Below are positions 1 to 64,000 of a stretch of 64,000 nt of DNA, piece after piece. This DNA is from Candidatus Aminicenantes bacterium UBA2190 (GTDB lineage: Bacteria; Acidobacteriota; Aminicenantia; UBA2199): positions 4,370-68,369 of the forward strand of contig DCVK01000061.1 in NCBI GenBank assembly GCA_002335385.1, given 5' to 3'. The position numbers were made by a program, and so were the translations under genes. The number at the start of each line of letters is the position of its first letter. Positions within the stretch are counted from its first letter, which is position 1. The notes under the pieces are model-generated. The model did no database searches, was not told the origin of the DNA, and saw only the letters and a list, made by a program, of their open reading frames with translations.

Positions 1-281
1 AGGCAGAAGACGAGCTCCACCAGGGCCGGCTTCAAGCGGAAAAAAATGTCGTTCTCCAGCAGCAGCGACACGCCGCCCATGACCACGATCAGCAGGGTGT
101 CCAGGATAACGAAGCGGTCCCACGTCCTGTCCCGGACATAGGAGATCGCCAGCTCGACGATGCCGGAGGCCACGGCAACGACCAGGCCGACCTGCGTGCC
201 CCACAGGGCGTCGGCGGCGATGAAGACCAGAAGCGGCAGGAAGCCGGGCGCCAGGGCCTTGAGCAGTTGCAGCCGGCTCAA
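1..281 (-). CDS. Intracellular septation protein A (YciB/IspZ) family, N-terminal part; the 3' end runs off the window
   Basis: The minus-strand frame is open from TTG at 281 (overlapping the upstream stop as TTGA) to the window edge. The translation SRLQLLKALAPGFLPLLVFIAADALWG...VVMGGVSLLLENDIFFRLKP resembles the YciB N-terminus (FLPLvvF ... GGltL.f.ND.F). It is missing from the ORF track because its stop lies outside the window. Confidence 0.55.
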   Translation of the reverse strand, partial: MSRLQLLKALAPGFLPLLVFIAADALWGTQVGLVVAVASGIVELAISYVRDRTWDRFVILDTLLIVVMGGVSLLLENDIFFRLKPALVELVFC

Positions 282-1255
282 TGGTGCTTCAGGATGAAGG
301 CCAACCTTTCCAGGAGCTCATCCAGTCCGACCTGCGAGGTGCCCACGCGCTCGACCACGATGGAGGCAGCGGCGTTGGCCAGGGCCACGGCCTCGCGCAG
401 GTCGGCCCCGGCCACCAGGGCCAGGGTCAGCACCGCGACGACGGTGTCGCCGGCGCCGGTCACGTCGAACACCTCGCGGCTGAAGGCGGGCAGGTGGAAC
501 ATGCGGCGGCCCGTTTCCGCCGCCGATATCCCCTGGCTGCCGCGGGTGATGAGCGTGAAGCGGCTGCCGAACTTGCGGCGGATGCGCTGGAGGGCCAGGG
601 CGAGGTCGTCGTCGCTGCCGATGGCCCGGCCGGCCATTTCCGCGGCTTCCTTCAGGTTGGGTGTCAGGCCGGTCACGCCGCGGTAGAGGCCGAAATGGGG
701 CGGCTTGGGATCGACCACGATGGGGATGCCGGCGGCGGCGGCCCGGGCCTTGAGCAGCGCCATGACCTCGGCGTTCACCGTGCCCTTGGCATAGTCGGAA
801 ACGATGATGCCGTCGATCCTCTCGGCGGCAATGGCGGCACGCAGCCGCTCCAGGACGTCCGCCTGCAGGCGGATGCGGCCGTCGCGGTCGATGCGCACGA
901 TCTGCTGGCGCTGGGAAATTACGCGCGTCTTGACGATGGTGCGGCTCTCCGGGTCGCGGACCACCAGGTCGCCCTCGGCCTTGAGGCGGGCGATCTCGGC
1001 GGCGAAGCCGTCGTCCCCCGCCACGCCCAGCAGCAGCCCGCGCGCGCCCAGGCGGTCGATATTGGCCGCCACGTTGCCGGCGCCGCCCAGGCGCGACTCC
1101 TCGAGCTCGACCGAGACCACCGGCACCGGGGCCTCGGGAGATATGCGCTCGACCTGGCCGAAGATGTAGCGATCGAGGATCACGTCCCCGTAGACCAGGA
1201 GCCTGCGGCCGGCGAAACGGGAGCAGATCTCAGCGAAGCGGTTCAGTTGGCGCAT
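278..1255 (-). CDS. rfaE: D-glycero-beta-D-manno-heptose-7-phosphate kinase (RfaE domain I, PfkB family)
   Basis: 325-aa ORF with an N-terminus of VYGDVILDRYIFG..RISPEAPVPVV and a C-terminal DVTGAGD ribokinase-type motif. No adenylyltransferase domain is present. Confidence 0.85.
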   Translation of the reverse strand: MRQLNRFAEICSRFAGRRLLVYGDVILDRYIFGQVERISPEAPVPVVSVELEESRLGGAGNVAANIDRLGARGLLLGVAGDDGFAAEIARLKAEGDLVVRDPESRTIVKTRVISQRQQIVRIDRDGRIRLQADVLERLRAAIAAERIDGIIVSDYAKGTVNAEVMALLKARAAAAGIPIVVDPKPPHFGLYRGVTGLTPNLKEAAEMAGRAIGSDDDLALALQRIRRKFGSRFTLITRGSQGISAAETGRRMFHLPAFSREVFDVTGAGDTVVAVLTLALVAGADLREAVALANAAASIVVERVGTSQVGLDELLERLAFILKHH

Positions 1256-2423
1256 GGGCCTCCCCCGGCAATGCCAAAAAAGGCAGGCTGATGAAAAAGA
1301 ACAGCATGAACTTGATCTCGCTGTCGCCGAAATTGTATTCGAACAAGCCGGCGACCAGGAAGCCGATGAAGGCGAACAACACCCCCGCGGCCAGGGCCCG
1401 TGCCTCGCCCTTCTGCTCCTTCAGCCGTTTCAGGACCTGCAGGAGGATGAACAGGCAGGCCAGCACGAAACTGGCCAGGGCGAATAGGCCCCTCTCGGCG
1501 AGGATCTGCAGGAAATTGTTGTGCAGGTGCAGGTTGACCTGCTCGGCGTCCGGGTGACGGTAGCGGGCCTCGTCGCCCAGGATGGCCTTCTCGATGTTGT
1601 GGCTGCCCACCCCGGTCCAGGGCCGGTCCTGGAATATCTTCCAGCCCGACCAGGCCATGTAGATGCGGTCGCGGTTGGAGCGGTCCTGGAGATCGACGAT
1701 GGAGAGGACGCGGCTTTTCACTGCGGCCGGCGCCAGCAGCACCAGCACCAGCAGCAGCGGCGCCAGCGCCATGAAATACCCGGGCCTGAAGAAAAGCAGG
1801 AACAGGGCCAGGGAAAAGGCGATGCCCAGCCAGACGTTGCGGGTCAGGGAAAAGGCGATGGCGGCCAGCATGGCGACCAGGGCCAGGAAGACGACGGCCG
1901 CTTCCCTCCTGTTGTCGTGGCGCAGCACCAGGCGGACGATGAAAAAAATGAAGGGCAGCATCAGCAGGCCGGCATAGGTCATCCAGTGCGACGTGAAGCC
2001 GGTCAAACGATCGTTCAGTTCGATCCCCCTGCTCCAGACGCTGAATATCCCCGCCAGCGAGGAGAAGACCGCCGAAGCCAACAGGACCCACAGGGCAATG
2101 CGGACCCGCTTCCAGGAATCGAGCAGCCAGTGGTAGATCGGGATCAGCAGGAAGATCAGCAATTCCTTGTTATCGCGGATGCTGGCGGCCCGATCCAGGG
2201 AAAAAACCGTCGCCAGCAGGGTGAAGACGATGTAAGCGGCGAAAAACCAGTTATACGAGGGCAGCGTCGGCAAGCGGCCGCCGCGCAGCAGGTGAAGCAG
2301 GAACAGCGCCAGAATGATCGTCCCCAGGATATAGCAGGCGGCGATGGACACGTCGATCAGGAAGAGGAACCCGAGGAGGAGGGCGAAGGCCGTTTCGCTA
2401 GATGAATTTACTGACCGCTTCAT
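1230..2423 (-). CDS. O-antigen ligase (Wzy_C) family membrane protein
   Basis: Polytopic membrane ORF with the periplasmic loop GVGSHNIEKA...HLHNNFLQILAERG typical of O-antigen ligase-like proteins. MKRSV at 2423 is preferred over the track start at 2468. Confidence 0.75.
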   Translation of the reverse strand: MKRSVNSSSETAFALLLGFLFLIDVSIAACYILGTIILALFLLHLLRGGRLPTLPSYNWFFAAYIVFTLLATVFSLDRAASIRDNKELLIFLLIPIYHWLLDSWKRVRIALWVLLASAVFSSLAGIFSVWSRGIELNDRLTGFTSHWMTYAGLLMLPFIFFIVRLVLRHDNRREAAVVFLALVAMLAAIAFSLTRNVWLGIAFSLALFLLFFRPGYFMALAPLLLVLVLLAPAAVKSRVLSIVDLQDRSNRDRIYMAWSGWKIFQDRPWTGVGSHNIEKAILGDEARYRHPDAEQVNLHLHNNFLQILAERGLFALASFVLACLFILLQVLKRLKEQKGEARALAAGVLFAFIGFLVAGLFEYNFGDSEIKFMLFFFISLPFLALPGEAHAPTEPLR

Positions 2424-3417
2424 GGACCCTGTCCGTGCTGATGTTCCGCATGCAGGCGATTGTACCATACTTGCAGCGCCTTTGGGAACACGGGCGGCAG
2501 CCCATCTCCAGCTCGACGATCTCCAGCGCCTCGCGCCGCCAGGGTCCGCTGACGGCGGGGCTGTTGGGTCCGTACAATGCCACCAGTGGGGTCGCGGTCA
2601 GGGAAGCCAGGTGCAGGGGGCCCGAATCGGCGCCCACATAGACCGCCGCATCTGCGATCAGCGCCAGCAGTTCGCGCACGGGCAGGGGGCCTGACAGATC
2701 GTGCACGCCAGGCAAACGGCTCAGGCGCGCGGCCCGCTGTTGTTCCTCGGAACTGCCGCCGATCAGGACGACCGTCGCCCGGTCCGCGGCCAGGCGCTGG
2801 GCCAGGTCAGTGAAATGCTCCTCGCCCCAATCGCGGAAGCGGTTCCCCGCCCCCAGGTGGAGCACCACCTTGGGGCGCACGCCGATGAGCGGGGCCAGGC
2901 GGGAAGAGACGGGGAAGGCGCGCGCGGCGATCGGCGGATACGGCGGCGGGTCGGCGGCGGCGACGCCCACGGCTTCCAGCAGCCGCGTTTGGCTGCGCAC
3001 GGAATGGACCGGCGGCCCGGGGAGGGAGCGGTCGACCAGGAGATTGTACGCCCAATTGCGGTTCGGCGTGCGATAGCCGACCCGGCGCCGGGCGCCGCTG
3101 GCCAGCGTCAGCAGCGCCGATCCCGGGCCTGAATGAAAATCGACGACGGTGCGCACGCCCAGCTCACGGACCCGGCGGCGGAAGGTCAGGACATCCCGCC
3201 AGCGGCGGCGGCGGGGGACGGTGAGGACGTTGTCCACACCCGGGATCAGGGCGGCGACCTCGCCGAAGCGATCCTCCACGACGTAATGCAGGCGCGAGGC
3301 GGGGAAGCGTTGCTTGAACAGGGCGACCGCGGGGATGGTGAATACGATATCGCCGAGGAGGCGCAGGCGGATGAAGAGCACGTCGCTTTCGCAAGAATCG
3401 TCCAGGTTCCCGGTCAA
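2398..3417 (-). CDS. Glycosyltransferase family 9 (ADP-heptose:LPS heptosyltransferase)
   Basis: 339-aa ORF with IRLRLLGDIVFTIPAV and GADSGPLHLA motifs. The TTG start is uncertain. It overlaps the downstream gene, which suggests an operon with the ligase-like gene and the heptose kinase. Confidence 0.8.
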   Translation of the reverse strand: MTGNLDDSCESDVLFIRLRLLGDIVFTIPAVALFKQRFPASRLHYVVEDRFGEVAALIPGVDNVLTVPRRRRWRDVLTFRRRVRELGVRTVVDFHSGPGSALLTLASGARRRVGYRTPNRNWAYNLLVDRSLPGPPVHSVRSQTRLLEAVGVAAADPPPYPPIAARAFPVSSRLAPLIGVRPKVVLHLGAGNRFRDWGEEHFTDLAQRLAADRATVVLIGGSSEEQQRAARLSRLPGVHDLSGPLPVRELLALIADAAVYVGADSGPLHLASLTATPLVALYGPNSPAVSGPWRREALEIVELEMGCRPCSQRRCKYGTIACMRNISTDRVHEAVSKFI

Positions 3418-3756
3418 GTCCAGCCTCCAGCGTGTTGAATCACCGGTCCCGACAGGAGCGCGTGCAACGATGATACAGGGCGAGGCCGGAGGTTATGATT
3501 TTCTCACTTCCATGCGGGCTTTGTCAACTCTCCGGCGAATCGGGGATTGGCGTGGTTGAAATTCGCGGACCGTTATCCCATGAACGTCTTAAGAATTTCC
3601 ATTTGATATAGCCATTTCCTAAGTATAGAAAGTATGCAATCCAACGAAAACCACATCCCATCATGTTCTATGGCGCTTGCCGGAGGGATTTCCACAGTCA
3701 TTGGCAAAATTGCGGAGCGCAACGCCGCCGCGGATGGATCAACGATGACCGGCAGG

Positions 3757-5745
3757 CTATTTGAGTGTGAAGGAAAAGACCTTGTCGCTGCGATTGCCGC
3801 CCAGGTCGGCCACCTGGACCCGCAGCTCGTTCCTGCCTGTTCTCAGGCTTGCCAGGTCCGTGACCAGGACATGGCCCCAATCGGGATCGAATTCAGCATC
3901 CAGCTGGCGGCCGTTCAGCCGCAGCGACAGGGATTCGTCGTCGATGCCCTTGCCCCGGTCGCTGAGGCGGACCACCAGCCGGCGCAGCTTGTCGAGCTGC
4001 CGCGAACCCGGCCGCTGCAGGGAGACGGCGGGGGGGTAGACATCCCGCAGCAGCGCGAACGTCCCGGCGGTCAGGACGCGGCAGCTCACGGTCCCTTCCC
4101 CGCGTTCATGGAGGGTCGGCACGTAGCTCCAGCCTCTCGTCGCCGGCCGGTATTTGAATATCCCCAGCTGGGCGATGCGCTCGGTCCCGGCGGGTACGCG
4201 GAACGAATATCGCACCGCGTCCAGGAAGGCGAAGTGAGAGGGCTCTGAGCGGACCGGGACGCCCAGCATCGGCAGGTCGGGGCACAGGGCCACCTCCTCC
4301 AGCAGCAGCACGGTCGGCTCGCGCACCGTCGTGGCGCCGAATTCAGCCGCGAATTCCCCGAAACGCACGCTCTGCGCCATGTGGTTCTTCAGCCAGACCA
4401 GCCGCAGGATCTTTTGCCGGGCTTCCACGACCAGGCCGGAGACGGTCATCTCGAAGCGCAACTGCAGATGCGGCTCGTGGTTCAGCGGCTGGAAGCTGAA
4501 AAAGAGGCCCTGTTCGTATTCACGGGCCGGAATGACCTTTTCCTCCTTTCCCTGGATGACCCTCAGCCTCAGCTGCGCGGACGCTGCCGGGAAATCCTCG
4601 GCCTTGACCATCACGTCGCCGCGGTTGGCATGGACCGAAAACTCGGTGCACTGCATCCGTCCGCTGCCGGGAGCGTCCGGCGCGACGCGGCGCCGGAAGG
4701 ACCGGGGCTCGCCGTCGGGATCCCTGCTCAGCGGCAGGACGGCCAGCGAGCGGTTTCCCTGCACGTCGCTGACCTGCACCCGGAGCTCGTGCCGGCCGGG
4801 TGCCAGGCGCTGCAGTTCATCGGCCAGCCGCGCCCGGGAATTTTCCAGCGCAAAGCCCTCCTGGGAACAAAGGTTGAAAAAATAGGTCGAAGGCCCCGAA
4901 TAGGACATGTCGTACAGCATGCCCAGCTGGTTGTTATCGTCCCGGCTCAAGCGGTCGAAGGAAATGTTGAACACCGAACGTCCGTCCAGGCTGGCTTCCA
5001 GGCGGTAGGGGGCGACCACATGGGAGACGCCGGAGAGGTCGACGGCATGCAGGACGACGTCGCAGGGGCCATTGATCCTCAAGGGCTCCGTCGGCGTGCA
5101 GGCGTCACCGGCCCGGCGCAGCCGGAAATAGAACTCGCCGATATCGCCGTTGACCAGAGTGCCCGCCCGGCTGCGCAGCAGCACCCCCTTCAACAGGGGC
5201 GCCTGCCGGTCGGGAGACGGGGGGGTGATCAACGTCAGGGGATTGACGGCCCGGTCGGCGGCATCACGGATCTCCAGGTGCAGGTGGGCGAAGCCGGCGC
5301 CGCTCTCGCCGCTGTAGCCGATGACCTCGCCGCGGCGCACGGCCACGGGGCCGGCCAGCATGTGGTCGCCGAAGTATTTTTTCCCCGACACAGACCGCAC
5401 GCGGGCGACCACGGCCTCGAGGTCGGGGCGGAACCTGTCCAGGTGGGCGTACAGCGAAGTGACGCCGCCGGCATGGCGCAGCAGCAGGCAGCGCCCGTAG
5501 CCGCGCCGGGACACGGTCAGGCGCACGATCGCCCCGTCGGCAACGGCCAGCACCGGGAAGCCCGTCCGCTTCATGGTGCGCAGGTCGATGCCGGCATGGA
5601 AATGGTTGGCGCGGAATTCCTGGAACGCCGAGCTGATGCCGTCGTCGATGGCCAGCGGCCAGGCGTATTTCCCGTCCGGGTCCTGGGCGGACAGCCAGCA
5701 GGCCGCCGCCAGGAAAAACAGGAATGCGCTGAGCCGAGTACTCAT
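3757..5745 (-). CDS. M23 family metallopeptidase with a long C-terminal extension
   Basis: HFHAGIDL and GESGAGFAHLHLEIRD motifs are present. The signal peptide MSTRLSAFLFFLAAACWLSAQ argues for a start at 5745. The C-terminal half contains two G.HELRVQV.D..GN.S repeats of Ig-like type. Confidence 0.85.
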   Translation of the reverse strand: MSTRLSAFLFFLAAACWLSAQDPDGKYAWPLAIDDGISSAFQEFRANHFHAGIDLRTMKRTGFPVLAVADGAIVRLTVSRRGYGRCLLLRHAGGVTSLYAHLDRFRPDLEAVVARVRSVSGKKYFGDHMLAGPVAVRRGEVIGYSGESGAGFAHLHLEIRDAADRAVNPLTLITPPSPDRQAPLLKGVLLRSRAGTLVNGDIGEFYFRLRRAGDACTPTEPLRINGPCDVVLHAVDLSGVSHVVAPYRLEASLDGRSVFNISFDRLSRDDNNQLGMLYDMSYSGPSTYFFNLCSQEGFALENSRARLADELQRLAPGRHELRVQVSDVQGNRSLAVLPLSRDPDGEPRSFRRRVAPDAPGSGRMQCTEFSVHANRGDVMVKAEDFPAASAQLRLRVIQGKEEKVIPAREYEQGLFFSFQPLNHEPHLQLRFEMTVSGLVVEARQKILRLVWLKNHMAQSVRFGEFAAEFGATTVREPTVLLLEEVALCPDLPMLGVPVRSEPSHFAFLDAVRYSFRVPAGTERIAQLGIFKYRPATRGWSYVPTLHERGEGTVSCRVLTAGTFALLRDVYPPAVSLQRPGSRQLDKLRRLVVRLSDRGKGIDDESLSLRLNGRQLDAEFDPDWGHVLVTDLASLRTGRNELRVQVADLGGNRSDKVFSFTLK

Positions 5746-5754
5746 CCGCTGCCG

Positions 5755-5784
5755 ATTGTACCCCAGGTCGGCGGCGGGGGGCAA
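5755..5784 (-). promoter_or_regulatory. Sigma-70-like promoter, TTGCCC-18-TACAAT, 9 nt upstream of the M23 peptidase ATG
   Basis: The minus strand reads TTGCCC (5784-5779), an 18-nt spacer, TACAAT (5760-5755), then 9 nt to ATG 5745. No SD sequence lies in between. Confidence 0.4.
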
Positions 5785-5798
5785 GTCCGAGAGATTTC

Positions 5799-6443
5799 TC
5801 AGCCGCCCGGGCCGCGATTCTCGATGTAGGAACGGATATGGTCGCGCACGGACTGGTGCGTGCTTTCGTCGCGAAACAGCTTTTGCAGCCGGGCCAGCCC
5901 CAGGTGGGGAATGATTTTCAGCAGGATGCGGACCGGAGCCTCCGGGTCATGGGCGACGGCCTCGGCCACGGCCGGGCTCTGGAACCAGGAAGTTTCGGCA
6001 AGGGCCTGGTAGAAGCGGCTGCGGTCGAGGCTGCGGTTGACGAAGCGCAGCACGACCTCCTCGCTGCAGCTGGGATTCTGCAGGATGGTCTGGATAAGCT
6101 GGGGTTGGTCCTCGTCACTGAGGGCCAGGAGCAGGGAGTTCGAGGCCATCTTCAGCAGGGATGTTTTTTCTCCCAGGGCCAGCCGCTTGTAGCGCTGCAG
6201 GAATTCCAGCTCGGCCTTCTTGCGGACGAAGGGATTGGCCTTGACGTTCTTGATGACTCGTACCAGGTCGGCGGCGAACAGCTTGCTGAGGATGCCCAGC
6301 GCCAGGCCCTGGGGGAAGCGGGGATGCTGCGCCAGGCCCAGCTGCACGCGGTAATCGTCCTTGTGCCGGCGGTGGATGTCCTCCAGTTCCTCCTGGCTGA
6401 CGGCGGATGACTGCAGCCTTTTGATGACGTCCAGGCTGACCAA
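5799..6443 (-). CDS. Hypothetical alpha-helical repeat protein
   Basis: 214-aa ORF on the same strand and tightly spaced (7 nt) after the UbiA-family gene. Its composition is helical-repeat-like and I recognise no family motif. Confidence 0.55.
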   Translation of the reverse strand: MVSLDVIKRLQSSAVSQEELEDIHRRHKDDYRVQLGLAQHPRFPQGLALGILSKLFAADLVRVIKNVKANPFVRKKAELEFLQRYKRLALGEKTSLLKMASNSLLLALSDEDQPQLIQTILQNPSCSEEVVLRFVNRSLDRSRFYQALAETSWFQSPAVAEAVAHDPEAPVRILLKIIPHLGLARLQKLFRDESTHQSVRDHIRSYIENRGPGG

Positions 6444-6450
6444 TGCCGCC

Positions 6451-7332
6451 TCAGCGCGTCACCAACAGGATGAAGACGCTGACCCAGAGGACCAGGTTCA
6501 GGGTGAAGGGCAGGTCACTGGCAATGATGTCGGCAGGGCTTTCGCCCTCGCCTTTCGCATAGGAGAGGAACAGGTAGCGGAAGATGCCGAAGATGACGAA
6601 CGGGACCGTGAAAAACAGATTGTCCGTATGGAATTTCAACTGCACGTCCGGGGAGAGCACGTACATGATGTACGAGATCAGGGTGGTGGCCGTGGCGACG
6701 CTGATCATCTGGTCCAGCATGCCGATGTTGTAGCTTTCCAGTGTCTTGCGCGTGACCACCTCGGGATGAAGCTCCTGGACCTTGAGCAACTCCTGCCGGC
6801 GCTTGATCAGGGCCAGGAAAATGGCCAGCAGGAAGGTGGAGATGAGGATCCAGGGATAGAGGACGACCGAGTTCACCGCCCCGCCGATCATGACCCGCAG
6901 CACGAAGCCCAGGGCGATGACCATGATATCGATGATGACCACCCGCTTCAGGAAAAGCGAGTAGAACACGTTCAGGACGACATAGAAAACGGTGATCAGG
7001 AGGAACTCCCGGTTGAAGCGGGCGATCAGCAGCAACACGACGGCGATCAACGCCGCCGCGACCGCCAGCGTCCAGCGCACGTCCAGGCGGCCGCAGGCGA
7101 TGGGCCGGTCCTTCTTCACCGGGTGCAGCCTGTCCTGCTCGCGGTCCAGGACGTCGTTGAACACGTACATGCAGCCCGTGACCAGGCTGAAAAGCAGGAA
7201 GGCCAGCAGGCTCCTCCATACGTAGGAAACATGGAACATGTGCAGGGAGAAGATCATGGGGGCGAAGATGAAGACATTCTTCATCCATTGCTTCGGCCGC
7301 AGCGAGATCAGGAAATATTTCAGGGCTTGCAT
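6451..7332 (-). CDS. UbiA prenyltransferase family protein (decaprenyl-phosphate phosphoribosyltransferase-like)
   Basis: LRPKQWMKNVFIFAP and NDVLDREQDRLHPVKKDRPIA motifs in a multi-pass membrane protein. The start is moved to MQALKY (7332) because a TGgTATAAT box sits exactly 6 nt upstream of it. Confidence 0.8.
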   Translation of the reverse strand: MQALKYFLISLRPKQWMKNVFIFAPMIFSLHMFHVSYVWRSLLAFLLFSLVTGCMYVFNDVLDREQDRLHPVKKDRPIACGRLDVRWTLAVAAALIAVVLLLIARFNREFLLITVFYVVLNVFYSLFLKRVVIIDIMVIALGFVLRVMIGGAVNSVVLYPWILISTFLLAIFLALIKRRQELLKVQELHPEVVTRKTLESYNIGMLDQMISVATATTLISYIMYVLSPDVQLKFHTDNLFFTVPFVIFGIFRYLFLSYAKGEGESPADIIASDLPFTLNLVLWVSVFILLVTR

Positions 7333-7338
7333 TGGGAC

Positions 7339-7347
7339 ATTATACCA
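7339..7347 (-). promoter_or_regulatory. Extended -10 promoter (TGgTATAAT) 6 nt upstream of ATG 7332; likely leaderless
   Basis: The minus strand reads tTGGTATAATgtcccaATG. Confidence 0.45.
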
Positions 7348-7374
7348 AAAAAGGACCGATTTCATGTAATTGAT

Positions 7375-7501
7375 GTAAAGTCAAAATTGAAAAGTGAATT
7401 GAGAAACTCAAGGGGAAGAAATGTATAGGTGGAATTTATATTATTTTTCTTTGATCTTGCCATTGCGCTTTACATTTCACTTTTCACTATTCACTTTTCA
7501 C
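7375..7501. repeat. Heptad-periodic palindromic intergenic element (locus A)
   Basis: The left arm is GTAAAGT CAAAATT GAAAAGT GAATTGA. The right arm is TTTCAC TTTTCAC TATTCAC TTTTCAC. The arms are roughly complementary (about 14 of 17). The right arm overlaps the pgi stop codon. Confidence 0.7.
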
Positions 7502-9125
7502 TAGGATTCTTGTCTCTGCAATATTCGATCAACGCCCGGGTCGAACCGTCCTCATCGTCGGCGGGCAACTCGCCCTTGATCTTGGGCAACAGGCGGCCGG
7601 CGATCTTCTTCCCCAGCTCCACGCCCCACTGATCGAAGGAAAAGACATTCCAGAGCACTCCCTGGGCGAACACCTTGTGCTCGTAGAGGGCGATCAGCTT
7701 GCCCAGGGTGGCGGGGGTGAGTTCCTCGGCGAGGATGGTGTTGCTCGGGCGGTTTCCGGCGAATTCGCGGAACGGCTGGAGCGCTGCAGGGACTTTCTCG
7801 CGGGCCAGTTCCTCCCGGGTCCTGCCGAAGGCCAGCGCCTGCGCCTGGGCGAACATGTTGGCCAGCAACTGTTCGTGATGATCGCGGAACGGTTCCAGCG
7901 AACGGCGGTAGCCGATGAAATCGCAGGGGACCGCCTGGGTGCCCTGGTGCAGCAGCTGGAAAAACGCGTGCTGGCCCCCTGTGCCCGGTTCTCCCCAGAG
8001 CACCGGCGCGGTCGCGTAGTCCACCTCCCTGCCGCCGCGGTCGACGCCCTTGCCGTTGGACTCCATCTCCAGCTGCTGCAGGAAGGCCGGAAAGAGTCGG
8101 AGGTACTGGCTGTACGGCAGGACGGCATGAGTGGCGGCCCCCATGAAATCGGCGTGCCAGACGCCCAGCAGCGCCAGCAGCAGCGGCAGGTTCTCTCGCG
8201 GCGGCGCGCTGCGGAAATGGCGGTCCATGGCCGCACAGCCGCTCAGCATGTCGATGAAGCGCTCGGGACCGACAGCCATCATCAGCGGCAGGCCGACCGC
8301 CGAGGAAAGCGAAAAGCGCCCGCCCACCCAATCCCAGAATTCGAAGACATTCTCGGCGGCAACGCCCCATGCCAGCGCCGCCTGCGGATGGGCGGTCACG
8401 GCAGCGACGTGGCGGACCAGGGCGGCCCGGTCCTGAAAATGTTCGAGCAGCCAGTCGCGGGCAGCGCCGGCGTTGGCCATGGTTTCCTGGGTGGTGAAGG
8501 TCTTGGAAGCGATGATGAACAGCGTCGTCTCCGGGGAGAGGAAGCGCAGCGTCTCGGACAAGTGGCTGGGATCAAGGTTGGACACGAAATGGACCTGCAG
8601 GTCGCGCTGGGAGTAGAAGCGCAGGGCGGCGCAGGCCATGCGCGGGCCCAGGTCGGAGCCGCCGATGCCGATGTGAACGACATGGCGCAGGGGGCGGCCG
8701 CCATGGCCGATCCAGTTCCCCGAGCGGATGCGTCCGGCGGCGGCGGCCATCTGCTCCCTCACCTCGCGGATGCGCGGCATGACGTCGGCGCCGTCGACCC
8801 GCTGCGGGCGACCGGAAGAATCGCGCAGCGCCCAGTGCAGGGCCGGCCGGCCCTCGGTCTCGTTGACCGCCTCGCCGGCGAACAGTCGCCGGACTTCCTG
8901 CTCCAGGCCGCAGGCTGCGGCCAGGGCGAACAGCAGGTCCAGGGTCTCGTCGTTGACCGGGTTTTTCGCAAAGTCGAGATAAATGCCCTCGGCCTGGAGC
9001 GCGTAGCGCCGGCCGCGCCCGGGGTCGGCGGCGAAAAGGTCGCGCAGGTGCAGCTTCTTCATCCCCACCGCATGCTTTCTCAAGGCCAGCCACTCGGGCA
9101 TCGTCGACCTGCATCGCCGGTTCAT
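7491..9125 (-). CDS. pgi: Glucose-6-phosphate isomerase
   Basis: 544-aa ORF with clear PGI similarity throughout (HLRDLF..D..R, IGIGGSDLGP, WGEPGTGGQHAFFQLLHQGT). A GGGAGAAG RBS lies upstream of ATG 9125. Confidence 0.95.
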   Translation of the reverse strand: MNRRCRSTMPEWLALRKHAVGMKKLHLRDLFAADPGRGRRYALQAEGIYLDFAKNPVNDETLDLLFALAAACGLEQEVRRLFAGEAVNETEGRPALHWALRDSSGRPQRVDGADVMPRIREVREQMAAAAGRIRSGNWIGHGGRPLRHVVHIGIGGSDLGPRMACAALRFYSQRDLQVHFVSNLDPSHLSETLRFLSPETTLFIIASKTFTTQETMANAGAARDWLLEHFQDRAALVRHVAAVTAHPQAALAWGVAAENVFEFWDWVGGRFSLSSAVGLPLMMAVGPERFIDMLSGCAAMDRHFRSAPPRENLPLLLALLGVWHADFMGAATHAVLPYSQYLRLFPAFLQQLEMESNGKGVDRGGREVDYATAPVLWGEPGTGGQHAFFQLLHQGTQAVPCDFIGYRRSLEPFRDHHEQLLANMFAQAQALAFGRTREELAREKVPAALQPFREFAGNRPSNTILAEELTPATLGKLIALYEHKVFAQGVLWNVFSFDQWGVELGKKIAGRLLPKIKGELPADDEDGSTRALIEYCRDKNPSEK

Positions 9126-9304
9126 GGTTCTTCTCCCTGCGCTTTATACATGAAGGGCCTGGTCAAAGTCAATGCAGCGGTATCGCTGCCGGATAGGAGG
9201 CAACAGCCTCCCGAGCTCGGATCCGCGGACGGGAGGTTGGATCCCCCCGCCTTTCAAATCCGTGAACGGAAGGGTGTAAAACCCTCCCTGCATTACTCCA
9301 TATC

Positions 9305-9333
9305 TTGACGGCACCCGGCCGATAAGGTATAAA
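9305..9333 (+). promoter_or_regulatory. Sigma-70-like promoter TTGACG-17-TATAAA, 6 nt upstream of the larC ATG (leaderless geometry)
   Basis: TTGACG at 9305-9310, a 17-nt spacer, TATAAA at 9328-9333, ggcgcc, then ATG at 9340. No SD sequence. Confidence 0.55.
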
Positions 9334-9339
9334 GGCGCC

Positions 9340-10524
9340 ATGGCGCGCGAACTGCTTTTCCAGACCGAAAGCGGGGCATCGGGAGACATGATCCTGGCCG
9401 CCCTCATCGACCTGCTCGACGCCGGCGCCGAATTCAAGACGACGTTCGAGGCCATCGGCCTTGACGTCACGATCTCGATCGCCGACACGGAGAAGAGCCA
9501 TCTGCGCTGCAAGCAGGTCACGATCGAGGCGCCGCCGGCGGCCCACGCCGTCACCTGGACCGAGATCGAGGCGTTCATCGCCGAAGTCCCCCTTTCGGCA
9601 AAGGTCCGCCACGACGCCGGGCTCATCTTCAAGACCATCTTCGCGGCCGAGGCCGCCGTCCATGGGCAGGAGCTGAAGAACGTCCACCTGCACGAGGTCG
9701 GCGCCGACGATTCGCTGGTCGACATCCTGGGATTCTGCTGGCTGTGGGAGAAGCTGGAGCGCTGCCCGATCATTTTCACCACCCTGGTCACCGGCTTCGG
9801 CAGCGTGCGCACCCGTCACGGCCTGCTGCCGGTGCCGCCGCCGGCGGTGCTGCACATGGTCCAGGGCCTCGCCTGTCGCGCCGGCGACATCGAGGACGAA
9901 CGGCTGACCCCGACCGCGGCAGCGATCCTGACCACGTTCGGACGCCAGGCCCCCTCGCGCGGCAGCGCCCGCCCCTTGCGGGCCGGCTACGGCTGCGGCC
10001 ACAAGTCGTTCGCCGCGGCGCCCAACCTGCTGCGGGCCATTCTGGAAGAAAAGGAGGATGCCCGGTCCGACGCCGGCGTCTGGGTGCTGGAGAGCTTTCT
10101 CGACGACATCAGCCCCGAGCTGCTCGCCCATGCCTCCGAGCGCATCGTCCAGGCCGGGGCCCTGGACATCTTTATCGCCCCGGGCCAGATGAAGAAGGGG
10201 CGGCCGGGTTTCCAGCTGACCGTCCTGTGCCCCGATGAGGCGCATGAGATGGTCAGCGCCGCCATCTTCGCCGAAAGCACGGCCATCGGCCTGCGTCAGC
10301 GCTTCTCCGACCGCGTGGTCCTGACGCGCGAGACGCGCTCGCTGCGGGTGGCCGGACGCGAGGTGCGGCTGAAATCCGCGTTGTTCCAGGGCCGCGCCAT
10401 GAACGTCAAACCCGAGTTCGACGATGTCCGCCGCCTCGCCGCCGAGCTGGGCATTCCGGCCAAGGAGGCCATGCGCCTGGTATGGGGAGTCATTCATGAA
10501 GAAAATGGACCTGGAAAAGATTAA
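9340..10524 (+). CDS. larC: LarC family nickel insertion protein (DUF111)
   Basis: 394-aa ORF with an N-terminus of ESGASGDMILAALIDL and HLHEVGADDSLVDI motifs characteristic of LarC. Confidence 0.85.
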   Translation: MARELLFQTESGASGDMILAALIDLLDAGAEFKTTFEAIGLDVTISIADTEKSHLRCKQVTIEAPPAAHAVTWTEIEAFIAEVPLSAKVRHDAGLIFKTIFAAEAAVHGQELKNVHLHEVGADDSLVDILGFCWLWEKLERCPIIFTTLVTGFGSVRTRHGLLPVPPPAVLHMVQGLACRAGDIEDERLTPTAAAILTTFGRQAPSRGSARPLRAGYGCGHKSFAAAPNLLRAILEEKEDARSDAGVWVLESFLDDISPELLAHASERIVQAGALDIFIAPGQMKKGRPGFQLTVLCPDEAHEMVSAAIFAESTAIGLRQRFSDRVVLTRETRSLRVAGREVRLKSALFQGRAMNVKPEFDDVRRLAAELGIPAKEAMRLVWGVIHEENGPGKD

Positions 10525-11074
10525 GCGCGGCGTCACGTTGATCCTGGAGGGCATCGGCGAGGACTCCGCCTCGGAGCGGCTGCAGGAGACGCCGCGCCGG
10601 GCGGCGGCCATGTTCGCCGAAGTCCTGTCGGGCACGGGCCAGGAGCCGGCCGACTTCCTTAAGTGCCTGACCGAGGAAAAGCACGATGAGATGGTCATCC
10701 TCAAGGACATCCCCATCTATTCCATGTGCGAGCACCACCTGCTTCCCTTCTCGGGCAAGGCCAGCATCGCCTATATCCCCAAGAAAGGGCGCATCATCGG
10801 GCTGAACAACCTGGGCTACCTGGTCGATTACCTGGCCCGGCGCCTGCAGCTGCAGGAGCGCCTGACCAAGCAGATCGCCGACTATCTGGTGCAGGCCCTC
10901 GACCCCATGGGGGTGATGGTGGTGATCAAGGCCGAGCACCTGTGCATGACCATGCGCGGAGTGAAGAAGCCGGGATCGCTGACCATCACCTCGGCCGTGC
11001 GCGGGGTGTTCCGCGAAAACCTCGGCCCGCGCCAGGAGGCCATGTCGCTGCTGATGAACCCGGAGAGCCGCTGA
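10496..11074 (+). CDS. folE: GTP cyclohydrolase I (type 1)
   Basis: ETPRRAAAMF, SMCEHHLLPF and HLCMTMRGV motifs are present. The start is taken as MKKMDLEK at 10496, which overlaps the larC 3' end by 29 nt. Confidence 0.92.
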   Translation: MKKMDLEKIKRGVTLILEGIGEDSASERLQETPRRAAAMFAEVLSGTGQEPADFLKCLTEEKHDEMVILKDIPIYSMCEHHLLPFSGKASIAYIPKKGRIIGLNNLGYLVDYLARRLQLQERLTKQIADYLVQALDPMGVMVVIKAEHLCMTMRGVKKPGSLTITSAVRGVFRENLGPRQEAMSLLMNPESR

Positions 11075-11103
11075 GCCGGCATTCAATAAAAGGAGGAGGC
11101 AAC

Positions 11104-11667
11104 ATGACCGAAGTCAAAGGCGTGGTCATCGCATCGACCCCCAAGATGATCCTGGACAAATTCGGCCAGTACGGGTTGAAGAAGTGGCTGGAGCTGATCT
11201 CGCCCGCCGCCCGCAGGGTCTATTCGTCCGAAGTCAACCCCGAGGCCTGGTTCCCGCTGAAGGAGATGCTGATCGAGCCCATGGCCAACATCGCCCAGCT
11301 CTTCTACGACTGGGACCTGAAGAAGGCCGCCTGGGACTTCGGCCGCATGAGCGCCGACAACCGCTTCCATGGCCTGCTCAAGCTGCTGGTCAAGATCCCC
11401 AAGACCAACACCCTGGTGGAAAAGGCCGGCGAGTACCTGGGTTCCTATTACCGCCCCTGCACCATCACCGTGCCCATCAGCGACACGAACTACTGCCTGC
11501 TGCGCATCAGCCACTTCCCGGAGATGGACAAGACCACTGAGTTCCGCATCTGCGGCTGGATCGAGCGCTCCCTGGAGATCTCCGGCGGCAAGAACGTGAA
11601 AGTGGAGATCATCAAGTCGCTGACGAATCTTCAGCCCATCTCGGAGTACGAGCTGCGCTGGGGCTAG
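11104..11667 (+). CDS. Hypothetical protein (187 aa)
   Basis: An AGGAGGAGG RBS lies 5 nt before ATG 11104. The codon usage looks coding and I recognise no motif. The long N-terminal extension in the track (from 10726) overlaps folE in another frame and is rejected. Confidence 0.6.
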   Translation: MTEVKGVVIASTPKMILDKFGQYGLKKWLELISPAARRVYSSEVNPEAWFPLKEMLIEPMANIAQLFYDWDLKKAAWDFGRMSADNRFHGLLKLLVKIPKTNTLVEKAGEYLGSYYRPCTITVPISDTNYCLLRISHFPEMDKTTEFRICGWIERSLEISGGKNVKVEIIKSLTNLQPISEYELRWG

Positions 11668-11680
11668 GGCTTGCAGCAAT

Positions 11681-11945
11681 CGGTTTGCGGTTGACGGTGC
11701 ACGGTGTAGGGCAAGAAAAGAAAGCAATAATAAGAATTAACCGCCAAATCCCAAATTCCAATGACCCAATCCCCTAGCGGGGACTTTGACCCAAACGAAG
11801 AGAATGCCCATTTCAAGGGGCTTTCGTTTGGGAAATTGGAATTTGGAGCTTGGAATTTATTTGGAATTTGGTGCTTGAGATTTGGAATTCAAGTCTTACG
11901 ATTGCCTCTTCTCTTCCCGTCAACCGTCAACCGTTTACCGTATGC
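11681..11945. repeat. Nested heptad-periodic palindromic element (locus C)
   Basis: The outer arms are CGGTnnn x4 (11681-11708) and CCGTnnn x4 (11917-11944). The inner arms are CCAAnnn x4 (11744-11771) and a TTGGnnn array (11830-11890). The centre is a perfect 10-bp stem, 11790-11799 with 11823-11832. Confidence 0.8.
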
Positions 11946-11962
11946 CGAGTTCGCAGCGGCGC

Positions 11963-13651
11963 CTAGAAGCAGCGCAGGGCAAACGGCATGGCCATGGCCG
12001 GGAAGAAGTGCTGGTAGGCCTGCAGCCGCGCCCTGGCGTCCAGCGGGTTCTGCGCCTTGACATCGGTCATCGCGAAGATCATCTCGAAGAACGATTTCTT
12101 CTGCGGGTAAACGCGCACGCCGAACCTCTCGCTGGCCGGGATGCGGGCCAGCTTTCTGGCCTCCTCCAAGGCGTCGCTCAATCCCCCCAGGCCGTCAATT
12201 AGTCGCAGCGTCAGCGCCGCGCGCCCGCTCCATACGCGGCCGCGCGCGATCCGGTCCACATCCTTGGCCTCCATCTTGCGGTTGCGCGCCACCTTGCTCA
12301 GGAAATCGTCGTAAATGCGCTGCATGTCGCCGAGGACCTTCTCTTTTTCCCGCTCGTTGAAGGGCCGGTAATCGGAGTACATGCCGGCGAATTCCGAGGT
12401 CGAGAGGATCTCCTTGCTGATCCCGATCTTGTCGTACAGCCCCTTGAGCACGAACTTGCCGGAGATGACGCCGATCGAGGCGGTGATGGTCTCGGGGTGG
12501 GCGAAGATCTTGTGGGCCGAGAGCGATATCCAGTACCCACCGGAAGCGGCCAAGTCGGACATGGAAATGACCAGGGGTTTCTTCTGGGACAGCAGCTCGG
12601 CTTCGCGCAGGATGACGTCGGAGGCGACGGCCGAGCCGCCGGGGCTGTCGACCCGCAGCACCACCGCCTTGACCGACGAATTGTTCCGGACCTGGCGCAG
12701 CTGCTCGGCCAGGGTATCGGCGCCCAGGACGTCGCCGCCGAACAGCGAGTCGCCGCCGCTGCGCCCCATATTGATCTCGCCGGAGGCGAAGATGACGGCG
12801 ATCTTCTTGGAACCGCTGAACGGCAGCGGCGAGCGGGTCTTGGCGTAGGTGCGGAATTTCACTTCGGGATAGGTGGCCGGCATCAGCTTGAACAGGTCGT
12901 CCTCGTAGCCCAGGGAATCGACCAGCTTGGCCTTGACGTATTCCTCCTGGGGCTGCGGCGAGCGGTCGAGGAGTTCCTTGACCTTCGCCGCGTCCAGCTT
13001 GCGGTTGACGGCGATGCCCTCGATGACCGCCTGATAGAGGTCATCGATGAGCGCCTGGGTGGATTCGCGGTGAGCCGGGGTCATGCGCTCCTCGGTGAAC
13101 GTATTGCTCGCGGTCTTGTAGTCGCCGATATGATAGACATCGGCCTGCACCCCCAGCTTGGAGAGGGTATTCTTCAGGAAGAGGGCCTCGGCGCCGATGC
13201 CGCTGATCGAGAGGGCGCCGCCCTTGAACATGACGACCTTGTCGGCGAAGGAGGCAAGGTAATATTCTTTCAAGCCGCCGTCGATGATGAATGCCGCCAC
13301 CGGCTTCTTGCTGGCGGCGAATCTCTCGAGCAGGCGTCCGATCTCCTCGATCTTGGCGAAGCCGGCGTCCAGGTACTGGATGCGCAACAGTACGCCGCGA
13401 ATGCGCTCGTCGCGCGCGGCCCGCTCCAGGTGGAACCACAGATCGTGGATGGAAATCCCGGAACCGGTCATGGCCGGGAAACGCGAATGCGTGGTCTCGC
13501 TGATGGTGCCCCCCAGGTCGATCTTCAGGTAGGCCTTCTGGGGAACAAAGGGCTCCTGGGTGAACTGCAGGTAGATGAACCCGCCCACGATGAAAAGACC
13601 CAGCAGGATGACAATGATCACCAACAGGGCGATCAGCGCGCCTCGTTTCAT
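11963..13651 (-). CDS. sppA: Signal peptide peptidase SppA, 67K type
   Basis: Two S49 peptidase repeats (DSPGGSAVASD, ASGGYWIS) and an N-terminal TM segment. The start is taken as MKRGALI (13651), which is preceded by AAGGAG. Confidence 0.88.
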   Translation of the reverse strand: MKRGALIALLVIIVILLGLFIVGGFIYLQFTQEPFVPQKAYLKIDLGGTISETTHSRFPAMTGSGISIHDLWFHLERAARDERIRGVLLRIQYLDAGFAKIEEIGRLLERFAASKKPVAAFIIDGGLKEYYLASFADKVVMFKGGALSISGIGAEALFLKNTLSKLGVQADVYHIGDYKTASNTFTEERMTPAHRESTQALIDDLYQAVIEGIAVNRKLDAAKVKELLDRSPQPQEEYVKAKLVDSLGYEDDLFKLMPATYPEVKFRTYAKTRSPLPFSGSKKIAVIFASGEINMGRSGGDSLFGGDVLGADTLAEQLRQVRNNSSVKAVVLRVDSPGGSAVASDVILREAELLSQKKPLVISMSDLAASGGYWISLSAHKIFAHPETITASIGVISGKFVLKGLYDKIGISKEILSTSEFAGMYSDYRPFNEREKEKVLGDMQRIYDDFLSKVARNRKMEAKDVDRIARGRVWSGRAALTLRLIDGLGGLSDALEEARKLARIPASERFGVRVYPQKKSFFEMIFAMTDVKAQNPLDARARLQAYQHFFPAMAMPFALRCF

Positions 13652-13738
13652 ATTGAATCTCCTTGGCTCCATGCGATTGGACAGGCTATTATACTGAATT
13701 TCGCCCTGAAAAGTTTAATTTCCCTTGCTTCTCGCGGG

Positions 13739-13849
13739 AAAAAAGTGATCGTGACAGCGGTCGTCACAGCAACGCAGCGATTGATCGCCTTTAACGGGTC
13801 GGGAAATTGCGTTTTTCGATGCGTGCAAGGTTTTGCCGCCACGATCACT
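13739..13849 (-). terminator. Long stem-loop closed by a 10-bp helix and followed by a T-run (3' of the EamA gene)
   Basis: On the minus strand, AGTGATCGTG (13849-13840) pairs with CACGATCACT (13753-13744) and is followed by TTTTT. The enclosed 86 nt is far larger than a normal terminator loop. Confidence 0.35.
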
Positions 13850-13863
13850 GCTGCCGCCATGGA

Positions 13864-14712
13864 TCATTTCGCTGGGGAACGGGCATTCAGGTAAAGGGCC
13901 AAAAGAACGGCACTGCCGCCGCCGGCCAGGCGCAGCAGATCGGCGGACTCCCGAAAAAACAGCAGCGAGACGGCCACAGCGAGAGGCACCTTGAGGTTGT
14001 TCATCACGGCCAGCGTCCCGGCGGAAACGCGGGAAGAGCCGATATTCCATAGGAAAAAGCCCATCCCTGAAGCCAGCAACCCGAGGTAGAGCAGGACCAG
14101 GCTCTGGCCGCTGTCCAGCCGCAATTCGAGCGCTCCCGGTGACAGGAACATGGCCAGCGCCGCTGCCGCCGCGCCGCCCAGGTACAGCCAGGCAAAGACG
14201 TCGCGGTCCCTCCATTCGCGGCCGGGGCCGGCAAGCCGGCGGTACCAGACCTGTCCGACGGCAAAACAGGCGTTGGATGCCTGAACCAGCAGAAAGCCCG
14301 CCAGCAGACCGCTCCTCCCCCACCCCGAGTACACGATCACGGCGGTGCCGGCCACGGCCAGCAGCGAGGTCCAAAGGTGCAGCGGCCGGAAGCGGCGCTC
14401 CAGAAGGTCGTCGAATACCGCCACGTACAGCGGGGTGAAGACGGTGAACAGGGCGACCTGGTGGGCGGCCAGGAAATGGAACGACTGGATGTAGAAAACG
14501 TACATCAGCCCGAACTCGACCATGCCGATGCCGAACAAACGCCATGGCAAAGGACCTGGAGACCGGCGCGGACGCCACAGCGGCAGGAACAGCAGCAGGG
14601 CCAGGGCCAGACGGGCGAAGGCGACGAAGGCGGCATCGACGCCACCCAGGTATTTCTTCACCAGCCCGAACGAGAACGCCCAGATGAACGACGTGATGAG
14701 CAGCGGCGCCAT
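13864..14712 (-). CDS. EamA/DMT family transporter
   Basis: About 10 TM segments with two EamA-like halves. The start is moved to MAPLLITSFIWAFSF (14712) because TATAGT sits exactly 6 nt upstream of it. Confidence 0.75.
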   Translation of the reverse strand: MAPLLITSFIWAFSFGLVKKYLGGVDAAFVAFARLALALLLFLPLWRPRRSPGPLPWRLFGIGMVEFGLMYVFYIQSFHFLAAHQVALFTVFTPLYVAVFDDLLERRFRPLHLWTSLLAVAGTAVIVYSGWGRSGLLAGFLLVQASNACFAVGQVWYRRLAGPGREWRDRDVFAWLYLGGAAAAALAMFLSPGALELRLDSGQSLVLLYLGLLASGMGFFLWNIGSSRVSAGTLAVMNNLKVPLAVAVSLLFFRESADLLRLAGGGSAVLLALYLNARSPAK

Positions 14713-14718
14713 GGCCAG

Positions 14719-14747
14719 ACTATAGCACAAAGTGAATTTCCTGACAC
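14719..14747 (-). promoter_or_regulatory. Sigma-70-like promoter GTGTCA-17-TATAGT, 6 nt upstream of ATG 14712 (leaderless geometry)
   Basis: The minus strand reads GTGTCA (14747-14742), a 17-nt spacer, TATAGT (14724-14719), ctggcc, then ATG. Confidence 0.4.
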
Positions 14748-14846
14748 GTGACGCGCCGCGTTCGCCGCCGACTTGCAATTCACTTCACGATGGACTATAT
14801 TTTGATTTGACCTTTAACGATTCAAGCCATCGACAAGGAGGATGCC

Positions 14847-16082
14847 GTGATCAATTACGAGCCGTTTTTTTCGAATAACGCCAAGGGCATGAAACGTTCC
14901 GAGATCCGCGAGCTGCTGAAGCTCACCGCCAGGCCGGGTATCATCTCTTTTGCCGGCGGCCTGCCCGCCCCCGACCTTTTCCCGGTCGAGGAGATCAAGG
15001 AGATGTCGCGCGTCATCATGGAGCGCGAGGGCAAGACCGCCCTGCAGTACGGCCCCACCGAGGGCGACACCCGCCTGCGCGAGGAACTGGCCAAGATGAT
15101 GCAGAGGGACGGGGTGAACATCACCAGCAACCACCTGCTGATCGTCACCTCCTCGCAGCAGGGGCTGGACCTGACGGGCAAGATATTCATCGACCCGGGC
15201 GACGTGGTCATGACCAGCCGCCCCACGTATGTCGGCGCCATCCAGGCCTTCCACTCCTACGGGGCGAAGATGATCGGCGTCGAGCAGGACGATGAGGGGA
15301 CGCAGACGGCCCAGCTGGAGGCGGAGATCGAAAAGCTGGCCGCCAAGGGTGTCAAGCCGAAGTTCATCTACGAGATCCCCGACTTCCAGAACCCCTCGGG
15401 CATCACCATGAGCCTGAAGCGCCGCCAGGAGCTCCTGCGCATCGCGGAAAAATACGACCTGGTCATCGTCGAGGACTCCCCCTACCGCCAGCTGCGCTTC
15501 GAGGGCAAGACCGAGCCCTCGCTGCTGGGCATGCACCCGGAGCGGGTCCTCGGCCTCTATACCTTCAGCAAGATCCTGCTGCCCGGCTTCCGTTTGGGCT
15601 GGATGGCCGGCCCCAACGAACTGATCCAGAAAGCGGTGACCGCCAAGCAGTCGGTCGACCTGTGCTCGCCCCCCTTCAACCAGGCCATCCTCTATGAATA
15701 CCTGAGCCGCGGGCTGCTGGAGAAGCAGATCGAGGTCATCATCAAGGCCTACCGGGAAAAGCGCGACTTCATGCTGGCCATGCTCGGCAAATACATGCCC
15801 AAGCTTCCCGGCCTGACGTGGACCCGGCCCCACGGCGGCCTTTTCCTGTGGGTCACCCTGCCGGAGAGCATGGATACCGCCGAGATGTTCCACAGCGCCA
15901 TCGAAAAGCAGGTAGCCTACGTGGTCGGCACGGCGTTCTATCCCGACGGCGGCGGCCGCAACTCGTTCCGCATGAACTTCTCCTACTCCAGCCAGGCCGA
16001 GATCGAGGAGGGCGTCAAGCGCCTGAGCCAGGTCATTTCCTCCTGGAAGGGCGGCCGCGAGGCGTCGATCATCTCCCCCTGA
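14847..16082 (+). CDS. PLP-dependent aminotransferase, class I/II (2-aminoadipate/aromatic aminotransferase-like)
   Basis: 411-aa ORF with EIRELLKL..GIISFAGGLPAP at the N-terminus and a FSKILLPGFRLGW PLP-lysine region. A GTG start is preceded by AAGGAGGA. Confidence 0.85.
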   Translation: MINYEPFFSNNAKGMKRSEIRELLKLTARPGIISFAGGLPAPDLFPVEEIKEMSRVIMEREGKTALQYGPTEGDTRLREELAKMMQRDGVNITSNHLLIVTSSQQGLDLTGKIFIDPGDVVMTSRPTYVGAIQAFHSYGAKMIGVEQDDEGTQTAQLEAEIEKLAAKGVKPKFIYEIPDFQNPSGITMSLKRRQELLRIAEKYDLVIVEDSPYRQLRFEGKTEPSLLGMHPERVLGLYTFSKILLPGFRLGWMAGPNELIQKAVTAKQSVDLCSPPFNQAILYEYLSRGLLEKQIEVIIKAYREKRDFMLAMLGKYMPKLPGLTWTRPHGGLFLWVTLPESMDTAEMFHSAIEKQVAYVVGTAFYPDGGGRNSFRMNFSYSSQAEIEEGVKRLSQVISSWKGGREASIISP

Positions 16083-16228
16083 GAAAATGGCGCCCGGTGG
16101 ACGGCGGGAAAGAAGCCCCGCACGGGAGTCAAGCCCCCGATTCCCAATCAGTTCCAGCCTGTGAATTCCGCTGTCCCCACCTTGGCGATTCCCCGAAATT
16201 CTCATGGTAATCGTCAATCGCCCTGCTG

Positions 16229-16331
16229 TTTGGACATTGGGTCATTGGTGCTTGGAGCCTGCCGGGAATTTGCAGCTTGGAGCCTGGCGCTGTTCTTTCT
16301 GGCCGGCCGCCGTCAACCGCTGACCGTTTCC
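16229..16331. repeat. Heptad-periodic element, right-half type (locus D)
   Basis: TTGGnnn-type units are followed by CCGTCAA CCGCTGA CCGTTTC and abut the mglA stop. It shares an exact 13-mer (in reverse complement) and a 10-mer with locus C. Confidence 0.65.
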
Positions 16332-16921
16332 TAGCCGATCTTGTTCTTGACCTCGGACATGATCAGCTTGGAGATGGCCTTCAGCGTATCGACCACCCCG
16401 TCGCCGCGGTAAGCGACCGCTTCCAGCACCGGCTCTTCCTTCTTCCTCAGGGCGCTGATCAGCTCGTTGGCCGGCGTGACGTTGGGCAGGTCGCGCTTGT
16501 TCAACTGCAGGACATAGGGGATGGTGGAGAAATCGATCTTGTAGTCGCGCAGGTTCTCCAGCATGTCCTGGATGCTCTCGAGGTTGGCCTCGAAGCGCTC
16601 GGTCTGGGAGTCGGCCACGAAGACCAGGCCGTCCACGCCCTTCAGGATGAGCTTGCGCGAGGCGCTGTAGTAGATCTGACCGGGGACGGTGTACAGGTGG
16701 AAGCGCACCTTGTAGTCCTTGATGGTGCCCAGGTCGAGGGGGAAGAAATCAAAGAACAGCGTGCGCTCGGTTTCGGTGGCCAGGCTGACCAGCTTGCCCT
16801 TGTTGTCCTTCTTGATCTTCTCGTAGATATACTTGATGTTGGTGGTCTTGCCGCTGAGTCCGGGGCCGTAGTAAACGATCTTGAAGTTGATCTCGCGCGT
16901 GGAGTAGTTCAGGAATGACAA
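16331..16921 (-). CDS. mglA: Ras-like small GTPase MglA
   Basis: Near-colinear similarity to Myxococcus MglA: MSFLNYSTREINFKIVYYGPGLSGKTTN..., RFHLYTVPGQ, LQLNKRDLP. Confidence 0.93.
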   Translation of the reverse strand: MSFLNYSTREINFKIVYYGPGLSGKTTNIKYIYEKIKKDNKGKLVSLATETERTLFFDFFPLDLGTIKDYKVRFHLYTVPGQIYYSASRKLILKGVDGLVFVADSQTERFEANLESIQDMLENLRDYKIDFSTIPYVLQLNKRDLPNVTPANELISALRKKEEPVLEAVAYRGDGVVDTLKAISKLIMSEVKNKIG

Positions 16922-16923
16922 GG

Positions 16924-17412
16924 TCAGTCTCCAAATATGCGGTCGATGTCCTCGTCGGACACACCTTCGAACGGCGAACCGACCGGCGCCTTGTCGCTGG
17001 ATTTCAGCTTCTTGTTGATGGTCTGGAACACCTTGACCAGTTCCTCCAGGGCGGCACGCACGCGGAACCGCACCAGGCCGAGGTTGGAAGAGTTGTCAAA
17101 GATGACCACCAGCATGGTGCGGTCGTTGATCAGCGAGATATGCAGGCATTCCTTGGAGGACTCGTTGAGCACGGCGGTGAAGTTCTCGATCTTCAGCATC
17201 TGGGCGATGCTGTTGATGGCGGCCACGCTGCCGGCGATCAGGGAAGAGATGGAGTTGAGGTTGACGTCGTCCATCTCTCCGGAAGAAGCGATGCAATGCC
17301 CCTCCGAGTCGGTGATGAAGACGGCCTTGGAGTTGGTGTTGCCCTTCAGCTTGCGGAGGATCTCCTTGATCAGGACATATTCCTCGTTGTAAATGATGAA
17401 ATTTTCTTGCAT
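16924..17412 (-). CDS. mglB: Roadblock/LC7 domain protein MglB (GAP of MglA)
   Basis: 162-aa ORF lying 2 nt upstream of mglA with a Roadblock/LC7-like core (AVFITDSEGHCIASSG...ISSLIAGSVAA). This is the classic mglBA arrangement. Confidence 0.85.
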   Translation of the reverse strand: MQENFIIYNEEYVLIKEILRKLKGNTNSKAVFITDSEGHCIASSGEMDDVNLNSISSLIAGSVAAINSIAQMLKIENFTAVLNESSKECLHISLINDRTMLVVIFDNSSNLGLVRFRVRAALEELVKVFQTINKKLKSSDKAPVGSPFEGVSDEDIDRIFGD

Positions 17413-17483
17413 GTTATCTTCTTCCCCGCCAATTATAGCATTGCCGGTAAAAAATCACCAACCTCTCCCTGCACCCGCACCTC

Positions 17484-18086
17484 CTACTTCACTTCCAGGC
17501 GGCCCTCGATCGCCTTGGCGATCGTCACTTCGTCGGCATAGTCCAGGTCGGCCCCGACCGGCAGGCCGAGGGCGATCCGTGAAATGGTGATTTTATACTG
17601 CCGCAGTATTTCTGTCAAATAATGGGCCGTGGCGCTGCCCTCGGTGGTTGGGCTGGTGGCCAGGATGATCTCGCGGAACCCCCCGCCCCGGATGCGCTGC
17701 AGCAGGCCGGCGATGCGCAGTTCATCGGGGCCGATGCCGCGTATCGGCGAAAGATTGCCCATCAGGACGTGGTAATGGCCGCGGTATAGACCGGTCTTCT
17801 CGATGGAGTGGATGTTGAACGGCTCCTCGACCACGCAGATCTTCTCGGAGTCGCGCTCGGGATCGGAGCAGATCTCGCAGGGGTCGGAAACGGTGATGTT
17901 GTTGCAGCGCGAGCAGTAAAAGGTCTTCTCCCGGGCCTGGACGATGGCCTCGGCCAGGGCCAGGGCGCTCTTTCTTTCGCCGCGCAGCAAAAAAAAGGCG
18001 ATGCGCTGGGCCGACTTGCGGCCGATGCCGGGGATCTTCTTCAGCTCCTCGATCAGCCGGGCCAGCGGCGGCGTGTACTCAGCCAT
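17484..18086 (-). CDS. recR: Recombination protein RecR
   Basis: A helix-hairpin-helix N-terminus (LIEELKKIPGIGRKSAQRIAF), a C4 zinc finger (CSRCNN...CEICSD) and a Toprim domain. Confidence 0.95.
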   Translation of the reverse strand: MAEYTPPLARLIEELKKIPGIGRKSAQRIAFFLLRGERKSALALAEAIVQAREKTFYCSRCNNITVSDPCEICSDPERDSEKICVVEEPFNIHSIEKTGLYRGHYHVLMGNLSPIRGIGPDELRIAGLLQRIRGGGFREIILATSPTTEGSATAHYLTEILRQYKITISRIALGLPVGADLDYADEVTIAKAIEGRLEVK

Positions 18087-18101
18087 GGCTTTCCGGGCGT
18101 T

Positions 18102-18422
18102 TCACATCGCCCCGAAGGGGAAACCGCCCGGCAGGCCGCCGGCTATCCCGCCCATGCTGTCCTTCAGCTTCTCCTCGACCCTGGCCCGGGCATCGTTGAC
18201 CGCGGCCAGGATCAGGTCCTGCAGCATCTCGACGTCGGAGGGATCGACCGCTTCCGGGGCGATGCGCAGGGACTTCAGATGCTTGTGCCCGTCCATGCCC
18301 ACCGTCACCATGCCGCCGCCGGAGTGGCCCTCGACCACCAGGGCGTCCATCTCTTCCTCCATGCGCTTGGCCATGCTCTGGGCCATGCCCATCATCTGGT
18401 TCATGTTCGGCAATTTAGGCAT
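18102..18422 (-). CDS. ybaB: YbaB/EbfC family nucleoid-associated protein
   Basis: MPKLPNMNQMMGMAQSMAKRMEEEM...GGGMVTV typical of YbaB. It lies between dnaX and recR as in many bacteria. Confidence 0.9.
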   Translation of the reverse strand: MPKLPNMNQMMGMAQSMAKRMEEEMDALVVEGHSGGGMVTVGMDGHKHLKSLRIAPEAVDPSDVEMLQDLILAAVNDARARVEEKLKDSMGGIAGGLPGGFPFGAM

Positions 18423-19998
18423 CCTTCCCTCCCTTGACGCTCTCGACGGCAATGACGCTGCCCTTGATCCGGTCCTTGAGGCTTTTGATCTTCTTGTCGT
18501 TCTTCAGTTCCTGGATGATCCGCTCGCCGTCGCTTTTGGCCTGCCCCTCCTTCAGGACGACCTCCAGCCCGAGCTCGCGCCCCGCCAGGCCCTGGGCCAG
18601 TTCGAGCAGATAGGGCCGGTTCTCCTTCATCATCTTCCAGGCGTTCTCCAAATGGGCGGCCACCTCGATGACCAGCGTGTTGCCGCGCAGCGTCAGGCGC
18701 GACGAGCTCAGGACCGAGGCCATGCGCGGCTTCTCCTTCTCGACCCTCCCCTTGAGCTCGGCGAGCCACTCATCCCCTTCCTCCCTGGCGGCAGCGGGCG
18801 CGGCGGCCTTGGGCTCGGGAACGGGCGGCGGCATCGCCGCGGCGATCTGCCGGGGCGCCGCCTCGGGCTTGGCGTCGCGCAGGCGCTTCAGGTATTCCTC
18901 GATGCTGACAAGTGCAGAGAAGTAGCTCAGCTTGAGGAACATGTATTCCAGGATGATCGAGGGGTGCTCGGTGTTGCGGATGGTCTGCTCCAGCTCCTTG
19001 ACGGCGTTGAAGAAGCGCAGCAGCTCGACCTCGCTGACCTCCTTGATCATTTCGCGGATCACCGGGACATTCTCGGGATTGAGATTGTGCAGCCGCTCGC
19101 ACTCGGGGATCGACTTGATGACGATCACGTCGCGGATGAAACGCAGGTACTCGGTATAAAAGAATCTCAGGTCCGTGCCGCGCTCGATCAGCTGGTTGAC
19201 CTGCTCGATGATCCCCTTGCGGTCCTGGCTGAGCACGCAGCGGGTCAGGGCGATGAACGTTTCCTCGGCGATGATGCCCAGGATGGCCACCACGTCGTCG
19301 TCCTTGACGTCGCCGCTGGAGATGGCGATGGCCTGGTCGAGGATCTTCTTGGCGTCGCGCAGGCTGCCCTCGGCCGAGCGCGAGATCAAGTACAGGGCAT
19401 AGTCGGAAACGCGGATGCCCTCCTTCTGGCAAATGTCCTTCAGCACCCCCTTGATCACCTCGAAGGGGATGCGCTTGAACTCGAAGTGCTGGCAGCGCGA
19501 GACGATGGTGGCCGGGATCTTGTGGAAATCGGTGGTGGCCATGATGAAGATCGTATGCTCCGGCGGCTCCTCCACGGTCTTGAGCAGGGCGTTCCAGGCC
19601 GCGTTGGACAGCATGTGCACCTCGTCGATGACCACGATGCGGTAGCGGTTCTTCAGCGGCTTGTACTTGACCGTTTCGCGCAGGCTGCGCACTTCATTGA
19701 CCCCGTTGTTGGAGGCGCCGTCGATCTCCATGTAGTCGGCCGAGTTGTCGTCGGTGATCTCCAGGCAGGTCGGGCACTCGTTGCAGGGCTCGATGGCCGG
19801 CCCCTTTTCGCAGTTCAGGGCCTTGGCCAGGATGCGCGCCGAGGAAGTCTTGCCCACCCCCTTCATGCCGGAAAAAATGAGCGCCGGATAGACCTTGTTC
19901 ATGGCGATGGCGTTCTGCAGCGTCTTGCAGATGGCGGCCTGGCCGATCAGGTCGGCGAACTTCTGCGGCCGGTATTTCCGGGCTAAGGCTAGGTACAT
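18415..19998 (-). CDS. dnaX: DNA polymerase III subunit gamma/tau
   Basis: MYLALARKYRPQKFADLIGQ, GMKGVGKTSSARILAKALNC and a C4 motif CNECPTC. The start is set at 19998 because the 740-aa track ORF reads through the SRP RNA and tRNA-Ser. Confidence 0.93.
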   Translation of the reverse strand: MYLALARKYRPQKFADLIGQAAICKTLQNAIAMNKVYPALIFSGMKGVGKTSSARILAKALNCEKGPAIEPCNECPTCLEITDDNSADYMEIDGASNNGVNEVRSLRETVKYKPLKNRYRIVVIDEVHMLSNAAWNALLKTVEEPPEHTIFIMATTDFHKIPATIVSRCQHFEFKRIPFEVIKGVLKDICQKEGIRVSDYALYLISRSAEGSLRDAKKILDQAIAISSGDVKDDDVVAILGIIAEETFIALTRCVLSQDRKGIIEQVNQLIERGTDLRFFYTEYLRFIRDVIVIKSIPECERLHNLNPENVPVIREMIKEVSEVELLRFFNAVKELEQTIRNTEHPSIILEYMFLKLSYFSALVSIEEYLKRLRDAKPEAAPRQIAAAMPPPVPEPKAAAPAAAREEGDEWLAELKGRVEKEKPRMASVLSSSRLTLRGNTLVIEVAAHLENAWKMMKENRPYLLELAQGLAGRELGLEVVLKEGQAKSDGERIIQELKNDKKIKSLKDRIKGSVIAVESVKGGKDA

Positions 19999-20015
19999 GC
20001 TCTCTCTCTCAACAA

Positions 20016-20114
20016 GGGCCCAGGAGGTCCCGGTCACCTGCGGGATCCTGCTGATTGCTGCTACCTCTCGGTCCTGACAAGGTTCGCAGGCCCGCACCGC
20101 CGGGCTCCTGGGCC
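20016..20114 (-). ncRNA. ffs: Small (4.5S-type) signal recognition particle RNA
   Basis: The minus strand reads GGCCCAGGAG...CCUUGUCAGGACCGAGAGGUAGCAGCAAUCAGCAGG...CUCCUGGGCC. It has the domain IV motif GUCAGG..GNRA..AGCAGC and a 10-bp terminal helix. It sits immediately upstream of dnaX, which is a conserved synteny. Confidence 0.8.
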
Positions 20115-20164
20115 GTTTGTCCTTTTTAACCGGGGCCTTTCCGGCCCCGTGGAACTGGCGAAAA

Positions 20165-20251
<87 letters not shown>

Positions 20252-20422
20252 AGGCGCGTGGACATTGTATAATGATATCGCCCCAAAAGCAAGAGCCGAT
20301 TCGTATATTCGCCGCGCGTCGCGGCAGTTCGCTGTTCGCCTTGCCGTCCTCCGGCAGCCGCAAACCAGGCCCATGGCCATGAGAACGGGGCCTTTGCCGG
20401 ACAAGCCCCGTCCTTGTGCTCT

Positions 20423-23400
20423 TCAAAAAGCGGACAACTTGGCTTTGAAAGGAGCCAATCTGAATTTTGCCTGGAGCGCCAAGGCAGGGAGAAAATAAAA
20501 AAGCTCTTCCACCTCTGAGATCGGCTCGCTGTATCGCGTCTCTGCCGCTCCTGCCAGGCGCTGGATCTCCCCGACCAATTGCTCGGCCAGCCGTTCGCAG
20601 AAGCGAATGAACCATTCCTTGCTGAAGTAGAGTTCATTCCGGAAGCGGTTCACCTGGATGAATTCCCGGACCGGCCCCTGGTCCAGCAAGGCGACAACCA
20701 GTTGGGCGGCGGTGGAGGCGGATCGCTCTCCTCCGCCGCTCGCCGCCGCGGCACAGGCGGCGATCCTTTCCGCGTTCTCGCAGGCGGCGCGCAGCCAGTG
20801 CAGTTCGGGCCCGATCGAATTTTCCTCATCTCCCCGCTCGCGCAGGACGGCCGCCGCGGCCATGTCGAGCCGCCGCTCTTCCCAGAGGACGGAAGCCGGC
20901 GTACCCGCCGGGTGGGCCGTCAACTGGCGCAGGCAGGTGAACAGGATGAAGCGGCGCGCGCGGTCCGGGTCAAGGGCAAGCGGCCGGAGCCGACGGGCCG
21001 TCACGCGGTCATCCTCCCTTTCGCCGCGGCGGCTCCCCCGCGACTGCGCGGACAGTTCGCGCCTGGCCATCAGGTCGGCGATGATCCCCTGGGCAACGGA
21101 ACGGCCCGCGGAGTCGCTGACCAGCTCCGCGGCGCGATCGGCCAGCTCAGCGGCCTTCTGCTCCAGCTCCAGCCACAGGGCGTTCTCGTCCATTCCCCCG
21201 GGGATGGAGTCAAGGAATGAAGCGAAGCGATCGGCCAGTCCCGGCCGGCACATCTCGCGCAGGGCATCGTGCAATGGCTGCAGCGCCAGCTCACGGCACG
21301 CTCCCTCCACGCTGACGACGCCCCTCCCCTGCAGATGGCCGGCCAGCCGCCCGAGGCACCCGCCGGCGTCGTCGGCCAGCTCGCGGAAATCGAGGAACAC
21401 ATGGGTCTGGTAGGCCTCCAGCTCGATGAACATCCCCCGCGTGCACAGTTCCTGGCAGGAGCGGATGTATTCCAGCCCCGAGACCTGGTCGCGGTAGACG
21501 GCGTACCAGCCGGGCTCGTCGCGCAGCCCCAATCCCCTGCCCAGGTCCTCCTGCCGGAGGCGGCGCGGACCGCCGAAGGGATCGTCGCCGGCAAAGGCGG
21601 CCGAGACGCGGATCCAGCCGGCGGTCGCTGCGAAGCGGTTGTGGAACACCACCAGGCTGCGCTCGCTTGCGCTGCGGTTGGAGAAGGCGACGACGTTCTC
21701 GTCGACGCCGGCGGCGGCGAAGAAATCGTACAGGCGAAAGTCCTCCACGCCGGCGAAAAGCGCCCGCCGGCGCAGCAGGGGGAAGACCTGGCGCTCGTGG
21801 CGACGGACCAGATTCTCGTCGGGGCGCTCGTCCAGGTAGGCCCGGCGGTACTCCATGCCGTATTTTTCGCTGAACCCCTCGACCTGGCCGTGGCCGAACA
21901 TCGGCAGCCCCGGGAGAGCCGCCAGCAGCGTGCAGGCGCCGAAATACTTGTCGCCGTCGCCGAATTGCGCCAGCGCCGTATCCTCGTCGGGATTGTTCAT
22001 GAAGTTGACGAAGCGCTTGAGGATCTCGGGATTGAACTCCAACGCGTTCTTCAGCGACTGGCGGAACTTGGCGTTCTCCTCCATCTTCAGGAAGTTCATG
22101 AAGGCGCTGTTGTAGACGCGGTGCATGCCCAGGGTGCGCACGAAATAGGACTCCATCAGCCAGAAGGCCTCGGCCAGCAGCAGGGTGTCGGGGTTCTCCC
22201 GGGCCATGCGATCGACCACTTCGCGCCAGAACTCCCAGGGCATGACCCGGTGGAACTGCTCCTGGGTCATCCCCATGCCGGCGCGCGAGGGAATGTCGCC
22301 CCCGCTCCCCGGCGGGGGGAACCACAGCCGCTGATAGTGCCGGCGCGCCAGGGTCATGGCCGCGTCAAAGCGGATGATGGGGAACTTGCGGGACACCTCC
22401 AGGATGCCCTGCAGGACGGCCTCGCGCACGTCGGGCCGCAGGTAGTTCAGCTGGGCCGTGTCGTTCCAGGGCATGCGCGTGCCGTCGTTGCCGTGGTAGA
22501 TGTAGCGCTCGCGGCCGCTGCGGCGGTCGACCCATTTGAACACCACGGCGGCATCGCTGCGGTCGTAGTAGTGGTCCTCGAGGTAGATGCCCACCCGCGG
22601 GTCGTGCGACAGGTCCTCGCCCGTGAAACGGTAGGAGGGAAAGGGGCTGTGATCGAGCGATACGAACCATTCAGGGTGCTCCACCACCCAGGGCGAGTCG
22701 ATGCCCATGTGATTGGGGACCATGTCCGAGGCCAGGCGGATGCCCCGGGACCAGGCGCGGCGCCGCAGGTTCTCCAGGGCCGCCTCGCCTCCCAGGTCGG
22801 CGGCGATCTCGTAGCGGTAGAGTGAATAGGCCGAGGCCATGGCCTCAGGGTTGCCGCACTTCTGCTTGATGCGCCGCGAGGCGGGGCTGCGCTCCCAGAC
22901 GCCGATCAGCCAGAGGCCGGTGAAGCCCCAGCGGGCCAGCATATCCAGCTCTTCGTCGGGGATGCCGTCCAGGGTGGCGATGGGCCGGTCGTATCTGCGG
23001 CTGAGCTGGTCGAGCCACACATAGACGGTCTTGGCCATCAGCACCAGGCGCGGCATCCAGTCGCGGTCGGGCGAGAAGCGTTCGGCCTCCTCGCTGTCCC
23101 GGCCCTGCTCCTCCGTTTGGGCGGCGTCGAAGACCTGGGCGGGACCTGGACCCGGGAAGAATTTTTTCTCATCCTCGCGGATCAGGTCGCCGCCCAGGAG
23201 GATGCGCTCCAGGAACTTGCCCAGCAGCAGCCCCCATTTTTCGCGGATGAACTGCAGCTGCCCCGCCAGCGACCCGGGGAACGCCAGCGCCGGGCTGCGC
23301 AGCATGTCGACCAGGTTCTGTCCGTCGGGGCCGAAGGGCGGCAGGCGGGAAAAGAAATTCCGCGCCAGGTCCGGCAGGCTCGGGTACACCGAGTCCCGGG

Positions 23401-23998
23401 CCAGCCCCTCGTCGGCGAACAGCTCGCGGAAGGGAGCGAAAGCGGGGTTGGCGTTGGCCAGCCAAAGCAGCAGCAGCTCCTCCAGGACCGTCTCGCGGTT
23501 GGGGACCCCCTGGGTCGTTCCCAGCAGGTACTCCTCCGGGGCGATGCGGCCCTGGTACACGTCCAGCGGGGGGAAATCCTGGCAGAAGCGCAGCAGAGCC
23601 CGGCGCACCTCGCCGGCGCCGGCCTTTTTTTCCAGCTCGGCGGTCAATTCCCTGAAAACCTGGGGGCGCACCTGCGCCGCATAGAGGGAGGCCACGTAGT
23701 GCAGGATCTCGTCGATCAGACCCATGGCGTTCAAGGCCCCGGCGCGCACCGTTCCCTGCGGAGCCTCCTGGCCGCGGCCTTCGTTCATTTTCTGGGCGAA
23801 GATGCGCACGGCCTGGTAGTCGGCCAGGATCACGTTGCCGGAGAGGGAGAACAGGGCCTGGTTGAACTGGAAGCGCGTGCGGCAGGCGCGGGAGACATGG
23901 AACTCCCTGGCGGCACGCGGCAGTTCAAGCCGCAGGCCGGCGAACGGCTCCAGGTTGATCAGGCGCAGCCGCAGGCACGCTCGACCCGGTTTTCGCAT
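20423..23998 (-). CDS. Large alpha-amylase (GH13-like) family protein with N- and C-terminal extensions
   Basis: GH13-type regions DMVPNH, IIRFDAAMTL, LLLAEAFW and FMNNPDED lie in the centre of an 1191-aa ORF. The start is set at MRKPGRA (23998) so that it does not overlap the MFS gene. Confidence 0.75.
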   Translation of the reverse strand: MRKPGRACLRLRLINLEPFAGLRLELPRAAREFHVSRACRTRFQFNQALFSLSGNVILADYQAVRIFAQKMNEGRGQEAPQGTVRAGALNAMGLIDEILHYVASLYAAQVRPQVFRELTAELEKKAGAGEVRRALLRFCQDFPPLDVYQGRIAPEEYLLGTTQGVPNRETVLEELLLLWLANANPAFAPFRELFADEGLARDSVYPSLPDLARNFFSRLPPFGPDGQNLVDMLRSPALAFPGSLAGQLQFIREKWGLLLGKFLERILLGGDLIREDEKKFFPGPGPAQVFDAAQTEEQGRDSEEAERFSPDRDWMPRLVLMAKTVYVWLDQLSRRYDRPIATLDGIPDEELDMLARWGFTGLWLIGVWERSPASRRIKQKCGNPEAMASAYSLYRYEIAADLGGEAALENLRRRAWSRGIRLASDMVPNHMGIDSPWVVEHPEWFVSLDHSPFPSYRFTGEDLSHDPRVGIYLEDHYYDRSDAAVVFKWVDRRSGRERYIYHGNDGTRMPWNDTAQLNYLRPDVREAVLQGILEVSRKFPIIRFDAAMTLARRHYQRLWFPPPGSGGDIPSRAGMGMTQEQFHRVMPWEFWREVVDRMARENPDTLLLAEAFWLMESYFVRTLGMHRVYNSAFMNFLKMEENAKFRQSLKNALEFNPEILKRFVNFMNNPDEDTALAQFGDGDKYFGACTLLAALPGLPMFGHGQVEGFSEKYGMEYRRAYLDERPDENLVRRHERQVFPLLRRRALFAGVEDFRLYDFFAAAGVDENVVAFSNRSASERSLVVFHNRFAATAGWIRVSAAFAGDDPFGGPRRLRQEDLGRGLGLRDEPGWYAVYRDQVSGLEYIRSCQELCTRGMFIELEAYQTHVFLDFRELADDAGGCLGRLAGHLQGRGVVSVEGACRELALQPLHDALREMCRPGLADRFASFLDSIPGGMDENALWLELEQKAAELADRAAELVSDSAGRSVAQGIIADLMARRELSAQSRGSRRGEREDDRVTARRLRPLALDPDRARRFILFTCLRQLTAHPAGTPASVLWEERRLDMAAAAVLRERGDEENSIGPELHWLRAACENAERIAACAAAASGGGERSASTAAQLVVALLDQGPVREFIQVNRFRNELYFSKEWFIRFCERLAEQLVGEIQRLAGAAETRYSEPISEVEELFYFLPALALQAKFRLAPFKAKLSAF

Positions 23999-24060
23999 GG
24001 TTTGGTTCACCCGCTCACGATAGCATACTGCCGGGCAAAAAGGAACGCGGCGGGCGGCTT

Positions 24061-25281
24061 TCACGGCCTGGAGGATGCAGGGCGCCATTTGGCGATGAGC
24101 AGCAGCGCCAGCAGGGCCATGGCCGCTCCGAAATAGAAGGGAGCCGCCGGTCCGAAACCGCCCCACTTGCCCGTCCCGTCCCAGAGGATGCCGGCAAGGT
24201 AGGAAGCGGGCAGGTCGGTCAGACCGAGCACGGCGTTGTACGTGCCATAGGCCATGCCGCGGGACTCGGCCGGAACCAGATCGGCGACCAGCGCCTTGCC
24301 GGTGCCATAGCTCAATCCGTAGTAGGCGCCGTAGACGACGAAGAGGACGATGATATGCGCGGTCGAGCGGGCCATGGCCAGTCCCAGGTAGGCCAGGGCA
24401 TAGATGGCCCAGCCGGCCATGAGTACGCGGCGGCGGCCGACGCGGTCCGAGAGCTTGCCGGCGGGCAGTGATACCGCGGTATAGACGAAATTGAAGGCCA
24501 GCAGCATGGCCAGGATGCCCACGACCGACAAACCGCGCTCCTGGGCGCGCAGGATGATGAAGGCGTCGGAAGAGTTGCCCAATTCGAAGATCCCGACCAT
24601 GATGACGAAATACCTGAAATCCCTGCCCAGGGAGAGGAAGGCGAATTTCGGCAGGCGCGCGACACCGGGCACCGCGATCTCCCGGACGCCCACGGCCAGC
24701 ACGATCACCGCAATGAAGGCCGGCAGCAGGCTGGCCAGGACGATGATGCGGAACGTCCCGCCCAGCAGCTCGTTGCCACCTCGCTGCAGGAACCAGGTGA
24801 GGGCCAGGGCGATGAGCAGGCCGCAGAAGGCGCCGGCGGTATCGGCGGCGCGGTGGAAGCCGAAGGCATAGCCGCGCTGCGCGGGGGGAGTGGAGTCGGC
24901 CACCAGGGCGTCGCGCGGGGCGGTGCGGATCCCCTTGCCGACCCGGTCGCTCCAGCGGGCGGCGGCCACCACGCCCCAGGAGCGGGCAAAATAGAACAGC
25001 GGCTTGCTCAGCGCCGAAATGCCGTAGCCGAGCACGGCCAGCGCCTTTCTTTTCCGCAACTTGTCGGAGAGCCAGCCGGAGAACATCTTCAGCAGGCTGG
25101 AGGAGGATTCGGCCACCCCCTCGATGAGGCCGATGACGCTGGTCTTCACTCCCAGGACGTTCTTCATGAAGAGAGGCAGGGTGTTCATCACCATCTCGCT
25201 GGAGATGTCGGTGAGGAAGCTCGTGACCGCCACGATCCTGACATTGCGCGGCAATTTCCGCAGCGGTTCGTTTTCAGCCAT
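24061..25281 (-). CDS. MFS transporter
   Basis: About 12 TM segments and the loop motif GWLSDKLRKRK between TM2 and TM3. The start is MAENEPLRKLP (25281), preceded by GAGGTG. Confidence 0.8.
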   Translation of the reverse strand: MAENEPLRKLPRNVRIVAVTSFLTDISSEMVMNTLPLFMKNVLGVKTSVIGLIEGVAESSSSLLKMFSGWLSDKLRKRKALAVLGYGISALSKPLFYFARSWGVVAAARWSDRVGKGIRTAPRDALVADSTPPAQRGYAFGFHRAADTAGAFCGLLIALALTWFLQRGGNELLGGTFRIIVLASLLPAFIAVIVLAVGVREIAVPGVARLPKFAFLSLGRDFRYFVIMVGIFELGNSSDAFIILRAQERGLSVVGILAMLLAFNFVYTAVSLPAGKLSDRVGRRRVLMAGWAIYALAYLGLAMARSTAHIIVLFVVYGAYYGLSYGTGKALVADLVPAESRGMAYGTYNAVLGLTDLPASYLAGILWDGTGKWGGFGPAAPFYFGAAMALLALLLIAKWRPASSRP

Positions 25282-25368
25282 GTGTGCACCTCGCGCTGAT
25301 TGGGAAAAGGCGATTATACCCCAAATGAAGCGACGACGAAAATTTACTCGCCGCGGCGATTCTGCTAC

Positions 25369-25385
25369 AATGAAAATGATCATGA
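25369..25385 (+). promoter_or_regulatory. Fur-family (Zur?) box-like sequence overlapping the znuA -10 region and start
   Basis: AATGAAAATGATCATGA contains the perfect palindrome ATGATCAT. By hand it matches about 12 of 16 positions of the classical Fur box core AATGATAATCATTATC. It overlaps TACAAT (25366-25371). Confidence 0.3.
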
Positions 25386-26287
25386 GGGCTTATCGCGTTT
25401 TCCCCGTGGCCATGCTGCTGGCCGTCCTGCTGCCGGGAGACCTGACGGCCGGCGCTGCCGACAAGCCGCTGGTGCTGGCCGCGACCATTTTCCCTGCCGT
25501 CGACATCGTCCGCCGCGTCGCCGGCCCCGACGTACGCGTCATTCAGGTCCTGCCCGCCGGCGCCTCGCCCCATACCTTCGACCTGACGCCGGCGAGGATC
25601 AGGGAACTCCAGGCGGTCCGCGTCATTTTCAAGATCGGCGGCATCGATGACTGGATCGACGGCGTCGGCGAAAGCCTGCCGCGCGCGGCCGTCGTCGCGC
25701 TGCACAAGGGCATCGTCCGGCGGCCGTTTCACGGGCATGGTCACGGCCACGATCACGGCTCTCCGCAGCACGGGGAGGATTTCGACCCGCATTACTGGCT
25801 GAACGCGGAAAACGGGATGATCATGGCCCGGAATGTCGCGGCGGCGCTGGCGGCCCTCGATCCCGGTCGGGCGGCCGTCTATGAGGAAAATCGCCGCGGA
25901 TATTCCCGGGAACTGGCGCGCCTGCACGATGAATTGAAAACCGTCCTGTCCGGCCTGAAACAGAACCGCATGATCGTGTTCCACGACGCCTGGCGCTATT
26001 TCGCCGCCGCCTACGGGCTGGAGATCGCGGCGGTCTTTCAGGCGTCGCCGGGCCAGGAACCCACCCCGCGCAGCCTGCAGAAAATTTACGAACTGGCCGA
26101 AACGTCTGGGACCCGGGTGATCTTTTCCGAGCCGCAACTGCCGGCCACCAGTATAGAACCCCTGCGGCGCGATCTGGGATTGCGGCTGGTCGTCCTCGAT
26201 CCCCTCGGCGGGGCCGCTCCCGGCGATTCCTACGCCGGCATGCTGCGCCGCATCGCGCGGGCGGTGCGCCTCGCCCTGGAGCGCTGA
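25370..26287 (+). CDS. znuA: Zinc ABC transporter substrate-binding protein
   Basis: Cluster A-I SBP with a signal peptide and the His-rich loop HGHGHGHDHGSPQHGEDFDPHYW characteristic of ZnuA. The start could be 25370, 25376 or 25382. Confidence 0.88.
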   Translation: MKMIMRAYRVFPVAMLLAVLLPGDLTAGAADKPLVLAATIFPAVDIVRRVAGPDVRVIQVLPAGASPHTFDLTPARIRELQAVRVIFKIGGIDDWIDGVGESLPRAAVVALHKGIVRRPFHGHGHGHDHGSPQHGEDFDPHYWLNAENGMIMARNVAAALAALDPGRAAVYEENRRGYSRELARLHDELKTVLSGLKQNRMIVFHDAWRYFAAAYGLEIAAVFQASPGQEPTPRSLQKIYELAETSGTRVIFSEPQLPATSIEPLRRDLGLRLVVLDPLGGAAPGDSYAGMLRRIARAVRLALER

Positions 26288-26289
26288 CC

Positions 26290-27051
26290 ATGGCCCCCGT
26301 CCTGGAAGTGAAAGACCTCAGCGTGCGCTTCGCCGGCGTCGCGGCGCTGGAGCACGTCAGCTTCACCATTGAAAAAGAGGCCATCATCGCCGTGATCGGC
26401 CCCAACGGCTCGGGCAAAACCACCCTGCTGAAGGCGATCCTCGGGCTGGTGCCCTGCCAGGGCCAGGTCCGCCTCTACTCCAGGCCGGTGCGACAGATGC
26501 TGCCGCAGCTGGGTTATGTGCCGCAGCATTTCGCCTTCGACAGCACGTTCCCGCTGACCGTCGAGGAGTTCATCGCCCTGACCTGCCGCACCCCGGAGCG
26601 CCTGCCCGTCCACGGCATCCTCGCCGAGGTGGGCATGAACGCATTCAAGGGCAAGCTGATCGGCGAATTGTCGGGCGGGCAGCTGCAGCGCGTGCTGCTG
26701 GCCCATGCCCTGCTGCACCGCCCGCGCATCCTGTTCCTCGACGAGGCCACCAGCGGCATCGACATCGAGGGTCAGGGAGACTTCTATGCGACCATCCAGA
26801 GACTGAACCGCGAGCACGGCGTGACCGTCATGATGGTCTCCCACGAGATCAGCATGGTCTACAGGTTCACCGACCGCATCATCTGCCTGAACCGCGACCT
26901 GATCTCCCACGGCGAGACGCGCAGCACCCTGACCGCCGAGGTTCTCAAGAAGCTGTATGGCGAGAACGCCGGCTTCACCGTCCACGGCCACGAGGCCGTA
27001 CTGCCGCGCTCCGAGGCGGCCCGCGCCGGCAGCGGGCGGGGCCATGGCTGA
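26290..27051 (+). CDS. znuC: Zinc ABC transporter ATP-binding protein
   Basis: Walker A GPNGSGKTT, signature LSGGQLQR and Walker B LFLDEATSGID. Confidence 0.9.
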   Translation: MAPVLEVKDLSVRFAGVAALEHVSFTIEKEAIIAVIGPNGSGKTTLLKAILGLVPCQGQVRLYSRPVRQMLPQLGYVPQHFAFDSTFPLTVEEFIALTCRTPERLPVHGILAEVGMNAFKGKLIGELSGGQLQRVLLAHALLHRPRILFLDEATSGIDIEGQGDFYATIQRLNREHGVTVMMVSHEISMVYRFTDRIICLNRDLISHGETRSTLTAEVLKKLYGENAGFTVHGHEAVLPRSEAARAGSGRGHG

Positions 27052-27850
27052 ACTGCTGCAACTGCCCTTCATGCAGCGGGCGCTGCTGGCCGGGCTGGTC
27101 CTGGGGCTGCTCCTCTCGCACCTGGGCATTTTCGTCACCCTACGGCGCATGGCCTTTTTCAGCGACGGCATCGCCCACGCCGCCCTGGCCGGGGCCGCCA
27201 TCGGCCTGCTCCTCCACCGCGATCCTTTGCACACGGCACTGATCTTCAGCGCCCTGCTGGCGGTGGTGATCTTCTTCCTGGAAAAAAGGAGTCGCCTGCC
27301 CATCGACTCGATCATCGGCATCATGTTCACCTCGAGCATGGCGCTGGGCGTCGTGCTGATCAGCCTGCGCCAGGGCTATCAGCCCGAACTGATCGGCTAC
27401 CTGTTCGGCAACATCCTGGCCATCCGCGTCCCGGACCTGATGCTGATCGTGGTGCTGGGCACCGCGATCCTGGCCTTCCTCTTCCTGCAGCGGCGCAAGC
27501 TGACCCTGCTGGCCCTCGACCGCGAGATGGCCGCCATGGCCGGAGTCAACCCGGGCCGCTACGAGCTTCTCCTCTATGTCATGCTGGCCTGCGCCCTGGT
27601 GCTGGGCATCCGCGTCCTGGGCATCGTCCTGGTCAGCGCCATCCTGATCATTCCCGTCTCGACCGCTCGCCTGCTCAGCCGCTCCTTCCGGGCGCTCACG
27701 CGGTGGACGGTGCTGATCGCCGAGTGCACCGTCCTGGCCGGGATCTTCCTTTCCTATTTCCTGGACCTGCCCACCGGCGCGGTGATCGTCCTGACCGGCA
27801 GCGTTTTGTTCGTCCTGGCGTTCCTGGCCTCATCCCTCCGCCGCCCCTGA
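27044..27850 (+). CDS. znuB: Zinc ABC transporter permease
   Basis: ABC-3 family permease (FMQRALLAG...). ATG 27044 overlaps the znuC stop (ATGGCTGA). Confidence 0.88.
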   Translation: MAELLQLPFMQRALLAGLVLGLLLSHLGIFVTLRRMAFFSDGIAHAALAGAAIGLLLHRDPLHTALIFSALLAVVIFFLEKRSRLPIDSIIGIMFTSSMALGVVLISLRQGYQPELIGYLFGNILAIRVPDLMLIVVLGTAILAFLFLQRRKLTLLALDREMAAMAGVNPGRYELLLYVMLACALVLGIRVLGIVLVSAILIIPVSTARLLSRSFRALTRWTVLIAECTVLAGIFLSYFLDLPTGAVIVLTGSVLFVLAFLASSLRRP

Positions 27851-27928
27851 AAGGCGGCGGAATTAATTGTCCGCGGGGATCCGCATGGGGTTCGTCGGGA
27901 TAACTCGCTCTGAAGGTAGGATGAAAAA

Positions 27929-28004
27929 TGGCTCCTCAGGAGGGACTTGAACCCCCAACCTAATGGTTAACAGCCATCCGCTCTGCCGATTGAGCTACTG
28001 AGGA
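27929..28004 (-). tRNA. tRNA-Asn (anticodon GTT)
   Basis: The hand-folded cloverleaf has an acceptor stem TCCTCAG/CTGAGGA, an anticodon loop CTGTTAA and a T-arm GGGGG-TTCAAGT-CCCTC. CCA is encoded. Confidence 0.9.
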
Positions 28005-28264
28005 ACCCGATTGGAATTATAGCATCCCGCTGAAAAAGTGTCAATTGATTTTTTGAGCCCTTGACCCGCCACGGGGGCGGACCGGGAAATCCGCCGGGGC
28101 CGCCCTGCCGACCGCGCGGCGGCAGGACCGGGAAAAAATTATCGCAAGGGGGAATGCTTTTTCCCGGATTTTCTGGAATAATCATCTTTTCGGGAATGCG
28201 AAGCGAGTCCATTGCGCGGAAAAAATCGCCAAAAGGTGCAGCCAACATTAGACTTGCCGATTAC

Positions 28265-28711
28265 ATGGACAGAAAACTGATCTTTTTGGACCTGCAGGCG
28301 GATTCAAAAGAAGAAGCCATCCGGGAGATCGTCGGGCGCATGAAGGAAAACCATGCGATCCGGGATGAAGAATCGGTGCTGGAAGAGATTTTCAGCCGCG
28401 AGTCCCGCGGCGGCACCTCGCCGGGAAACGGCGTCGCCGTTCCCCACGCCCGGGTGAAGACGATCGACCGCATCATCATGGCCATGGCCAGGCTGTCCAC
28501 CGGCGTAAGCTTCTCCGCGGAGGATCGTCAGCCGGTGCGGATCGTGTTCATCCTGATCACCCCGCTGGAAAAACTGAACGAGTACTGGAAGGTCCTGGCC
28601 GGCCTGGCGAAATTCCTGAAGGACCGCAAGCTGCTCAAGCAGCTTCTCGCGGTCGATTCCGTCGAAGCCGCCTGGGAGTTGTTCGACACGCTCGCTCCGC
28701 GGGACCAGTAA
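28265..28711 (+). CDS. ptsN: PTS EIIA type-2 domain protein (EIIA-Ntr / PtsN-like)
   Basis: 148-aa ORF with the phosphorylatable His region GNGVAVPHARV and a LIFLDLQADSKEEAIREI N-terminus typical of PtsN. Confidence 0.8.
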   Translation: MDRKLIFLDLQADSKEEAIREIVGRMKENHAIRDEESVLEEIFSRESRGGTSPGNGVAVPHARVKTIDRIIMAMARLSTGVSFSAEDRQPVRIVFILITPLEKLNEYWKVLAGLAKFLKDRKLLKQLLAVDSVEAAWELFDTLAPRDQ

Positions 28712-28755
28712 GAGAAGCCGGGCCGCCGCATTCCGTCGCCCGCCCCGCCCCGCCT

Positions 28756-28784
28756 TTGGCAAATCGCCCGGAATCGCATATAAT
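28756..28784 (+). promoter_or_regulatory. Duplicated leaderless-type promoter TTGGCA-17-TATAAT, 6 nt upstream of ATG 28791
   Basis: It has the same geometry as the promoter at 35755-35783. It now faces the truncated gene fragment and the NtrC-like regulator. Confidence 0.45.
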
Positions 28785-28790
28785 ATCGCC

Positions 28791-28937
28791 ATGCCGGCCG
28801 AGAGCAAGAAACTTTTCCTGAAACCGCATGAAGAGAAGCGCATCCTCGACGGCGAATTCTGGGCCTACGGCGAAGAAATCCGCATTCAACGGAGGAAAGG
28901 GGCATCCACCATAAATTTGCCGGTTGTCCCTGAGTGA
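28791..28937 (+). pseudogene. Truncated duplicate of the 5' end of the rRNA methyltransferase gene at 35790
   Basis: MPAESKKLFLKPHEEKRILDGEFWAYGEEIR matches MPTEYMKLFLKPHEEKRILDGEFWAYDNEIR at 25 of 31 aa. At nucleotide level 80 of 93 nt are identical, with a 37-nt perfect core. Similarity then ends and a stop follows at 28935-28937. Confidence 0.8.
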
Positions 28938-30295
28938 ACATGGGTGACACGGAGAGATTTTTCCGCTTGAATGTCCTGATCGTGGACGATGAAGCCAATA
29001 TCCGCAAGACGCTCTCATACTGCCTGGAAGCCGATGGAAACAGGGTCATCGCCGTGAGCAATCCGGCGGACGCCGTAAAGGAGGCCCGCAGGCGTTCCTT
29101 CGATCTGGCGTTCGTCGATCTCAAGCTGGGTGAAGAGAACGGCATGGATTTGATCCCGATATTGCTCATGGATTCTCCCTGGATCAAGATCGTTGTCATC
29201 ACCGCGCATGCCTCCATCGAGAGCGCCGTCGAGGCCATCCAGCGCGGCGCCACCGACTATATCGCCAAACCCTTCACTCCGGATCAGGTCAAGCTCATCA
29301 CCCGGAGGATCGGCAGGATCAGAGAGCTGGAAACCGAGATCGCGGTACTCAAGGAGAACATGCAGCGGCTGGGTCCGGAGGATCGGCTTCAGAGTCTGAG
29401 TGCCGGCATGCAAAGAGTCATTGAAACCGCGAAAAAGGCCGCAGCCTCGGAGGCGATCGTCTTGCTTTGCGGTGAAAGCGGCACGGGAAAATCAGTGTTT
29501 GCCAGGGCGATCCACCACTGGAGTCCGCGAGCGGCAAAACCCATGGGCGTTGTGGCTTGTCCAGCGGTTCCTCCCGATCTTCTTGAGAGTGAGTTGTTCG
29601 GGCATGCCAAAGGGGCATTTACCGGCGCAATTCGGGATAATCCGGGACGCATCGCCGCATGTGAAGGCGGTACGCTTTTCCTGGATGAGATCGGCGATAT
29701 GGCTCCTGCCGTGCAGGCCAAATTGCTGCGGTTCATCCAGGACAAGGAATATGAGCGCCTGGGGGAATCGCAGGTACGCAAGGCGGATGTCCGCATCATC
29801 GCCGCCACGAATGCCGACCTCAAAAAGCGCGTAGCCGAGGGTCGATTCCGGGAAGACCTGTTCTATCGGCTGAACGTAATTTGCCTGACGATTCCCCCGC
29901 TTCGTGATCGACCGGATGACATTGTGCCACTGGCCAGGGATTTTCTCAGGCATCTCTGCCAGGCCAACCATAAGGCGATTCTTGGGTTTACCTCCGGAGC
30001 CGAGAAATTCTTGTTAAGCCAGGCTTGGCCGGGAAATGTTCGGGAACTCCGCAACACCATCGAGCGGGTGGTCATCCTGGGCGGCGGCGAATGGATCGAT
30101 TTGTCCGATTTTCCCGAAAAAACGGTTTCCAGCTCCGGCACTCCAGCCCTTGGCGACAAGGTGCCGTTGGCCACCATCGAAGAATTGCACATCAAAAGAG
30201 TCATTGCCAATACCGCCTCACTCCAGGAAGCTGCGGATGTTCTGGGTATCGACCAGGCAACGCTCTGGCGCAGGAGAAGGATTTACGGAATTTGA
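28934..30295 (+). CDS. Sigma-54-dependent response regulator (NtrC family)
   Basis: A receiver domain (LIVDDE...DLAFVDLKL), an AAA+ domain with GESGTGKS and the GAFTGA loop (KGAFTGA), and a C-terminal Fis-type HTH. The start is GTG 28934 or ATG 28940, overlapping the stop of the gene fragment. Confidence 0.92.
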   Translation: MNMGDTERFFRLNVLIVDDEANIRKTLSYCLEADGNRVIAVSNPADAVKEARRRSFDLAFVDLKLGEENGMDLIPILLMDSPWIKIVVITAHASIESAVEAIQRGATDYIAKPFTPDQVKLITRRIGRIRELETEIAVLKENMQRLGPEDRLQSLSAGMQRVIETAKKAAASEAIVLLCGESGTGKSVFARAIHHWSPRAAKPMGVVACPAVPPDLLESELFGHAKGAFTGAIRDNPGRIAACEGGTLFLDEIGDMAPAVQAKLLRFIQDKEYERLGESQVRKADVRIIAATNADLKKRVAEGRFREDLFYRLNVICLTIPPLRDRPDDIVPLARDFLRHLCQANHKAILGFTSGAEKFLLSQAWPGNVRELRNTIERVVILGGGEWIDLSDFPEKTVSSSGTPALGDKVPLATIEELHIKRVIANTASLQEAADVLGIDQATLWRRRRIYGI

Positions 30296-30319
30296 TTCCG
30301 CGTTTTCTTGCCATCCACC

Positions 30320-30359
30320 TTGCAATTCGCAAGACATTTCTTTGTCAGATATTGCAATT
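30320..30359 (+). promoter_or_regulatory. Candidate enhancer (UAS): two TTGCAATT sites 32 bp apart
   Basis: TTGCAATT occurs at 30320-30327 and 30352-30359, and each contains the palindromic hexamer TTGCAA. The sites lie 60-100 nt upstream of the sigma-54 promoter. Confidence 0.3.
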
Positions 30360-30417
30360 TTCAAAGCCCGTCATCCTGGCTGCAAGAATAAGCCAGGGAA
30401 AACGTGGTCCTGATATA

Positions 30418-30432
30418 TGGCACGCCTTTTGC
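30418..30432 (+). promoter_or_regulatory. Sigma-54 (-24/-12) promoter
   Basis: TGGCACgccttTTGC matches the consensus TGGCAC-N5-TTGC exactly. It lies 45 nt upstream of the kinase gene start and directly downstream of the NtrC-type activator gene. Confidence 0.7.
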
Positions 30433-30476
30433 CTGTACTAAGGTGACAACGGTTGCCATTTGGAGGAATGCATCCA

Positions 30477-32309
30477 ATGACGTTAAAGAAAAAGATTCTC
30501 ATCGGGTATGGCGTCGCGTTCGCCCTCATGGTGCTCGTGGTGGCTTGGGCGATAACGAACCTGGTGTCGCTGGGCAGGGCGACCGACGCCATCCTCAGCG
30601 ATAACTACCGCAGCATCCTCGCCGCCGAGAACATGGTGGATGCCTTGGAGCGGCAGGACAGCGGGACGCTGCTCCTGTTCCTGGGCGAAAACGAAAAGGG
30701 GATCGCGCAGTTTCGGGAAAACGAAGCCGTCTTCCTGGAATGGCTGGCCAGGGCGAAAGACAACATCACGATTCAGGGAGAGGCGGGACTTGTCCAATCC
30801 ATCGAGACGAATTACTCGGCTTATCGAAAGCAATTCTCCGCGCTGACCGACTTCAGTGAAACGAACAAAGCGGCCTTGGTGCCCACCCATTATCAGGACA
30901 AAGTCTACCCCCCCTTCATCCAGGTTCGTGAGGCGTGTGTCGGCCTGCGCAACCTCAACGAGGAGACCATGTACGCCGCCAGCCTCGGGGCCGGCGCCGT
31001 GGCCAGGCGCGCGATCTGGTCAACGGCTCTCGTGGCCGCGTCGGCACTGATCGTGGCCTTGATGTTCAGCTTGTTTCTCGCCGAGCGGATTGCCCAACCG
31101 ATCCGCCGCTTCATGGAGGCGTCGCGGAGAATCTCCTCGGGCGACTATTCCGTCCAGGTGCCCGTTAAAACCGACGACGAGCTTGGGCATCTGGCCAGAG
31201 AGTTCAATCAGATGTCCCTTCAGCTTGGCCGCTACCACGAAATGAACTTCGACCAAATCATTGCTGAAAAGAACAAGGGCGAGGCGATTCTCTCGAGCAT
31301 CGAGGATGGCTTGGTGGTTTTCGACATCCAGCTCAAGGTGGCCGGCATCAATCCCGCCGCCCGCCGGATGCTGAAGCTGGAATTCACTGAAAGCTCCTCG
31401 TTACGCTGCATGGACATTCTGCCGGATCAGCAGGTCTGCGATCTGATCCACAAGACAGTCGAGACGGGAGCACAGCCGAACATCCCGGACGAACAACGGA
31501 TTATCGTTCTCCCGGATAATGAAGGTTCCAGGCATTACTTTTTTTCGGTTACGGCGATTCGCGGAAGGGACCAAAAACTGTCCGGCATTGTGCTCCTGCT
31601 CAGGGACGTGACTCGCCTGAAGGAAGTGGAGCGACTCAAGAGTGAGTTCATTATGGCCGCGTCTCATGAGCTGCGCACGCCACTGACCAGCCTGAGCATG
31701 AGCGTGGACCTGCTCATGGAACATGCAACCGGCAATCTGGCTGAAAGGGATCGGGATCTCCTGCAAGCAGCTCACGAGGAAGTCCACCGCATGAAGGAGC
31801 TCGTGAATGACTTGCTTGACCTCTCAAAAATCGAGGCGGGCCGGATCGAACTTGAGTTCGAAAATGTTCCGGTTGCAACCTTGTTCGGGCACGTCGAAGC
31901 GGTTTTCAAAAGCCAGACAGACATGAAACAGGTTTCGCTTGAATCGGCGCTCACCCATGATTCGCTCAAGGTCCGCGCCGATACCAACAAGATCACATGG
32001 GTATTGTCCAATCTGATTTCCAATGCCCTGCGCTATGTGAGCAGGGGTGGCCAGATAAGTCTGAAGGCTCTTCAGATCGGACATCACGTCCATCTCTCCG
32101 TGCGTGATAACGGGCCGGGAATTCCTCTCGAGTATCAATCCAAGTTATTTCAGAAATTCGTCCAGGTGAGAGGGCAGGAATCAAGTGGAACAGGGCTGGG
32201 ACTGTCCATTTGCAAGGAGATCGTGCGCGCTCATGGCGGCACGATCTGGGTGGAATCATCCGCAGGTCAGGGAAGCACATTCACCTTTTCCCTGCCGGTG
32301 GCCCAATAG
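30477..32309 (+). CDS. Sensor histidine kinase (TM-sensor, HAMP, PAS, HisKA, HATPase_c)
   Basis: H-box SHELRTPLTSL, N-box SNLISNALRY and G-boxes RDNGPGIP and GTGLGLSICKEIV, with two TM segments flanking an approximately 170-aa periplasmic region. The start MTLKKK (30477) lies 9 nt after GGAGGA. Confidence 0.9.
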   Translation: MTLKKKILIGYGVAFALMVLVVAWAITNLVSLGRATDAILSDNYRSILAAENMVDALERQDSGTLLLFLGENEKGIAQFRENEAVFLEWLARAKDNITIQGEAGLVQSIETNYSAYRKQFSALTDFSETNKAALVPTHYQDKVYPPFIQVREACVGLRNLNEETMYAASLGAGAVARRAIWSTALVAASALIVALMFSLFLAERIAQPIRRFMEASRRISSGDYSVQVPVKTDDELGHLAREFNQMSLQLGRYHEMNFDQIIAEKNKGEAILSSIEDGLVVFDIQLKVAGINPAARRMLKLEFTESSSLRCMDILPDQQVCDLIHKTVETGAQPNIPDEQRIIVLPDNEGSRHYFFSVTAIRGRDQKLSGIVLLLRDVTRLKEVERLKSEFIMAASHELRTPLTSLSMSVDLLMEHATGNLAERDRDLLQAAHEEVHRMKELVNDLLDLSKIEAGRIELEFENVPVATLFGHVEAVFKSQTDMKQVSLESALTHDSLKVRADTNKITWVLSNLISNALRYVSRGGQISLKALQIGHHVHLSVRDNGPGIPLEYQSKLFQKFVQVRGQESSGTGLGLSICKEIVRAHGGTIWVESSAGQGSTFTFSLPVAQ

Positions 32310-32318
32310 GAGGAACAC

Positions 32319-33044
32319 ATGGAAAAGGATTCCATCCTGGTCGTTGACGATGAGAAGAACATCCGTCTGACCATGTCGCAGTCATTGGAACCACTGGAGA
32401 TTCCAGTCCAGACTGCCGTGAATGGCGAGGAGGCACTTCAGAAACTTCGCAAGACTTCATACAGTCTGGTTTTCCTGGATTTAAAAATGCCTGGAATAGA
32501 CGGGATGGAGGTCCTTCGGCAAATCAAGGACAGCTGGCCCAAAGTCCGGGTAATCATCATCACTGCCCACGGGACGATTGAATCCGCCGTGGAGGCCATG
32601 AAATACGGCGCGGTAGATTTCATTCAGAAGCCTTTCAGTCCCGTTGAGATTCGGGAGTTGGCCACTCGGGTGCTGCGGCGCGAGGCGCTGCTGGAGAAGG
32701 ACGCGTTCGATTATTTCTCCTTGATCGAACTCACCAAAAAATACATCTCAGATCGCGGATTCTCGGCTGCCCGGGAAACCGTTCGGAAGGCCATGGCGGC
32801 GGACCCGACCCAGCCGGAGGCGTACAACCTTCTCGGGGCATTGCATGAAATCAAGGGTAATAGGTTGGAGGCCCAAAAATTCTACCGGGCGTCCTTGGAT
32901 ATCGACTCCTCATTCAAACCGGCCCGAGCGAACCTGGATCGTATCACGTCCTGGGAAAAAAAAGGCAGGATCGATCTCGGTCCCGACAGGAAAACCGCCG
33001 ATTTGCCGGACGAAGGCATCAAGGATGGCGCGGATGAAGAATAA
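32319..33044 (+). CDS. Response regulator receiver domain fused to a TPR-like C-terminal region
   Basis: A CheY-like domain (LVVDDE...LVFLDLKMPG...KPF) is followed by AYNLLGALHEIKGNRLEAQKFYRASLDID, which is TPR-like. An AGGAGG RBS is present. Confidence 0.85.
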   Translation: MEKDSILVVDDEKNIRLTMSQSLEPLEIPVQTAVNGEEALQKLRKTSYSLVFLDLKMPGIDGMEVLRQIKDSWPKVRVIIITAHGTIESAVEAMKYGAVDFIQKPFSPVEIRELATRVLRREALLEKDAFDYFSLIELTKKYISDRGFSAARETVRKAMAADPTQPEAYNLLGALHEIKGNRLEAQKFYRASLDIDSSFKPARANLDRITSWEKKGRIDLGPDRKTADLPDEGIKDGADEE

Positions 33045-33474
33045 CCGCTACATCGTGATCGTGGGCTGCGGCAGGCTGGGATCGCATCTGGCCAACCATC
33101 TCAGTCGTAGCGGCAATTCGGTGGTGGTGATTGATAAGAACGAGCCCACTTTCAAAGACCTGTCGCCAGATTTCAGCGGTTTTCGAGTTCACGGGGATGC
33201 CACGCAGATGGCCGTTCTGAAAGAGGCCAAGGTCAACCAAGCGGATATTCTGATCGCCACCACCCACGAGGACAACGTCAATTTGATGGTGGCTCAAGTG
33301 GCGCAGGGTATTTTCAGGGTTCCCCATGTGCTGGCCAGGGTTTTCGATCCCAAAAGAATGGAGGTTTATGCGCAACTGGGCATCGACACCATATGCCCGA
33401 CATCTGTGGCCGCGGAGATGTTTCTTCAAGCCGTTGCCAATGGCGCGGCCGGACGCAGGGGAGCCAATCCATGA
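33034..33474 (+). CDS. TrkA-N (RCK N-terminal, NAD-binding) domain protein
   Basis: IVIVGCGRLGSHLANHL Rossmann motif in a protein of about 146 aa with no RCK_C domain. The start is 33025 or 33034, overlapping the upstream gene. Confidence 0.8.
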   Translation: MKNNRYIVIVGCGRLGSHLANHLSRSGNSVVVIDKNEPTFKDLSPDFSGFRVHGDATQMAVLKEAKVNQADILIATTHEDNVNLMVAQVAQGIFRVPHVLARVFDPKRMEVYAQLGIDTICPTSVAAEMFLQAVANGAAGRRGANP

Positions 33475-34133
33475 AAGTGCTCATCGTCGGAAGCGGCAAA
33501 ACGCTATATTTTTTATCCCGGAATTTTTCTGCGCGCGGATACCAGGTCGTCATCATCAACCGCAACCCGGAAGAATGTATCCAACTGTCCCGCCAACTGA
33601 CTGCCACGGTGGTTTGCGGCGACGGAAGCGATGACGACATTCTCAAGGATGCCGGCGCCATGGGCGCCGATGCCGTGCTCGCCATCACTCCGAACGACCA
33701 GGACAATCTGGTCATCTGTCAACTTGCCTCCCGCAAATTCAGTGTTCCCAGAACCATGGCTCTGGCCAACGATCCAGACAATGCCGAAGTTTTCGAAAAG
33801 TTGGGAGTCTCGGGCTTTTCCACAACCCACATCGTCGGCAGTCTGATCGAGCAACGGGCCTCCTTGGAACAGATTACCAACTTGTTGCCCGTAGGAGAAG
33901 GCCGGGTGAACGTGACGGAAATCGTGCTTACTGGAGACTCCCCGGTCGTAGGGAAGCTCTTGAAGGATATCGACCTGCCTGAAAACGCCTTGGTGGCCGT
34001 GGTGATCCGCGACAAAAAGCCGATCATCCCCCGCGGAGCCACTGTCATGCTGGCAGGCGACCGAGTCGTACTGATTACACTTCCGGAAAATCATGGTCCG
34101 GTGCTCAAGGCGTTCACCGGCGAACGGTTATAG
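33471..34133 (+). CDS. TrkA/KtrA-like protein (RCK_N plus RCK_C)
   Basis: 220 aa. The N-terminus VLIVGSGKTLYFL has a degenerate GxGxxG motif. The C-terminal TrkA_C-like region is VTEIVLTGDSPVVGKLLKDIDLPE...VVIRD. It overlaps the upstream gene as ATGA. Confidence 0.8.
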   Translation: MKVLIVGSGKTLYFLSRNFSARGYQVVIINRNPEECIQLSRQLTATVVCGDGSDDDILKDAGAMGADAVLAITPNDQDNLVICQLASRKFSVPRTMALANDPDNAEVFEKLGVSGFSTTHIVGSLIEQRASLEQITNLLPVGEGRVNVTEIVLTGDSPVVGKLLKDIDLPENALVAVVIRDKKPIIPRGATVMLAGDRVVLITLPENHGPVLKAFTGERL

Positions 34134-34147
34134 GGGGGGACCGGCCC

Positions 34148-35623
34148 TTGCGAGAGAAAGAATATCTCAAACAGCGCTATTCCTCGATCATTTCCGCAGT
34201 CGGAATGATTCTGCTTCTGTCCAGCGTTATGATGTTGACACCACTTTTAATTCTCATTTCACATCCCGAAGAGGCCATCTACTTGTGGGCCTTCTGTATA
34301 CCCGCGGCCAGTCTTTTTTTTATGGGATTTTTCTTGTGGAAGGCATTCCGTTCTCCACTCAGCATCACGCTCACCGTCCAGGAGGGCGGCATCACGATTT
34401 TGTTGAGTTGGATTGTCGTCATCCTCTTTTCCGCATGGCCGTTTGCATCCGCCTTGGATCTGCCGTATTCACAGGCCATATTTGAATCGGTCAGCGGATG
34501 GACCACCACCGGACTCACGGTCGTGAACGTGGCCAGCACCGGCAAAATGGTTCTGATCTGGCGCAGCATCATCCAATTGGCCGGTGGCGCAGGGTTGGCC
34601 ATCATCATGATGTCGGCCATCGTCGGTCCGGTTGGCGTCGGCATTGCGAGCGCAGAGGGCCGAAGTGACCAACTCGTGCCGCAAGTGAAACAGTCGGCAC
34701 GCCTGGTTCTGATCATCTATGCCGGCTACGCCCTCGCCGGAACCATCGCCTATCGGATAGCGGGGATGTCTCTATTTGACGCGGTCAACCATTCCTTTGC
34801 CGCGATTTCCACCGGCGGTTTCTCCACGCGAGCGGAAAGTATCGGATACTGGGATTCAGCCGCCGTTGAAGCCGTGACCCTGCCGCTTATGCTTCTCGGT
34901 AATCTGAGCTTTGTCAGCGCATGGCTGCTGTGGCACGGCAAGCTGCGCACGGTGGTGCGGAACGGCGAAGTGCGCCTATTGGCCGTGCTCATTCCCTTGT
35001 CGGCCGCGGCAGTGTTCCTCCTGACGAGCCAGGCGCTATATCCCCAGCTCGGAAAATCAATTCGCGTCGCTGTCTTCGAAACAGTGACCGCCATAACCAC
35101 CACGGGCTTTTCAACAGTGAATTACGGCAGTTGGAATTCCGCTGGATTATTCCTGTTGATCCTTCTGATGCTGATCGGCGGCGGCACATGTTCCACCGCC
35201 GGTGGCATCAAGCAATATCGCGTCTATTTGTTCTGGAGGACTCTGCGCTGGGACATCCAGCGCGCCATCATGCCGCGCACAGCGATTTTAGAGCGTTCGC
35301 TCTGGGAAGGGAACCGACGCGTCTTTTTGGACGATGCCCGAATCCGTCAAGTGCTGACTTTCATCCTCATGTATCTCATGACCTATCTGTTCGGCGTGCT
35401 GGTTTTATGCGCCTGCGGCTGCCCTCTCGTCGACTCCCTGTTTGAATTCGCCTCCGCTCTTGGAACCGTTGGGCTTTCCGTTGGCGTCACCAGCGCCGGC
35501 ATGCCGGATGCCGCTTTGTGGTCGGAAATCATTGCTATGTTTCTAGGTCGCCTGGAGTTCATTGTCGTGATTGTCAGTGTCATCAAGATCAGCAGCGATG
35601 TGCGAATTCTGAAAAAAGGCTAG
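34148..35623 (+). CDS. trkH: TrkH/KtrB family cation (K+) transporter
   Basis: 491-aa polytopic protein with repeated selectivity-filter-like motifs (SGWTTTGL, ISTGGFS, ITTTGFS, GTVGLSVG). It has a TTG start. Confidence 0.88.
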   Translation: MREKEYLKQRYSSIISAVGMILLLSSVMMLTPLLILISHPEEAIYLWAFCIPAASLFFMGFFLWKAFRSPLSITLTVQEGGITILLSWIVVILFSAWPFASALDLPYSQAIFESVSGWTTTGLTVVNVASTGKMVLIWRSIIQLAGGAGLAIIMMSAIVGPVGVGIASAEGRSDQLVPQVKQSARLVLIIYAGYALAGTIAYRIAGMSLFDAVNHSFAAISTGGFSTRAESIGYWDSAAVEAVTLPLMLLGNLSFVSAWLLWHGKLRTVVRNGEVRLLAVLIPLSAAAVFLLTSQALYPQLGKSIRVAVFETVTAITTTGFSTVNYGSWNSAGLFLLILLMLIGGGTCSTAGGIKQYRVYLFWRTLRWDIQRAIMPRTAILERSLWEGNRRVFLDDARIRQVLTFILMYLMTYLFGVLVLCACGCPLVDSLFEFASALGTVGLSVGVTSAGMPDAALWSEIIAMFLGRLEFIVVIVSVIKISSDVRILKKG

Positions 35624-35641
35624 ACCCCGGACGGACTGTAA

Positions 35642-35663
35642 GCCAACAAACCGTTTTGTTGGC
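35642..35663 (+). terminator. Hairpin 3' of trkH
   Basis: GCCAACAAA-ccgt-TTTGTTGGC forms a 9-bp perfect stem 18 nt after the stop. The U-tract that follows is weak (gtggtttcc). Confidence 0.4.
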
Positions 35664-35754
35664 GTGGTTTCCACGAAGGACGCTCCAATGGCGACGTCAA
35701 TCGTACTGAACCAATCTCTCCCGAGTCACTAATAAGTCAGTCACCTGAAAACAT

Positions 35755-35783
35755 TTGGGAATTTCTTCAAAATTTCTTATAAT
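35755..35783 (+). promoter_or_regulatory. Sigma-70-like promoter TTGGGA-17-TATAAT, 6 nt upstream of ATG 35790 (leaderless geometry)
   Basis: TTGGGA at 35755-35760, TATAAT at 35778-35783, actccc, then ATG. Confidence 0.5.
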
Positions 35784-35789
35784 ACTCCC

Positions 35790-36977
35790 ATGCCCACCGA
35801 GTACATGAAGCTTTTCCTGAAGCCGCACGAGGAGAAGCGCATCCTCGACGGCGAATTCTGGGCCTACGACAACGAGATCCGCTCCCTGAAGGGGTTCGTA
35901 CCCGGCGAGATCTGCAGGCTGTACTCGGCCGAAGGGATGTATGTCGCCAGCGGTTACGTCAATCCCCTCTCCACCATCGCCTTCCGCGTGCTCAGCTACG
36001 ACCCCGACGACGTGATCGACCGCGAGTTCCTGCGCCAGCGCATCGAGGCCGCCGACCGCCAGCGCCGGGTTCTCCGCCCCGAAAATGCTTACTACCGCAT
36101 GGCCTACGGCGAGGCCGACTTCCTGCCCGGCCTGGTCATCGACCGCTTCGCCGATCACTTCATCGTCCAGATCACCACCGCCGGCATGGAGAATTTCAAG
36201 GAGGACGTATTCGCCGTCATCGCCGAGATGTACCCCGGCGCCGTCATCATCGAGAAATCGCTGGTGGCGGCGCGCGAGAAGGAAGGGCTGCCGCTCATCA
36301 ACCGCATGGTCACCCCGGGAGCGGCGCCCGAGAAGGTGATCGAGGTCAACGGCGTGAAGTTCCGGGTGGATTTCCTCAAGAGCCAGAAGACCGGGTTCTT
36401 CCTCGACCAGCGCGACAACTACATGCTGCTGGAGCCCATTTCCCGGGGCCGGGAGGTGCTGGACGCCTTTTCCTATGCCGGCGCCTGGGGCCTGCATGCC
36501 GGCCGCTTCGGCGCCCGCCATGTGGAGTTCATCGAGATCTCGGGCGACTACATGGCCCAGGCCCGCGAGAACGCCGCCTTGAACGGCTTCGCCGCCGAGG
36601 GTCTCTCCTTCGTCCAGGACGACGCCATCAAGGTCTTGAAGGAAATGAGCAGGGCCGGGGAGGGTAAGGACATCGTCATCCTCGATCCGCCGGCCTTCGT
36701 CAAGTCGCGCGCCAAGCTGAAGGAGGCGCTGCGCGGCTACAAGGAGATCAACCTGCGGGCGCTGAAAATGCTCCGCCCCGGCGGCTTCCTGGTCAGCTGC
36801 TCGTGCTCCCACTTTTTGGGCAGGGACGACTTCATCGCCGTCATCCAGGATGCCGCGCGCGACGCCGGCCGCCGCGTCAAGCTCATCGAGCTGCGCGGCC
36901 AGCCCTACGATCACGCCGTGCTGCTGCCGCTGTTCCAGTCGGATTACCTGAAATGCGCATTGTTCAATGTGTACTGA
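35790..36977 (+). CDS. Class I SAM-dependent rRNA methyltransferase (RlmI-like, PUA-like N-domain)
   Basis: 395-aa ORF. The N-terminus KPHEEKRILDGEFWAYDNEI is like RlmI-family proteins. The SAM-binding region VLDAFSYAGAWGL, DPPAF and the C-terminal YLKC are all typical of the family. Confidence 0.85.
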   Translation: MPTEYMKLFLKPHEEKRILDGEFWAYDNEIRSLKGFVPGEICRLYSAEGMYVASGYVNPLSTIAFRVLSYDPDDVIDREFLRQRIEAADRQRRVLRPENAYYRMAYGEADFLPGLVIDRFADHFIVQITTAGMENFKEDVFAVIAEMYPGAVIIEKSLVAAREKEGLPLINRMVTPGAAPEKVIEVNGVKFRVDFLKSQKTGFFLDQRDNYMLLEPISRGREVLDAFSYAGAWGLHAGRFGARHVEFIEISGDYMAQARENAALNGFAAEGLSFVQDDAIKVLKEMSRAGEGKDIVILDPPAFVKSRAKLKEALRGYKEINLRALKMLRPGGFLVSCSCSHFLGRDDFIAVIQDAARDAGRRVKLIELRGQPYDHAVLLPLFQSDYLKCALFNVY

Positions 36978-37033
36978 AATTAAATGGCTGCATGTAGGGC
37001 CGGGCTTTCAACCCGCCCGCGATTGAAAAGCAC

Positions 37034-37987
37034 ATGACACGGAATGAAAAGCCCCATCAGACCCGCCACGTCTTCGGCCCCGTGCCGTCGCGGCGCCTGG
37101 GGATCTCCCTGGGTGTGGACATCATCCCTTTCAAAACCTGCAGCCTAGACTGCCTTTACTGCGAATGCGGCCGCACCACGCTCCGGACCATCGAGCGGCA
37201 GAGTTTCTTCCCACCGCGCCGTGTCCTGGATGAGCTGCAAGCCATTCTGCCGGGCATCCCGCACCTCGATTTCATCACTTTTTCCGGATCCGGCGAGCCG
37301 ACGCTGAACTCTGACCTGGGGTGGCTGATCGGCGGGATCCGCGGGCTCAGCACCGCGCCGATCGCCGTATTGACCAACGGCACCCTGCTCAGCCGCGCCG
37401 ATGTCCGCCGGGAACTGCTCGGCGCCGACGTCGTCCTGCCTTCGCTCGATGCCGCCCTGGCCGCCGGCTTCGCCCGCATCAACCAGCCCGCTCCGGGCCT
37501 GGACGTGGGATGCATCGTCGCCGGGATGGAGGCGTTCCGCCGTGAATACGCCGGGAAGATCTGGCTGGAGGTTTTCATCCTCAAGGGGGTCAACGACGGT
37601 GAGGCCGATATCGCGGCCCTGGGTGCGGCCCTGTGCCGCATCCGCCCCGACAAGGTTCAGTTAAACACCCTGGACCGCCCGCCCGCCTACCCCGGCGTCG
37701 AGTCGGCCGATTTTGCCCTGCTGGAAAGCGTGCGCCGGAACTGGTCCGGACTGCCGGTGGAGATCATCAAGCGTGCCGGACGCCGCGAGGAGATCCCCGC
37801 CTTCAGCTCCAACCTGGAGAACAGCCTGCTGAACACCATCCGCCGCCGGCCGCTGACCATCGACGACCTGAGGACGCTGACCGGGAAAAGCGAGGAGGAC
37901 CTGCGCCGCTACCTGGAGGTCCTGGAAACTGAAAAAAAGGTCAAGCCCGTGATCGAGGGCGGCCGGATATTCTATACGTCGGTTTGA
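37034..37987 (+). CDS. Radical SAM protein (COG0731-like)
   Basis: A CSLDCLYCEC (CxxxCxxC) cluster motif follows VPSRRLGISLGVD, and the C-terminal region is winged-helix-like. Confidence 0.8.
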   Translation: MTRNEKPHQTRHVFGPVPSRRLGISLGVDIIPFKTCSLDCLYCECGRTTLRTIERQSFFPPRRVLDELQAILPGIPHLDFITFSGSGEPTLNSDLGWLIGGIRGLSTAPIAVLTNGTLLSRADVRRELLGADVVLPSLDAALAAGFARINQPAPGLDVGCIVAGMEAFRREYAGKIWLEVFILKGVNDGEADIAALGAALCRIRPDKVQLNTLDRPPAYPGVESADFALLESVRRNWSGLPVEIIKRAGRREEIPAFSSNLENSLLNTIRRRPLTIDDLRTLTGKSEEDLRRYLEVLETEKKVKPVIEGGRIFYTSV

Positions 37988-38209
37988 ATCCTTTTTTTGC
38001 CCGATCGGTCAAATTCGCCTTGGCATTCACGTCTTCCTGTCGCATCCTCTCTTCCCGGACACCGGCCATGGTAAACCGATTGCGCATCATGCCTTTTTTG
38101 CAGCGGCGGTGCAAATCGTCCGCCGACCCCGGTGGATGCAATTCGTCCCCTGGGAACGGGATTTACCCGCCCAGCGGGGGCGTGATGGCCGCGCCCCTGC
38201 CGTTGAATT

Positions 38210-40213
38210 TCATTCGATCCTTTCCTTGATGCGGCCGTCGCGCAGGAAGACGAAGCGGCCGGGGAGCAGCTCCTGCAATTTGGCTTTCAGGTTCAGCAGC
38301 CCGGGATCGCGGAGATCCTCCCGGGCGACCGGACGCTCGTCCAGGTACCACTCCTCCTGGAAGCCGCGGTCGCCGGGCATGTAGACATACTTCCGGCCGT
38401 TCCACTGGATGCCGCGGTGCTTGGCCTGGATCACCACGTCCTTGAATTCCTTTTTCAGCACGATCTCCCCCGTTCCCGGGACCAGCTCGATGACCTTCAT
38501 GATCCCGGGGTAGGTCATGCGCACCCGGCCCGCGATGTAGGGCGTCTCCATGGTGTACCACAGCTCGGTCTCCATGTAGGCCGGATAGCCGGGGAAATCG
38601 GCCCCGCGCATGACCGGCAGCAGCGAGACGCCGCGGAACGAGGCGGGCGGGCGGATGCCGGCCAGGTCCAGCAGGGTGGGGGCGATATCGATGTCGCGTA
38701 CGGTCGGGACGATGCGCCGGCCGGCGAAATCCTCGTAGGGCGAGCTGACGCCGAAGGTCATGTTGTTGGAAAAGGGGCCGCGCAGATGGTCGCCGTGGCC
38801 GGTGCCGTAGCCGTTCTCGTACAGGCTCTCGCCGTGGTCGGAGAAAAGGACGACGATCGTGTTCTCCGCCAGCCCGCATCGCTGCAGAAAGTCCAGCATC
38901 TCCCCCACCTGGTCGTCGAACATGCGCACCGTGCCATCGTAGAGGTCGACAATCTGCTCCCTGTCCGCGGAGCTGAGGTCGTACCCCGAATAGGTCTTCA
39001 TCATGTCGACCTTGCGGTACTTGTGCGGGCCGCGGTACTCAGGCCGTGTATAGCGCCGGTAATAGGGATACTGGCTGCCGTAGGGAAAGTGGCTGTTGGA
39101 GCTGAAGTGGAACAGGAAGAACGGCTTGCCGGCCTTGAGCGCCCTGCGGATGAAACGCATGCTGGCGTTGGTCACGTAATAGGGATCGATGTTCAGCGGC
39201 ATCAGCCACATCACCGGGAACAGCTCGCGCCCGGCCGGGTGGATCAAGAAGCTGAGCAGCGAATAATGCAGCTCCAAACAGCGCTGCCGGATCAGGTTCT
39301 GCAGGGTGAGGCGCGGCGCCTGGACGTGATCGAAGCCGAAGCCCAGGCGGGAGAATATGTCGCCGGCGAAATCGCTGATCATGCCCGTGTCGTAGCCTTC
39401 CTTCCTGAAGGACTGGATCAGGGTCGGCAGCTTCAGCTGCAGCTCCTCCGGCCGGGGGAACATATGCCGCACCTTGTGCTCGGGGGGGAAGTTCGAGGTG
39501 AAGACCGAGGTGAAGGAGGAGAAAGTGCGGGCCAGCGACGACTTGGCGTTGAGGAAATTGGCGCCGCGCCGCAGCAGGCGGTCGATGTGGGGCGTCGGCC
39601 GGCGATAGCCATTGTACCCCAGGTGGTCGGGCCGCAGCGAATCGGTCCCCAGGACCAGGATATTGGGCCGGCCTCCCGCCGGCGGCGCCTTCAGTGCCGG
39701 CGTCTTGAAGGGAAAGATGAAGACGACGACCAGGGCGATGACGACCGCGCCGTGCCAGGGGCGCCGCTTCCGGCAGGCGGCCAGCATGACCACCAGGGGA
39801 AAGGCGATGCGGATCAACCACAGGGGCAGTGCGTCGGTGATGAACGCCTGCAACTTCATGGGCAGCCCCCCCCTGGCATACAGGGGCTCCACGAAAAGCT
39901 GGGGCGAAACCTTGACGGCCAGCAGCAGGAACCAGGCCCAGACGAACAGCTGGAAAAGGAAGATCATCCCGCGGCGCTCGATCCCCAGCAGCATGGTGAA
40001 CAGGGCGATGAAGAGGGCGACCAGGGCGTATACCGCAATGATCTTCAGGTTGAAGAGGACGATCACCGTCTTGAAGCCGCCGGTGATGACCTGTTCCGCG
40101 GCCGGGTCGCGTTCGCCCATGTAGGAAAAATCGAAGAACAGGATGAAGGAGGAGGCGAACAGCATGGCGGCCAGAAAGAGAGATATGCCGATGTGTTTTT
40201 TGGCGGTTTTCAT
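38210..40213 (-). CDS. Sulfatase-like hydrolase/transferase with an N-terminal membrane domain (LTA-synthase/phosphotransferase-like)
   Basis: About 5 N-terminal TM segments are followed by a sulfatase fold (NILVLGTDSLRPDHLGYNGY, FSDHGE). Confidence 0.8.
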   Translation of the reverse strand: MKTAKKHIGISLFLAAMLFASSFILFFDFSYMGERDPAAEQVITGGFKTVIVLFNLKIIAVYALVALFIALFTMLLGIERRGMIFLFQLFVWAWFLLLAVKVSPQLFVEPLYARGGLPMKLQAFITDALPLWLIRIAFPLVVMLAACRKRRPWHGAVVIALVVVFIFPFKTPALKAPPAGGRPNILVLGTDSLRPDHLGYNGYRRPTPHIDRLLRRGANFLNAKSSLARTFSSFTSVFTSNFPPEHKVRHMFPRPEELQLKLPTLIQSFRKEGYDTGMISDFAGDIFSRLGFGFDHVQAPRLTLQNLIRQRCLELHYSLLSFLIHPAGRELFPVMWLMPLNIDPYYVTNASMRFIRRALKAGKPFFLFHFSSNSHFPYGSQYPYYRRYTRPEYRGPHKYRKVDMMKTYSGYDLSSADREQIVDLYDGTVRMFDDQVGEMLDFLQRCGLAENTIVVLFSDHGESLYENGYGTGHGDHLRGPFSNNMTFGVSSPYEDFAGRRIVPTVRDIDIAPTLLDLAGIRPPASFRGVSLLPVMRGADFPGYPAYMETELWYTMETPYIAGRVRMTYPGIMKVIELVPGTGEIVLKKEFKDVVIQAKHRGIQWNGRKYVYMPGDRGFQEEWYLDERPVAREDLRDPGLLNLKAKLQELLPGRFVFLRDGRIKERIE

Positions 40214-40227
40214 GGAAGCGAGGATGT

Positions 40228-40256
40228 ATGATAGCGGAAAGAGCCCCGGCTGTCAA
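40228..40256 (-). promoter_or_regulatory. Sigma-70-like promoter TTGACA-17-TATCAT upstream of the sulfatase-like gene
   Basis: The minus strand reads TTGACA (40256-40251), a 17-nt spacer, TATCAT (40233-40228), then 14 nt without an SD to ATG 40213. Confidence 0.5.
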
Positions 40257-40351
40257 TCCATCATTGCCCGTGGCCGTTGCCGTGTCGGCAAGGCATTGCG
40301 GCGAATGAAGGAAATCCATATCCTATCGCAACCTTGCCTTGACCGGCAAAG

Positions 40352-41833
40352 TCATGGACACGGCGATCGTTTCAGGGACCTGAGTTCCTTGGGCAAGTCA
40401 CGGGAATGGATCCACTCGTTCAGCCGCGGGCGCAGGCTCGGGTCATCGCCGCACAGCAGGTTCAGGAACTCTTCGGTGTTCAGGCTGCGGCAGCGGCGCG
40501 TTTCCAGGATGGAGCGCAGGCGCCGCAGCAGTTCGGTCTCGCCGAGGGTATCGGCGAGTTCGGCCAGCATCAGCGCCGGCTTGGCATAGACCTGGGACTG
40601 GTACACGGCGGGATCCTTGAACAACAGCCGCAGCTTGCCGCCGGCGGACGGGGTGGCGATGCCGGCGAAGCGCTTCACGAAGAGTCGCAGCCGCCGCCGG
40701 ATCCGCGCATACTCCTTCTCGCCCAGGAGGTCCTTCATATAGATGAGGCTGCAGTATGTCGCCAGTCCCTCGGTGATCCAATTGTCCGCGGTCGTTTCCC
40801 AGGAAACGATCCCGCCCCACCATTGGTGGGCGATCTCATGGGCCAGGAGGTCGGTGCCGGCGTCGCTCATCGCCAGCGCCGACTCCAGGCCCGGCCGACG
40901 GCGCGCCGCGGCCGTCCGCAGGGGCTTGGCCGCATCGACGCTCATGACGATGAGGCCGCTGTAGCTGACGCCGCCGAGCCCCCGGCTGCGGCGGAAGAGG
41001 ATATTCAGCTCGCTGACGGCGAGAGGGCCGAAGCGCTGCTCATAAAAGGAAAGGATGCGGCTGATATCCGGGGCGTTGAAATACTCGCCGAGGCTGAACC
41101 CCGGCCAGCCGTACAGGCGAACGGCCAATGGCCCGGGCACGACCCCGATGGGACGGAAGCGCCCGCAAACCAGCGCCATGCCCTTGGCATTGGGATTCTC
41201 GAACTGGAAGTCATTGCCGCCGTCCGCGGAGCGTACGCCGCGCAGGATGCCGCTGCCCAGGCAATTCCAGCCCTCGGGGAGGCGCAGGCTCATCTGCAGC
41301 GCGGAGAAATCGAGCCGCGGATGCGGATAAAAATCACTGACATAGGAGAGGAAGCGGCAATCATCGCCCGACCCCGCTGCCGTTGCCGCTTGCCGGTCCG
41401 CTCCCGGAGAGCCGCCGGGCACGACGAAAGGATCTAAGGGCGGCTCCAGGCGTCCGCTGTAGCTGAGTTCGAGATCGCTGCCTCCCGGGCAGCGTGCCAG
41501 CAACTCCCCGGCTTCATGGGAGAAGTCCAGCACCGGATCAGCGGCGGCGCGCAGTGAAATCAGCTGCATCCCCTCAGCCAGCCACAGCCGCCGTTCGCCG
41601 GCGGGCTGGGCGAAGGAAAGCCGCGCGGTCGCCTGCAGAAAGCCGCGGTCAGGGTCGTAGGCTCCATCCAGGCGCAGCGCCAGCAGGCGGTCCTGGGTCA
41701 AGGCCGGCGAATTCCCCTCGTCGGCCGCCGCGCACAGGAATCCCGCCAGGCCCACCAAGAGGATGATCAAGCGGGGAAAAAGCGCGCCGGGATTGCTCCG
41801 TCGCCTGGCCGCCACGCATTGCTCATTTCTCAT
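40352..41833 (-). CDS. M1 family (gluzincin) aminopeptidase-like protein
   Basis: The HEIAHQWWG zinc motif and a downstream WITEGLATY glutamate are present, with a signal peptide and a GGAGGAGGG RBS. Confidence 0.85.
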   Translation of the reverse strand: MRNEQCVAARRRSNPGALFPRLIILLVGLAGFLCAAADEGNSPALTQDRLLALRLDGAYDPDRGFLQATARLSFAQPAGERRLWLAEGMQLISLRAAADPVLDFSHEAGELLARCPGGSDLELSYSGRLEPPLDPFVVPGGSPGADRQAATAAGSGDDCRFLSYVSDFYPHPRLDFSALQMSLRLPEGWNCLGSGILRGVRSADGGNDFQFENPNAKGMALVCGRFRPIGVVPGPLAVRLYGWPGFSLGEYFNAPDISRILSFYEQRFGPLAVSELNILFRRSRGLGGVSYSGLIVMSVDAAKPLRTAAARRRPGLESALAMSDAGTDLLAHEIAHQWWGGIVSWETTADNWITEGLATYCSLIYMKDLLGEKEYARIRRRLRLFVKRFAGIATPSAGGKLRLLFKDPAVYQSQVYAKPALMLAELADTLGETELLRRLRSILETRRCRSLNTEEFLNLLCGDDPSLRPRLNEWIHSRDLPKELRSLKRSPCP

Positions 41834-42118
41834 TCTGCCCTCCTCCAGCCCGAAGGCGGCTGAAGATCAAGTCGATCATGGATCTCTCCATCAGCGACTC
41901 GTGGCTTTCTCCCCCCGAAGGGATGACGCATGCGGGAGCAACCCTGCTTACGATCGCAAGTATGAATTCCCAGAATCAGACCAAAGGACTACCCGGGCAC
42001 GGCGCCGAGATTTCCTTTTTTGAATTTTCCTTTCGCCGATTCAGAAATCTGAACGCTGCGGTCGAAATGCCGTGCCGGCCGCTTCCCGCCCACTGCCCTC
42101 TCCCGCCCGGCCCGTTCG

Positions 42119-42147
42119 TTGACTTGGGCAGGGAAAAGAATTAGAAT
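42119..42147 (+). promoter_or_regulatory. Sigma-70-like promoter TTGACT-17-TAGAAT, 6 nt upstream of the hslV ATG (leaderless geometry)
   Basis: TTGACT at 42119-42124, TAGAAT at 42142-42147, cgggtc, then ATG 42154. No SD sequence. Confidence 0.55.
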
Positions 42148-42153
42148 CGGGTC

Positions 42154-42690
42154 ATGAAAGAGAAACTCCGCGGCACCACCGTGCTGTGCGTCCGCCAGGG
42201 CGGCCGGGTGGTCATCGGCGCCGACGGCCAGGTGACGCTGCAGAACACCGTATTGAAGCACACGGCCCGCAAGATCCGCCGCCTCTACAATGACCAGGTC
42301 CTGGCCGGATTCGCCGGCTCCACCTCGGACGCCTTCTCCCTCTTCCAGCGCTTCGAGGCCAAGCTGGAGGAATACAACGGCAACATCTCCCGCGCCGCGG
42401 TGGAGCTTTCCAAGGACTGGCGCACCGACAAGGTCCTGCGCCACCTGGAGGCCATGCTGGTCGTGGCCAACGGCGAGAAGATGTATCTGCTTTCAGGAAC
42501 GGGCGACATCATCGAGCCCGACGAGAACGTCCTGGCCATCGGCTCGGGCGGCCCTTTCGCCCAGGCCGCGGCGCTGGCCCTGAGCCGCGAGACGAAGCTG
42601 GACGCACGCGCCATCGTCGAGAGGTCCCTGGCCATCGCCGCCGCTCTCTGCATCTACACCAACGCGAACTTCACCATCGAGGAGCTTTGA
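42154..42690 (+). CDS. hslV: ATP-dependent protease subunit HslV
   Basis: The N-terminus [22 protein letters not shown] carries the Thr nucleophile after processing. [11 protein letters not shown] is also present. Confidence 0.95.
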
Positions 42691-44069
42691 CCATGGGGGA
42701 GACCGTCACTGCCAAGGGCGACGAGCTGACCCCGCGGCAGATCGTCCGCGAGCTGGACCGCTTCATCATCGGCCAGAACAAGGCCAAGAAGGCGGTGAGC
42801 ATCGCACTGCGCAACCGCTACCGCCGCCAGAAGCTGCCGCCGGACATCGCCGACGACATCATCCCCAAGAACATCCTGATGATCGGCGCCACCGGCGTGG
42901 GCAAGACCGAGATCGCCCGCCGCCTGGCCAAGCTGACCCGCTCGCCCTTCCTCAAGGTGGAGGCATCGAAGTTCACCGAGGTCGGCTACGTGGGCCGCGA
43001 CGTGGAATCGCTGGTCCGCGACCTGGTGCGCATCGCCGTCGACCTGGTCAAGGCCGAGAAAATGGCCGAAAACGATGAAAAGGCCCGGCGCCACACCGAG
43101 GAGAAGATCCTCGCCATCCTGCTGCCAGCGCCCAAGGAGGCCAAAGAGCCCGCCCCGGGGGAGGAGGGCGAAGCCGAGAACTTCGCCAAGAGCCGCGAAA
43201 AGCTGCGCCAGCTGCTGCGCGCCGGCAAGCTGAACGACCGGGTCATCGAGGTCGAGGTCAAGGCCAATCCCTTCACGCCCCTCGAGATATTCTCCGCCTC
43301 CGGCGTCGAGGAGATCGGCATCCAGATCAGCGAGATGATGCCCAACATTCTCGGCTCGCGGGGATCCAGGAAACGCAAGATGCCCCTGGAAGACGCCTTT
43401 CACCACATGCTGCAGGACGAGCAGAACCGCCTGCTGGACATGGACCAGGTGGCCAAGGTGGCCATCCAGCGCACCGAGCAGATGGGCATTGTCTTCCTCG
43501 ACGAGATCGACAAGATCGCCGGCCGCGAAAGCGGCGGCCACGGCCCCATGGTCTCGCGCGAGGGCGTCCAGCGCGACCTGCTGCCGATCATCGAGGGCAC
43601 CACGGTCAACACCAAGTACGGCATGGCCCGCACCGACCACATCCTTTTCATCGGCGCCGGCGCCTTCCACGTGGCCAAACCATCCGACATGATCCCCGAA
43701 CTGCAGGGGCGCTTTCCCATCCGCGTTGAACTGGAATCGCTGAGCCGGGAAGACTTCGTGCGCATCCTGACCGAGCCGCAGAACGCGCTGGTCAAGCAAT
43801 ACCAGAACCTGCTGGGCACCGAGGGGCTGGAGGTCGAGTTCACCCGGGACGCCGTCGATGAGATCGCCACCATGGCCGTGGAGGTCAACAGCGCTTCGGA
43901 GAATATCGGCGCCCGGCGTTTGCATACCATCATGGAGAAGGTGATGGAGGACATCTCCTTCGAGGCCTCCGACCTGGAGCACGGCCAGGTGCGCATCGAC
44001 GGCGACTACGTGCGGCGCAAGGTAGAGGGCATCGTCAAGGACAGCGACTTGAGCAAATACATCCTGTGA
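42687..44069 (+). CDS. hslU: ATP-dependent protease ATPase subunit HslU
   Basis: [32 protein letters not shown] and [10 protein letters not shown] motifs. It overlaps the hslV stop. Confidence 0.95.
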
Positions 44070-44074
44070 GCGAC

Positions 44075-45145
44075 ATGAAAAAACAAATCCTTTCCCTGGC
44101 GGCGATCGTCGTGCTGCTGTGGAGTTGCGGCAAGAAGGGACCCCTGGTCCTCGCGCCGGAGAACCTGCCGCCGGCGGTGTCCAGTCTGGAACTGCGGCAG
44201 ATCGGCCACGAGATCGTGCTCTCATGGAAATACCCGGCCCAGTTTTCCGACCAGCAGACCCCCCTGCAGGCGTCCCAGGTGCGCAGCGTGGCCGTGTACC
44301 ACCTGTCCAAGCCCCACAGCCCCGGCAGCTTCGAGAAGAAAAGCGAGCTCCTGGCCCGGCCCAAGGCCGCAGAGATCACCGCCAGCGGCGACGCCCATTC
44401 CTTCGCCGTCCCCTTCAGGGTCAAGATGCTCAAGGACAGGGAGCATGCCTTTGCCGTGGCCTACTATTACGGCAGGACGCGCTCGCCCCTCAGCACCGTT
44501 GCGAAGATCACCACGCGCACGCCCCCCGAGGCGGTGCGTGACCTGAAGATCGGCCGCGAGGGCAAGGTCGTGGTGCTGAACTGGAGCCCGCCCCGGGCCG
44601 ACAGCGAGGGCCAGCCCCTCCCCGCCCTCCTGGGCTACCGCGTCTACCGCCGTATCGTGGCCGCGTCTTCGTCGGCCCAGAACGTCCCGGGGAAGGATCC
44701 CGGCGCCTTCATTCTTGCCAACGCCAAGCCCGCCAAGGGGGAATACTTCGAGGACGGCGATACCGGCGTGGACGGCGACTACGAGTACCGGGTATCCAGC
44801 CTCCTCGACGAGCGCAGCGAAAGCGAACCTTCCCCCATCGTGACAACGAGCATCCAGGACACCTTTCCACCCGACCCCCCGACCAACCTGGTCACCTTCA
44901 CCGCCAAGGACCATCTATTCATCACCTGGGAAGCCGTGCGCGACCATGACCTGGACCACTACGTCGTTTTCCGCAAGTCGTCCGCGGAGGAGGAGTTCAA
45001 GGTCCTGGAAGCCTCCGTGTCCGAGAATTTCTATCGCGACCGCCAGGCGGTGAAGGGGCAGGCGTACACCTACGCCGTCGCCGCCGTCGATCGCAAGGGC
45101 AACCAGAGCGAGCCTGGCCGTCCCGCTCGCCACAAGTTCGAATAA
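44075..45145 (+). CDS. Lipoprotein with fibronectin type III-like repeats
   Basis: A lipobox signal, MKKQILSLAAIVVLLWSC, and two FN3-like modules (LNWSPP...GYRVYRR; ITWEAV...HYVVFRK...YTYAVAAVD). Confidence 0.7.
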   Translation: MKKQILSLAAIVVLLWSCGKKGPLVLAPENLPPAVSSLELRQIGHEIVLSWKYPAQFSDQQTPLQASQVRSVAVYHLSKPHSPGSFEKKSELLARPKAAEITASGDAHSFAVPFRVKMLKDREHAFAVAYYYGRTRSPLSTVAKITTRTPPEAVRDLKIGREGKVVVLNWSPPRADSEGQPLPALLGYRVYRRIVAASSSAQNVPGKDPGAFILANAKPAKGEYFEDGDTGVDGDYEYRVSSLLDERSESEPSPIVTTSIQDTFPPDPPTNLVTFTAKDHLFITWEAVRDHDLDHYVVFRKSSAEEEFKVLEASVSENFYRDRQAVKGQAYTYAVAAVDRKGNQSEPGRPARHKFE

Positions 45146-45159
45146 ACGGGCGCCGGGCC

Positions 45160-46329
45160 ATGAACGGTCCCGCTCCGGATCGCGCCGCGAAGACCGCCGT
45201 CGCCCTGGTCGCCTGTCCCGACTACGACGAGGACCGGGTAGAGGCGGCATTGCGGCGGGGAGTCGACCTGCTGGGCGGCATCGGCCGCTTCGCTTCCGCC
45301 GCCGAGCACATCCTGCTCAAGCCCAACGTACTCACCGGCGCTGTTGCGGAGAAGCATGTCACGACCCACCCCGCCGTCTTCAAGGCCATGGGCCGGTTGC
45401 TGCTGGAAAAAGGCGTCCATGTCCGCTACGGCGACTCGCCGGGATTCGGAGGCTTCACGGCGGCAGCCGTCAAGTCGGGCCTGGCCAAGGCCGCAGGCGA
45501 GATCGGCATCGAGATGGCCGATTTTTCCTCCGCCGTCCAGGTCAGCTTCAGCGAAGCCCTGATCGCCAAGCAGCTGGTGCTGGCCCGGGAGGCGCTGGAC
45601 GCCGACGGCATCATCGGCCTGTCCAAGATGAAGACCCACGGCTTCATGCGCGTCACCGGCGCCGTAAAAAATCAGTTCGGCTGCGTGCCGGGCCTGCGCA
45701 AGGGCGAATACCACGTCAAGATGCCGCGCAGCGAGCACTTCGCCGCCATGCTGGTCGATGTCTGCCGCCGACTGAAGCCGCGCTTGAACGTCATGGACGG
45801 CATCGTGGCCATGGAGGGCAACGGCCCGGGCTCCGGGACACCGCGACCCATGAACGTCCTGCTTCTTTCCGCCGACCCGCTGGCCCTGGACGCCGTATTC
45901 TGCCGGCTGGTGCACATGCCGCCGCTGAACGTCCCGACCATGAAGCCCGGGGCCGAGAGCGGCCTGGGCACCTGGGCCGAGGACACGATCGCGGTCCTGG
46001 GAGACGACCCGGCGCGCTTCGCCTGCCCGGGATTCAAGGTGGTGCGCCAGCCTCCCGTCCCCTTTGACCGCTCCTTCCCCTATTACCTGAAAAAATGGAT
46101 CACGCCGCGACCGGTCATCGACCCCGGCCGCTGCCAACAATGCGGGGTCTGCAGCGAAGTGTGCCCGCTGGAGCCCAAGGCCGTCGCAACCGCTGCGCCG
46201 GCGGACCAGAACTCGCCGCCCGTCTACGACTACCGGCGCTGCATCCGCTGCTACTGCTGCCAGGAGATGTGCCCGCACGGCGCCATCGCCATCCGCCGGC
46301 CCGTTCTGAGCCGGCTCATCCATCCCTGA
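45160..46329 (+). CDS. DUF362 domain protein with a C-terminal 2x[4Fe-4S] ferredoxin domain
   Basis: A DUF362-like N-terminus (VALVACPDYDEDRVEAALRRGVDLLGG) and CQQCGVCSEVCP plus CIRCYCCQEMCP cluster motifs. Confidence 0.75.
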   Translation: MNGPAPDRAAKTAVALVACPDYDEDRVEAALRRGVDLLGGIGRFASAAEHILLKPNVLTGAVAEKHVTTHPAVFKAMGRLLLEKGVHVRYGDSPGFGGFTAAAVKSGLAKAAGEIGIEMADFSSAVQVSFSEALIAKQLVLAREALDADGIIGLSKMKTHGFMRVTGAVKNQFGCVPGLRKGEYHVKMPRSEHFAAMLVDVCRRLKPRLNVMDGIVAMEGNGPGSGTPRPMNVLLLSADPLALDAVFCRLVHMPPLNVPTMKPGAESGLGTWAEDTIAVLGDDPARFACPGFKVVRQPPVPFDRSFPYYLKKWITPRPVIDPGRCQQCGVCSEVCPLEPKAVATAAPADQNSPPVYDYRRCIRCYCCQEMCPHGAIAIRRPVLSRLIHP

Positions 46330-46341
46330 AGGGTGCTTCCT

Positions 46342-46359
46342 GCCGCGCCCTAGCGCGGC
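46342..46359. terminator. Shared hairpin between convergent genes
   Basis: GCCGCGC-ccta-GCGCGGC forms a perfect 7-bp stem. The loop contains the stop codon of the minus-strand Pat-like gene. No U-tract follows. Confidence 0.3.
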
Positions 46360-49043
46360 CGCAACTCCATCACGGCATCGATCACTGAGCCGTCCTCCGT
46401 GGGCGTGGTAACGAAGCCCAGGCGCTTGAAAAGGGCCAGCATCCACGTGTTGTCGCGGCCGGTCTGGGCGACCACCCGCCGCAATCCCCAATGGCCGGCG
46501 ATCTCCAGACAGCATTCGGTCAATACGCTCCCCAGCCCCCTGTTCTGCCACTTGTCGCCCACCAGGACGGCGTATTCCACGCTCTCGTGGTCGGGATCGG
46601 CGACCAGGCGCCCCACCCCCAGCAACTGGCGCCGGCCATCCCGCTCCAGCTCGGCGACCATGGCGATCTCGCGGTCGTAGTCGATGAAGCAGTAGCGGAC
46701 CGCCGCCTGGTGCGACTGCCACTGGAAAAAATGGCGGAAGCGGGCGTAGATGGACTCGCGCGAACAGCCGGCCAGGAGCTCCATCCATAACGGCTCGTCC
46801 TCGGGGCGGATGGGGCGCAGCAGAACGGGCGTTCCGTCGGGCAGGCTCGCCTTGCGGGCGTATTCCTCGGGATAGGGGCGCAGGGCCAGGTGGGAGTAGG
46901 AGCGCCCGCCGGCTGCCGGCGCCGGCCCCTCGATGACCAGGCGCGCATCCAGGGCGATCACCCTCTCCGGGGTGACCAGCAGCGGGTTGATGTCCAGCTC
47001 GGCGATCTCGGGATAATCGGCGGCGAAATACGACAGCCGGATCAGGATCTCCAGCAGGCGGTCGACGGCGAGCGTCCGGCGGCCGCGGTAGCCGTTGAGC
47101 AGGGGCCAGATCTTCAGCGACTCGAGCATGCGCCGGGCCAGGCGCTCGTTGAGCGGCGGGAACCCCAGGCTGCGGTCGGCGAACAATTCGGCCTCGATGC
47201 CTCCGCGGCCGGCCAGAACGACGGTGCCGAACACCGGGTCCTTCTTGATGCCCAGGATCAGCTCCACCCCCTCATGATGGCGGACCATGGACTGGACGGT
47301 CACCCCGGCCACTCGCGCCGCCGGTGCCTGCTGCCGGGCCCGCTCCAGGATTGTTGTGAAAGCCCGGCGCACCGCGCCCTCGTCCTCCAGGTCGAGGAGC
47401 ACTCCCCCCACATCGCTTTTGTGGCTGATGTCGGGGGAGAGGATCTTCAGTACGACCGGGAAGCCGATCTGCCGGGCCAGGAACGCGGCCTCGTCGGCGC
47501 TGCCCGCCGCCCGCGGCATGGCGGTCGGGATGCCGTAGGCTTCCAGCAATGACTTGGAATCGTCCTCGGCGAGGGTCCGCCGTTCGTCCCCCGCAAGCTT
47601 TTTGAACTCGGCATGGAGACTCAGGCGCTCCGAGGTGAAGGCCAGGGGAATGTCCCGGGGTGTCTCGTACAGGCTCTCCAGGTTGCGGGCGTAGGCCACC
47701 AGGGTCATGAAGGCGCGCACCGCCTGCTCGGGGGTGCGGTAGCCGGCGATGCCGGCCTCGGCCAGCACCCGCCTGCCCTCGGTCATGCTTTCCCCGCCCA
47801 GCCAGGCAGCCAGGATCGGCTTGGCCGACAGGTCCTTGAGCTGCGCCAGCGCCTGGGCCATCGCCGTCGGGTTGGTCATGGCCTGCGGCGTGACGATCAC
47901 CAGCACGGCGTCTGCACCCGGGTCCTGCAGAACGATCTCCACCGCCTTGGCCAGTCGCTTGGAACGGGCATCGCCCAGCACGTCGACCGGATTGCCGTGC
48001 GACCAGCAGGGCGGCAGTACCTCGTCCAGCCGGGACAGCGTATCGGCGGCCAGCTTCGCCAGGGAACCGCCGGCCTGGATCAGGGCATCGGCGGCCATCA
48101 CGCCGGGTCCGCCGGCATTGGTCACGACGGCCAGCCGCGGGCCCAGGGGAACCTTCTGGCGGCCGATGAGCTCGGCGCAGTCGAAGATCTCGCCAATATC
48201 CAGCACCCGCGCCAGGCCGGCACGCTGAAAGGCGGCGTCATAAACGGCATCCTCGGCAGCCAGGGCGCCGGTATGCGAGGCAGCCACCTGCGCCGATTCG
48301 GGAAAACGCCCCGCCTTGTAGGCCACGATGGGCTTGCCGCGGGCAAAGGCGCGGGCGGCGGTCATGAACTTCCGCGCCTGGCCGATCGATTCCACGTAGA
48401 GGATGATCGAGCGCGTCCTCTCGTCCTCGCCCAGGTAGTCGATCAGGTCGCCGAAGTCGATGTCCAGGGCGTTGCCGATCGAGGCCACGCAGGAAAAGCC
48501 GATGCTCTCCGCCCGCGCCCAGTCCAGGACGGCGGCGCAGAGGGCGCCCGACTGGGAAATAAATGCCACGTGGCCGCTCTTGGGCATGGCGCCGGCAAAG
48601 CTCATGTTGAGCTGGCGGTTGGGGACGATGACACCCAGGCAATTGGGGCCGAGGATGCGCATGGCGCCGAAGCGGCGCGCCTCGGCCAGGACCTGCTCCT
48701 CCAGGGCGCGGCCCGCCGGTCCGGTCTCGCGGAAGCCGGAGGAGACGATGACGACGCCGGGAATGCCCGCCTCGCCGCATTCACGCACCAGTGCCGGCAC
48801 CTTGGCCGCCGGAGCGCAGATGACGCCCACGTCAACGGGACGCGGCAGCTGGCGGACAGAGGCGAAGCAGGAGATGCCCATGACCGCCTCGAAATCGGGG
48901 TTGACCGGATAGACGACACCGCGGTAGCCGCTGCCGACCAGGTTGCCGAGCACCTTGCCGCCGACGCTCTTGGGATTGGCAGTGACGCCGATCAATGCGA
49001 TGCGCTGCGGATTGAAGATGTTCTCCAAGCGATGGATGGCCAT
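46350..49043 (-). CDS. Bifunctional ADP-forming acetyl-CoA synthetase-like / GNAT acetyltransferase (Pat-type protein acetyltransferase)
   Basis: A CoA-binding N-terminus (IALIGVTANPKSVGGKV), succinyl-CoA-synthetase-like and ATP-grasp regions, and a C-terminal GNAT domain (VGDKWQNRGLGSVL). The start is MAIHRLENIF (49043), preceded by AGGAG. Confidence 0.85.
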   Translation of the reverse strand: MAIHRLENIFNPQRIALIGVTANPKSVGGKVLGNLVGSGYRGVVYPVNPDFEAVMGISCFASVRQLPRPVDVGVICAPAAKVPALVRECGEAGIPGVVIVSSGFRETGPAGRALEEQVLAEARRFGAMRILGPNCLGVIVPNRQLNMSFAGAMPKSGHVAFISQSGALCAAVLDWARAESIGFSCVASIGNALDIDFGDLIDYLGEDERTRSIILYVESIGQARKFMTAARAFARGKPIVAYKAGRFPESAQVAASHTGALAAEDAVYDAAFQRAGLARVLDIGEIFDCAELIGRQKVPLGPRLAVVTNAGGPGVMAADALIQAGGSLAKLAADTLSRLDEVLPPCWSHGNPVDVLGDARSKRLAKAVEIVLQDPGADAVLVIVTPQAMTNPTAMAQALAQLKDLSAKPILAAWLGGESMTEGRRVLAEAGIAGYRTPEQAVRAFMTLVAYARNLESLYETPRDIPLAFTSERLSLHAEFKKLAGDERRTLAEDDSKSLLEAYGIPTAMPRAAGSADEAAFLARQIGFPVVLKILSPDISHKSDVGGVLLDLEDEGAVRRAFTTILERARQQAPAARVAGVTVQSMVRHHEGVELILGIKKDPVFGTVVLAGRGGIEAELFADRSLGFPPLNERLARRMLESLKIWPLLNGYRGRRTLAVDRLLEILIRLSYFAADYPEIAELDINPLLVTPERVIALDARLVIEGPAPAAGGRSYSHLALRPYPEEYARKASLPDGTPVLLRPIRPEDEPLWMELLAGCSRESIYARFRHFFQWQSHQAAVRYCFIDYDREIAMVAELERDGRRQLLGVGRLVADPDHESVEYAVLVGDKWQNRGLGSVLTECCLEIAGHWGLRRVVAQTGRDNTWMLALFKRLGFVTTPTEDGSVIDAVMELRPR

Positions 49044-49259
49044 GGTTCGCTCGCTCCTTTTCCTTTCGGGCCCGGGTCGGCACGGGATCGTGGCGCATCC
49101 GCCACGGAGCAACGCCGTGCGGAAGGAAAAAGTATAGGGAATCCGACCGGCGAAGTCAAACGGGGCGAAGATCCGCTGGGCAACGCCGGGCATGCAATTC
49201 GTTCACGTCTCTGCTATCATGAGCGGCAGGAATGACGGAGGTCGCCATGCCCAGCCGGG

Positions 49260-51221
49260 ATGATTGCCCATGACCCGCGGTGTCCCATGCCGCTGAATAT
49301 CGTATGGCTCAAGATCATCGCCATCCCCACCCTGCATTTCCTTTTTTTCATCGTTTTGCCTGGAGCGGGGTTGTGGATCATCCTGCAGGACCGGCTGGGG
49401 GACAGCAAGCTCCCCGGCGCCGCGCAGTTCCTCAGCGCGGTTGCCCTGGGGATCCTGTACAATGCCCTGCAGTTCCTTCTGGTTGTGCTCGTTTACCGCA
49501 ATTTCCCGTTGACCGGCCGCATCTGGCTGAGCATTGGCAAGTACGCCATGGACGTTGCGTTACTGATATGCGTTTCCCTGGCCTACCCCCAAAAGAGCCG
49601 CGACCTTTTGCTGCGGCTTTCGTCCGTCTGCGTCCGCCGCGCCGACGCCCTGCTGCTGCTGTTCGCACTGCTGCTGGGAGTGCTGGCCATCACCCACTTT
49701 CCCCATGTCCACGACTCCGGCCAGTTGATCGCCACCAACCGCATGCTGCTGGGCGGATTTGATTTCTGGCACGCCAAGCGGTATGCACTCGGGTTCTCCG
49801 CCCTGTGCTATTTCCCGGCGGCGATTTTCCCGGGCATTCCCATGGCCACGCTGGCCTCGGGATACAAGGCGTCACTGGTTGTTCTGCTCGGCCTCGCGGT
49901 GATCTACGGCCTGGACAGGATGGCCGTTGCCCGGCGGGCCGCCGGCATATTCCTTCTCTTTTTCATTTTCATCAGCAGTTTTTTCGGGCTTTACGGTGTC
50001 ATGGAACTCGGGAAGGACAGCGCCTGGTCGGTGCTGTTCAGCGTTATTTTCATGTTCAGCCTCATGGGCCGCGAAAAGACGGCCGCTAAAAACGCCTCCC
50101 CGCTGTTCCTGCTCGCCGCCATTGCTTTGGGAATGATTGCCATCCCCTATCTGTGCCTATTTTGCCTTGTTCTCGCCGTGCTGCGCCTGCTGCCCGAAAG
50201 GATCTCTGCCCATCGCCTGCTCCTGCCCGCGGCGGTGATCCTGCTTCTGGCAGGCGGCGCCATGATGATGCCGGTCAAGATGGCCGTGCGCGCGCCGCCG
50301 CACACTCGCCCGCAGGTGGGAACATTCGTTTCCTGGTATCCCAGCGACGGCAAGACGCCTTTTTTTCAGTACTATTTCCACTACGAGAGGCACGGATACC
50401 GGAATTCGGCGCTGATCGCCATAGCCGGCCTGCTGGGCATCTTCCTGCTGCCCAGGGCCGGGGCACGACACAGGGATGCGGCCGTGCGCAGCACGGCCTT
50501 GTTTCTGCCGGTCGCCACTCTGAGCTGCCTGTTCCTTTCCTTCCTGGCCCGTGGGCAATTGCCGGCCAGCCGCGCGCAAAAAATTCCCCTGACGCCCTTC
50601 TCCACGCGCCAGGCATGGGACCTGATCAAGGACATTCCCCAGTGGTACGTGCAGCTCATCAGCGGCATTATTATCGTGATCGTGCTCGATGCCTGGATCA
50701 GTAAGCTCCCTTTCTCCCACAAGGCCAGGCAGGCGTTTTTCACCGGCATTGCCCTGCTGGCCGCCGGGGCGGCGCTCAGCGCCAATCTGCCCCGGGTGGC
50801 GGCGCTGAAGGTCCCGGCCCATTTTTACCGCTACGGCGGCAACCGGGATGACCGCTTCGCCCGCACGCTGGAGAGCATCTATCTCCATCCCGAAGTGAAC
50901 CAACTATTCATCGCCAGGGATCTGTCCTCGCTGAACGCCAACCATTTTCATTTCGACCTCCAGGGCTATTTCCCGAAAAAAAAGCTGCATATCCTCGCGG
51001 CAGCCCCCGGAGAAGGCCTGCGGTTCCATCCGCCGCCGGGATCCTCGATCCTGATCGCCGATCATGACCGCATTTGGAAATTCCAGGCGACAGGGCGCAT
51101 GCGCAACCGGATGAGCGTCCGCCGGCTGGAACATTTCCCGGGAACCGGCGAGGGCGTTTATCTGATCGAAAGGAGGAAGGAAAACCCGCAGCGAAGCCTG
51201 ATGCGACAACCGGAAGAATAA
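49260..51221 (+). CDS. Hypothetical polytopic membrane protein (possibly a GT-C-type glycosyltransferase)
   Basis: 653-aa ORF with more than 12 predicted TM segments and a soluble C-terminal domain of about 130 aa. I recognise no firm motif, and the start is uncertain (49260 or 49287). Confidence 0.55.
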   Translation: MIAHDPRCPMPLNIVWLKIIAIPTLHFLFFIVLPGAGLWIILQDRLGDSKLPGAAQFLSAVALGILYNALQFLLVVLVYRNFPLTGRIWLSIGKYAMDVALLICVSLAYPQKSRDLLLRLSSVCVRRADALLLLFALLLGVLAITHFPHVHDSGQLIATNRMLLGGFDFWHAKRYALGFSALCYFPAAIFPGIPMATLASGYKASLVVLLGLAVIYGLDRMAVARRAAGIFLLFFIFISSFFGLYGVMELGKDSAWSVLFSVIFMFSLMGREKTAAKNASPLFLLAAIALGMIAIPYLCLFCLVLAVLRLLPERISAHRLLLPAAVILLLAGGAMMMPVKMAVRAPPHTRPQVGTFVSWYPSDGKTPFFQYYFHYERHGYRNSALIAIAGLLGIFLLPRAGARHRDAAVRSTALFLPVATLSCLFLSFLARGQLPASRAQKIPLTPFSTRQAWDLIKDIPQWYVQLISGIIIVIVLDAWISKLPFSHKARQAFFTGIALLAAGAALSANLPRVAALKVPAHFYRYGGNRDDRFARTLESIYLHPEVNQLFIARDLSSLNANHFHFDLQGYFPKKKLHILAAAPGEGLRFHPPPGSSILIADHDRIWKFQATGRMRNRMSVRRLEHFPGTGEGVYLIERRKENPQRSLMRQPEE

Positions 51222-51236
51222 TCGGGATCGCCCTCG

Positions 51237-52187
51237 TTACCTGCCGTGCCGCTGGGAACGGCGCAGAAGAAGCAGAACGGAGCCGGCCAATGCCGGCAAC
51301 GCCGTATTCAGGGAAAAAAGCATCAGTGCGGAGGATACCGCCGGCGCCCTGGGCACTCCAAAAGGGGAGAGAAGGGCGATCGCGGCACCCTCGCGAATTC
51401 CCAGCCCGCCGATGGTGAACGGCAGGATATTGGTGAGCATGATCAGCGGCTGCGCCAGCACGGCCGTCCACAGCCGGGAAGAATGATAATTGTTCAGGAG
51501 AGCGTGGAATTGCAGGATCACCACGCCATAACCGAGCAAGGCGAGCCCCATCTGCTTGCGCTTGACGCCCGTGGGGACGGCCTGGAGCTGCAGCGTCATG
51601 CGGGCTGCTCTTTCCCGAAAGGCGGCGAAGCGGCTGGACTGCGGCAGCAATCGCTGGAGCCAGCGCAGCGGGAAATCCGGCCAAACCAGCAGTAGCCACA
51701 GAAAGGCCAGGAGGATGGCGGCCGCCGCCCCGACCAGGGGATTGGCATAGAAAACAATTCCGGGCACAGCCAGGAGCACCACCGCGGCGACCTCGAATAC
51801 CCGGTCCACCATCACCAGGTAGGCGATGAGCCCGCGCTCGTGCCTTTCCAGGAAGATCGCGCGGGCGACCTCCCCCACCCGTCCCGGCGTGAGCAGGCCT
51901 CCCGCCATCCCGACAAGATAGGATTTCGCCGCGTCCGACAGCGAAGCCCCCCCGCCCGCCGCCGCCATGACCAGGCGATGCCATTTCAGCACTTTAAGGA
52001 AAGTGAACAGCAGCGCCAGGGCCAGGGCCGCTCCGAGTGAAGGCCCGACGGTCCGCAGGGAAGCGGCGATGCCGCCAAGGCCCGCCTTGGCGATGACCAG
52101 GTAGAGCAGGAGGAGCGACAAGACCAGCTTCGCGGCAAAGAGGACCTTGCCGTTGATCCCTTTCACGATCGCGCCTCCCTTCCCCAC
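51237..52187 (-). CDS. UPF0104 / lysylphosphatidylglycerol-synthase-TM (flippase-like) domain protein
   Basis: The N-terminus KLVLSLLLLYLVIAKAGLGGIAASL and a topology of about 8 TM segments are typical of the family. It overlaps the upstream gene by 25 nt. Confidence 0.7.
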   Translation of the reverse strand: MGKGGAIVKGINGKVLFAAKLVLSLLLLYLVIAKAGLGGIAASLRTVGPSLGAALALALLFTFLKVLKWHRLVMAAAGGGASLSDAAKSYLVGMAGGLLTPGRVGEVARAIFLERHERGLIAYLVMVDRVFEVAAVVLLAVPGIVFYANPLVGAAAAILLAFLWLLLVWPDFPLRWLQRLLPQSSRFAAFRERAARMTLQLQAVPTGVKRKQMGLALLGYGVVILQFHALLNNYHSSRLWTAVLAQPLIMLTNILPFTIGGLGIREGAAIALLSPFGVPRAPAVSSALMLFSLNTALPALAGSVLLLLRRSQRHGR

Positions 52188-53476
52188 CGGTACAAGTTGA
52201 ATTCCCTGGCCAGGGTAAAGCTGGTGTTCATGCAGCGGCTACGCGGATAAAACTGGCTGCTATCGACGAGAAACAGGTTTTTGATCGGCGTGGCAAACGG
52301 AGGCAGGACCCTGGAGAAATGGGCTTTGAAAATGGGCTGAGTATGGAGGTCGCGGTTGACATGGAAGCCCAGGACATGCGAATCGCGGAAATTCGCGAAC
52401 ATTCGCCTCAGGTGGCCGCAATAGACATCCAACAGCTCGGCATCCGGCGTTCTCCAGGCGAAGTCATCGCCGCAGTCGCAGTAACGGGACAGGTACACCA
52501 AATGCTGGCCCCCAGGATCGTCGCCTCCCATCCAGTTCGTGTGCTCCACGATCACCGCGAACGGGACATTCTCGTCCCCGACGTTGATCCAGTAATGCGG
52601 GCTGAGCGGCTCCTGCAAACGCAGGATCATGCAGACGGAATGAGAGTATTCGATCCGCGCAAGTTGCTCGCGGTAATCCCGAGGCAGTGCCGGAACGATC
52701 TCGGCGAAGCGCGGCAGGGGCAATGTGACGATGCAGGCATGGAAGGGACTGGCCGTGTCGCCGTTCAGGATGAATGACCCGTTCGGGCCGGCCTTCTCGA
52801 TGGCGCTGACCGGGTGTCCGGTCATGATCCGCCCCCCGTGTCTCACGATTTCGGCCTCCAGCCGCTCGAACAAGAGTCCAAATCCGCCTCGCAGGTATCC
52901 CAGCGCCCCCGACGACCGTCCGAGCCTTCCGCGGGTCCTGCTCTGCAGGCGGTCCCAGAGCCAGGTTGCGGACACTTCGGATGAGTGGGTGCCGAATTTG
53001 TTTTTCAGCAGCGGTTCCCAGAACCGGGCGTAGCCCCGATTGCCGCAGCGTTTTTTAAGCAGGGCGGCCGCTGTCACGCCATCGAAAGCCCGCCAGTCCC
53101 TCTTCAAGATCAGAGTCGACGTGCTGATCCCGACGCGCAGCCGTTCCGCCAAGGTCAGCGGCCGGAAGCGCAGCAGGTCGATGGCCGAGTTCAGGGGATA
53201 GATTTTTCCCCGGGAATAGTAGGCCATGGCGGCCTTTTTGAAAACCAGCCGATCCTCCAGGCCCAGGGTGCGGATCACATCCAGCAATTCAGTGTGCGCG
53301 GTGAAAATGTGGCGGTAGTATCTGTCGATCACCGCGGATCCGGACATGAAAGCGGCCGCCAGCCCACCGGTGCACTTTTCTTTTTCGAAAACCGTCACAT
53401 CCAGATCTTCCCCGGCCAGGGAATAGGCCAGGGCCAGCCCGGTGATGCCGCCGCCGACAACGGCTATTCTTTTCAG
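52163..53476 (-). CDS. NAD(P)/FAD-dependent oxidoreductase (amine oxidase/phytoene desaturase-like)
   Basis: The Rossmann motif KRIAVVGGGITGLALAYSLAGEDLDVTVFEKE lies upstream of the first canonical start (GTG 53398). The only in-frame start candidates before it are CTG 53476 and ATA 53467. Confidence 0.75.
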   Translation of the reverse strand: MKRIAVVGGGITGLALAYSLAGEDLDVTVFEKEKCTGGLAAAFMSGSAVIDRYYRHIFTAHTELLDVIRTLGLEDRLVFKKAAMAYYSRGKIYPLNSAIDLLRFRPLTLAERLRVGISTSTLILKRDWRAFDGVTAAALLKKRCGNRGYARFWEPLLKNKFGTHSSEVSATWLWDRLQSRTRGRLGRSSGALGYLRGGFGLLFERLEAEIVRHGGRIMTGHPVSAIEKAGPNGSFILNGDTASPFHACIVTLPLPRFAEIVPALPRDYREQLARIEYSHSVCMILRLQEPLSPHYWINVGDENVPFAVIVEHTNWMGGDDPGGQHLVYLSRYCDCGDDFAWRTPDAELLDVYCGHLRRMFANFRDSHVLGFHVNRDLHTQPIFKAHFSRVLPPFATPIKNLFLVDSSQFYPRSRCMNTSFTLAREFNLYRWGREARS

Positions 53477-53486
53477 TTTCCTTCCT

Positions 53487-54743
53487 TCAGCGGATCCGCA
53501 GCAGGGTGCTCAAAAAACGCTCCACTTCCGCCTCGTTGTTGTAGAGCGAAAGCCCGGCGCGCACGGCACCGCCCCGTTCACTCAGGCCGAGGAAGCGCAT
53601 GGCTTCCCAGGCGTAGTAATCGCCATCCCAAACATGGATGCCTTCCTCTCCCAGCCGCTGAGCCACTTCGGCCGGTGTCATGCCGGCGAGCGTGAAGCAG
53701 GCGGTGGGCGTGCGCTCGTGGAGACGCCCCGGGTCGGTGATGCCGTAGATGCGCACTCCCGGGATCTCCTGCAGTCCCGCGAGCAGGCGGGAGAAGAGGA
53801 GCGATTCATGATCGCTGATGGCGGCCAGGGCCTGCTTCAGAAGCCGCCTGCGCCCCGCGGGATACGACTCGCAGCCCGTACCGAGCTCCTGCCCCAGGGC
53901 GGCAAGGAAATCGATCGCCGCGGCGACGCCGGCGATCGCCTCATGGCTCTTGGTGCCGGTCTCGAAGCAATCCGGGATGGCGGCGGCGGACGGCCGCACC
54001 TTGTAAGGCTGCAGTCGCTCCAGGACCTCGCGCCTGCCATAGAGGACTCCGGAGTGCGGGCCATAGAACTTGTAGGGCGAACAGGCCAGGAAATCGCAGC
54101 CCAGCTGCTGGACGTCGACGGGACGATGCGGGGCGAAATGCACGGCGTCCACGAAAGTCAGCGCGCCGGCCCGGCGGGCGGCGGCCAGGATGCGCGGCAG
54201 GTCGTTGACCGTGCCAAAGGCGTTGGAAGCGCCGCCGACGGCCACCAGCCGCGTCCGTTCCGTGATCATCCCTTCCAGGTCCTCCAGCATCAGGGTGCAG
54301 TCGGCGGGATCGAACTCCAGCCAGCGGATGAGGACGCCTTGCTCCTGCAGGTGGAGCCAGGGGGCGATGTTGGCGTCATGGTCGAGACGGGTGACGACGA
54401 TCTCATCGCCGGGCTGCAGATCCCGGCCGATGATGCGCGCCAGGTGCAGGGTCAGGGTGGTCATGTTGGCGCCGAAGATGATCTCGGCCTCTGAGCGGGC
54501 GTTGAGCAGGTCGGCCATGGCCGCGCGCCCGGCGGCGATGATGGCATCGCTGCGCCGCGAGAAGGCGAACTGGCCGTGCTCGTTGGCGTTGGCTTCGCGG
54601 TAATAGGCGGCGACGGCATCGATGACGGCTTGCGGCACCTGCGTGCCCCCGGGACCGTCGAAGAATACGGCACCGGGGGCCAGCGCCGGAAATCGGCTGC
54701 GGATGCCTTCAACGGGATATTTCATGGCCACTCCTTTGTCCAA
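53487..54743 (-). CDS. Cysteine desulfurase-like class V aminotransferase
   Basis: FFDGPGGTQVPQAVIDAV and the PLP-lysine region FLACSPYKFYGPHSGVLYG. It resembles the cysteine desulfurase-related family rather than IscS or SufS proper. Confidence 0.8.
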   Translation of the reverse strand: MDKGVAMKYPVEGIRSRFPALAPGAVFFDGPGGTQVPQAVIDAVAAYYREANANEHGQFAFSRRSDAIIAAGRAAMADLLNARSEAEIIFGANMTTLTLHLARIIGRDLQPGDEIVVTRLDHDANIAPWLHLQEQGVLIRWLEFDPADCTLMLEDLEGMITERTRLVAVGGASNAFGTVNDLPRILAAARRAGALTFVDAVHFAPHRPVDVQQLGCDFLACSPYKFYGPHSGVLYGRREVLERLQPYKVRPSAAAIPDCFETGTKSHEAIAGVAAAIDFLAALGQELGTGCESYPAGRRRLLKQALAAISDHESLLFSRLLAGLQEIPGVRIYGITDPGRLHERTPTACFTLAGMTPAEVAQRLGEEGIHVWDGDYYAWEAMRFLGLSERGGAVRAGLSLYNNEAEVERFLSTLLRIR

Positions 54744-54759
54744 AGACCGCAGGCGCCGC

Positions 54760-55974
54760 TCAACGGCGCAGAGAGGTATTTTTCAATGCCAGGGCGGCGA
54801 TCGACTCGCCGATGCTGATCGAGGCGGTCGCGGCCGGCGACGGCGCGTTCAGCACATGGACCATGCGTTCCGCCTCGCGGATGCGGAAATCGTCGGCCAG
54901 GAAGCCGTTGGCCTCCAGGGCCTGAGCGCGGACCCCGGCCCCGCCCGGAACCAGGTCAGCGGCCTGGATTTCGGGGAGCAGGCGCTGCAGGGCCTTGACG
55001 AAAGCTCGCTTGCAAAAGGAGCGGTAGAATTCGCCGAAGCCCATTTTCCAGAACTTCAGGCCCATGATCCAGAACCCGGGATAAAGGATCATTTGCGCCG
55101 TGTCGCGCAGGGAAAAGCTCGTCTTGTCATAACCGTGGCGCTTGAAAGCCAGGACGGCGTTGGGCCCCGCCTCCACGCCGCCGCCGATCATGCGCGTGAA
55201 GTGCACCCCCAGGAAGGGGAAGCGGGCATCGGGGACCGGGTAGATCAGGTTGCGCACCAGGCCGTGGCGTGCCGGCACCAGCTTGAAGTACTCGCCGCGA
55301 AAGGGGATGATCTGCAGGCCGGGCTGGACGCCGCACAGGCGCGCGACGCGATCGGACTGCAAACCGGCGCAATTGACCAGGCTGCGGCAGCGCACCCTGC
55401 CGGCGCGGGAGAACAGCAGCAGCTCCGCGCCATCGCGCCGGCAGCCGCTGACCTTGAAATTCAGGCGGATCTCGCCGCCCCCCTTCTGGATGATTTCGGC
55501 ATATTTGGCGCAGACCTGGGCATAGTCGACGATGCCCGTCTCCCCCACCCAGAGCCCGGCGATGCCGGCTACGCCGGGCTCGTACTCCTTCAGCTCAGCG
55601 GGGCCCAGGCGGCGCAGTTTCTGCAGGCCATTGGCGCGGCCTTTCGCCTCGACGGCGTCCAGCGCGGGAATTTCATCCGCCCGCGTGGCCACGACCAGCT
55701 TGCCGCATGCATCGTGGGCGATGCCGTGCTCGCGGCAGAAGCGGTAAAGGGCTTCGCGTCCGGCCACGCAGTTCTTCGCCTTGAGCGATCCCGGTTTGTA
55801 GTAAAGGCCGGAATGGATCACGCCGCTGTTGTTGCCGGTCTGGTGGGCGGCCAGCTTTTCCTCGGCCTCGAGGATCACCACCGAGTTCGCGCCGGCCTTG
55901 ACCAGGGCCATGGCCGTGGCCAGGCCGACGATGCCGCCGCCGATGATCCCCACGTCGTATGTACGCTCGCCCAT
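54760..55974 (-). CDS. lhgO: L-2-hydroxyglutarate oxidase-like FAD-dependent oxidoreductase
   Basis: YDVGIIGGGIVGLATAMAL, HQTGNNSGVIHSGLYYKPGS and a C-terminal VHVLNAPSPAATASISIG are typical of LhgO/YgaF. The start is MGERTYD (55974), 6 nt after AAGGAG. Confidence 0.85.
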   Translation of the reverse strand: MGERTYDVGIIGGGIVGLATAMALVKAGANSVVILEAEEKLAAHQTGNNSGVIHSGLYYKPGSLKAKNCVAGREALYRFCREHGIAHDACGKLVVATRADEIPALDAVEAKGRANGLQKLRRLGPAELKEYEPGVAGIAGLWVGETGIVDYAQVCAKYAEIIQKGGGEIRLNFKVSGCRRDGAELLLFSRAGRVRCRSLVNCAGLQSDRVARLCGVQPGLQIIPFRGEYFKLVPARHGLVRNLIYPVPDARFPFLGVHFTRMIGGGVEAGPNAVLAFKRHGYDKTSFSLRDTAQMILYPGFWIMGLKFWKMGFGEFYRSFCKRAFVKALQRLLPEIQAADLVPGGAGVRAQALEANGFLADDFRIREAERMVHVLNAPSPAATASISIGESIAALALKNTSLRR

Positions 55975-56069
55975 GACTCGCTCCTTTTTATCCATTGTGT
56001 TGCGCTTGCGATTGGAAACAAGGATGGAATATAGCAGAAGCGTTCCGGTGAGTCAAACCCGGTTCGCTC

Positions 56070-56173
56070 GGTGAAAAAGTGAAAAGTGAAAAGTAAAATG
56101 CAAAGAAAAGACTATGGATGAATTTCTCATTGCCTTCTCTTCACCTTTCACTTTTCACTTTTCACATTTCACC
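56070..56173. repeat. Heptad-periodic palindromic element (locus B)
   Basis: GGTGAAAAAGTGAAAAGTGAAAAGT pairs with ACTTTTCACTTTTCACATTTCACC in a stem of about 24 bp with one bulge. The core motifs GCAAAGAAAAGAC and ATTGCCTTCTCTTCAC are shared with locus C. Confidence 0.8.
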
Positions 56174-56202
56174 GGGTCCTGCAGGATAGCCATTTTACTC
56201 GT

Positions 56203-56231
56203 TTGCCCAAGTGGCCCATCTACGGTATAAT
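56203..56231 (+). promoter_or_regulatory. Sigma-70-like promoter TTGCCC-17-TATAAT for the phosphomannomutase gene
   Basis: TTGCCC at 56203-56208 and TATAAT at 56226-56231, followed by a 26-nt leader containing GGAGG. Confidence 0.55.
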
Positions 56232-56257
56232 ATCAATCTATCTGGAGGTTACCCACC

Positions 56258-57622
56258 ATGCTGAACGAAGCGATCTTTAGGGAATACGACATCCGTGGCC
56301 TGGCCGCAAGCGAGCTGGCCGACCCGGCGGTGGAGCGCATCGCCATGGCCGTCGCCGCCATTTTCGTGCGCGAGGGGAAAAAAGAGATCGCCGTCGGCAT
56401 GGACGGCCGGCCCAGCTCGCCGCACATCAAGGAGCTGTTCTGCCGCACCCTGGCCCGCTACGGCCTGCAGGTGATCGACCTGGGCCTGGTGCCGACGCCG
56501 GTGGTCTATTATGCCGCCTTCCGCCACGATATGGGGGGCGCCGTCATCATCACCGCCTCGCACAACCCCAGTGAGTACAACGGCTTCAAGATCATGCTCG
56601 GCACCGCCGCCCTCTACGGCGACCAGGTCAGGGAGATCTACCGCCTCGCCGTCTCCGGCCCCTTCCCTTCCGAAACGCAGGGAAGCGTCCGCAAGAAGGA
56701 CATCCTGCCCGAGTACATGCAGTACATCGTGGACAACATCCAGCTAAAGAAAAAGCTGCGCGTCGTCGTCGACGCTGGCAACGGCACCGGCGGCATCACC
56801 GCCCCCGCCCTCTACCGCCGCCTGGGCGCCGAGGTCATCCCGCTGTTCTGCGACGTGGACGGCCGCTTCCCCAACCACCACCCCGACCCGACGGTGGCCA
56901 AGAACCTGCAGGACATGATCGCCAAGGTCAGGGAGAGCGGCGCCGACCTGGGCATCGGCCTCGACGGCGACGCTGACCGCATCGGCGTCGTCGACAACCT
57001 GGGACGCATCCTCTGGGGCGACCAGCTCCTGCTCATCTTCGCCCGCGACATCCTGAAGGACCACCCGGGCGCCACGATCATCTCCGAGGTCAAGGCCTCG
57101 GAGGTCTTCTACAGCGAGGTGCGCCGGCTCGGCGGCAACCCCATCATGTGGAAGGCCGGCCACTCGCTGATCAAGAAAAAGCTCTTCGAAGTGAACGCCC
57201 TCGCCGCCGGCGAAGTGAGCGGCCATGTCTTTTTCAACGACAAGTGGTTCGGATTTGACGACGCCGTCTACGCCGGCGCCCGGCTGCTGGAGATCCTCGG
57301 CGGGTCCGCCGCCAGCCTGGCCGACATGTTCGACGCCATCCCCAAGGTCTGCAATACCCCCGAGATCCGCATCGACGCCGGCGACGACGTTAAGTTCCAA
57401 GTCGTCGACGAGGTGCGCGAACATTTCCGCAAGATCCTGCCGGTGATCGACATCGACGGCGCCCGCGTGCAATTTCCCCGCGGCTGGGCGCTGGTACGCG
57501 CCTCCAACACCCAGCCTGCGCTGGTGGTGCGCTACGAGGCCGACACGCAGGATGAACTGGAGCGCATCCAGGCCCAGGTGGACGCGGTCATCCGCCGCGC
57601 CCTGGTTGCGGCCGCGAAGTAA
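56258..57622 (+). CDS. Phosphomannomutase/phosphoglucomutase
   Basis: The active-site loop TASHNPSEYNGFK, the metal site GLDGDADR and the GEVSGH sugar-binding loop. Confidence 0.92.
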   Translation: MLNEAIFREYDIRGLAASELADPAVERIAMAVAAIFVREGKKEIAVGMDGRPSSPHIKELFCRTLARYGLQVIDLGLVPTPVVYYAAFRHDMGGAVIITASHNPSEYNGFKIMLGTAALYGDQVREIYRLAVSGPFPSETQGSVRKKDILPEYMQYIVDNIQLKKKLRVVVDAGNGTGGITAPALYRRLGAEVIPLFCDVDGRFPNHHPDPTVAKNLQDMIAKVRESGADLGIGLDGDADRIGVVDNLGRILWGDQLLLIFARDILKDHPGATIISEVKASEVFYSEVRRLGGNPIMWKAGHSLIKKKLFEVNALAAGEVSGHVFFNDKWFGFDDAVYAGARLLEILGGSAASLADMFDAIPKVCNTPEIRIDAGDDVKFQVVDEVREHFRKILPVIDIDGARVQFPRGWALVRASNTQPALVVRYEADTQDELERIQAQVDAVIRRALVAAAK

Positions 57623-57624
57623 AA

Positions 57625-58386
57625 GTGCCCTTCGCCATCCAGGTCATCCTGCTGGCCATCGTCCAGGGTTTCACCGAGTTCTTCCCGGTCAGCTCCAGCG
57701 GCCACCTGCTGCTGTTCCAGAAGCTTCTGGGCTTCAGCACCCTGCCGCTGGTCTACGACATCTTCTTCCATGTCGGCACCTTGCTGGCGGTCGTTTTCTT
57801 CTTCTTCAAGGACCTCAGGGAACTGGCGCTGCGCTTCTATGAAAAGGAGAATGCCCGCCTGCTGGGGCTCCTGGCCGCCGCCACCCTGCCGACGGCGCTG
57901 ATCGGCTTCCTGTTCAAGGATTTCTTTGAGTCGCTTTTCAGCGGCACATCCTACCTGGGGTTCGCCTTTTTCCTCACCGCCGCCGGGCTCCTGGCCGCGA
58001 AATACCTGCGCCTGAAGAAAAAGATGCCCGATCTTCCCGCCGCCGTGCTCATCGGCGTGGCCCAGGGCATCGCCATCATCCCCGGCGTCTCCCGCTCGGG
58101 CATGACCATCGCCGTCGCCCTGGTCCTCGGCCTAGGCTTCGGGTTCTCGTTCCGCTTCTCCTTCCTTCTTTCCATCCCGGCGGTGCTGGGCGCCCTGCTG
58201 CTGGAAGCCGGCCATATCCCCTGGAGCGGAGGCCACTGGCCGCAGCTGGCGCTGGCGGTGGCGGTGGCGGCCCTGGCTGGTTTCCTGGCCCTCGGGCTGC
58301 TGAGGAAGATCGTGGTGCAGGACCATTTCCACCGCTTCGCTTACTATGTTCTGGCCCTCGGCGCGTTCTCGTTCCTTTTCCTCTAG
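57625..58386 (+). CDS. uppP: Undecaprenyl-diphosphate phosphatase
   Basis: VQGFTEFFPVSSSGHL and PGVSRSGMTI motifs. It has a GTG start 2 nt after the upstream stop. Confidence 0.92.
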   Translation: MPFAIQVILLAIVQGFTEFFPVSSSGHLLLFQKLLGFSTLPLVYDIFFHVGTLLAVVFFFFKDLRELALRFYEKENARLLGLLAAATLPTALIGFLFKDFFESLFSGTSYLGFAFFLTAAGLLAAKYLRLKKKMPDLPAAVLIGVAQGIAIIPGVSRSGMTIAVALVLGLGFGFSFRFSFLLSIPAVLGALLLEAGHIPWSGGHWPQLALAVAVAALAGFLALGLLRKIVVQDHFHRFAYYVLALGAFSFLFL

Positions 58387-58510
58387 CCGAGCCACGGCTT
58401 GGCCCCTGGACCGCTTCGTTCTGCTTTCCGTCAGAATTTGAGGCCGGCGGCAGCGGCCTGCTTTCCGGCGCCGGGTACCTGTTCGCTGTTTCCGGGAAAG
58501 AGCAGCGCGG

Positions 58511-60028
58511 CTAGGCCTGCAGCTTCTGGCGCACCATCTCGGTGATGGAGCGGAAATCGATCTTGCCGCTGCCCATCTTGGGAAACTCGTTGAGCACGAC
58601 GAACTGCTTGGGCAGCGCGATCGCGGGCAGCTCGCCGGCCATGGCCTTGAGCAGCTTGCGCTCGTTGACCTCGCCGGTGATGGCGGCGACGATCTTCGCA
58701 CCCTTGAGCGAGTCGGGAACCTCCACCACGCAGCAGTCCACATCCTCGGGCAGGAGTCCCAGCATGACGCTCTCGACCCGGACCAGCGAGACCATCTCGC
58801 CGCCGATCTTGACGAAGCGCTTCAGGCGGCCGCGGTGCCACAAAAAGCCCTCTTCGTCGAGCATGCCCATGTCGCCCGTTTCGTACCAGCCGTCCTTGAT
58901 GCGCAGCGAGGTCTCCTCCAGGTCGTCAAAATAGCCTTTCATCACCAGGTCGCCCTTGACCAGGATCTTGCCCTCGCACCCCGGGGGCAGCGCCTCGCCG
59001 GAATTGATGTCCACGATCTTGACGCGCACGCCGGGCAGCACCCGGCCCACGCTCCCCGGCTTGTTGGCCCCGGGAAGGTTGGTGGCGACCACCGGGCTGG
59101 TTTCGGTGGTTCCATATCCCTCGCAAAGCTCGAGGCCATGCTGCTGCAGGAAGCCCGCGCGCAGCGAATCGGGCGTCTTGTCGGCGCCGGCGACGGCGAC
59201 GCGCAGCGAGGAGAAGTCGCCGGGGTCGGACTGGCGCAGGTAGCCGGCAAAAAAGCTGGGTGTACCCACCATCAGCGACACTTTTTCCTCGCGGACGATG
59301 GCGCAGATCTTCTTGTATTCCAGGGGATTGGCGTAGGCGACGATGGTCATGCCATAGAGCAGCGGCAGCCAGAAGTCGACGTTGTGGCCGAAGACGTGGA
59401 ACAGCGGCAGGTTGGCCAGCATGACGTCCGCGCTGGTCACGGTCAGGACCCGGCCGATGTCCAGGACATTCGAGCCGATGTTGCGGTGGGTCAATTGCAC
59501 CGCCTTGGGGTCTTTCTCGCTGCCCGAGGTGAAAAGGATGACCAGGTTGTCGTCGGGATCGCCCTGGTGGACCGCCTTGAGCAGGAGCGGCAGCGGCAGC
59601 TTGGACTTGACCAGCGCCCCCACCTTGTCGACCGGGCCCACGCCGGCCATGATGTCCTCGATGAAAACCATGCCCGGCACCAGGCGGCAGCCGATCTTCT
59701 CCAGCAGCGCCCGCGAGGCGATGATGGTCTTGAAACCGCATTTTTTCTGGGCATACTCGGCGTTGCCGGCGGCGCCGGTGGAATAGTTGATCATCACCGG
59801 TACCTTCCCGGCCAGGAGCACTCCCAGCACCGAGAGCATGCAGCCCGCCGAGGTGGGGACCATGATGCCGATGAAGCCGTCATGGTATTTCCTGAATTTT
59901 GCAGCCAGTATCAGCGACGCGATCAGCGCCTTGCCGTAGCTGACGTTCTTGTCCAGGAAGCGGTCGATGATGGCCGGTTTGGCCCCGAATTTCTTGGCGT
60001 TCTTGATGAATTCCTGATGCAGGAGCAC
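58511..60028 (-). CDS. AMP-dependent synthetase/ligase (acyl-CoA or acyl-ACP synthetase-like)
   Basis: ILFTSGSEKDPKAV (AMP-binding motif I), GYGTTETS and YETGDMG motifs. The GTG start lies 6 nt after GGAGG. Confidence 0.85.
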   Translation of the reverse strand: MLLHQEFIKNAKKFGAKPAIIDRFLDKNVSYGKALIASLILAAKFRKYHDGFIGIMVPTSAGCMLSVLGVLLAGKVPVMINYSTGAAGNAEYAQKKCGFKTIIASRALLEKIGCRLVPGMVFIEDIMAGVGPVDKVGALVKSKLPLPLLLKAVHQGDPDDNLVILFTSGSEKDPKAVQLTHRNIGSNVLDIGRVLTVTSADVMLANLPLFHVFGHNVDFWLPLLYGMTIVAYANPLEYKKICAIVREEKVSLMVGTPSFFAGYLRQSDPGDFSSLRVAVAGADKTPDSLRAGFLQQHGLELCEGYGTTETSPVVATNLPGANKPGSVGRVLPGVRVKIVDINSGEALPPGCEGKILVKGDLVMKGYFDDLEETSLRIKDGWYETGDMGMLDEEGFLWHRGRLKRFVKIGGEMVSLVRVESVMLGLLPEDVDCCVVEVPDSLKGAKIVAAITGEVNERKLLKAMAGELPAIALPKQFVVLNEFPKMGSGKIDFRSITEMVRQKLQA

Positions 60029-60149
60029 GCAGCACCTCCGGGTCGAATATTTTTAACGATTCCTTATAACACAATGGCCTCCGGCTTGGCAACGGCCAAC
60101 AGATGGAAAAATGAGATCGTCGCCGCCGGGACGCGGAGCGGGGGCCGGT

Positions 60150-60425
60150 TTATTTCACCTTCGCCTTCTTCTCCTTGATCTTCATCTTTTTCATCTTTTT
60201 CGCAATGGTGTTCCGATGCAGCTTGACGCTGGTCGACATCTTCAACAGATTGTAGTCGTACTTTTCCAGCAGCGCCTGCAGCAGTGTCTTCTCGAATTCA
60301 TCGGTGATCTCCTTGTAGAACAGGAAGCGGGAATTCACCGCCTTGCCGGCCAGGATCTTCATCTGGTTCTTGATGGTCAGGGCTTCAAATTGTTCGGCCA
60401 GTTCGATTATTTTTTTTGCTGTCAT
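60150..60425 (-). CDS. Small Fis-type helix-turn-helix protein with a lysine-rich tail
   Basis: 91-aa ORF. The C-terminal YNLLKMSTSVKLHRNTIAKKMKK resembles the Fis-family HTH_8 domain. It overlaps the cvpA-like 3' end by 41 nt. Confidence 0.55.
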   Translation of the reverse strand: MTAKKIIELAEQFEALTIKNQMKILAGKAVNSRFLFYKEITDEFEKTLLQALLEKYDYNLLKMSTSVKLHRNTIAKKMKKMKIKEKKAKVK

Positions 60426-60930
60426 GGGTTTGTATGACGTTCAGCCTGTCCCGCAGGGCGGGGGGCAGCACCTGGATGCCGGCGACAAGCACCCGGGTCA
60501 GGACGGGCGCCAGTTGCGAGCGTTGCAGCGGTTCCTGGCGGAGGGGGAAAGCCAGGAAACTGTAGATGACGAGGCCGCAGAGGAGAATGCCGCGCAACAG
60601 CCCGAACGCGGCTCCCAGGAGGCGGTCGAGCCCCTTGAGCGGGCCGACGACCAGGAGTTTGCTCACCAGCATGGTCAACAGGGCGCCGGCGGCGGCGACC
60701 AGCGCCAGCACCAGCAAAAAGCCGACGAAATCGGCCAGGCCGCGGTTACGGATCAGGCCGCTCAGCAGCAGTGCGGCATCACGGTAATGGACAAAGGCCA
60801 GTACCAGGGCGGCGACCAGGAAGAGCAGGGACAGCAATTCGCGCACCAGGCCGCGGATGAGGCCGAAAAGGAAGGAAAAGAACAGGATGACGATGAAAAG
60901 CAGGTCCAGGATGTTCAGTTCCCCGTTCAT
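60385..60930 (-). CDS. cvpA: CvpA family membrane protein
   Basis: 181-aa protein with 4 TM segments and an N-terminus of ILDLLFIVILFFSFLFGLIRGLVRELLSL typical of CvpA. It lies downstream of a purine gene, as in many genomes. Confidence 0.75.
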   Translation of the reverse strand: MNGELNILDLLFIVILFFSFLFGLIRGLVRELLSLLFLVAALVLAFVHYRDAALLLSGLIRNRGLADFVGFLLVLALVAAAGALLTMLVSKLLVVGPLKGLDRLLGAAFGLLRGILLCGLVIYSFLAFPLRQEPLQRSQLAPVLTRVLVAGIQVLPPALRDRLNVIQTHDSKKNNRTGRTI

Positions 60931-61847
60931 GGCTGGCGGCCGGTCAGGATGCGGAAGATCTCCCCGTATTTTTCGGCGGTGGCGGTGATCACGTCGTGAG
61001 GGAGCGCCGGGGGAGCCGATCGCTGGTCCCAGGAAGAGGCCAGCAGGTGGTTGCGCACGTACTGCTTGTCCAGGGATGGCGGCTCCTGACCTGGGCGGTA
61101 GTCCGCCAGCTTCCAGAAGCGCGAGGAATCCGGGGTGAAAATCTCGTCGATGACGACGATCTTTCCCTGCTCATCGCGCCCGAACTCGAACTTGGAGTCG
61201 GCGATGATGATCCCGCGCTCCAGGGCATAGGCGCTGGCAAAGGCGAATAGCTTGAGGGACAGTTCGCGCAGTTGATCGGCCGTGTCACGTCCCAGCCGTT
61301 CCGCCAGTTGATCGAGAGTGATGTCCTCGTCGTGGCCTTTATCGGCCTTGGTCGTGGGCGTAAAAATGGCTTGCGGCAGGCGCGCGCCATAGCCGAGACC
61401 GCGGGGCAACTCGACCCCGCAGATCGCCCCCTGCCCGCGATAGGTGTTCCAGCCCGACCCCACGAGGTAAGCGCGGACGATGGCCTCGACCGGGAAGGCG
61501 TCCAGCTTGCGCGCCAGCAGCGAGCGCTGCTCCAGAATGGGGGCGTAGGCCTTGAATTCGGGAAGCTTCTCCGGCTCTGCACTGAGCACGTGGTTGGGGA
61601 TCAAGTCCTTTGTCCGCTCGAACCAGAAGGCGGCGATGCGATTCAGGATGCGGCCCTTGCCCGGGATCAGCGAGGGCAGGATGAAATCAAATGCCGAGAT
61701 GCGGTCGCTGGATACGATCAGCAGACGGCCGTCCACTTCAAAAACATCGCGGACCTTGCCGCGCTTGAATAACTGGAAAGGCAGTTCTGCCTTTGGCAGC
61801 GATTGCAATATTCCTCTCCTCATTGCGGTTTGGTGAATCAGAAGCAT
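60927..61847 (-). CDS. purC: Phosphoribosylaminoimidazole-succinocarboxamide synthase
   Basis: GKVRDVF, SDRISAFD and ADSKFEFG motifs of the long form. The start is uncertain (61847 or the MRRGIL start at 61823). Confidence 0.9.
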   Translation of the reverse strand: MLLIHQTAMRRGILQSLPKAELPFQLFKRGKVRDVFEVDGRLLIVSSDRISAFDFILPSLIPGKGRILNRIAAFWFERTKDLIPNHVLSAEPEKLPEFKAYAPILEQRSLLARKLDAFPVEAIVRAYLVGSGWNTYRGQGAICGVELPRGLGYGARLPQAIFTPTTKADKGHDEDITLDQLAERLGRDTADQLRELSLKLFAFASAYALERGIIIADSKFEFGRDEQGKIVVIDEIFTPDSSRFWKLADYRPGQEPPSLDKQYVRNHLLASSWDQRSAPPALPHDVITATAEKYGEIFRILTGRQP

Positions 61848-61891
61848 TTATTTTATTTGAATCCTATTGGTTTGTCAATCAGCATGCAGAA

Positions 61892-61996
61892 GACATCTGA
61901 CCCCTGACGTCTAACCTCTGACATCTAACGTCAGGCGTCTACCGTCTGACATCTGACATCTGTCGTCTGACATCTGACGTCTAGGGTCTAACATCT
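61892..61996. repeat. Tandem array of 15 heptamers, consensus GAC(A/G)TCT (locus E)
   Basis: It is exactly 105 nt in register: GACATCT GACCCCT GACGTCT AACCTCT GACATCT AACGTCA GGCGTCT ACCGTCT GACATCT GACATCT GTCGTCT GACATCT GACGTCT AGGGTCT AACATCT. It contains an internal 8-bp inverted repeat, 61903-61910 with 61928-61935. Confidence 0.85.
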
Positions 61997-62000
61997 TCTT

Positions 62001-63032
62001 CTAGGCAATGAGCAGCGCATCGCCGTACGAGAAAAAGCGATATTTTTCGGCGATCGCCTGGCGATACGCTTCACGGAGCACATCCAGTCCGGCAAAGGCG
62101 CTGGTCAGGATGAACAGCGACGATCTGGGCAGGTGGAAGTTAGTCAGCAGCTTGTCCACCATGCGGAAGCGGAAACCCGGGCTGATGAAGATATCCGAGC
62201 TGAAATCCTCGCGGGGCCCGGCCAGCCGGGCGTAGCTTTCCAGCGCGCGCACCGTGGTCGTGCCCACCGCCAGCAGCCGCCCGCCGCTTGCCCGCAACTC
62301 GCGAATGCGTTGCGCCGCGGCGGCGCTGATGCGGATGCGCTCACTGCCCAACCGGTGTTGGGTGATATCCTCGGTCTCGATCTTCTGGAACGTGGCTTCG
62401 CCCACATCCAGGGTGATCTCCAGCAACGGATGGCGCTCGCGGAGCCCGGCCAGGAGCTCGGGCGTGAAATGCAGCCCGGCGGTCGGCGCGGCGATGGAGC
62501 CGGGATCGCGGGCATAGACCGTCTGGTAGCGCTCCAGATCGAAGCGGCGCCGGGCGGCCGCCTCCCCTCCCCGGCGCTTGATATAGGGCGGAAGCGGCGC
62601 GTAGCCGTGCTCGAGAACACGGGCGTAGTCACGGTCGAAGCGCAACCGGCGCCGGCCGTGGACGCCGACGGCGATGATCTCACCTCTCGCCCCGCCCTCG
62701 GCGACAAACGAGGCGCCACGCGTGAATCGCGCCGCCGGACGGCACAGGGCCTCGAGCTGACCGCCCCCCAGGTCCCTGACCACCAGCATCTCCGCCGTCC
62801 TGCCGTCGACCTGGCCCAGGAGCCGGGCGGATACCACGCGCGAATTGTTCATGACCAGGAAATCGCCGGCGGCCAGCAGCCGGGGGAGGTCGGCGAAGCG
62901 GTGGTGGGATATCCGCCCGCCGGCACGCTCCAGGAGCAAAAGCCGCGAGCCGTCGCGGCGCTCGGCCGGGTAGCGCGCGATCAATTCCGCAGGCAGGTCA
63001 AAGTCAAACTCGGATAGCTTCATCCCCTGCAA
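62001..63032 (-). CDS. queA: tRNA preQ1(34) S-adenosylmethionine ribosyltransferase-isomerase
   Basis: FDFDLPAELIA, TAGLHFT, VGTTTVRALE and FFSYGDA motifs. Confidence 0.93.
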   Translation of the reverse strand: MQGMKLSEFDFDLPAELIARYPAERRDGSRLLLLERAGGRISHHRFADLPRLLAAGDFLVMNNSRVVSARLLGQVDGRTAEMLVVRDLGGGQLEALCRPAARFTRGASFVAEGGARGEIIAVGVHGRRRLRFDRDYARVLEHGYAPLPPYIKRRGGEAAARRRFDLERYQTVYARDPGSIAAPTAGLHFTPELLAGLRERHPLLEITLDVGEATFQKIETEDITQHRLGSERIRISAAAAQRIRELRASGGRLLAVGTTTVRALESYARLAGPREDFSSDIFISPGFRFRMVDKLLTNFHLPRSSLFILTSAFAGLDVLREAYRQAIAEKYRFFSYGDALLIA

Positions 63033-63045
63033 CCGCTCGATCTAT

Positions 63046-63166
63046 CGTGATTCGTGATTCGAAACGGCATGAGGCCGATCCATTGCATCTGCTCGTCACT
63101 TGTCACTCGTCACGGGTCAAAATAGTTCCTTGAGCTTCTTGCTGACACTGACACTGACACTGTCAC
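63046..63166. repeat. Short-period (7-nt and 6-nt) tandem arrays (locus F)
   Basis: CGTGATT x2 (63046-63059), then CTCGTCA CTTGTCA CTCGTCA CGGGTCA (63092-63119), then TGACAC x3 plus TGTCAC (63143-63166). The last array abuts the EF-G-like stop codon. Confidence 0.65.
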
Positions 63167-64000
63167 TATTCTTCTTCTTCTTTAACCCTTCCTTCCTTGA
63201 CGGCCTCGTCAATGATCTTCTTCTGCAGGTGGCCCGGCACCTCCTCGTAATGCGAAAACTCCATGAAGTAGCTGCCGCGACCGCCGGTGATCGAGGTCAG
63301 CGTCGGCTCGAAGTCGAGCATCTCCGACATGGGCACCACGGCCTTGACCACGTGGTTCTTGCCCTTGATCTCCATGCCCTGGATCTTGCCGCGGCGGCCG
63401 CTGAGGTTGCCGTTGATCTCGCCCATGAACTCCTCGGGAATGACCACTTCCACTTTGACCACCGGCTCGAGGATGGTGGGCTTGGCCGCCTTCATGGCCA
63501 GCTTGAAGGCCATGGAGGAGGCCATCTTGAAGGCCATGTCCGACGAGTCGACCTCGTGGTGGCTGCCGTCGTACAGCTCCACCTTGAAGTCAACCACCGG
63601 GTAGCCGGCCAGCACGCCGGTGTTCTTCGATTCGACGATGCCCTTCTCGATGGCCGGCACGAAGTTGCGCGGAACGGACATGCCCACCAGGGCGTTGACG
63701 AACTCGAAGTCGCCCCCGCGCGGCAGGGGTTCCATGCGGATCAGGACATGGCCGTACTGGCCGCGGCCGCCGCTCTGCTTCTTGTATTTCTTCTCCACGT
63801 CCGACTTGCCCAGCACGGTCTCGCGATAGGCGATCTTCGGGTGCTTCATTGACACGTCCACGCCGTACTTGCGTTTCAGCTTGTTGACCACCATCTCGAT
63901 ATGCAACTGGCCGTTGCCCGAGAGGACCAGCTCCTTGGTCTGCGGGTCGCGCAACATCTTGATGGTGGGATCCTCCTCCATGATGCGCTGCAGGGCGGTG
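63166..64000 (-). CDS. Elongation factor G family protein, C-terminal part (the 5' end lies outside the window)
   Basis: The frame is open to the window edge. Domains III-V of EF-G are recognisable (KQSGGRGQYGHV, AGYPVVDFKV, AFKMA, EPVVKVEV, RRGKIQGME). The acidic tail ends in KEEEE. Confidence 0.88.
   Translation of the reverse strand, partial: TALQRIMEEDPTIKMLRDPQTKELVLSGNGQLHIEMVVNKLKRKYGVDVSMKHPKIAYRETVLGKSDVEKKYKKQSGGRGQYGHVLIRMEPLPRGGDFEFVNALVGMSVPRNFVPAIEKGIVESKNTGVLAGYPVVDFKVELYDGSHHEVDSSDMAFKMASSMAFKLAMKAAKPTILEPVVKVEVVIPEEFMGEINGNLSGRRGKIQGMEIKGKNHVVKAVVPMSEMLDFEPTLTSITGGRGSYFMEFSHYEEVPGHLQKKIIDEAVKEGRVKEEEE

Follow-up and report, generated by a model that had tools for sequence, protein, structure and literature searches.

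What fills the 295-nt spacer at 11668–11962 of the 64,000-nt stretch of DNA analysed here (the window), which comes from an uncultured Candidatus Aminicenantes bacterium, and how did it come to be there? The spacer separates two convergent genes. To its left, the plus-strand gene at 11104–11667 encodes a 187-aa protein without a Pfam family, carries the ribosome-binding site AAAGGAGG and ends with a stop codon 14 nt before the outermost repeat arm. The 313-aa open reading frame that covers this gene starts too far upstream: GC3 rises from 0.39 to 0.90 at 11074, and the 187-aa version is also the one in public gene calls. To its right, the minus-strand gene at 11963–13672 encodes a signal-peptide peptidase SppA (Peptidase_S49); its 569-aa open reading frame has a wrong start, as does the 313-aa frame on the other side. 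A Pfam check of nine window proteins found no transposase among them, and a lower-GC block at 28–36 kb, considered as a transposase-carrying island, was rejected: it contains ordinary two-component and Trk genes. The answer that we favour, with moderate confidence, is that two palindromic repeats, one nested in the other, occupy the spacer, and that both belong to dispersed, non-coding families found in intergenic DNA of GC-rich Aminicenantes. They are best read as nested repeats of a REP/BIME- or MITE-like kind, with arms made of heptanucleotide simple repeats that change by whole units, and the element is real, multi-copy and probably mobile.

The whole spacer is a long imperfect palindrome, and all coordinates and sequences that the initial annotation gave for its arms, centre and junctions agreed with the window. 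The outer element begins with a G-rich left arm of four CGGTnnn units (CGGTTTG, CGGTTGA, CGGTGCA, CGGTGTA; 11681–11708; lag-7 identity 0.76). It closes with a right arm of four CCGTnnn units (CCGTCAA, CCGTCAA, CCGTTTA, CCGTATG; 11917–11944; lag-7 identity 0.81), followed by the terminus CCGAGTTC, which is common to the compared sequences L007, L008, L015, L016 and L070. The outer arms are complementary to each other at 76–77%. Three consecutive CGGTNNN units occur in the window solely in this left arm and at 16.3 kb (0.4 expected).

Inside the outer arms, a purine-rich left junction (11709–11743, GGGCAAGAAAAGAAAGCAATAATAAGAATTAACCG) leads to the inner left arm at 11744–11771, whose CCAAnnn units (CCAAATC, CCAAATT, CCAATGA, CCCAATC) include the family core CCAATGACC. 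The inner right arm at 11828–11890 consists of about nine TTGGnnn heptamers (TTGGAAT, TTGGAGC, TTGGTGC and others), for which repeat finding returned periods of 7, 14 and 25. It is followed by a pyrimidine-rich right junction (11891–11916, AAGTCTTACGATTGCCTCTTCTCTTC) that includes the inner-element terminus ..AGTCTTAC.., which in other copies reads TTTTAGTCTTACC (L122, L127) or TTTTAATCTTACC (L070). The central hairpin at 11790–11832 has a perfect 10-bp stem (CCCAAACGAA/TTCGTTTGGG, 11790–11799 with 11823–11832) around a small GCCC...GGGC stem; its left side is A/G-rich, its right side is T/C-rich, and the centres of L122, L105 and L027 are its homologues. In the region 11762–11794, the small palindrome TCCCCTAGCGGGGACTT (11770–11786) lies between two copies of the 8-nt direct repeat TGACCCAA (11762–11769 and 11787–11794) and splits the family core into CCAATGACC|CAAACGAAG. 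The same insert is present in L002, the cores of L105, L122 and L127 are uninterrupted, and TCCCC-N-GGGGA hairpins resembling the insert lie within other arrays of L001, L003 and L007. As a general signal, this mini-palindrome was discarded, its enrichment over all loci being weak (11 versus 5 expected).

The junction motifs GCAAGAAAAGAAAGC and ATTGCCTCTTCTCTTCC were found as the initial annotation gave them, and at 56070–56173, where near-identical motifs had been reported, the related GCAAAGAAAAGAC and ATTGCCTTCTCTTCAC lie on either side of the element's core. Of the 26 G-rich arrays in the Aminicenantes set, 17 have a purine run after them, and of the 23 C-rich arrays, 14 have a pyrimidine run before them. 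These counts are our evidence for junction polarity, because the scan for the junction motif ATTGCCTTCTCTTC was uninformative as a window-wide signal (2 matches only, equalled in 13 of 100 shuffles). The elements share one plan, which runs from a heptamer array through a purine-rich junction, a loop and a pyrimidine-rich junction to the complementary array, and each element is a dyad.

The spacer had been described as almost wholly made of tandem 7-nt units. The period is real: at lag 7 the identity reaches 0.444 where 0.25 is expected (z 7.6), with further peaks at lag 14 (z 5.3) and lag 21 (z 3.8), and lags not near multiples of 7 remain at background except for lag 1 (z 5.1). The extent was overstated, since the four arrays, of 4–9 units each, make up about 147 of the 295 nt; the non-periodic parts are the 56-nt centre (lag-7 identity 0.18) and both purine/pyrimidine-rich junctions. 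Mismatches within arrays are concentrated in 1–3 of the heptamer phases (z 5.0), and a core of 4–6 nt is invariant. The RNA of the spacer folds at −121.2 kcal/mol (z −7.2) on the plus strand and at −114.6 kcal/mol (z −7.4) on the minus strand, and the DNA at −65.4 kcal/mol (z −6.6). Outward promoter-like sites in the arms are weak (9/12 matches).

The composite is present in three copies within the 64 kb. A second whole copy, diverged and GC-richer, lies between convergent genes at 16083–16330 and reads CGGTnnn - AAAGAAG - CCAAnnn ... TTGGnnn - TTCTTTCT - CCGTnnn. Its local score against the composite is 55, and 78 in reverse complement, compared with a null of 19.8 ± 2.7, and it folds at −102 kcal/mol (z −2.6). 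The third copy is a decayed half at 38019–38108, which aligns to 11882–11961, from the last TTGG unit through the junction and the CCGTnnn arm to the flank (score 63 versus a null maximum of 33). The window holds further arrays. A heptamer palindrome AAAGTGA ... TTTCACT at 7377–7503 lies upstream of an extended −10 promoter and is orthologous to arrays at 10898–11029 of L007. The palindrome GTGAAAA ... TTTCACT at 56071–56172 (−48.6 kcal/mol, z −6.2), with junction motifs as in 11681–11945, stands between two back-to-back promoters, TTGACT-17-TATATT on the minus strand and TTGCCC-17-TATAAT on the plus strand. A one-sided array of about 15 GACRTCT/AACGTCT heptamers occupies 61892–61996, and short arrays of TCGTGAT (2.4 units), CTCGTCA (3 units) and the hexamer CTGACA (4 units) share one spacer at 63045–63167.

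An excess of such arrays over shuffled controls had been anticipated, and it was found in a 264-kb sample of the lineage, as distinct from a whole genome: 43 period-7 arrays against 0.4 in local shuffles, with 0–4 at lags 4, 5 and 8–13. Nearly all of them are intergenic, in convergent, tandem and divergent contexts. The element itself is found without a single base change in four other independent assemblies that cover it in full and come from different samples, and a fifth differs by the sole SNP among the six assemblies (11809 C>A, in the central hairpin). This strain is present in the samples JGI 3300001580, 3300002220 and 3300035454 and ENA ERZ27315067. In MAG UBA2199 (L002) it is 93% identical, with array indels of only one 7-nt unit and about 25 nt; the 7-nt gap is exactly one unit missing from the outer right arm. 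An assembly artefact, which the initial annotation had named as a possible refutation, is excluded because the element is identical in independent assemblies and present in L002. Three public contigs terminate within it, as assemblers do at repeats. Unit number is uniform among the strain-level copies, and slippage is therefore not fast. At the orthologous spacer, three different heptamer families are found among four genomes of the closest clade, arrays are missing from lower-GC relatives, and the families recur on distant branches in a distribution that does not fit the gene tree. Some hairpin is kept at this spacer while the family changes in all ten relatives with GC of at least 0.60 and in L012 (0.55), a retention that, judged from these comparisons, could reflect selection for function.

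The nesting had been taken as a sign of insertion and spread, and the comparison of loci agrees with this view. Outer-only versions of the element occur in L015, L007 and L016, at orthologous and paralogous sites; in L088 the order of nesting is reversed, with a GCGTGAC-type element within a TTGG-type loop; and the search of related genomes for empty sites yielded one orthologous locus that is filled in L012 and empty in L008. CGGTnnn elements at non-orthologous loci have the termini GAACTCGG/CCGAGTTC in common, and the window matches a non-orthologous L012 site over 43 nt at 95% identity. Terminal inverted repeats with sharp borders, as expected of MITEs, were found as GAACTCGG/CCGAGTTC and GGTAAGAnTAAA/TTTAnTCTTACC, and two TTGG-element copies in L077, about 88% identical over 140 nt, have abrupt borders. 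By eye, no convincing target-site duplication was seen at L077, at the L012/L008 pair or at the window borders; the one direct repeat, of 8 nt, is that around the 17-nt mini-palindrome.

A metagenome scan with the 17-mer TTGGAATTTGGTGCTTG from the inner right arm as query returned 120+ matches to the TTGGnnn/CCAAnnn family, on contigs of 31–66% GC, with 2–3 copies per 10–14-kb contig in other contigs. As indicated by these matches, the family is also present in many other uncultured bacteria. For the AtpD protein of one low-GC carrier contig, identity to the best named matches reaches only about 60%, and these matches are scattered over different phyla and give no taxonomic placement. Some low-GC copies end a few nucleotides before an ATG. 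The heptamers TTGGAAT, TTGGTGC, TTGGGAT, TTGGAGC and TTGGTCA recur in contigs of very different GC, and this shared alphabet, together with the confinement of mismatches to few phases, points to constraint or recognition and not to free drift. A BLAST search against plasmids and phages found no match. A viral vehicle was also considered and rejected: an IMG/VR scan matched nine contigs, only about four of which have real arrays, and is not evidence for one.

Most of these observations are consistent with the following history of the nested repeats, although the restricted mismatch phases, the shared heptamer alphabet, the hairpin kept at the spacer, the uniform unit number among strains and the lack of an observed target-site duplication or transposase speak against it. 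An inner TTGG-type element would have inserted into the loop of an older CGGTnnn-type hairpin, and the composite would afterwards have been copied to at least two other sites of the same genome. Arm length, which in the aligned sequences changes in whole 7-nt units, may vary through replication slippage, and the complementarity of the arms may be roughly kept by intrastrand template switching or by recombination between copies. The elements would spread by copying, either through transposition in trans (REP/RAYT-like or MITE-like) or through gene conversion. For the host they are probably selfish or near-neutral DNA. Transcripts of either convergent gene would fold as a long hairpin at the spacer, and by analogy with REP/BIME elements such a hairpin may hinder read-through or 3' exonucleases.

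A selected RNA element, in which the dyad stops transcription from both sides and protects the 3' ends of the convergent genes' transcripts and the heptamer arms form an evolvable long stem, is an alternative that we regard as unlikely. Lower-GC relatives (L008, L009, L014) have a 20–40-nt spacer with a small GC hairpin and a T-run, and eleven relatives, including all those with GC of at least 0.60, have a hairpin element there instead. The sequence is A/G-rich to the left and T/C-rich to the right of the centre, like bidirectional terminators, and the TTGG family is found between convergent genes 27 times versus 11 times between divergent ones. However, a terminator scan of 11300–12300 on both strands gave 0 sites with a stem-loop and T-tract. 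The same architecture also stands between back-to-back promoters (in the window and in L007, L008 and L016), where no transcription enters it, and non-complementary arms occur (L016 3251–3409, L011 3307–3426). The sense strand has no folding advantage: the two strands of the spacer element fold about equally well, and in co-directional contexts (n = 25, crude gene calls) the sense strand folds better in 13 and the antisense strand in 12. There was no sign of RNA-specific selection. An Rfam search of the whole window returned nothing relevant at the gathering threshold, and neither did a search at E ≤ 10 (best match 21.7 bits versus a threshold of 48; CRISPR-DR far below threshold). CRISPRs have 23–50-nt direct repeats and unique spacers, whereas the 7-nt units here are contiguous and lack spacers. 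The spacer was rightly described as non-coding and as neither a CRISPR nor a canonical terminator.

The omega repressor/centromere protein of pSM19035 is a ribbon-helix-helix protein that binds the heptad consensus WATCACW with one dimer per 7 bp. By analogy, the arrays might be read on the DNA by one protein dimer per 7 bp and act as operators, insulators or nucleoid sites, which we consider quite improbable. The strict 7-bp period, with an invariant 4–6-nt core and 1–3 variable positions, would suit such a reader, the arrays adjoin or overlap −35 regions, and the AATCACT arrays of L005 and L017, just upstream of a TATAAT box, fit the omega heptad. For the heptamer repeats of Nostoc, a regulatory partner has been suggested (bioRxiv 10.1101/2022.06.06.494920). 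Yet a single genome has more than ten unrelated heptads, which would call for many proteins or for one that reads very loosely. Moreover, arrays also occupy the gaps between the stop codons of convergent genes, no candidate protein was found, and binding would leave the dispersal with shared termini and the nesting unexplained.

A bolder account, to which we likewise give only a small chance, takes the 7-nt period not as an accident of slippage but as the mark of a dedicated machinery that crosses phyla, either a heptad-reading mobilising protein or an enzyme adding templated 7-nt units. On this account, nested heptad palindromes of fixed polarity, drawn from a conserved alphabet of units (TTGG+3, CGGT+3, etc.), would be assembled and dispersed by such a machinery, which, if real, would define a new class of bacterial mobile or structural DNA.

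We give still less weight to purely local growth, in which a chance heptamer would have expanded in place by slippage and been mirrored by template switching, with no movement between loci. The indels are whole units, slippage is a published hypothesis for the heptamer excess, and in relatives the flank ..GATCGGTCAGCC by the stop of the 187-aa gene includes one unit, CGGTCAG, from which the CGGTnnn arm could have grown. Growth in place is nevertheless difficult to reconcile with the same order of variant units, the same non-repeat termini and the same junctions at non-orthologous loci and in different genomes, or with a family distribution at odds with the gene tree. Next to no credence can be given to an assembly artefact, in view of the identical sequence in independent assemblies and of L002, or to a small regulatory RNA gene (e.g. 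a CsrA-type sponge acting through the GGA motifs of the TTGGAAT arm), for which several GGA motifs in 11828–11890 would speak, but GGA is absent from other heptamer families, the TTGGAAT arm would pair with the CCAA arm, and there is no Rfam family match and no convincing promoter or terminator; the CsrA-sponge reading was rejected together with a G-quadruplex one because most heptamer families lack GGA motifs or G-runs.

If the nested mobile repeats are the right answer, they bear on a broader problem. In many bacteria, no other long simple repeats are as over-represented as heptamers, for which neither a function nor an origin is generally accepted. In this locus and its relatives, from an uncultured phylum, they occur as polar dyads with shared junctions, nest by insertion and form families that cross genome boundaries, one of which recurs in contigs of 31–66% GC. 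A vague slippage account thereby becomes testable: which factor copies the elements, why are 4–6 positions constant in each unit, and do the elements insulate transcription units? In practice, they break metagenome assemblies, as in the three public contigs that end inside, and are useful as strain or lineage markers.

Like MITEs such as Correia and Nezha, the elements have inverted ends, lack coding capacity, occur in multiple sharp-bordered copies and insert into one another; unlike them, their inverted ends are repeat arrays of variable length, inspection of borders by eye showed no target-site duplication, and no parent insertion sequence was seen. The same likeness extends to the small dispersed repeats of cyanobacteria, reportedly described as nested by Elhai in 2008. 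The operators of omega are also contiguous 7-bp units, direct or inverted, beside promoters, but the heptads here are CGGTnnn and TTGGnnn and not WATCACW, and omega has a known ribbon-helix-helix binder. REP, BIME and REPIN sequences (Bertels & Rainey 2011, PMC3116915; Delihas 2011, PMC3184786) are similarly short, non-coding extragenic palindromes, often inverted doublets, and are multi-copy, as is the composite with its three copies in 64 kb. They occur in 3' regions and within operons and are likely to be selfish, with mRNA stability or termination affected as a side effect. In contrast to the tandem heptamers described here, REPs are fixed 20–40-nt sequences, and REPINs are tied to the RAYT transposase.

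The TAACTGA repeats (MacGregor 2015, PMC4679880) offer another case of one heptamer family across distant bacteria, intergenic and often just upstream of starts. They occur in Beggiatoaceae, cyanobacteria and Bacteroidetes in almost always direct arrays (one indirect in 170; PMC4679880) and are, unlike our elements, neither palindromic nor nested. Similar in form are the arrays of Xanthomonas: each genome has 70–75 pairs of GGGAATC arrays in convergent orientation, able to form hairpins (Rehm et al. 2015, PMC4692102). They too are intergenic G-rich heptamer arrays, in convergent more than in divergent gene contexts, and their stem-loop-capable pairs are conserved in type and variable in length between species (PMC4692102). 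However, they form a single heptamer family, read as G-quadruplex, whereas here there are many families, most without G-runs of at least 3, together with nesting and a conserved hairpin core (CCAATGACC..GGTCATTGG).

In many bacteria, heptanucleotides rank first in abundance among the long simple repeats (Mrazek 2007, according to the summary in PMC4679880), and slippage has been proposed as the origin of heptamer simple repeats. The arrays described here resemble these repeats and the STRRs (Mazel 1990; Mrazek 2007; PMC4679880, PMC4692102) in being tandem 7-nt units in intergenic DNA, with several heptamers per genome (three different ones in one cyanobacterial genome; PMC4692102), in length variation among relatives and in the proposed role of slippage. 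They comprise at least three head-to-tail 7-nt units, exceed arrays of other unit lengths in the 264 kb and differ from L002 by whole units. In contrast to the LSSRs and STRRs, they are mostly dyads of fixed polarity with shared purine/pyrimidine junctions, they nest, they form dispersed families with conserved non-repeat termini, and their host belongs to the Aminicenantes (Acidobacteriota) and not to the cyanobacteria. The statement that no described class combines a constant period with variable sequence had to be given up, as heptamer LSSRs, cyanobacterial STRRs and the Xanthomonas GGGAATC arrays fit that description. Since heptamer classes such as the STRRs and the Xanthomonas inverted pairs were already described, the element is a variant within a known kind, related to the known heptamer repeat classes.

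The spacer between the convergent genes (11668-11962, 295 nt) contains two nested hairpins with arms of tandem heptamers. Four CGGTnnn heptamers (11681-11708) form the left outer arm and four CCGTnnn heptamers (11917-11944) its mirror on the right, with a complementarity of 76-77%. Inside them, four CCAAnnn units (11744-11771) are mirrored by about nine TTGGnnn units (11828-11890), and a perfect 10-bp stem at the centre pairs 11790-11799 with 11823-11832. All of the units listed in the initial annotation were found exactly in the sequence, and the 7-nt period that it described was recovered as a lag-7 self-identity of 0.444 over the whole spacer, compared with 0.25 in shuffles (z 7.6), with harmonics at lags 14 and 21. 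Its statement that the spacer consists almost wholly of tandem units went too far, however: arrays occupy about half of it, and the lag-7 identity of the 56-nt centre is 0.18. The palindromic layout was reflected in the predicted folds, where the RNA of either strand forms one long hairpin (-121.2 and -114.6 kcal/mol, z about -7) and the DNA fold reaches -65.4 kcal/mol (z -6.6). A tiny palindrome, TCCCC-N2-4-GGGGA, was also observed inside arrays that belong to three different heptamer families, namely in the window (11762-11794, with the 8-nt direct repeat TGACCCAA on both sides) and in the syntenic Aminicenantes loci L001 (3501), L002 (7879), L003 (1730) and L007 (7871). It could represent an insertion on an even smaller scale or a scar left by template switching; its overall enrichment is weak (11 versus 5 expected).

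The left flanking gene (11104-11667) encodes a 187-aa protein, has a good RBS (AAAGGAGG) and a start that agrees with public calls; a 313-aa ORF (10726-11667) was rejected as over-extended, since GC3 rises from 0.39 upstream of 11074 to 0.90 downstream of it. Public calls annotate the preceding gene (10424-11074) as GTP cyclohydrolase I, and the right flanking gene encodes an S49 signal-peptide peptidase (sppA). Independent samples yielded 11 public contigs that encode the exact 187-aa protein. Five of these contigs span the spacer fully, four being base-identical to the window and one having a single SNP, and in MAG UBA2199 (L002) the element is present with 93% identity, next to sppA coding DNA that is 90% identical. 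Within the arrays, L002 and the window differ by two indels only, a single 7-nt unit in the outer arm on the right and about 25 nt in the inner arm on the left. These findings exclude an assembly artefact, a possibility that the initial annotation had raised. Three independently assembled contigs with the 187-aa gene (L150, L153 and L154) break off inside the element, after 134, 193 and 53 nt, which fits assembler behaviour at dispersed repeats and suggests that such repeats break up the assembly of this organism from metagenomes. No Rfam family matched the element, nor did known plasmids or phages; CRISPR was ruled out, in line with the initial annotation.

SppA relatives assign the window to Candidatus Aminicenantes, and we surveyed it together with 17 syntenic loci (264 kb in total; 78-89% amino-acid identity). 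Within this set the predicted excess of period-7 arrays in intergenic DNA was evident: 43 lag-7 arrays, intergenic almost without exception, were found, where local shuffles gave 0.4 and the control lags 4, 5 and 8-13 gave 0-4. The period can deviate from 7, as four CTGACA hexamers (window 63142-63167) share a spacer with TCGTGAT and CTCGTCA heptamers. Lag 6 gave 20 arrays in the 264-kb set, coding and non-coding pooled. Six of the approximately 20 window spacers contain heptamer arrays (7.4, 11.7, 16.2, 56.1, 61.9 and 63.1 kb). The dyad at 56070-56173 lies between two promoters that face away from each other, TTGACT-17-TATATT (minus strand) and TTGCCC-17-TATAAT (plus strand), and further arrays are located upstream of an extended -10 box or between tandem genes; the arrays are not bound to a single transcriptional context. 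Mismatches cluster at one to three positions of the heptamer and leave the others invariant (z 5.0), as in CGGT+nnn, TTGG+nnn, GTTCGA+n and GCGT+r+AC. Where two arrays adjoin, the G-rich one comes before the C-rich one in 13 pairs and after it in 2. Of 26 G-rich arrays, 17 lead into a purine run (GAAGAAA-like), and of 23 C-rich arrays, 14 come directly after a pyrimidine run; mismatch positions, array order and junction runs together constitute a grammar. CCCTAAA/CCCTATA arrays, the complement of the plant-type telomere unit TTTAGGG, were seen in L016 (3328-3359) and L011 (3395-3426) beside CCTGTAC arrays, each after pyrimidine runs resembling TCTTATTCTTCT; in both spacers the arms lack complementarity to the array opposite. 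Elsewhere, the window encodes, on the minus strand, a signal recognition particle RNA (20015-20113) and two tRNAs (20165-20251 and 27932-28004). The latter tRNA adjoins a lower-GC block (28000-36000; 54-58% versus about 64%) with genes for a PTS EIIA-like protein, a sigma-54 response regulator, a histidine kinase, a second response regulator, two TrkA and TrkH, in which no mobility genes were seen.

Both families are dispersed. The CGGTnnn termini GAACTCGG ... CCGAGTTC are kept at the sppA spacer of the window, L002 and L015, and recur both at a divergent-promoter spacer that is unrelated to it (L007, L016 and L008) and on a metagenome contig (L070). Triple TTGGnnn and CGGTnnn patterns occur in the window only at 11.7 and 16.2 kb (0.2-0.4 expected). 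At the second site the whole composite appears again, colinear but diverged (16083-16330; local score 55, reverse complement 78, versus 19.8 +/- 2.7), and a decayed half-copy (38019-38108) joins inner terminus, junction and outer arm in one stretch, indicating that the composite itself was copied. Scanning metagenomes with the 17-mer TTGGAATTTGGTGCTTG of the inner element returned at least 120 stretches on contigs of 31-66% GC, and on these matches the inner element is assigned to a very large family; about 0.8 Mb of flanks were examined. Among the matches listed with enough flank, a phased CCAA array lies upstream in 56 of 102 and downstream in only one, so the polarity is fixed; many listed copies have the core CCAATGACC(A/C)AAAC ... 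GTTT(T/G)GGTCATTGG. Copies on the same contig are alike and abruptly bordered (two on L077 share about 88% identity across 140 nt), and GC-rich, Aminicenantes-like contigs show the termini GGTAAGAnTAAA ... TTTAnTCTTACC. An AtpD search with one carrier contig gave no taxonomic placement. A contig classed as viral (IMG/VR, L145, GC 0.65) has TTGG arrays at 2059-2075 and 5949-5965 and heptamer arrays of CGTGCGT, CGTAATC, CATCACT and CTTGGCG; it could be a prophage region in a repeat-rich host or a vehicle of spread.

The TTGG element lies within outer arms of CCGTnnn (L030, L070), CTCGTCA (L122) or GCGTCAC (L128), while in L088 the order is reversed, the loop of the TTGG element enclosing a GCGTGAC-type element, and an orthologous divergent-promoter spacer is filled in L012 and empty in L008. 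These arrangements support the proposed insertion of one element into another. Downstream of sppA, L002 has the window's element, five loci (L001, L007, L010, L011 and L016) have GCGTGAC/GCGTAAC arms, L003 and L012 have GTTCGAN, L004 has AAAAGGT, L015 has CGGYnnA arms with no inner element, and the seven relatives of lower GC (52-59%) have a short spacer of 20-40 nt. The closest clade of the SppA tree (window, L001, L002 and L003) includes three different heptamer families, and GTTCGAN and CGGYnnA each reappear on distant branches. Arm replacement outpaces gene divergence, and the incoming families are present at other loci as well.

On balance, we favour the view that these dyads, which differ by unit-wise indels, disperse as families and nest in both orders, are REP/BIME- or MITE-like selfish palindromes with arms of heptanucleotide simple repeats, although no target-site duplication was evident at the element borders inspected by eye and no transposase was found among nine window proteins compared with Pfam. 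Arms would lengthen and shorten by slippage, template switching or recombination may roughly maintain their complementarity, and fresh copies may favour the loops of pre-existing hairpins. The hairpin here may incidentally impede read-through or 3' decay of both convergent mRNAs. That it is a selected bidirectional terminator seems unlikely: several of the lower-GC relatives have a small hairpin with a T-run in their short spacer and the centre of the element has A-rich/T-rich flanks, but copies occur at divergent promoters, T-tracts are lacking, and no canonical intrinsic terminator was found at the element. The two strands of the element fold equally, and among 25 TTGG copies between co-directional genes (crude metagenome gene calls) the sense strand folds better in 13 and the antisense in 12, giving no sign of RNA-level selection. 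Arrays bound by a protein of the omega-repressor type, whose heptad consensus is WATCACW, would account for the invariant unit cores and the arrays near promoters, yet the many unrelated heptads make this improbable. Arrays of AATCACT AATCACT ACTCACT AATTACT AATTACT that fit this consensus were observed in L005 (12000-12034) and L017 (12037-12071), ending about 10-15 nt upstream of the downstream gene's TATAAT box. Purely local slippage, with each array grown in place, is very improbable given the dispersal and varied nesting.

Repeats of heptamers are already known, and the claim that no such class had been described was wrong. In many bacteria heptamers are reported to be the most abundant long simple repeats (LSSR), and polymerase slippage has been put forward as their cause (Mrazek 2007, as summarised in PMC4679880). 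Calothrix and Nostoc are described as having several different heptamers (STRR), and Xanthomonas has 70-75 convergent, hairpin-capable GGGAATC array pairs per genome (PMC4692102); a regulatory role was proposed for Nostoc arrays (bioRxiv 10.1101/2022.06.06.494920). TAACTGA repeats are common to Beggiatoaceae, cyanobacteria and Bacteroidetes (PMC4679880). In low-GC metagenome contigs, TTGG hairpins end a few nucleotides before an ATG (L021 3407, L025 10125, L033 4020 and L040 3910) with no Shine-Dalgarno sequence visible in between, recalling the Beggiatoaceae TAACTGA repeats upstream of start codons. Judging from the literature searched, three features appear to be undescribed: that one genome has many heptamer families in the form of polar dyads sharing their junctions, that these nest in either order, and that the TTGG+3 family, with its conserved hairpin core, occurs in organisms of widely differing GC.

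Follow-up and report, generated by a model that had tools for sequence, protein, structure and literature searches.

A predicted potassium-uptake operon probably inserted by recombination through the rlmI start in Aminicenantes, with later spread or loss

The DNA analyzed here, termed the window, is a stretch of 64,000 nucleotides from Candidatus Aminicenantes bacterium UBA2190 (contig DCVK01000061.1), whose lineage is represented by metagenome-assembled genomes (MAGs). Between a PtsN-like gene and an RlmI-like methyltransferase gene, it contains an island of six genes bracketed by two copies of the rlmI promoter and gene start. Three other species-level genomes (L001-L003) share this island together with its junctions, and it is present in 6/6 contigs encoding an identical RlmI. 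From left to right, the locus comprises the following features:

28265-28711, + strand: stand-alone PTS EIIA-2 (PtsN-like) gene of the resident left flank; Pfam PTS_EIIA_2, 2.7e-32
28755-28883, + strand: left repeat, consisting of the apparently resident rlmI promoter, 6 nt, ATG and rlmI codons 1-31
28791-28937, + strand: stump ORF of 48 codons, 31 derived from rlmI and the other 17 from the left linker of the island
28884-28969, + strand: left end of the island, i.e., the 56-nt linker and the first ~10 ntrC codons; found by blastn only in L001-L003
28940-30295, + strand: NtrC-type sigma-54 enhancer-binding response regulator; Pfam Response_reg, Sigma54_activat (2.2e-65), AAA_lid_14
30319-30433, + strand: regulatory region upstream of the kinase operon, with palindromes and a predicted sigma-54 promoter
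30477-32309, + strand: sensor histidine kinase; Pfam 4HB_MCP, HAMP, PAS, HisKA, HATPase_c
32319-33044, + strand: CheY-like receiver with a TPR tail; Pfam Response_reg (2.7e-32), TPR_8
33034-33474, + strand: short RCK protein with a TrkA_N domain only (Pfam, 2e-27); also a gene call in L040
33471-34133, + strand: RCK protein of the KtrA/TrkA type; Pfam TrkA_N and TrkA_C
34148-35623, + strand: TrkH-family potassium uptake membrane protein; Pfam TrkH, 1.8e-56
35624-35753, + strand: AT-rich spacer of 130 nt at the right end of the island (46% GC counted with the promoter)
35754-35882, + strand: right repeat, consisting of an apparently incoming rlmI-type promoter, 6 nt, ATG and codons 1-31 of the intact rlmI
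35790-36977, + strand: intact RlmI-like 23S rRNA m5C methyltransferase gene, 395 aa; Pfam PUA_3, Methyltrans_SAM

Where an earlier sequence-only reading of this DNA had counted seven packed genes, we find six in the island, in addition to the stump ORF. Pfam assigns all six, non-coding DNA in the island totals just 390 nt, and the genes are under purifying selection (dN/dS about 0.1-0.35). The first product combines a receiver domain, an AAA+ domain whose translation contains the GAFTGA motif, and a nearby predicted -24/-12 promoter, the features by which enhancer-binding proteins of the NtrC family are recognized. This promoter, TGGCACGCCTTTTGCC at 30418-30433 (pattern TGGCAC-N5-TTGC), is preceded by the palindromic sequences TTGCAATTCGCAA (30320-30332) and TTGCAATTTTCAA (30352-30364), which are likely to be activator sites; the promoter and the upstream palindrome are kept in L001-L003 as well as in the distant cassettes L021, L025 and L032. 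The histidine kinase ATG at 30477 and the GGAGGA before it are likewise conserved. A TrkH subunit paired with RCK proteins (TrkA_N/TrkA_C) identifies a Trk/Ktr system at the family level only, with NCBIfam equivalogs below cut-off, including the TrkA models for the RCK protein at 33471-34133, and potassium uptake is the predicted function of these products. Among the flanking genes, the PtsN-like gene matches the NCBIfam PtsN and FruA-IIA models below cut-off, and the 35790-36977 product is RlmI-like, its best NCBIfam matches, 23SC1962Mtase (296.7 bits, cut-off 575) and RlmI (259 bits, cut-off 712), falling short of the thresholds.

The stump ORF ends 2 nt upstream of the ntrC ATG. It is open in 4/4 island species with the TGA-nn-ATG geometry kept, including L001, in which the stump carries a 42-nt in-frame deletion. 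This conservation is weak evidence of function, because stops occur in all three frames before ntrC and the stump changes at ~5 times the rate of the right copy (16/93 versus 3/93 changes between the window and L003).

The two direct repeats (28755-28883 and 35754-35882) are identical at 102/129 nt (79%) with a spacing of 6999, and form the top repeat family within 20-45 kb of the window. Their local alignment scores 133, compared with 14.9 +/- 2.5 (maximum 34) for shuffled sequences, and the likeness ends on both sides (11/55 nt identical upstream, 17/57 nt downstream). From the ATG onward, 80/93 nt are identical, with a longest perfect run of 37 nt (28833-28869 in the left copy). The left promoter is TTGGCA-17-TATAAT at 28756-28784 (11/12) and the right promoter TTGGGA-17-TATAAT at 35755-35783 (10/12), each followed by 6 nt and ATG. 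The description that the sequence-only reading had given of these junctions was reproduced: the 80/93 identity and 37-nt core exactly, albeit within a repeat of 129 nt in full, the common TTGnnA-17-TATAAT-6-ATG geometry, the intact RlmI-like gene on the right with a 48-codon stump on the left, and the contrast between GC-rich DNA upstream of the left repeat (ptsN-stump spacer, 67% GC) and AT-rich DNA upstream of the right one (trkH-rlmI spacer, 46% GC).

That reading had also taken the segment for acquired DNA of lower GC without heptad elements, a claim made to hinge on a compositional difference from the flanks. This difference is evident throughout: the 6.9 kb between the repeats have 55.6% GC versus 64.0% in the flanks, GC3 is 0.66-0.72 versus 0.81-0.91, and the tetranucleotide correlation with the whole window is 0.68-0.77 versus 0.88-0.97 elsewhere. 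No heptad arrays were found in the island segment. Homology to cassettes in other genomes covers 28970-35611. These cassettes, which the earlier reading had proposed to look for, have 57% GC and lie inside larger chromosomal potassium gene clusters that contain neither rlmI nor ptsN nor the repeats. The nearest TrkH homologues outside the island reach at most 81% identity and are named Desulfobacterales or Thermodesulfobacteriota; a cassette ancestry of the Desulfobacterota type is suggested by these MAG labels of TrkH homologues only. Both ends of the island fall outside this homology: 28884-28969 has no homologue in donor-type cassettes, with homology to L044 and L047 beginning at 28970, and the spacer at 35624-35753, which contains the hairpin CCAACAAACCGTTTTGTTGG, occurs only in L001-L003 and has no significant likeness to the rlmI-upstream DNA of other lineages. 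Atypical composition, patchy spread and nearest homologues in another lineage, here another phylum, together characterize a horizontally acquired island in the operational sense and bear out the acquisition of this segment.

Precise empty sites, in which ptsN is followed by 79-80 nt and rlmI, are present in L048/L049, L050/L051 and L053. These genomes encode RlmI proteins with 88-89% identity and are as close to the host lineage as the island carriers, yet lack the island. More distant relatives, L015 and L017, provide further empty sites, and some other relatives carry unrelated content between ptsN and rlmI. The uninterrupted junction sought by the sequence-only reading therefore exists in close relatives, and the arrangement with the stump is not common to all relatives, the pattern that reading had named as being at odds with acquisition. 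The ptsN-rlmI gap in empty sites (79-80 nt) equals the ptsN-stump gap in the window, and the empty allele corresponds to the left repeat's left half joined to the right half of its right-hand counterpart. In the upstream region and promoter, it differs from left copies at 1-5/36 positions and from right copies at 14-18/36, whereas at +94 to +193 it differs from right copies at 3-11/100 and from left copies at ~70/100; from codon 32 on, the rlmI gene beside the island is the clade's own allele.

The left promoter, with 1-5/36 differences to L048 and L053 and 6-8/36 to L015 and L017, is by this comparison the resident one. Compared with each left copy and each empty-site promoter in the clade, the right promoter has 12-18/36 differences; against all other lineages the number is 11/36 or more. 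Although it retains rlmI-specific geometry and motifs, its distance to the promoter proper to the clade matches that of promoters from the most distant lineages, from which we infer that it is foreign to the clade and was imported rather than duplicated in situ. The earlier proposal that host and incoming DNA are joined here holds in this form, with the left repeat being resident and the right promoter having arrived with the island. The alternative of a local duplication, in which the joining of foreign DNA by illegitimate recombination created a tandem copy of the rlmI 5' end or an unusually long target-site duplication at the site itself and the right promoter then diverged, would account for the similarity of the coding parts of the repeats (10-14 differences in 93 nt) and for the fact that no donor lineage or intermediate with a right-type promoter was found. 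We consider it improbable, however, as left promoters are 1-5/36 from L048 and L053 and the right promoter 14-18/36: the scenario needs ~13 additional changes within these 36 nt, all on a branch that is very short and without loss of function, and a tandem rlmI duplicate is absent from all of the related loci, which number over 25.

The source is metagenome-assembled, and a composition shift between repeats is a classic signature of an assembly or binning artefact that fuses DNA of two organisms into one contig at a repeat. In this case an artefact can be dismissed with near certainty: the same junctions recur in independent assemblies from different projects, including the representatives of three GTDB species along with several contigs of up to 180 kb from ENA and JGI, and the sequence divergence among assemblies fits real lineages.

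The island occurs as two haplotypes that are 13-15% apart, one in the window and L003 and the other in L001 and L002, and these are discordant with the flank groups (window, L001 and L053 versus L002, L003 and L048). Between the window and L003, dS is 0.01-0.12 in the island versus 0.25-0.46 in the flanks; between the window and L001, island dS is similar to that of the flanks. Presence and absence of the island are polymorphic in both flank groups. The discordance of haplotypes with flanks and the low island dS relative to the flanks argue that homologous recombination is active at this locus and that island haplotypes are swapped among species. In addition, the empty allele of L048 resembles left copies as far as about codon 12 and right copies from codon 13 on, as judged from few sites. 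This mosaic, a haplotype divergence as deep as that between flank groups and the flank-like island dS of the window-L001 pair would also fit an ancestral arrangement, with vertical inheritance of the island and every empty site a secondary deletion between the repeats. Such a history is very unlikely in view of an island limited to four species of one small clade, intact ptsN-rlmI junctions in L015, L017 and L050 with unrelated content in others, a GC3 of 0.67 versus 0.9 and nearest cassette relatives in another phylum. The island is old within the clade, not ancestral to the locus.

The proposal that the 37-nt core marks the crossover finds no support in the comparison with relatives, since the core is the best-conserved part of rlmI in all of them (20 or more). 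At positions +57, +60 and +63, the left copy of the window bears right-copy bases, where other left copies and one empty-site allele differ, and the perfection of the run therefore appears to be partly secondary in this genome, reflecting later conversion. In other island species, the left-copy core has 5 changes (L003 stump) or is deleted (L001). Diagnostic sites put the switch from left to right at or after codons 14-20, no finer. Lineage-specific bases that both repeats have in common, in the window as well as in L002, suggest gene conversion between the repeats in both lineages.

As the sequence-only reading had stated, no integrase, transposase or excisionase was detected by Pfam in the six island genes and four alternative ORFs, the latter having no Pfam match at all. 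No recombinase gene or remnant is present in any of the four island copies, the sole additional DNA in L001-L003 being one IS in L001. Terminal inverted repeats are absent (island-end score 22 versus a null maximum of 23), and no plasmid, phage or IMG/VR relatives of the island were found. With neither transposase nor inverted repeats, and with an imperfect repeat of 129 nt, the island does not qualify as a transposon or IS composite. Its resemblance to an integrase-type island is partial, comprising flanking direct repeats and a precise empty site in relatives without a recombinase in or beside the element. A classical integrative element whose integrase was lost or acted in trans would explain the foreign block between repeats at a gene end, the regeneration of that end, the precise empty sites in close relatives and the polymorphic presence in both flank groups; its attP would mimic the rlmI start, as the imported promoter and start do, and the repeats would be attL and attR. 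We regard this explanation as unlikely. Beyond the lack of a recombinase in four copies with so little non-coding DNA and of plasmid or phage relatives, a single junction type is seen, the related cassettes are chromosomal potassium clusters without att-like repeats, and the repeats are long and imperfect, without a defined short identical core conserved across genomes. Of the attL/attR-like layout proposed earlier, the repeats, empty sites and regenerated gene remain, while no recombinase was found and the 37-nt run gives no clear core footprint; nothing points to a dedicated element targeting gene starts, the homologous cassettes being of an ordinary chromosomal nature and the junctions of one type only.

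Our preferred explanation, which we hold to be probable, is that an island which is not self-mobile was inserted once, by recombination through the rlmI start, and was later spread or lost by homologous recombination. An operon block of ~6.6-6.9 kb would have entered the rlmI 5' end once, directly downstream of ptsN, in the ancestor of a small Aminicenantes species group. The incoming DNA would have borne a leaderless promoter and gene start of the rlmI type, derived from another Aminicenantes lineage, and recombination through the homology of rlmI starts, without an island-encoded integrase, would have generated the present layout. The left repeat would then represent the resident promoter and codons 1-31, now a decaying stump, and the right repeat the imported promoter and start fused to the resident gene body, a joint by which rlmI would therefore have remained intact. 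The topology could be that of a circular molecule integrated by a single Campbell-type crossover or, equivalently, that of a one-sided homologous crossover combined with an illegitimate join at codon 31. Presence/absence polymorphism and interspecies exchange by homologous recombination would have followed, with loss of the island probably occurring via crossover between the two repeats. As to expression, the stump promoter may yield a leaderless stump ORF transcript, the stump stop 2 nt before the ntrC ATG may couple translation into ntrC, and NtrC may activate the sigma-54 promoter at 30418-30433 to drive the kinase, regulator and Trk potassium-uptake genes. Read this way, the case is clear but fairly ordinary: gene acquisition by recombination without an integrase.

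A bolder and rather doubtful reading would make the island an integrase-independent, homology-driven mobile unit that uses a transportable copy of the target gene's leaderless promoter and first 31 codons as attachment site. Entry would proceed by a RecA-type single crossover and exit by a crossover between repeats; the resident promoter would be given to the island's activator gene and a replacement promoter to rlmI, and the island would cycle among Aminicenantes species. Such a unit would fit with island presence varying in both flank groups, with the conversion tracts between repeats and with the mosaic empty allele of L048; none of these is proof.

Integrative islands of the ICE/IME type insert at gene ends (the 3' end of tRNA genes, the 5' or 3' end of protein genes) and regenerate the gene from attP. 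The present island resembles them as a foreign block at a gene end, with direct repeats of that end, a gene kept by an element-borne copy and precise empty sites in relatives. Unlike them, it has no integrase, excisionase, conjugation or mobilization genes, and neither a circular form nor other insertion sites were seen; its repeats of 129 nt at 79% identity include a whole promoter, and the relatives of its cargo are operons of an ordinary chromosomal kind. Suicide plasmids are known to integrate through homologous recombination by a Campbell-type single crossover, and homology-facilitated illegitimate recombination is known for natural transformation. As in these routes, one stretch of homology would be enough without a dedicated recombinase, leaving either a copy of the homology on each side or a shortened resident copy next to an intact incoming one; unlike suicide-plasmid integration, the event proposed here is natural, evolutionarily old and deduced from sequence only. 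In effector/immunity arrays of the Vibrio cholerae T6SS, modules linked to conserved genes are reported to be displaced sequentially, leaving orphan stumps (PMC5361080). Entry through a conserved gene segment and a resident remnant beside the new module are common to both systems, whereas our island uses a gene start with its promoter instead of a gene end, and represents a single event without an array and with a regulatory and transport operon as cargo.

With regard to the cargo, ntrYX and trkA are adjacent in Alphaproteobacteria. The island is comparable in that its TrkH and RCK genes neighbour those of a two-component system of the NtrC family, and a PtsN-like EIIA gene directly precedes the island. 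In E. coli, EIIA-Ntr is reported to regulate TrkA (Lee et al. 2007, PNAS 104:4124, cited in PMC9239096); that a PtsN-like gene adjoins the island with its trk genes may be coincidental. What sets the island apart from known Trk/Ktr systems is the placement of its trk genes in a predicted sigma-54-dependent operon with its own kinase and CheY-TPR regulator.

Within 20-45 kb of the window, no repeat is stronger than the pair formed by 28755-28883 and 35754-35882, which has a spacing of 6999 and 79% identity over 129 nt (102/129 by direct count). Its alignment score of 133 compares with 14.9 +/- 2.5 for shuffles, and the similarity stops sharply at both edges. A reading of the sequence alone (henceforth the sequence-only reading) had described direct repeats with 80 of 93 identical positions and a 37-nt perfect core. 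Direct counting reproduces both figures, the first when counted from the ATG and the second as the longest perfect run between the repeats (28833-28869). The promoter geometry that had been proposed for both start codons was likewise recovered, each repeat containing a sigma-70-type promoter of the form TTGGCA or TTGGGA, 17 nt, TATAAT, 6 nt and ATG. As also claimed, the right repeat is the start of an intact 395-aa RlmI-like gene and the left repeat that of a 48-codon ORF, here called the stump.

The island of about 6.9 kb between the repeats differs from its surroundings in composition. GC is 55.6% in the island interval versus 64.0% in the flanks, GC3 is 0.66-0.72 in island genes versus 0.81-0.91 in flanking genes, and tetranucleotide correlation with the whole window is 0.68-0.77 in the island and 0.88-0.97 elsewhere; the lower GC suggested by spot counts is borne out. 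Heptad tandem arrays, present elsewhere in the window, are lacking from the island interval, as had been noted. These period-7 arrays (TTTCACT, GGAATTT, GACGTCT x13) are intergenic (window 7475-7502, 11831-11889, 56075-56172 and 61892-61996) and recur intergenically in relatives, including upstream of rlmI in three related loci (L010, L014, L017). Protein domain searches identify six genes in the interval, rather than the seven counted by the sequence-only reading:

Genes and predicted promoter of the island (window coordinates)
28940-30295: NtrC-type sigma-54 activator, GAFTGA motif present
30418-30433: near-consensus sigma-54 promoter TGGCACGCCTTTTGCC, between ntrC and the kinase gene
30477-32309: 4HB-HAMP-PAS histidine kinase
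32319-33044: CheY-TPR protein
33034-33474: RCK protein, TrkA_N domain only
33471-34133: RCK protein, TrkA_N and TrkA_C domains
34148-35623: TrkH

At family level, domain content assigns the cargo to an NtrC/sigma-54 two-component system and members of the Trk/Ktr transporters. The palindrome TTGCAATTCGCAA lies upstream of the sigma-54 promoter, and both elements are kept in distant cassette copies. A literature search on sigma-54 control of trk genes gave nothing specific. In the sister species L001, the island histidine-kinase gene is broken by a 2.2-kb insertion sequence (L001:3880-6134, at about window 31990) with a split DDE_Tnp_1_4 (IS1380-type) transposase (E = 1e-100).

Scanning species-representative genomes for RlmI gave 20 loci, most of them from MAGs labelled Aminicenantes or Acidobacteriota. 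Three of these loci (sister species L001-L003, RlmI 89% identical) share the island, stump and junctions of the window. The island is also present in 6/6 contigs encoding an identical RlmI, and this recurrence of island and junctions excludes an assembly artefact. Uninterrupted ptsN-rlmI junctions, which the sequence-only reading had proposed as empty sites, exist as well. In the more distant L015 and L017, ptsN is followed directly by rlmI, and a protein search with genomic context look-ups located close empty sites in L048/L049, L050/L051 and L053, whose RlmI (88-89%) is at the same distance as that of the filled genomes. The close empty-site genomes are fully syntenic, with znuACB, ptsN, rlmI, a radical-SAM gene and a sulfatase gene onward, and their ptsN-rlmI gap of 79-80 nt equals the ptsN-stump gap in the window. 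Short-word blastn finds additional rlmI-start fragments in L001-L003 only.

The stretch preceding rlmI is hypervariable across other Aminicenantes (L004-L020): it is as short as about 80 nt in L006 and reaches about 8 kb where opposite-strand sensory kinase and response-regulator genes occupy it (L004, L008, L009, L012); ptsN is inverted in L010. We considered whether this variable DNA represents similar islands and rejected the idea on account of the opposite-strand orientation of the kinase and regulator genes and the lack of a stump. A second presence/absence segment occurs at window 38190-40189, where the sulfatase gene (38210-40213, minus strand) is missing from L001 and L003 and present in L002, L048 and L050.

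The empty-site alleles allow the two repeats to be told apart. TATAAT, 6 nt and ATG precede rlmI in nearly all sampled relatives (the spacing is longer in L018), an arrangement that would yield a leaderless transcript. The left promoter, which together with the DNA upstream of it is orthologous to the empty-site alleles, differs at 1-5/36 positions from L048 and L053 and at 6-8/36 from L015 and L017. The right promoter (an example of the right-type promoter/spacer pattern is TTTGGGAATTTCNTCNRAATTYYTTATAATAC) differs at 12-18/36 positions from left copies and empty-site alleles and at >=11/36 from every other lineage, and retains rlmI-specific motifs and spacing. Past codon 31, empty alleles show 3-11 differences per 100 nt from the right copy versus about 70 per 100 from the left copy. 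Since its promoter side matches the left copy and its downstream side the right copy, the empty site corresponds to the left side of the left repeat joined to the right side of the right repeat. These comparisons identify the left repeat as the resident gene start and indicate that the right promoter arrived with the island from another, unsampled Aminicenantes-like rlmI locus. Duplication in situ followed by divergence is very unlikely: over the same period, changes in the resident promoter amount to only 1-5 positions. A GTCAAT motif in common about 100 nt upstream led us to ask whether the 130-nt spacer between trkH and the right repeat is relic rlmI-upstream DNA of another lineage; alignment z-scores of <=3.7, mostly <2.5, led us to reject this.

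The cargo itself has relatives elsewhere, as the sequence-only reading had proposed to look for. Nucleotide homology to other cassettes covers 28970-35611, and at least 15 metagenome contigs of 47-68% GC carry the six genes in unchanged order, with 64-88% identity at the amino-acid level. Outside the island clade, TrkH identity reaches at most 81%, and MAGs of Desulfobacterales, Thermodesulfobacteriota or Desulfomonilaceae account for most of the named near TrkH relatives. Homologues of the 56-nt linker between left repeat and ntrC and of the 130-nt spacer were detected in L001-L003 only. We discarded a native position of the cassette upstream of rlmI in the donor, as rlmI, ptsN and the stump are absent near the cassette in all 19 metagenome loci and in the donor-type contigs L044 and L047. 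On L044 (a 247-kb contig, 57% GC) the cassette is part of a larger potassium gene cluster (L044:557-14138), with TrkH, TrkA and a Kef-like Na_H_Exchanger-TrkA_N protein encoded upstream. Downstream of trkH, donor-type contigs (L044, L021-L024, L027-L029, L032, L035) encode a conserved 180-200-aa protein without Pfam match, then another TrkH-TrkA pair. The window island has none of these upstream and downstream genes.

How the block entered is constrained by the locus, which consists of a truncated resident start on the left, a foreign block, an imported rlmI-type promoter and start, and the resident gene body on the right, with no recombinase and with active homologous recombination. An integrase acting in trans, or since lost without trace, is an improbable author of the insertion. 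Domain searches on both strands of the island, which has only 390 nt of non-coding DNA, find no recombinase, transposase or excisionase, in agreement with the sequence-only reading. The island is not a transposon, terminal inverted repeats at its ends scoring within the null range. Searches for a plasmid origin matched only a generic sigma-54 AAA+ segment in a plasmid collection, and a phage search and an IMG/VR scan with the kinase were without matches. Structured RNA in repeat or spacer was also dismissed, as Rfam hits across the window are limited to SRP RNA and two tRNAs; the small SRP RNA (20015-20113) adjoins tRNA-Ser(GGA) (20164-20252), both on the minus strand and ordinary. We favor an insertion that used rlmI-start homology, through either a Campbell-type single crossover of a circular molecule or a right-hand homologous crossover accompanied by illegitimate joining at resident codon 31. 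Judged by diagnostic sites, imported sequence gives way to resident sequence no earlier than codons 14-20.

Such an insertion would also have rearranged transcription. The resident promoter would now drive the leaderless stump ORF. In 4/4 island species the stop codon of this ORF is 2 nt ahead of the ntrC ATG, a position that would couple translation into ntrC. NtrC would then activate the sigma-54 operon, and the imported promoter would drive rlmI. The stump peptide evolves about 5x faster than the right copy; it is therefore a remnant in decay, whose reading frame stays open for its position at most.

Flank phylogenies separate the window, L001 and L053 from L002, L003 and L048, with L050 outside both, and each group includes filled and empty genomes. 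Within the island, the region at about 31.8-34.8 kb exists as two haplotypes 13-15% apart, one in the window and L003 and the other in L001 and L002, a grouping that conflicts with the flank groups. For most island genes, dS between window and L003 is 0.01-0.12, compared with flank values of 0.25-0.46; for the window-L001 pair, the island (0.15-0.49) resembles the flanks in dS. We did not rely on dS alone for timing because recombination mosaics confound it. On this evidence the island is old within the species complex, where it segregates as a presence/absence polymorphism and homologous recombination moves its DNA between species.

The two repeats also appear to interact with each other. In the window, the left copy agrees with the right one at +57, +60 and +63 (CTC GAC GGC), positions at which the L053 empty allele and the remaining left copies read CTG GAG GGG; conversely, the L002 right copy has left-type bases. 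The 37-nt core, taken by the sequence-only reading as a crossover footprint, would accordingly not be the original one: it covers the best-conserved part of rlmI and owes part of its perfection to later conversion. The same region carries five changes in the L003 stump and is removed by a 42-nt in-frame deletion in L001. The L048 empty allele changes from left-like (promoter, codons 1-12) to right-like (codons 13-31), which suggests, from few sites, the product expected of an excising crossover between left and right repeats. Directly after the right repeat, L003 has a 70-nt rlmI patch (L003:10091-10161, window 35880-35950) with 20 mismatches and a 3-nt indel versus the window; as it resembles the L005 and L006 alleles, it is a small recombination mosaic beginning exactly at the repeat end.

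The region left of the island has its own peculiarities. The ptsN start codon is ATT in the window (28247-28249) and ATG in relatives; the next in-frame ATG, at 28265, gives a product 6 residues shorter. Between znuB and ptsN lies tRNA-Asn(GTT) (27929-28044 including promoter), whose sigma-70 promoter is a perfect 12/12 match. The gene occupies the minus strand in the window, L008, L013, L015, L018 and L019 and the plus strand in L002, L003, L004, L006, L009, L010, L012 and L017, as though a small segment flipped from one lineage to another; long inverted repeats were not found on its flanks. Integration via tRNA-Asn was rejected, since the tRNA is separated from the left repeat downstream by about 800 nt that include ptsN and is in neither repeat. 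EIIA-Ntr is described as regulating TrkA in E. coli (Lee et al. 2007, cited in PMC9239096), which makes it notable that a sigma-54/Trk module landed beside a PtsN-like gene, although the adjacency here may be coincidental.

Together, these data establish the island as real, well delimited and acquired; its promoter-swap architecture is instructive, the material for comparison is good, and neither a new mechanism nor new biology is required. As an example from an uncultured phylum, it documents well how an operon from another phylum was set into the chromosome without a dedicated recombinase. A short gene-start homology would do two jobs, anchoring the insertion and rewiring transcription, such that the incoming regulator captures a resident housekeeping promoter and the incoming DNA restores the interrupted gene. 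The near-isogenic filled and empty sites and the two species-crossing haplotypes make the locus usable for following island gain and loss driven by homologous recombination in Aminicenantes metagenomes. The cargo flags a conserved module of Trk potassium-uptake genes with a two-component system and predicted sigma-54 control. Compared with gene-end-targeting integrative elements, to which the sequence-only reading had likened the island, the attL/attR-like layout of the repeats holds, whereas the recombinase, the defining test of such elements, is missing from the island. In operational terms it qualifies as a horizontally acquired island, probably introduced through homology-dependent recombination.

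Follow-up and report, generated by a model that had tools for sequence, protein, structure and literature searches.

The 64-kb stretch of Candidatus Aminicenantes DNA analysed here (hereafter, the window) carries two divergently transcribed genes, lhgO and a phosphoglucomutase/phosphomannomutase (PGM/PMM)-family mutase gene, and the intergenic region between them is occupied by a palindrome built of heptanucleotide repeats (Table 1). A preliminary sequence-only reading had named the neighbours lhgO-like and phosphomannomutase genes, and both names agreed with the NF008726 match and the PGM/PMM-family assignment obtained here. Each gene is preceded by a predicted sigma70-like promoter, with the hexamers of both promoters invariant in a four-species alignment and GGTATAAT at the predicted PGM/PMM promoter kept across the clade. 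The -35 box at 56203, upstream of which the element had been placed, was recovered as part of the conserved plus-strand promoter. The element is flanked by the two -35 boxes, which stand back to back, and by prediction neither transcript includes it, in line with the earlier suggestion that it is probably not transcribed as a 3' UTR.

The promoter scan returned three promoter-like sites, compared to 0.4 expected. The third match, GTGAAA-17-TAAAAT (9/12), falls inside the left arm of the palindrome (56071-56099, plus strand); its -10 hexamer is changed in the related locus L007, and the match is therefore probably a by-product of AT-richness. CRP/FNR-type TGTGA-N6-TCACA sites and an UP-element were also considered by visual inspection, and no match was seen. 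No terminator-like site was detected between 55900 and 56330, and the palindrome has no T run. Although a stem-loop is common to the element and Rho-independent terminators, the stem here is AT-rich instead of GC-rich, approximately 48 bp long, lacks a T/U tract, and stands outside the predicted transcription units, between diverging genes instead of downstream of one.

Table 1. Features of the lhgO-PGM/PMM spacer, other repeat elements of the window and related copies. Positions refer to the window unless a related locus (L number) is given.
Feature	Position	Strand	Remarks
lhgO, L-2-hydroxyglutarate oxidase	54760..55974	-	NF008726, 537 bits vs cut-off 299
Predicted lhgO promoter	56028..56056	-	TTGACT-17-TATATT with TG, 10/12; -35 box ~10 nt from hairpin base
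Whole heptad-repeat palindrome	56066..56177		~112 bp, imperfect, AT-rich; from folds and inverted-repeat finder
Left arm	56069..56116	+	GTGAAAA-type units start at 56071, 56079, 56086, 56093, then decay to GCAAAGA / AAAGACT
Left 'core' motif of the sequence-only reading, GCAAAGAAAAGAC	56100..56112	+	inner left stem; unique at 0 mismatches; paired in fold
Loop, GATGAATTTCT	56117..56127		~11 nt; in part kept in orthologues (CCATGGATG context)
Right arm	56128..56177	+	five TTCACNN units at 56140, 56147, 56154, 56161, 56168, preceded by ATTGCCTTCTC
Right 'core' motif of the sequence-only reading, ATTGCCTTCTCTTCAC	56129..56144	+	inner right stem, by fold
Predicted PGM/PMM promoter	56203..56231	+	TTGCCC-17-TATAAT, 10/12; -35 box ~25 nt from hairpin base
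PGM/PMM-family mutase gene	56258..57622	+	
GTGAAAA-type hairpin	7374..7503		between pgi and a decaprenyl-phosphate phosphoribosyltransferase-like gene, both minus strand; closest relative in the window
Locus C	11676..11950		outer TTGACGG/CCGTCAA heptad hairpin, GGCAAGAAAAG / CTTCTCTTCC inner stem; nested ~200-nt CCAAAT/ATTTGG dispersed element; convergent genes
GACGTCT/GACATCT heptad array	61888..61999		13 units, self-complementary; between queA and purC
Composite short-repeat spacer	63039..63165		CGTGATT and GTCACNN heptads, period-6 CTGACA array; between fusA and queA
CCAAAT/ATTTGG element copies	11735-11900; L018 1-300, 5815-6071; L015 9690-9965; L013 10480-10700		
Palindrome-plus-one heptads	61888-61999; L006 15568-15811, 16847-17060; L009 15475-15671; L013 12409-12586		

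The palindrome was delimited in three ways. Strand-neutral alignment placed the hairpin at 56067-56176, folding extended the pairing to approximately 56066-56177 with arms of about 48 nt, and the inverted-repeat finder returned arms at 56075-56116 and 56128-56169 (42 nt, 81% complementary, 11-nt loop). Period-7 repetition was detected in the left and right arm by both TRF (56071-56098 and 56140-56172, the latter with 4.7 copies and 92% matches) and a period-7 scan (56073-56105 and 56136-56175). The word GTGAAAAGTGAAAAGT, allowing up to 3 mismatches, occurred 12 times against 0.11 expected, and the palindrome ranks second among the inverted repeats of the whole window. With a GC-content of approximately 0.35-0.42, compared to 0.63 for the window, it forms an AT-rich island. 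The sequence was identical in five independent metagenome assemblies carrying an identical PGM/PMM protein, which argues against both an assembly artefact and hypervariability within the strain.

The folding energy was far from that of shuffled sequences. The RNA fold of the plus strand reached -48.6 kcal/mol, compared to -25.3 ± 3.2 kcal/mol for shuffles (z = -7.3), and that of the minus strand -61.8 kcal/mol (z = -9.3), with 0 of 200 shuffles equal in either case; DNA parameters gave -25.9 and -32.1 kcal/mol for the two strands (z = -6.2 and -8.5). The sequence-only reading had described GGTGAAAAAGTGAAAAGTGAAAAGT (56070-56094) and ACTTTTCACTTTTCACATTTCACC (56150-56173) as reverse complements apart from one bulge. 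Both sequences are present at these positions and pair with the bulge, but there is one mismatch besides. The proposed architecture of 24-bp arms around a core of about 55 nt, in contrast, understated the palindrome, with its arms of about 48 nt and 11-nt loop: because pairing extends to approximately 56066-56177, the supposed core is mostly inner stem. The spacer between the perfect GTGAAAA arrays does measure 55 nt, and arm and spacer lengths vary in the related loci L007, L008 and L011.

The lhgO-PGM/PMM spacer was compared among relatives. The closest GTDB representatives by PGM/PMM protein were UBA2199 (L007) and UBA6072 (L006), with approximately 92% amino-acid identity, and the gene order from the aminotransferase gene to fusA was kept in 16 relatives. 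Some palindrome was present in the spacer of 9 of the 12 species examinable there. In L007, L008 and L011 it was the GTGAAAA palindrome within the same flanks, the copy in L008 carrying a 21-nt insertion in the right arm; this palindrome is therefore old enough to be common to several species. Palindromes of other heptads (GTTAGGC, CGTGACG, CCGTCAA and CCAAAT-type) occupied the same spacer in L006, L013, L014, L015 and L018. No palindrome was found in L010 and L017, with distances of 29 and 50 nt, respectively, from one -35 box to the other.

A half-palindrome was observed in L442, which represents another species (83% PMM identity) and was the sole contig from one metagenome scan that contained the lhgO promoter 22-mer, thus giving no population series. 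Here the lhgO promoter is joined directly to ATTGCCTTCTCTTCACC..., with the equivalent of window positions 56066-56128 missing (63 nt, or 9 x 7, comprising the left arm and loop). A further TTTTCAC unit is missing as well, and neither of the two predicted promoters is disrupted. All indel sizes at the spacer (63, 21 and 7 nt) were multiples of 7. Since the predicted promoters are intact in every state of the spacer, the element appears to be dispensable.

Two further observations concern the regions around the palindrome. The lhgO promoter and 5' leader (55975-56065) differ from those of L442 at 3 of 94 nt, compared to 66% identity at the 4-fold degenerate sites of the PGM/PMM gene, which indicates either strong constraint on the leader or recent recombination of the intergenic region. 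Between the window and L008, intergenic identity (0.89-0.93) likewise exceeded 4-fold-site identity (0.72).

The element itself appears to diverge at about the level of synonymous sites, with identities of 0.79, 0.89 and 0.74 against 0.86, 0.72 and 0.73 at 4-fold sites. Arm complementarity ranged from 73 to 85%, approximately what would be expected from independent decay of the two arms of a once-perfect palindrome. No compensatory double change was found among 35 consensus pairs of four orthologues, a comparison of low power, whereas one-sided changes from A-U to G-U on the minus strand were numerous. The minus strand folds 12-13 kcal/mol better than the plus strand because several of the mismatches are G:U pairs when read on the minus strand. 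In the strand-neutral alignment of the element at 56066-56177, transition mismatches favoured minus-strand G:U (or G:T) over the opposite by 5 to 2, and the corresponding counts for orthologous spacers were 44 to 26 at lhgO-PMM, 54 to 30 at purC-queA and 29 to 26 at queA-fusA. This strand bias is weak, and local GC skew could be its source.

One reading of these asymmetries is a structured minus-strand RNA, either as a long lhgO leader transcribed from an upstream promoter or as a small RNA, with the hairpin acting in stabilisation or processing. The stronger minus-strand fold, the one-sided changes and the G:U counts at lhgO-PMM and purC-queA are all consistent with such an RNA. However, on the minus strand the element precedes the conserved predicted lhgO promoter, and the promoter scan revealed no promoter-like site upstream of the element in that orientation. 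Furthermore, the bias is modest enough to be caused by compositional skew, L011 and L014 have no minus-strand folding advantage, compensatory changes are lacking in the four-orthologue comparison, and the hairpin is absent or halved in relatives. At the gathering threshold, the Rfam search of the window recovered only the SRP RNA and two tRNAs, with no family at the palindrome; at permissive E-values, the best local matches were miRNA precursor models of at most 38 bits, compared to thresholds of 72-211. We therefore regard a minus-strand RNA as very unlikely.

Five heptad hairpins were found in the window, all intergenic between predicted genes, as were those examined in the syntenic block of the relatives. 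The sequence-only reading had linked the present element to locus C through a shared pair of core motifs. In a comparison covering every one of the 30 intergenic regions in the window, this similarity was at chance level (shuffle p = 0.24 and 0.60), the outcome that the reading itself had named as contradicting the link; the link through the core is thus not retained. In the same comparison, the best whole-core match was the GTGAAAA hairpin at 7.4 kb (score 16, p = 0.02); these are the only two GTGAAAA-type copies in 64 kb, and their cores are weakly similar while arm details differ. The motifs noted at locus C sit outside its CCAAAT arms, in the outer host hairpin, and this outer hairpin is the real architectural counterpart of the element at 56066-56177.

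The nested CCAAAT/ATTTGG element of locus C, of approximately 200 nt, has a conserved core, CCCAAACGAAAG..CCATTTCAAG..CTTCGTTTGGG, and a mini-hairpin, CCCCnnnnGGGG. Four genomes contained five copies of it in all, spread over four non-orthologous loci and in every case enclosed by a heptad hairpin; it looks like a hairpin-targeting mobile element. Elsewhere in the window, a gene block at 28000-35700 has a GC3 of 0.67-0.73, compared to about 0.88 in the remaining part, and encodes a PTS EIIA protein, a sigma54-dependent response regulator, a histidine kinase, a response regulator and TrkA/TrkH; this block may have been horizontally acquired. Adjacent genes for a small Ras/Arf-like GTPase and a Roadblock/LC7 protein at 16331-17412 form an MglA/MglB-like pair.

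Heptanucleotide periodicity was strongly enriched in the clade. A census of the window and 80 related loci (1.2 Mb) counted 59 period-7 arrays, compared to 18 and 22 arrays of periods 5 and 6, one each of periods 8 and 9, and none of periods 10 and 11. Arrays of the GTGAAAA type occur in two spacers of the window and in two other spacers of L013, and GTGACGC arrays in four spacers within 8 kb of L013. Because a given unit is thus found in different spacers within a single genome, heptad families are dispersed and did not only grow in place.

A similar pattern was observed at the purC-queA and queA-fusA spacers, where most relatives have a heptad-repeat element immediately adjoining the -35 box of the following gene; it was absent from both spacers in L019 and from purC-queA in L016 and L031. 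The units found there vary by species (GACATCT, AACGTCT, GTTCGAA, GGCATAC, GTAAAAA, GACGTTA and GTGACGC), so that, as at lhgO-PMM, the position of the element is kept while the heptad sequence turns over. At purC-queA in L016 (15525-15808) and L031 (5526-5787), a non-heptad structured element rich in CCCCCC and GGGGGG runs replaces the heptad hairpin. Many heptads of the clade consist of a 6-bp palindrome plus one base (GACGTC+T, ACGCGT+G, TTCGAA+G, GCATGC+G and TCGCGA+T), so that one direct array of such units is its own complement and folds back upon itself. Among the hexamers within them, several are classic restriction-site palindromes.

Heptad arrays were also present in loci of Blastocatellia, with inverted pairs in L045, L053, L057 and L064. 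Among loci of Blastocatellia and other Acidobacteriota (L045, L051, L053, L057, L064 and L066), some hold long palindromes of successive heptad types; the one in L053 (3166-3423), for example, has 80-nt arms composed of GTTTGTG and GTTCAGR units. Aminicenantes are thus not the only members of the phylum with such repeats. In IMG/VR, at least about 120 stretches were obtained for four-unit arrays of each of three heptads, GTGAANN and two controls, and 16-24% of the arrays had an inverted partner within 250 nt, compared to 0-8% in the reversed-sequence control. The equal abundance of the control heptads led us to reject the idea that GTGAA heptads are special. A GCAAGAGAAAG / CTTTCTCTTGC 'clamp' that seemed by eye to recur beside arrays is not claimed as a feature after a k-mer enrichment test: the ranking of 6-mers by enrichment was headed by -35 words of promoters and by repeat words of the CCAAAT/ATTTGG type, and the clamp-related words AAGAAA, AGAAAA, ATTGCC and AGGCAA ranked lower with approximately 6-8-fold enrichment, many of their instances being orthologous.

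Heptanucleotide repeats are a known but unexplained class of long simple sequence repeats (LSSRs), including the cyanobacterial STRR and the TAACTGA repeats of Beggiatoaceae and cyanobacteria (PMC4679880 and work reviewed there). The element shares with them tandem 7-nt units in at least three head-to-tail copies, a strongly intergenic location, lineage specificity and an excess of period 7 over neighbouring periods; heptamers are favoured in that class as well, and slippage has been proposed as its origin (PMC4679880). Nearly all TAACTGA repeats, in contrast, form direct arrays a short distance ahead of start codons, with one inverted case reported (PMC4679880), whereas an inverted pair upstream of both promoters is found here.

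A closer architectural counterpart is provided by the class 3 sites of Geobacter metallireducens, which comprise eight pairs of opposite-strand arrays of five MTYCTGA repeats (Aklujkar et al. 2009, PMC2700814). Both are intergenic, multicopy and of no assigned function, with two arrays of about five units of one heptad on opposite strands and a variable spacer. The likeness is architectural only, the unit here being GTGAAAA in another phylum. Further differences are that the arrays of the present element run on into a paired inner stem to make one long hairpin, and that loss, halving and replacement are documented by comparison. Our literature search found no report of such elements for Acidobacteriota.

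Among hairpin-forming extragenic repeats, REPINs are the best studied (Bertels and Rainey 2011, PMC3116915). REP/REPIN sequences and the present element are alike in being short, extragenic and hairpin-forming, with an inverted-doublet arrangement. Both are also species-specific, are represented by several families in a genome, and are not essential at any given site. The element differs in its tandem-heptad arms and in lacking a conserved REP core, a GTAG-type 5' motif and the many near-identical core copies of about 20-40 nt that characterise REPINs. REPs are rare between divergent promoters, where the present element is located. With MITEs it shares small size, absence of coding sequence, AT-richness and inverted ends, but a target-site duplication, a parent IS and a set of near-identical copies are all lacking.

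These resemblances raise the possibility of a non-autonomous MITE- or REPIN-like mobile element, copied by a transposase encoded elsewhere, perhaps via a single-stranded hairpin intermediate. Such an element could explain why the same heptad families occupy several non-orthologous spacers and why orthologous sites are filled, empty or replaced, and the one-strand G:T bias would suit a single-stranded DNA intermediate; the dispersed CCAAAT/ATTTGG element, always found within a heptad hairpin, is a further point in its favour. However, the flanks (...GGTTCGCTC / element / GGGTCCTGC...) contain no direct repeat that would represent a target-site duplication, and the same is true of L007, L008 and L011. 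No near-identical copies were found, and the two GTGAAAA copies of the window share arms with no clearly homologous core. A Pfam scan of 39 window ORFs, covering 64 kb of the genome, revealed no transposase and no Y1 (RAYT) domain. Changes in 7-nt steps also suit slippage more than cut-and-paste. We consider mobilisation of this kind unlikely.

The sequence-only reading had argued from the position between promoters for a DNA-level role, such as cruciform formation, a protein-binding array or a recombination site. A functional element of this type could be a cruciform or an easily melted spacer that buffers the negative supercoiling arising from divergent transcription and insulates the promoters, or an array bound by a regulator. 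Its location exactly between two -35 boxes, its AT-richness in a GC-rich genome, the strong single-strand folding of both strands by DNA parameters and the presence of some palindrome in most examinable species are compatible with such a function. Regulator binding was also proposed, as a guess without a test, for the comparable paired heptad sites of Geobacter (PMC2700814). On the other hand, both predicted promoters are retained in L010, L017 and L442 although none of these has a palindrome, and equivalent elements also stand in tandem and convergent spacers. A stem of approximately 80% complementarity with a bulge, as seen here, disfavours cruciform extrusion, and a repeat period of 7 bp would be unusual for regulators that bind duplex DNA. 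In addition, the heptad differs between species at the same site, and no single recognition sequence is therefore conserved. Taken with these points, a DNA-level function is quite unlikely.

The explanation we favour, with a probability of about 0.58, is that the element represents one copy from a clade-wide set of palindromes in Candidatus Aminicenantes that are made of intergenic heptanucleotide repeats and resemble REPs in lifestyle and SSRs in make-up, and that it is non-essential repeat DNA shaped by DNA-level processes. Two inverted GTGAAAA arrays would fill all the free DNA that separates the core promoters of the two genes. The heptad family probably entered this spacer by spreading, in an ancestor common to several species. 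The comparison of orthologues indicates that 7-nt units were subsequently gained and lost by strand slippage, that point mutations eroded the stem, and that the palindrome has been lost, halved or replaced with the promoters undisturbed. Any effect of the element would be generic, that of easily melted DNA spacing two promoters.

Consequently, the element is most likely not a specific regulator, a terminator or an RNA gene, and it has no demonstrated or required role at the lhgO-PGM/PMM promoter pair. Its place between divergent promoters means that the processes creating it act on DNA without need of transcription. The position thus argues for a DNA-level origin and not necessarily for the DNA-level function that had been suggested.

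Several observations do not fit easily with the favoured explanation. The presence of a palindrome in the spacers of most species, at purC-queA and queA-fusA as well, might reflect selection for a hairpin there, irrespective of its sequence. The element has approximately 35% GC although the 4-fold sites of the genome have 91% GC, which hints at constraint or continual regeneration. Finally, the minus-strand G:U bias and the better minus-strand fold would not be expected of inert duplex DNA, although local GC skew could account for this.

A more far-reaching reading would be that Aminicenantes, and apparently other Acidobacteriota (Blastocatellia), possess a modular heptad-palindrome system. 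Palindromes would be actively seeded into nearly every tolerant spacer against the next -35 box, their arms would turn over while hairpin potential is kept, and they would serve as landing pads for the nested element of approximately 200 nt. We regard such a system as improbable. If true, it would imply an undescribed hairpin-targeted copying process on single-stranded DNA, or a selected role of long AT-rich hairpins as transcription-unit boundaries.

The element is real and ordinary within its lineage, and it probably has little bearing on the biology of lhgO or the PGM/PMM gene. For annotators, the results indicate that such hairpins should not by default be called terminators, small RNAs or regulator sites. 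The origin and function of bacterial heptanucleotide repeats have been open since their first description, as in STRR, LSSRs and the paired sites of Geobacter. The lhgO-PGM/PMM spacer offers a clean comparative series from an uncultured phylum, in which the same promoter pair occurs with a full, half, no or different palindrome, and this series argues for dispensability of the element and for change in 7-nt steps.
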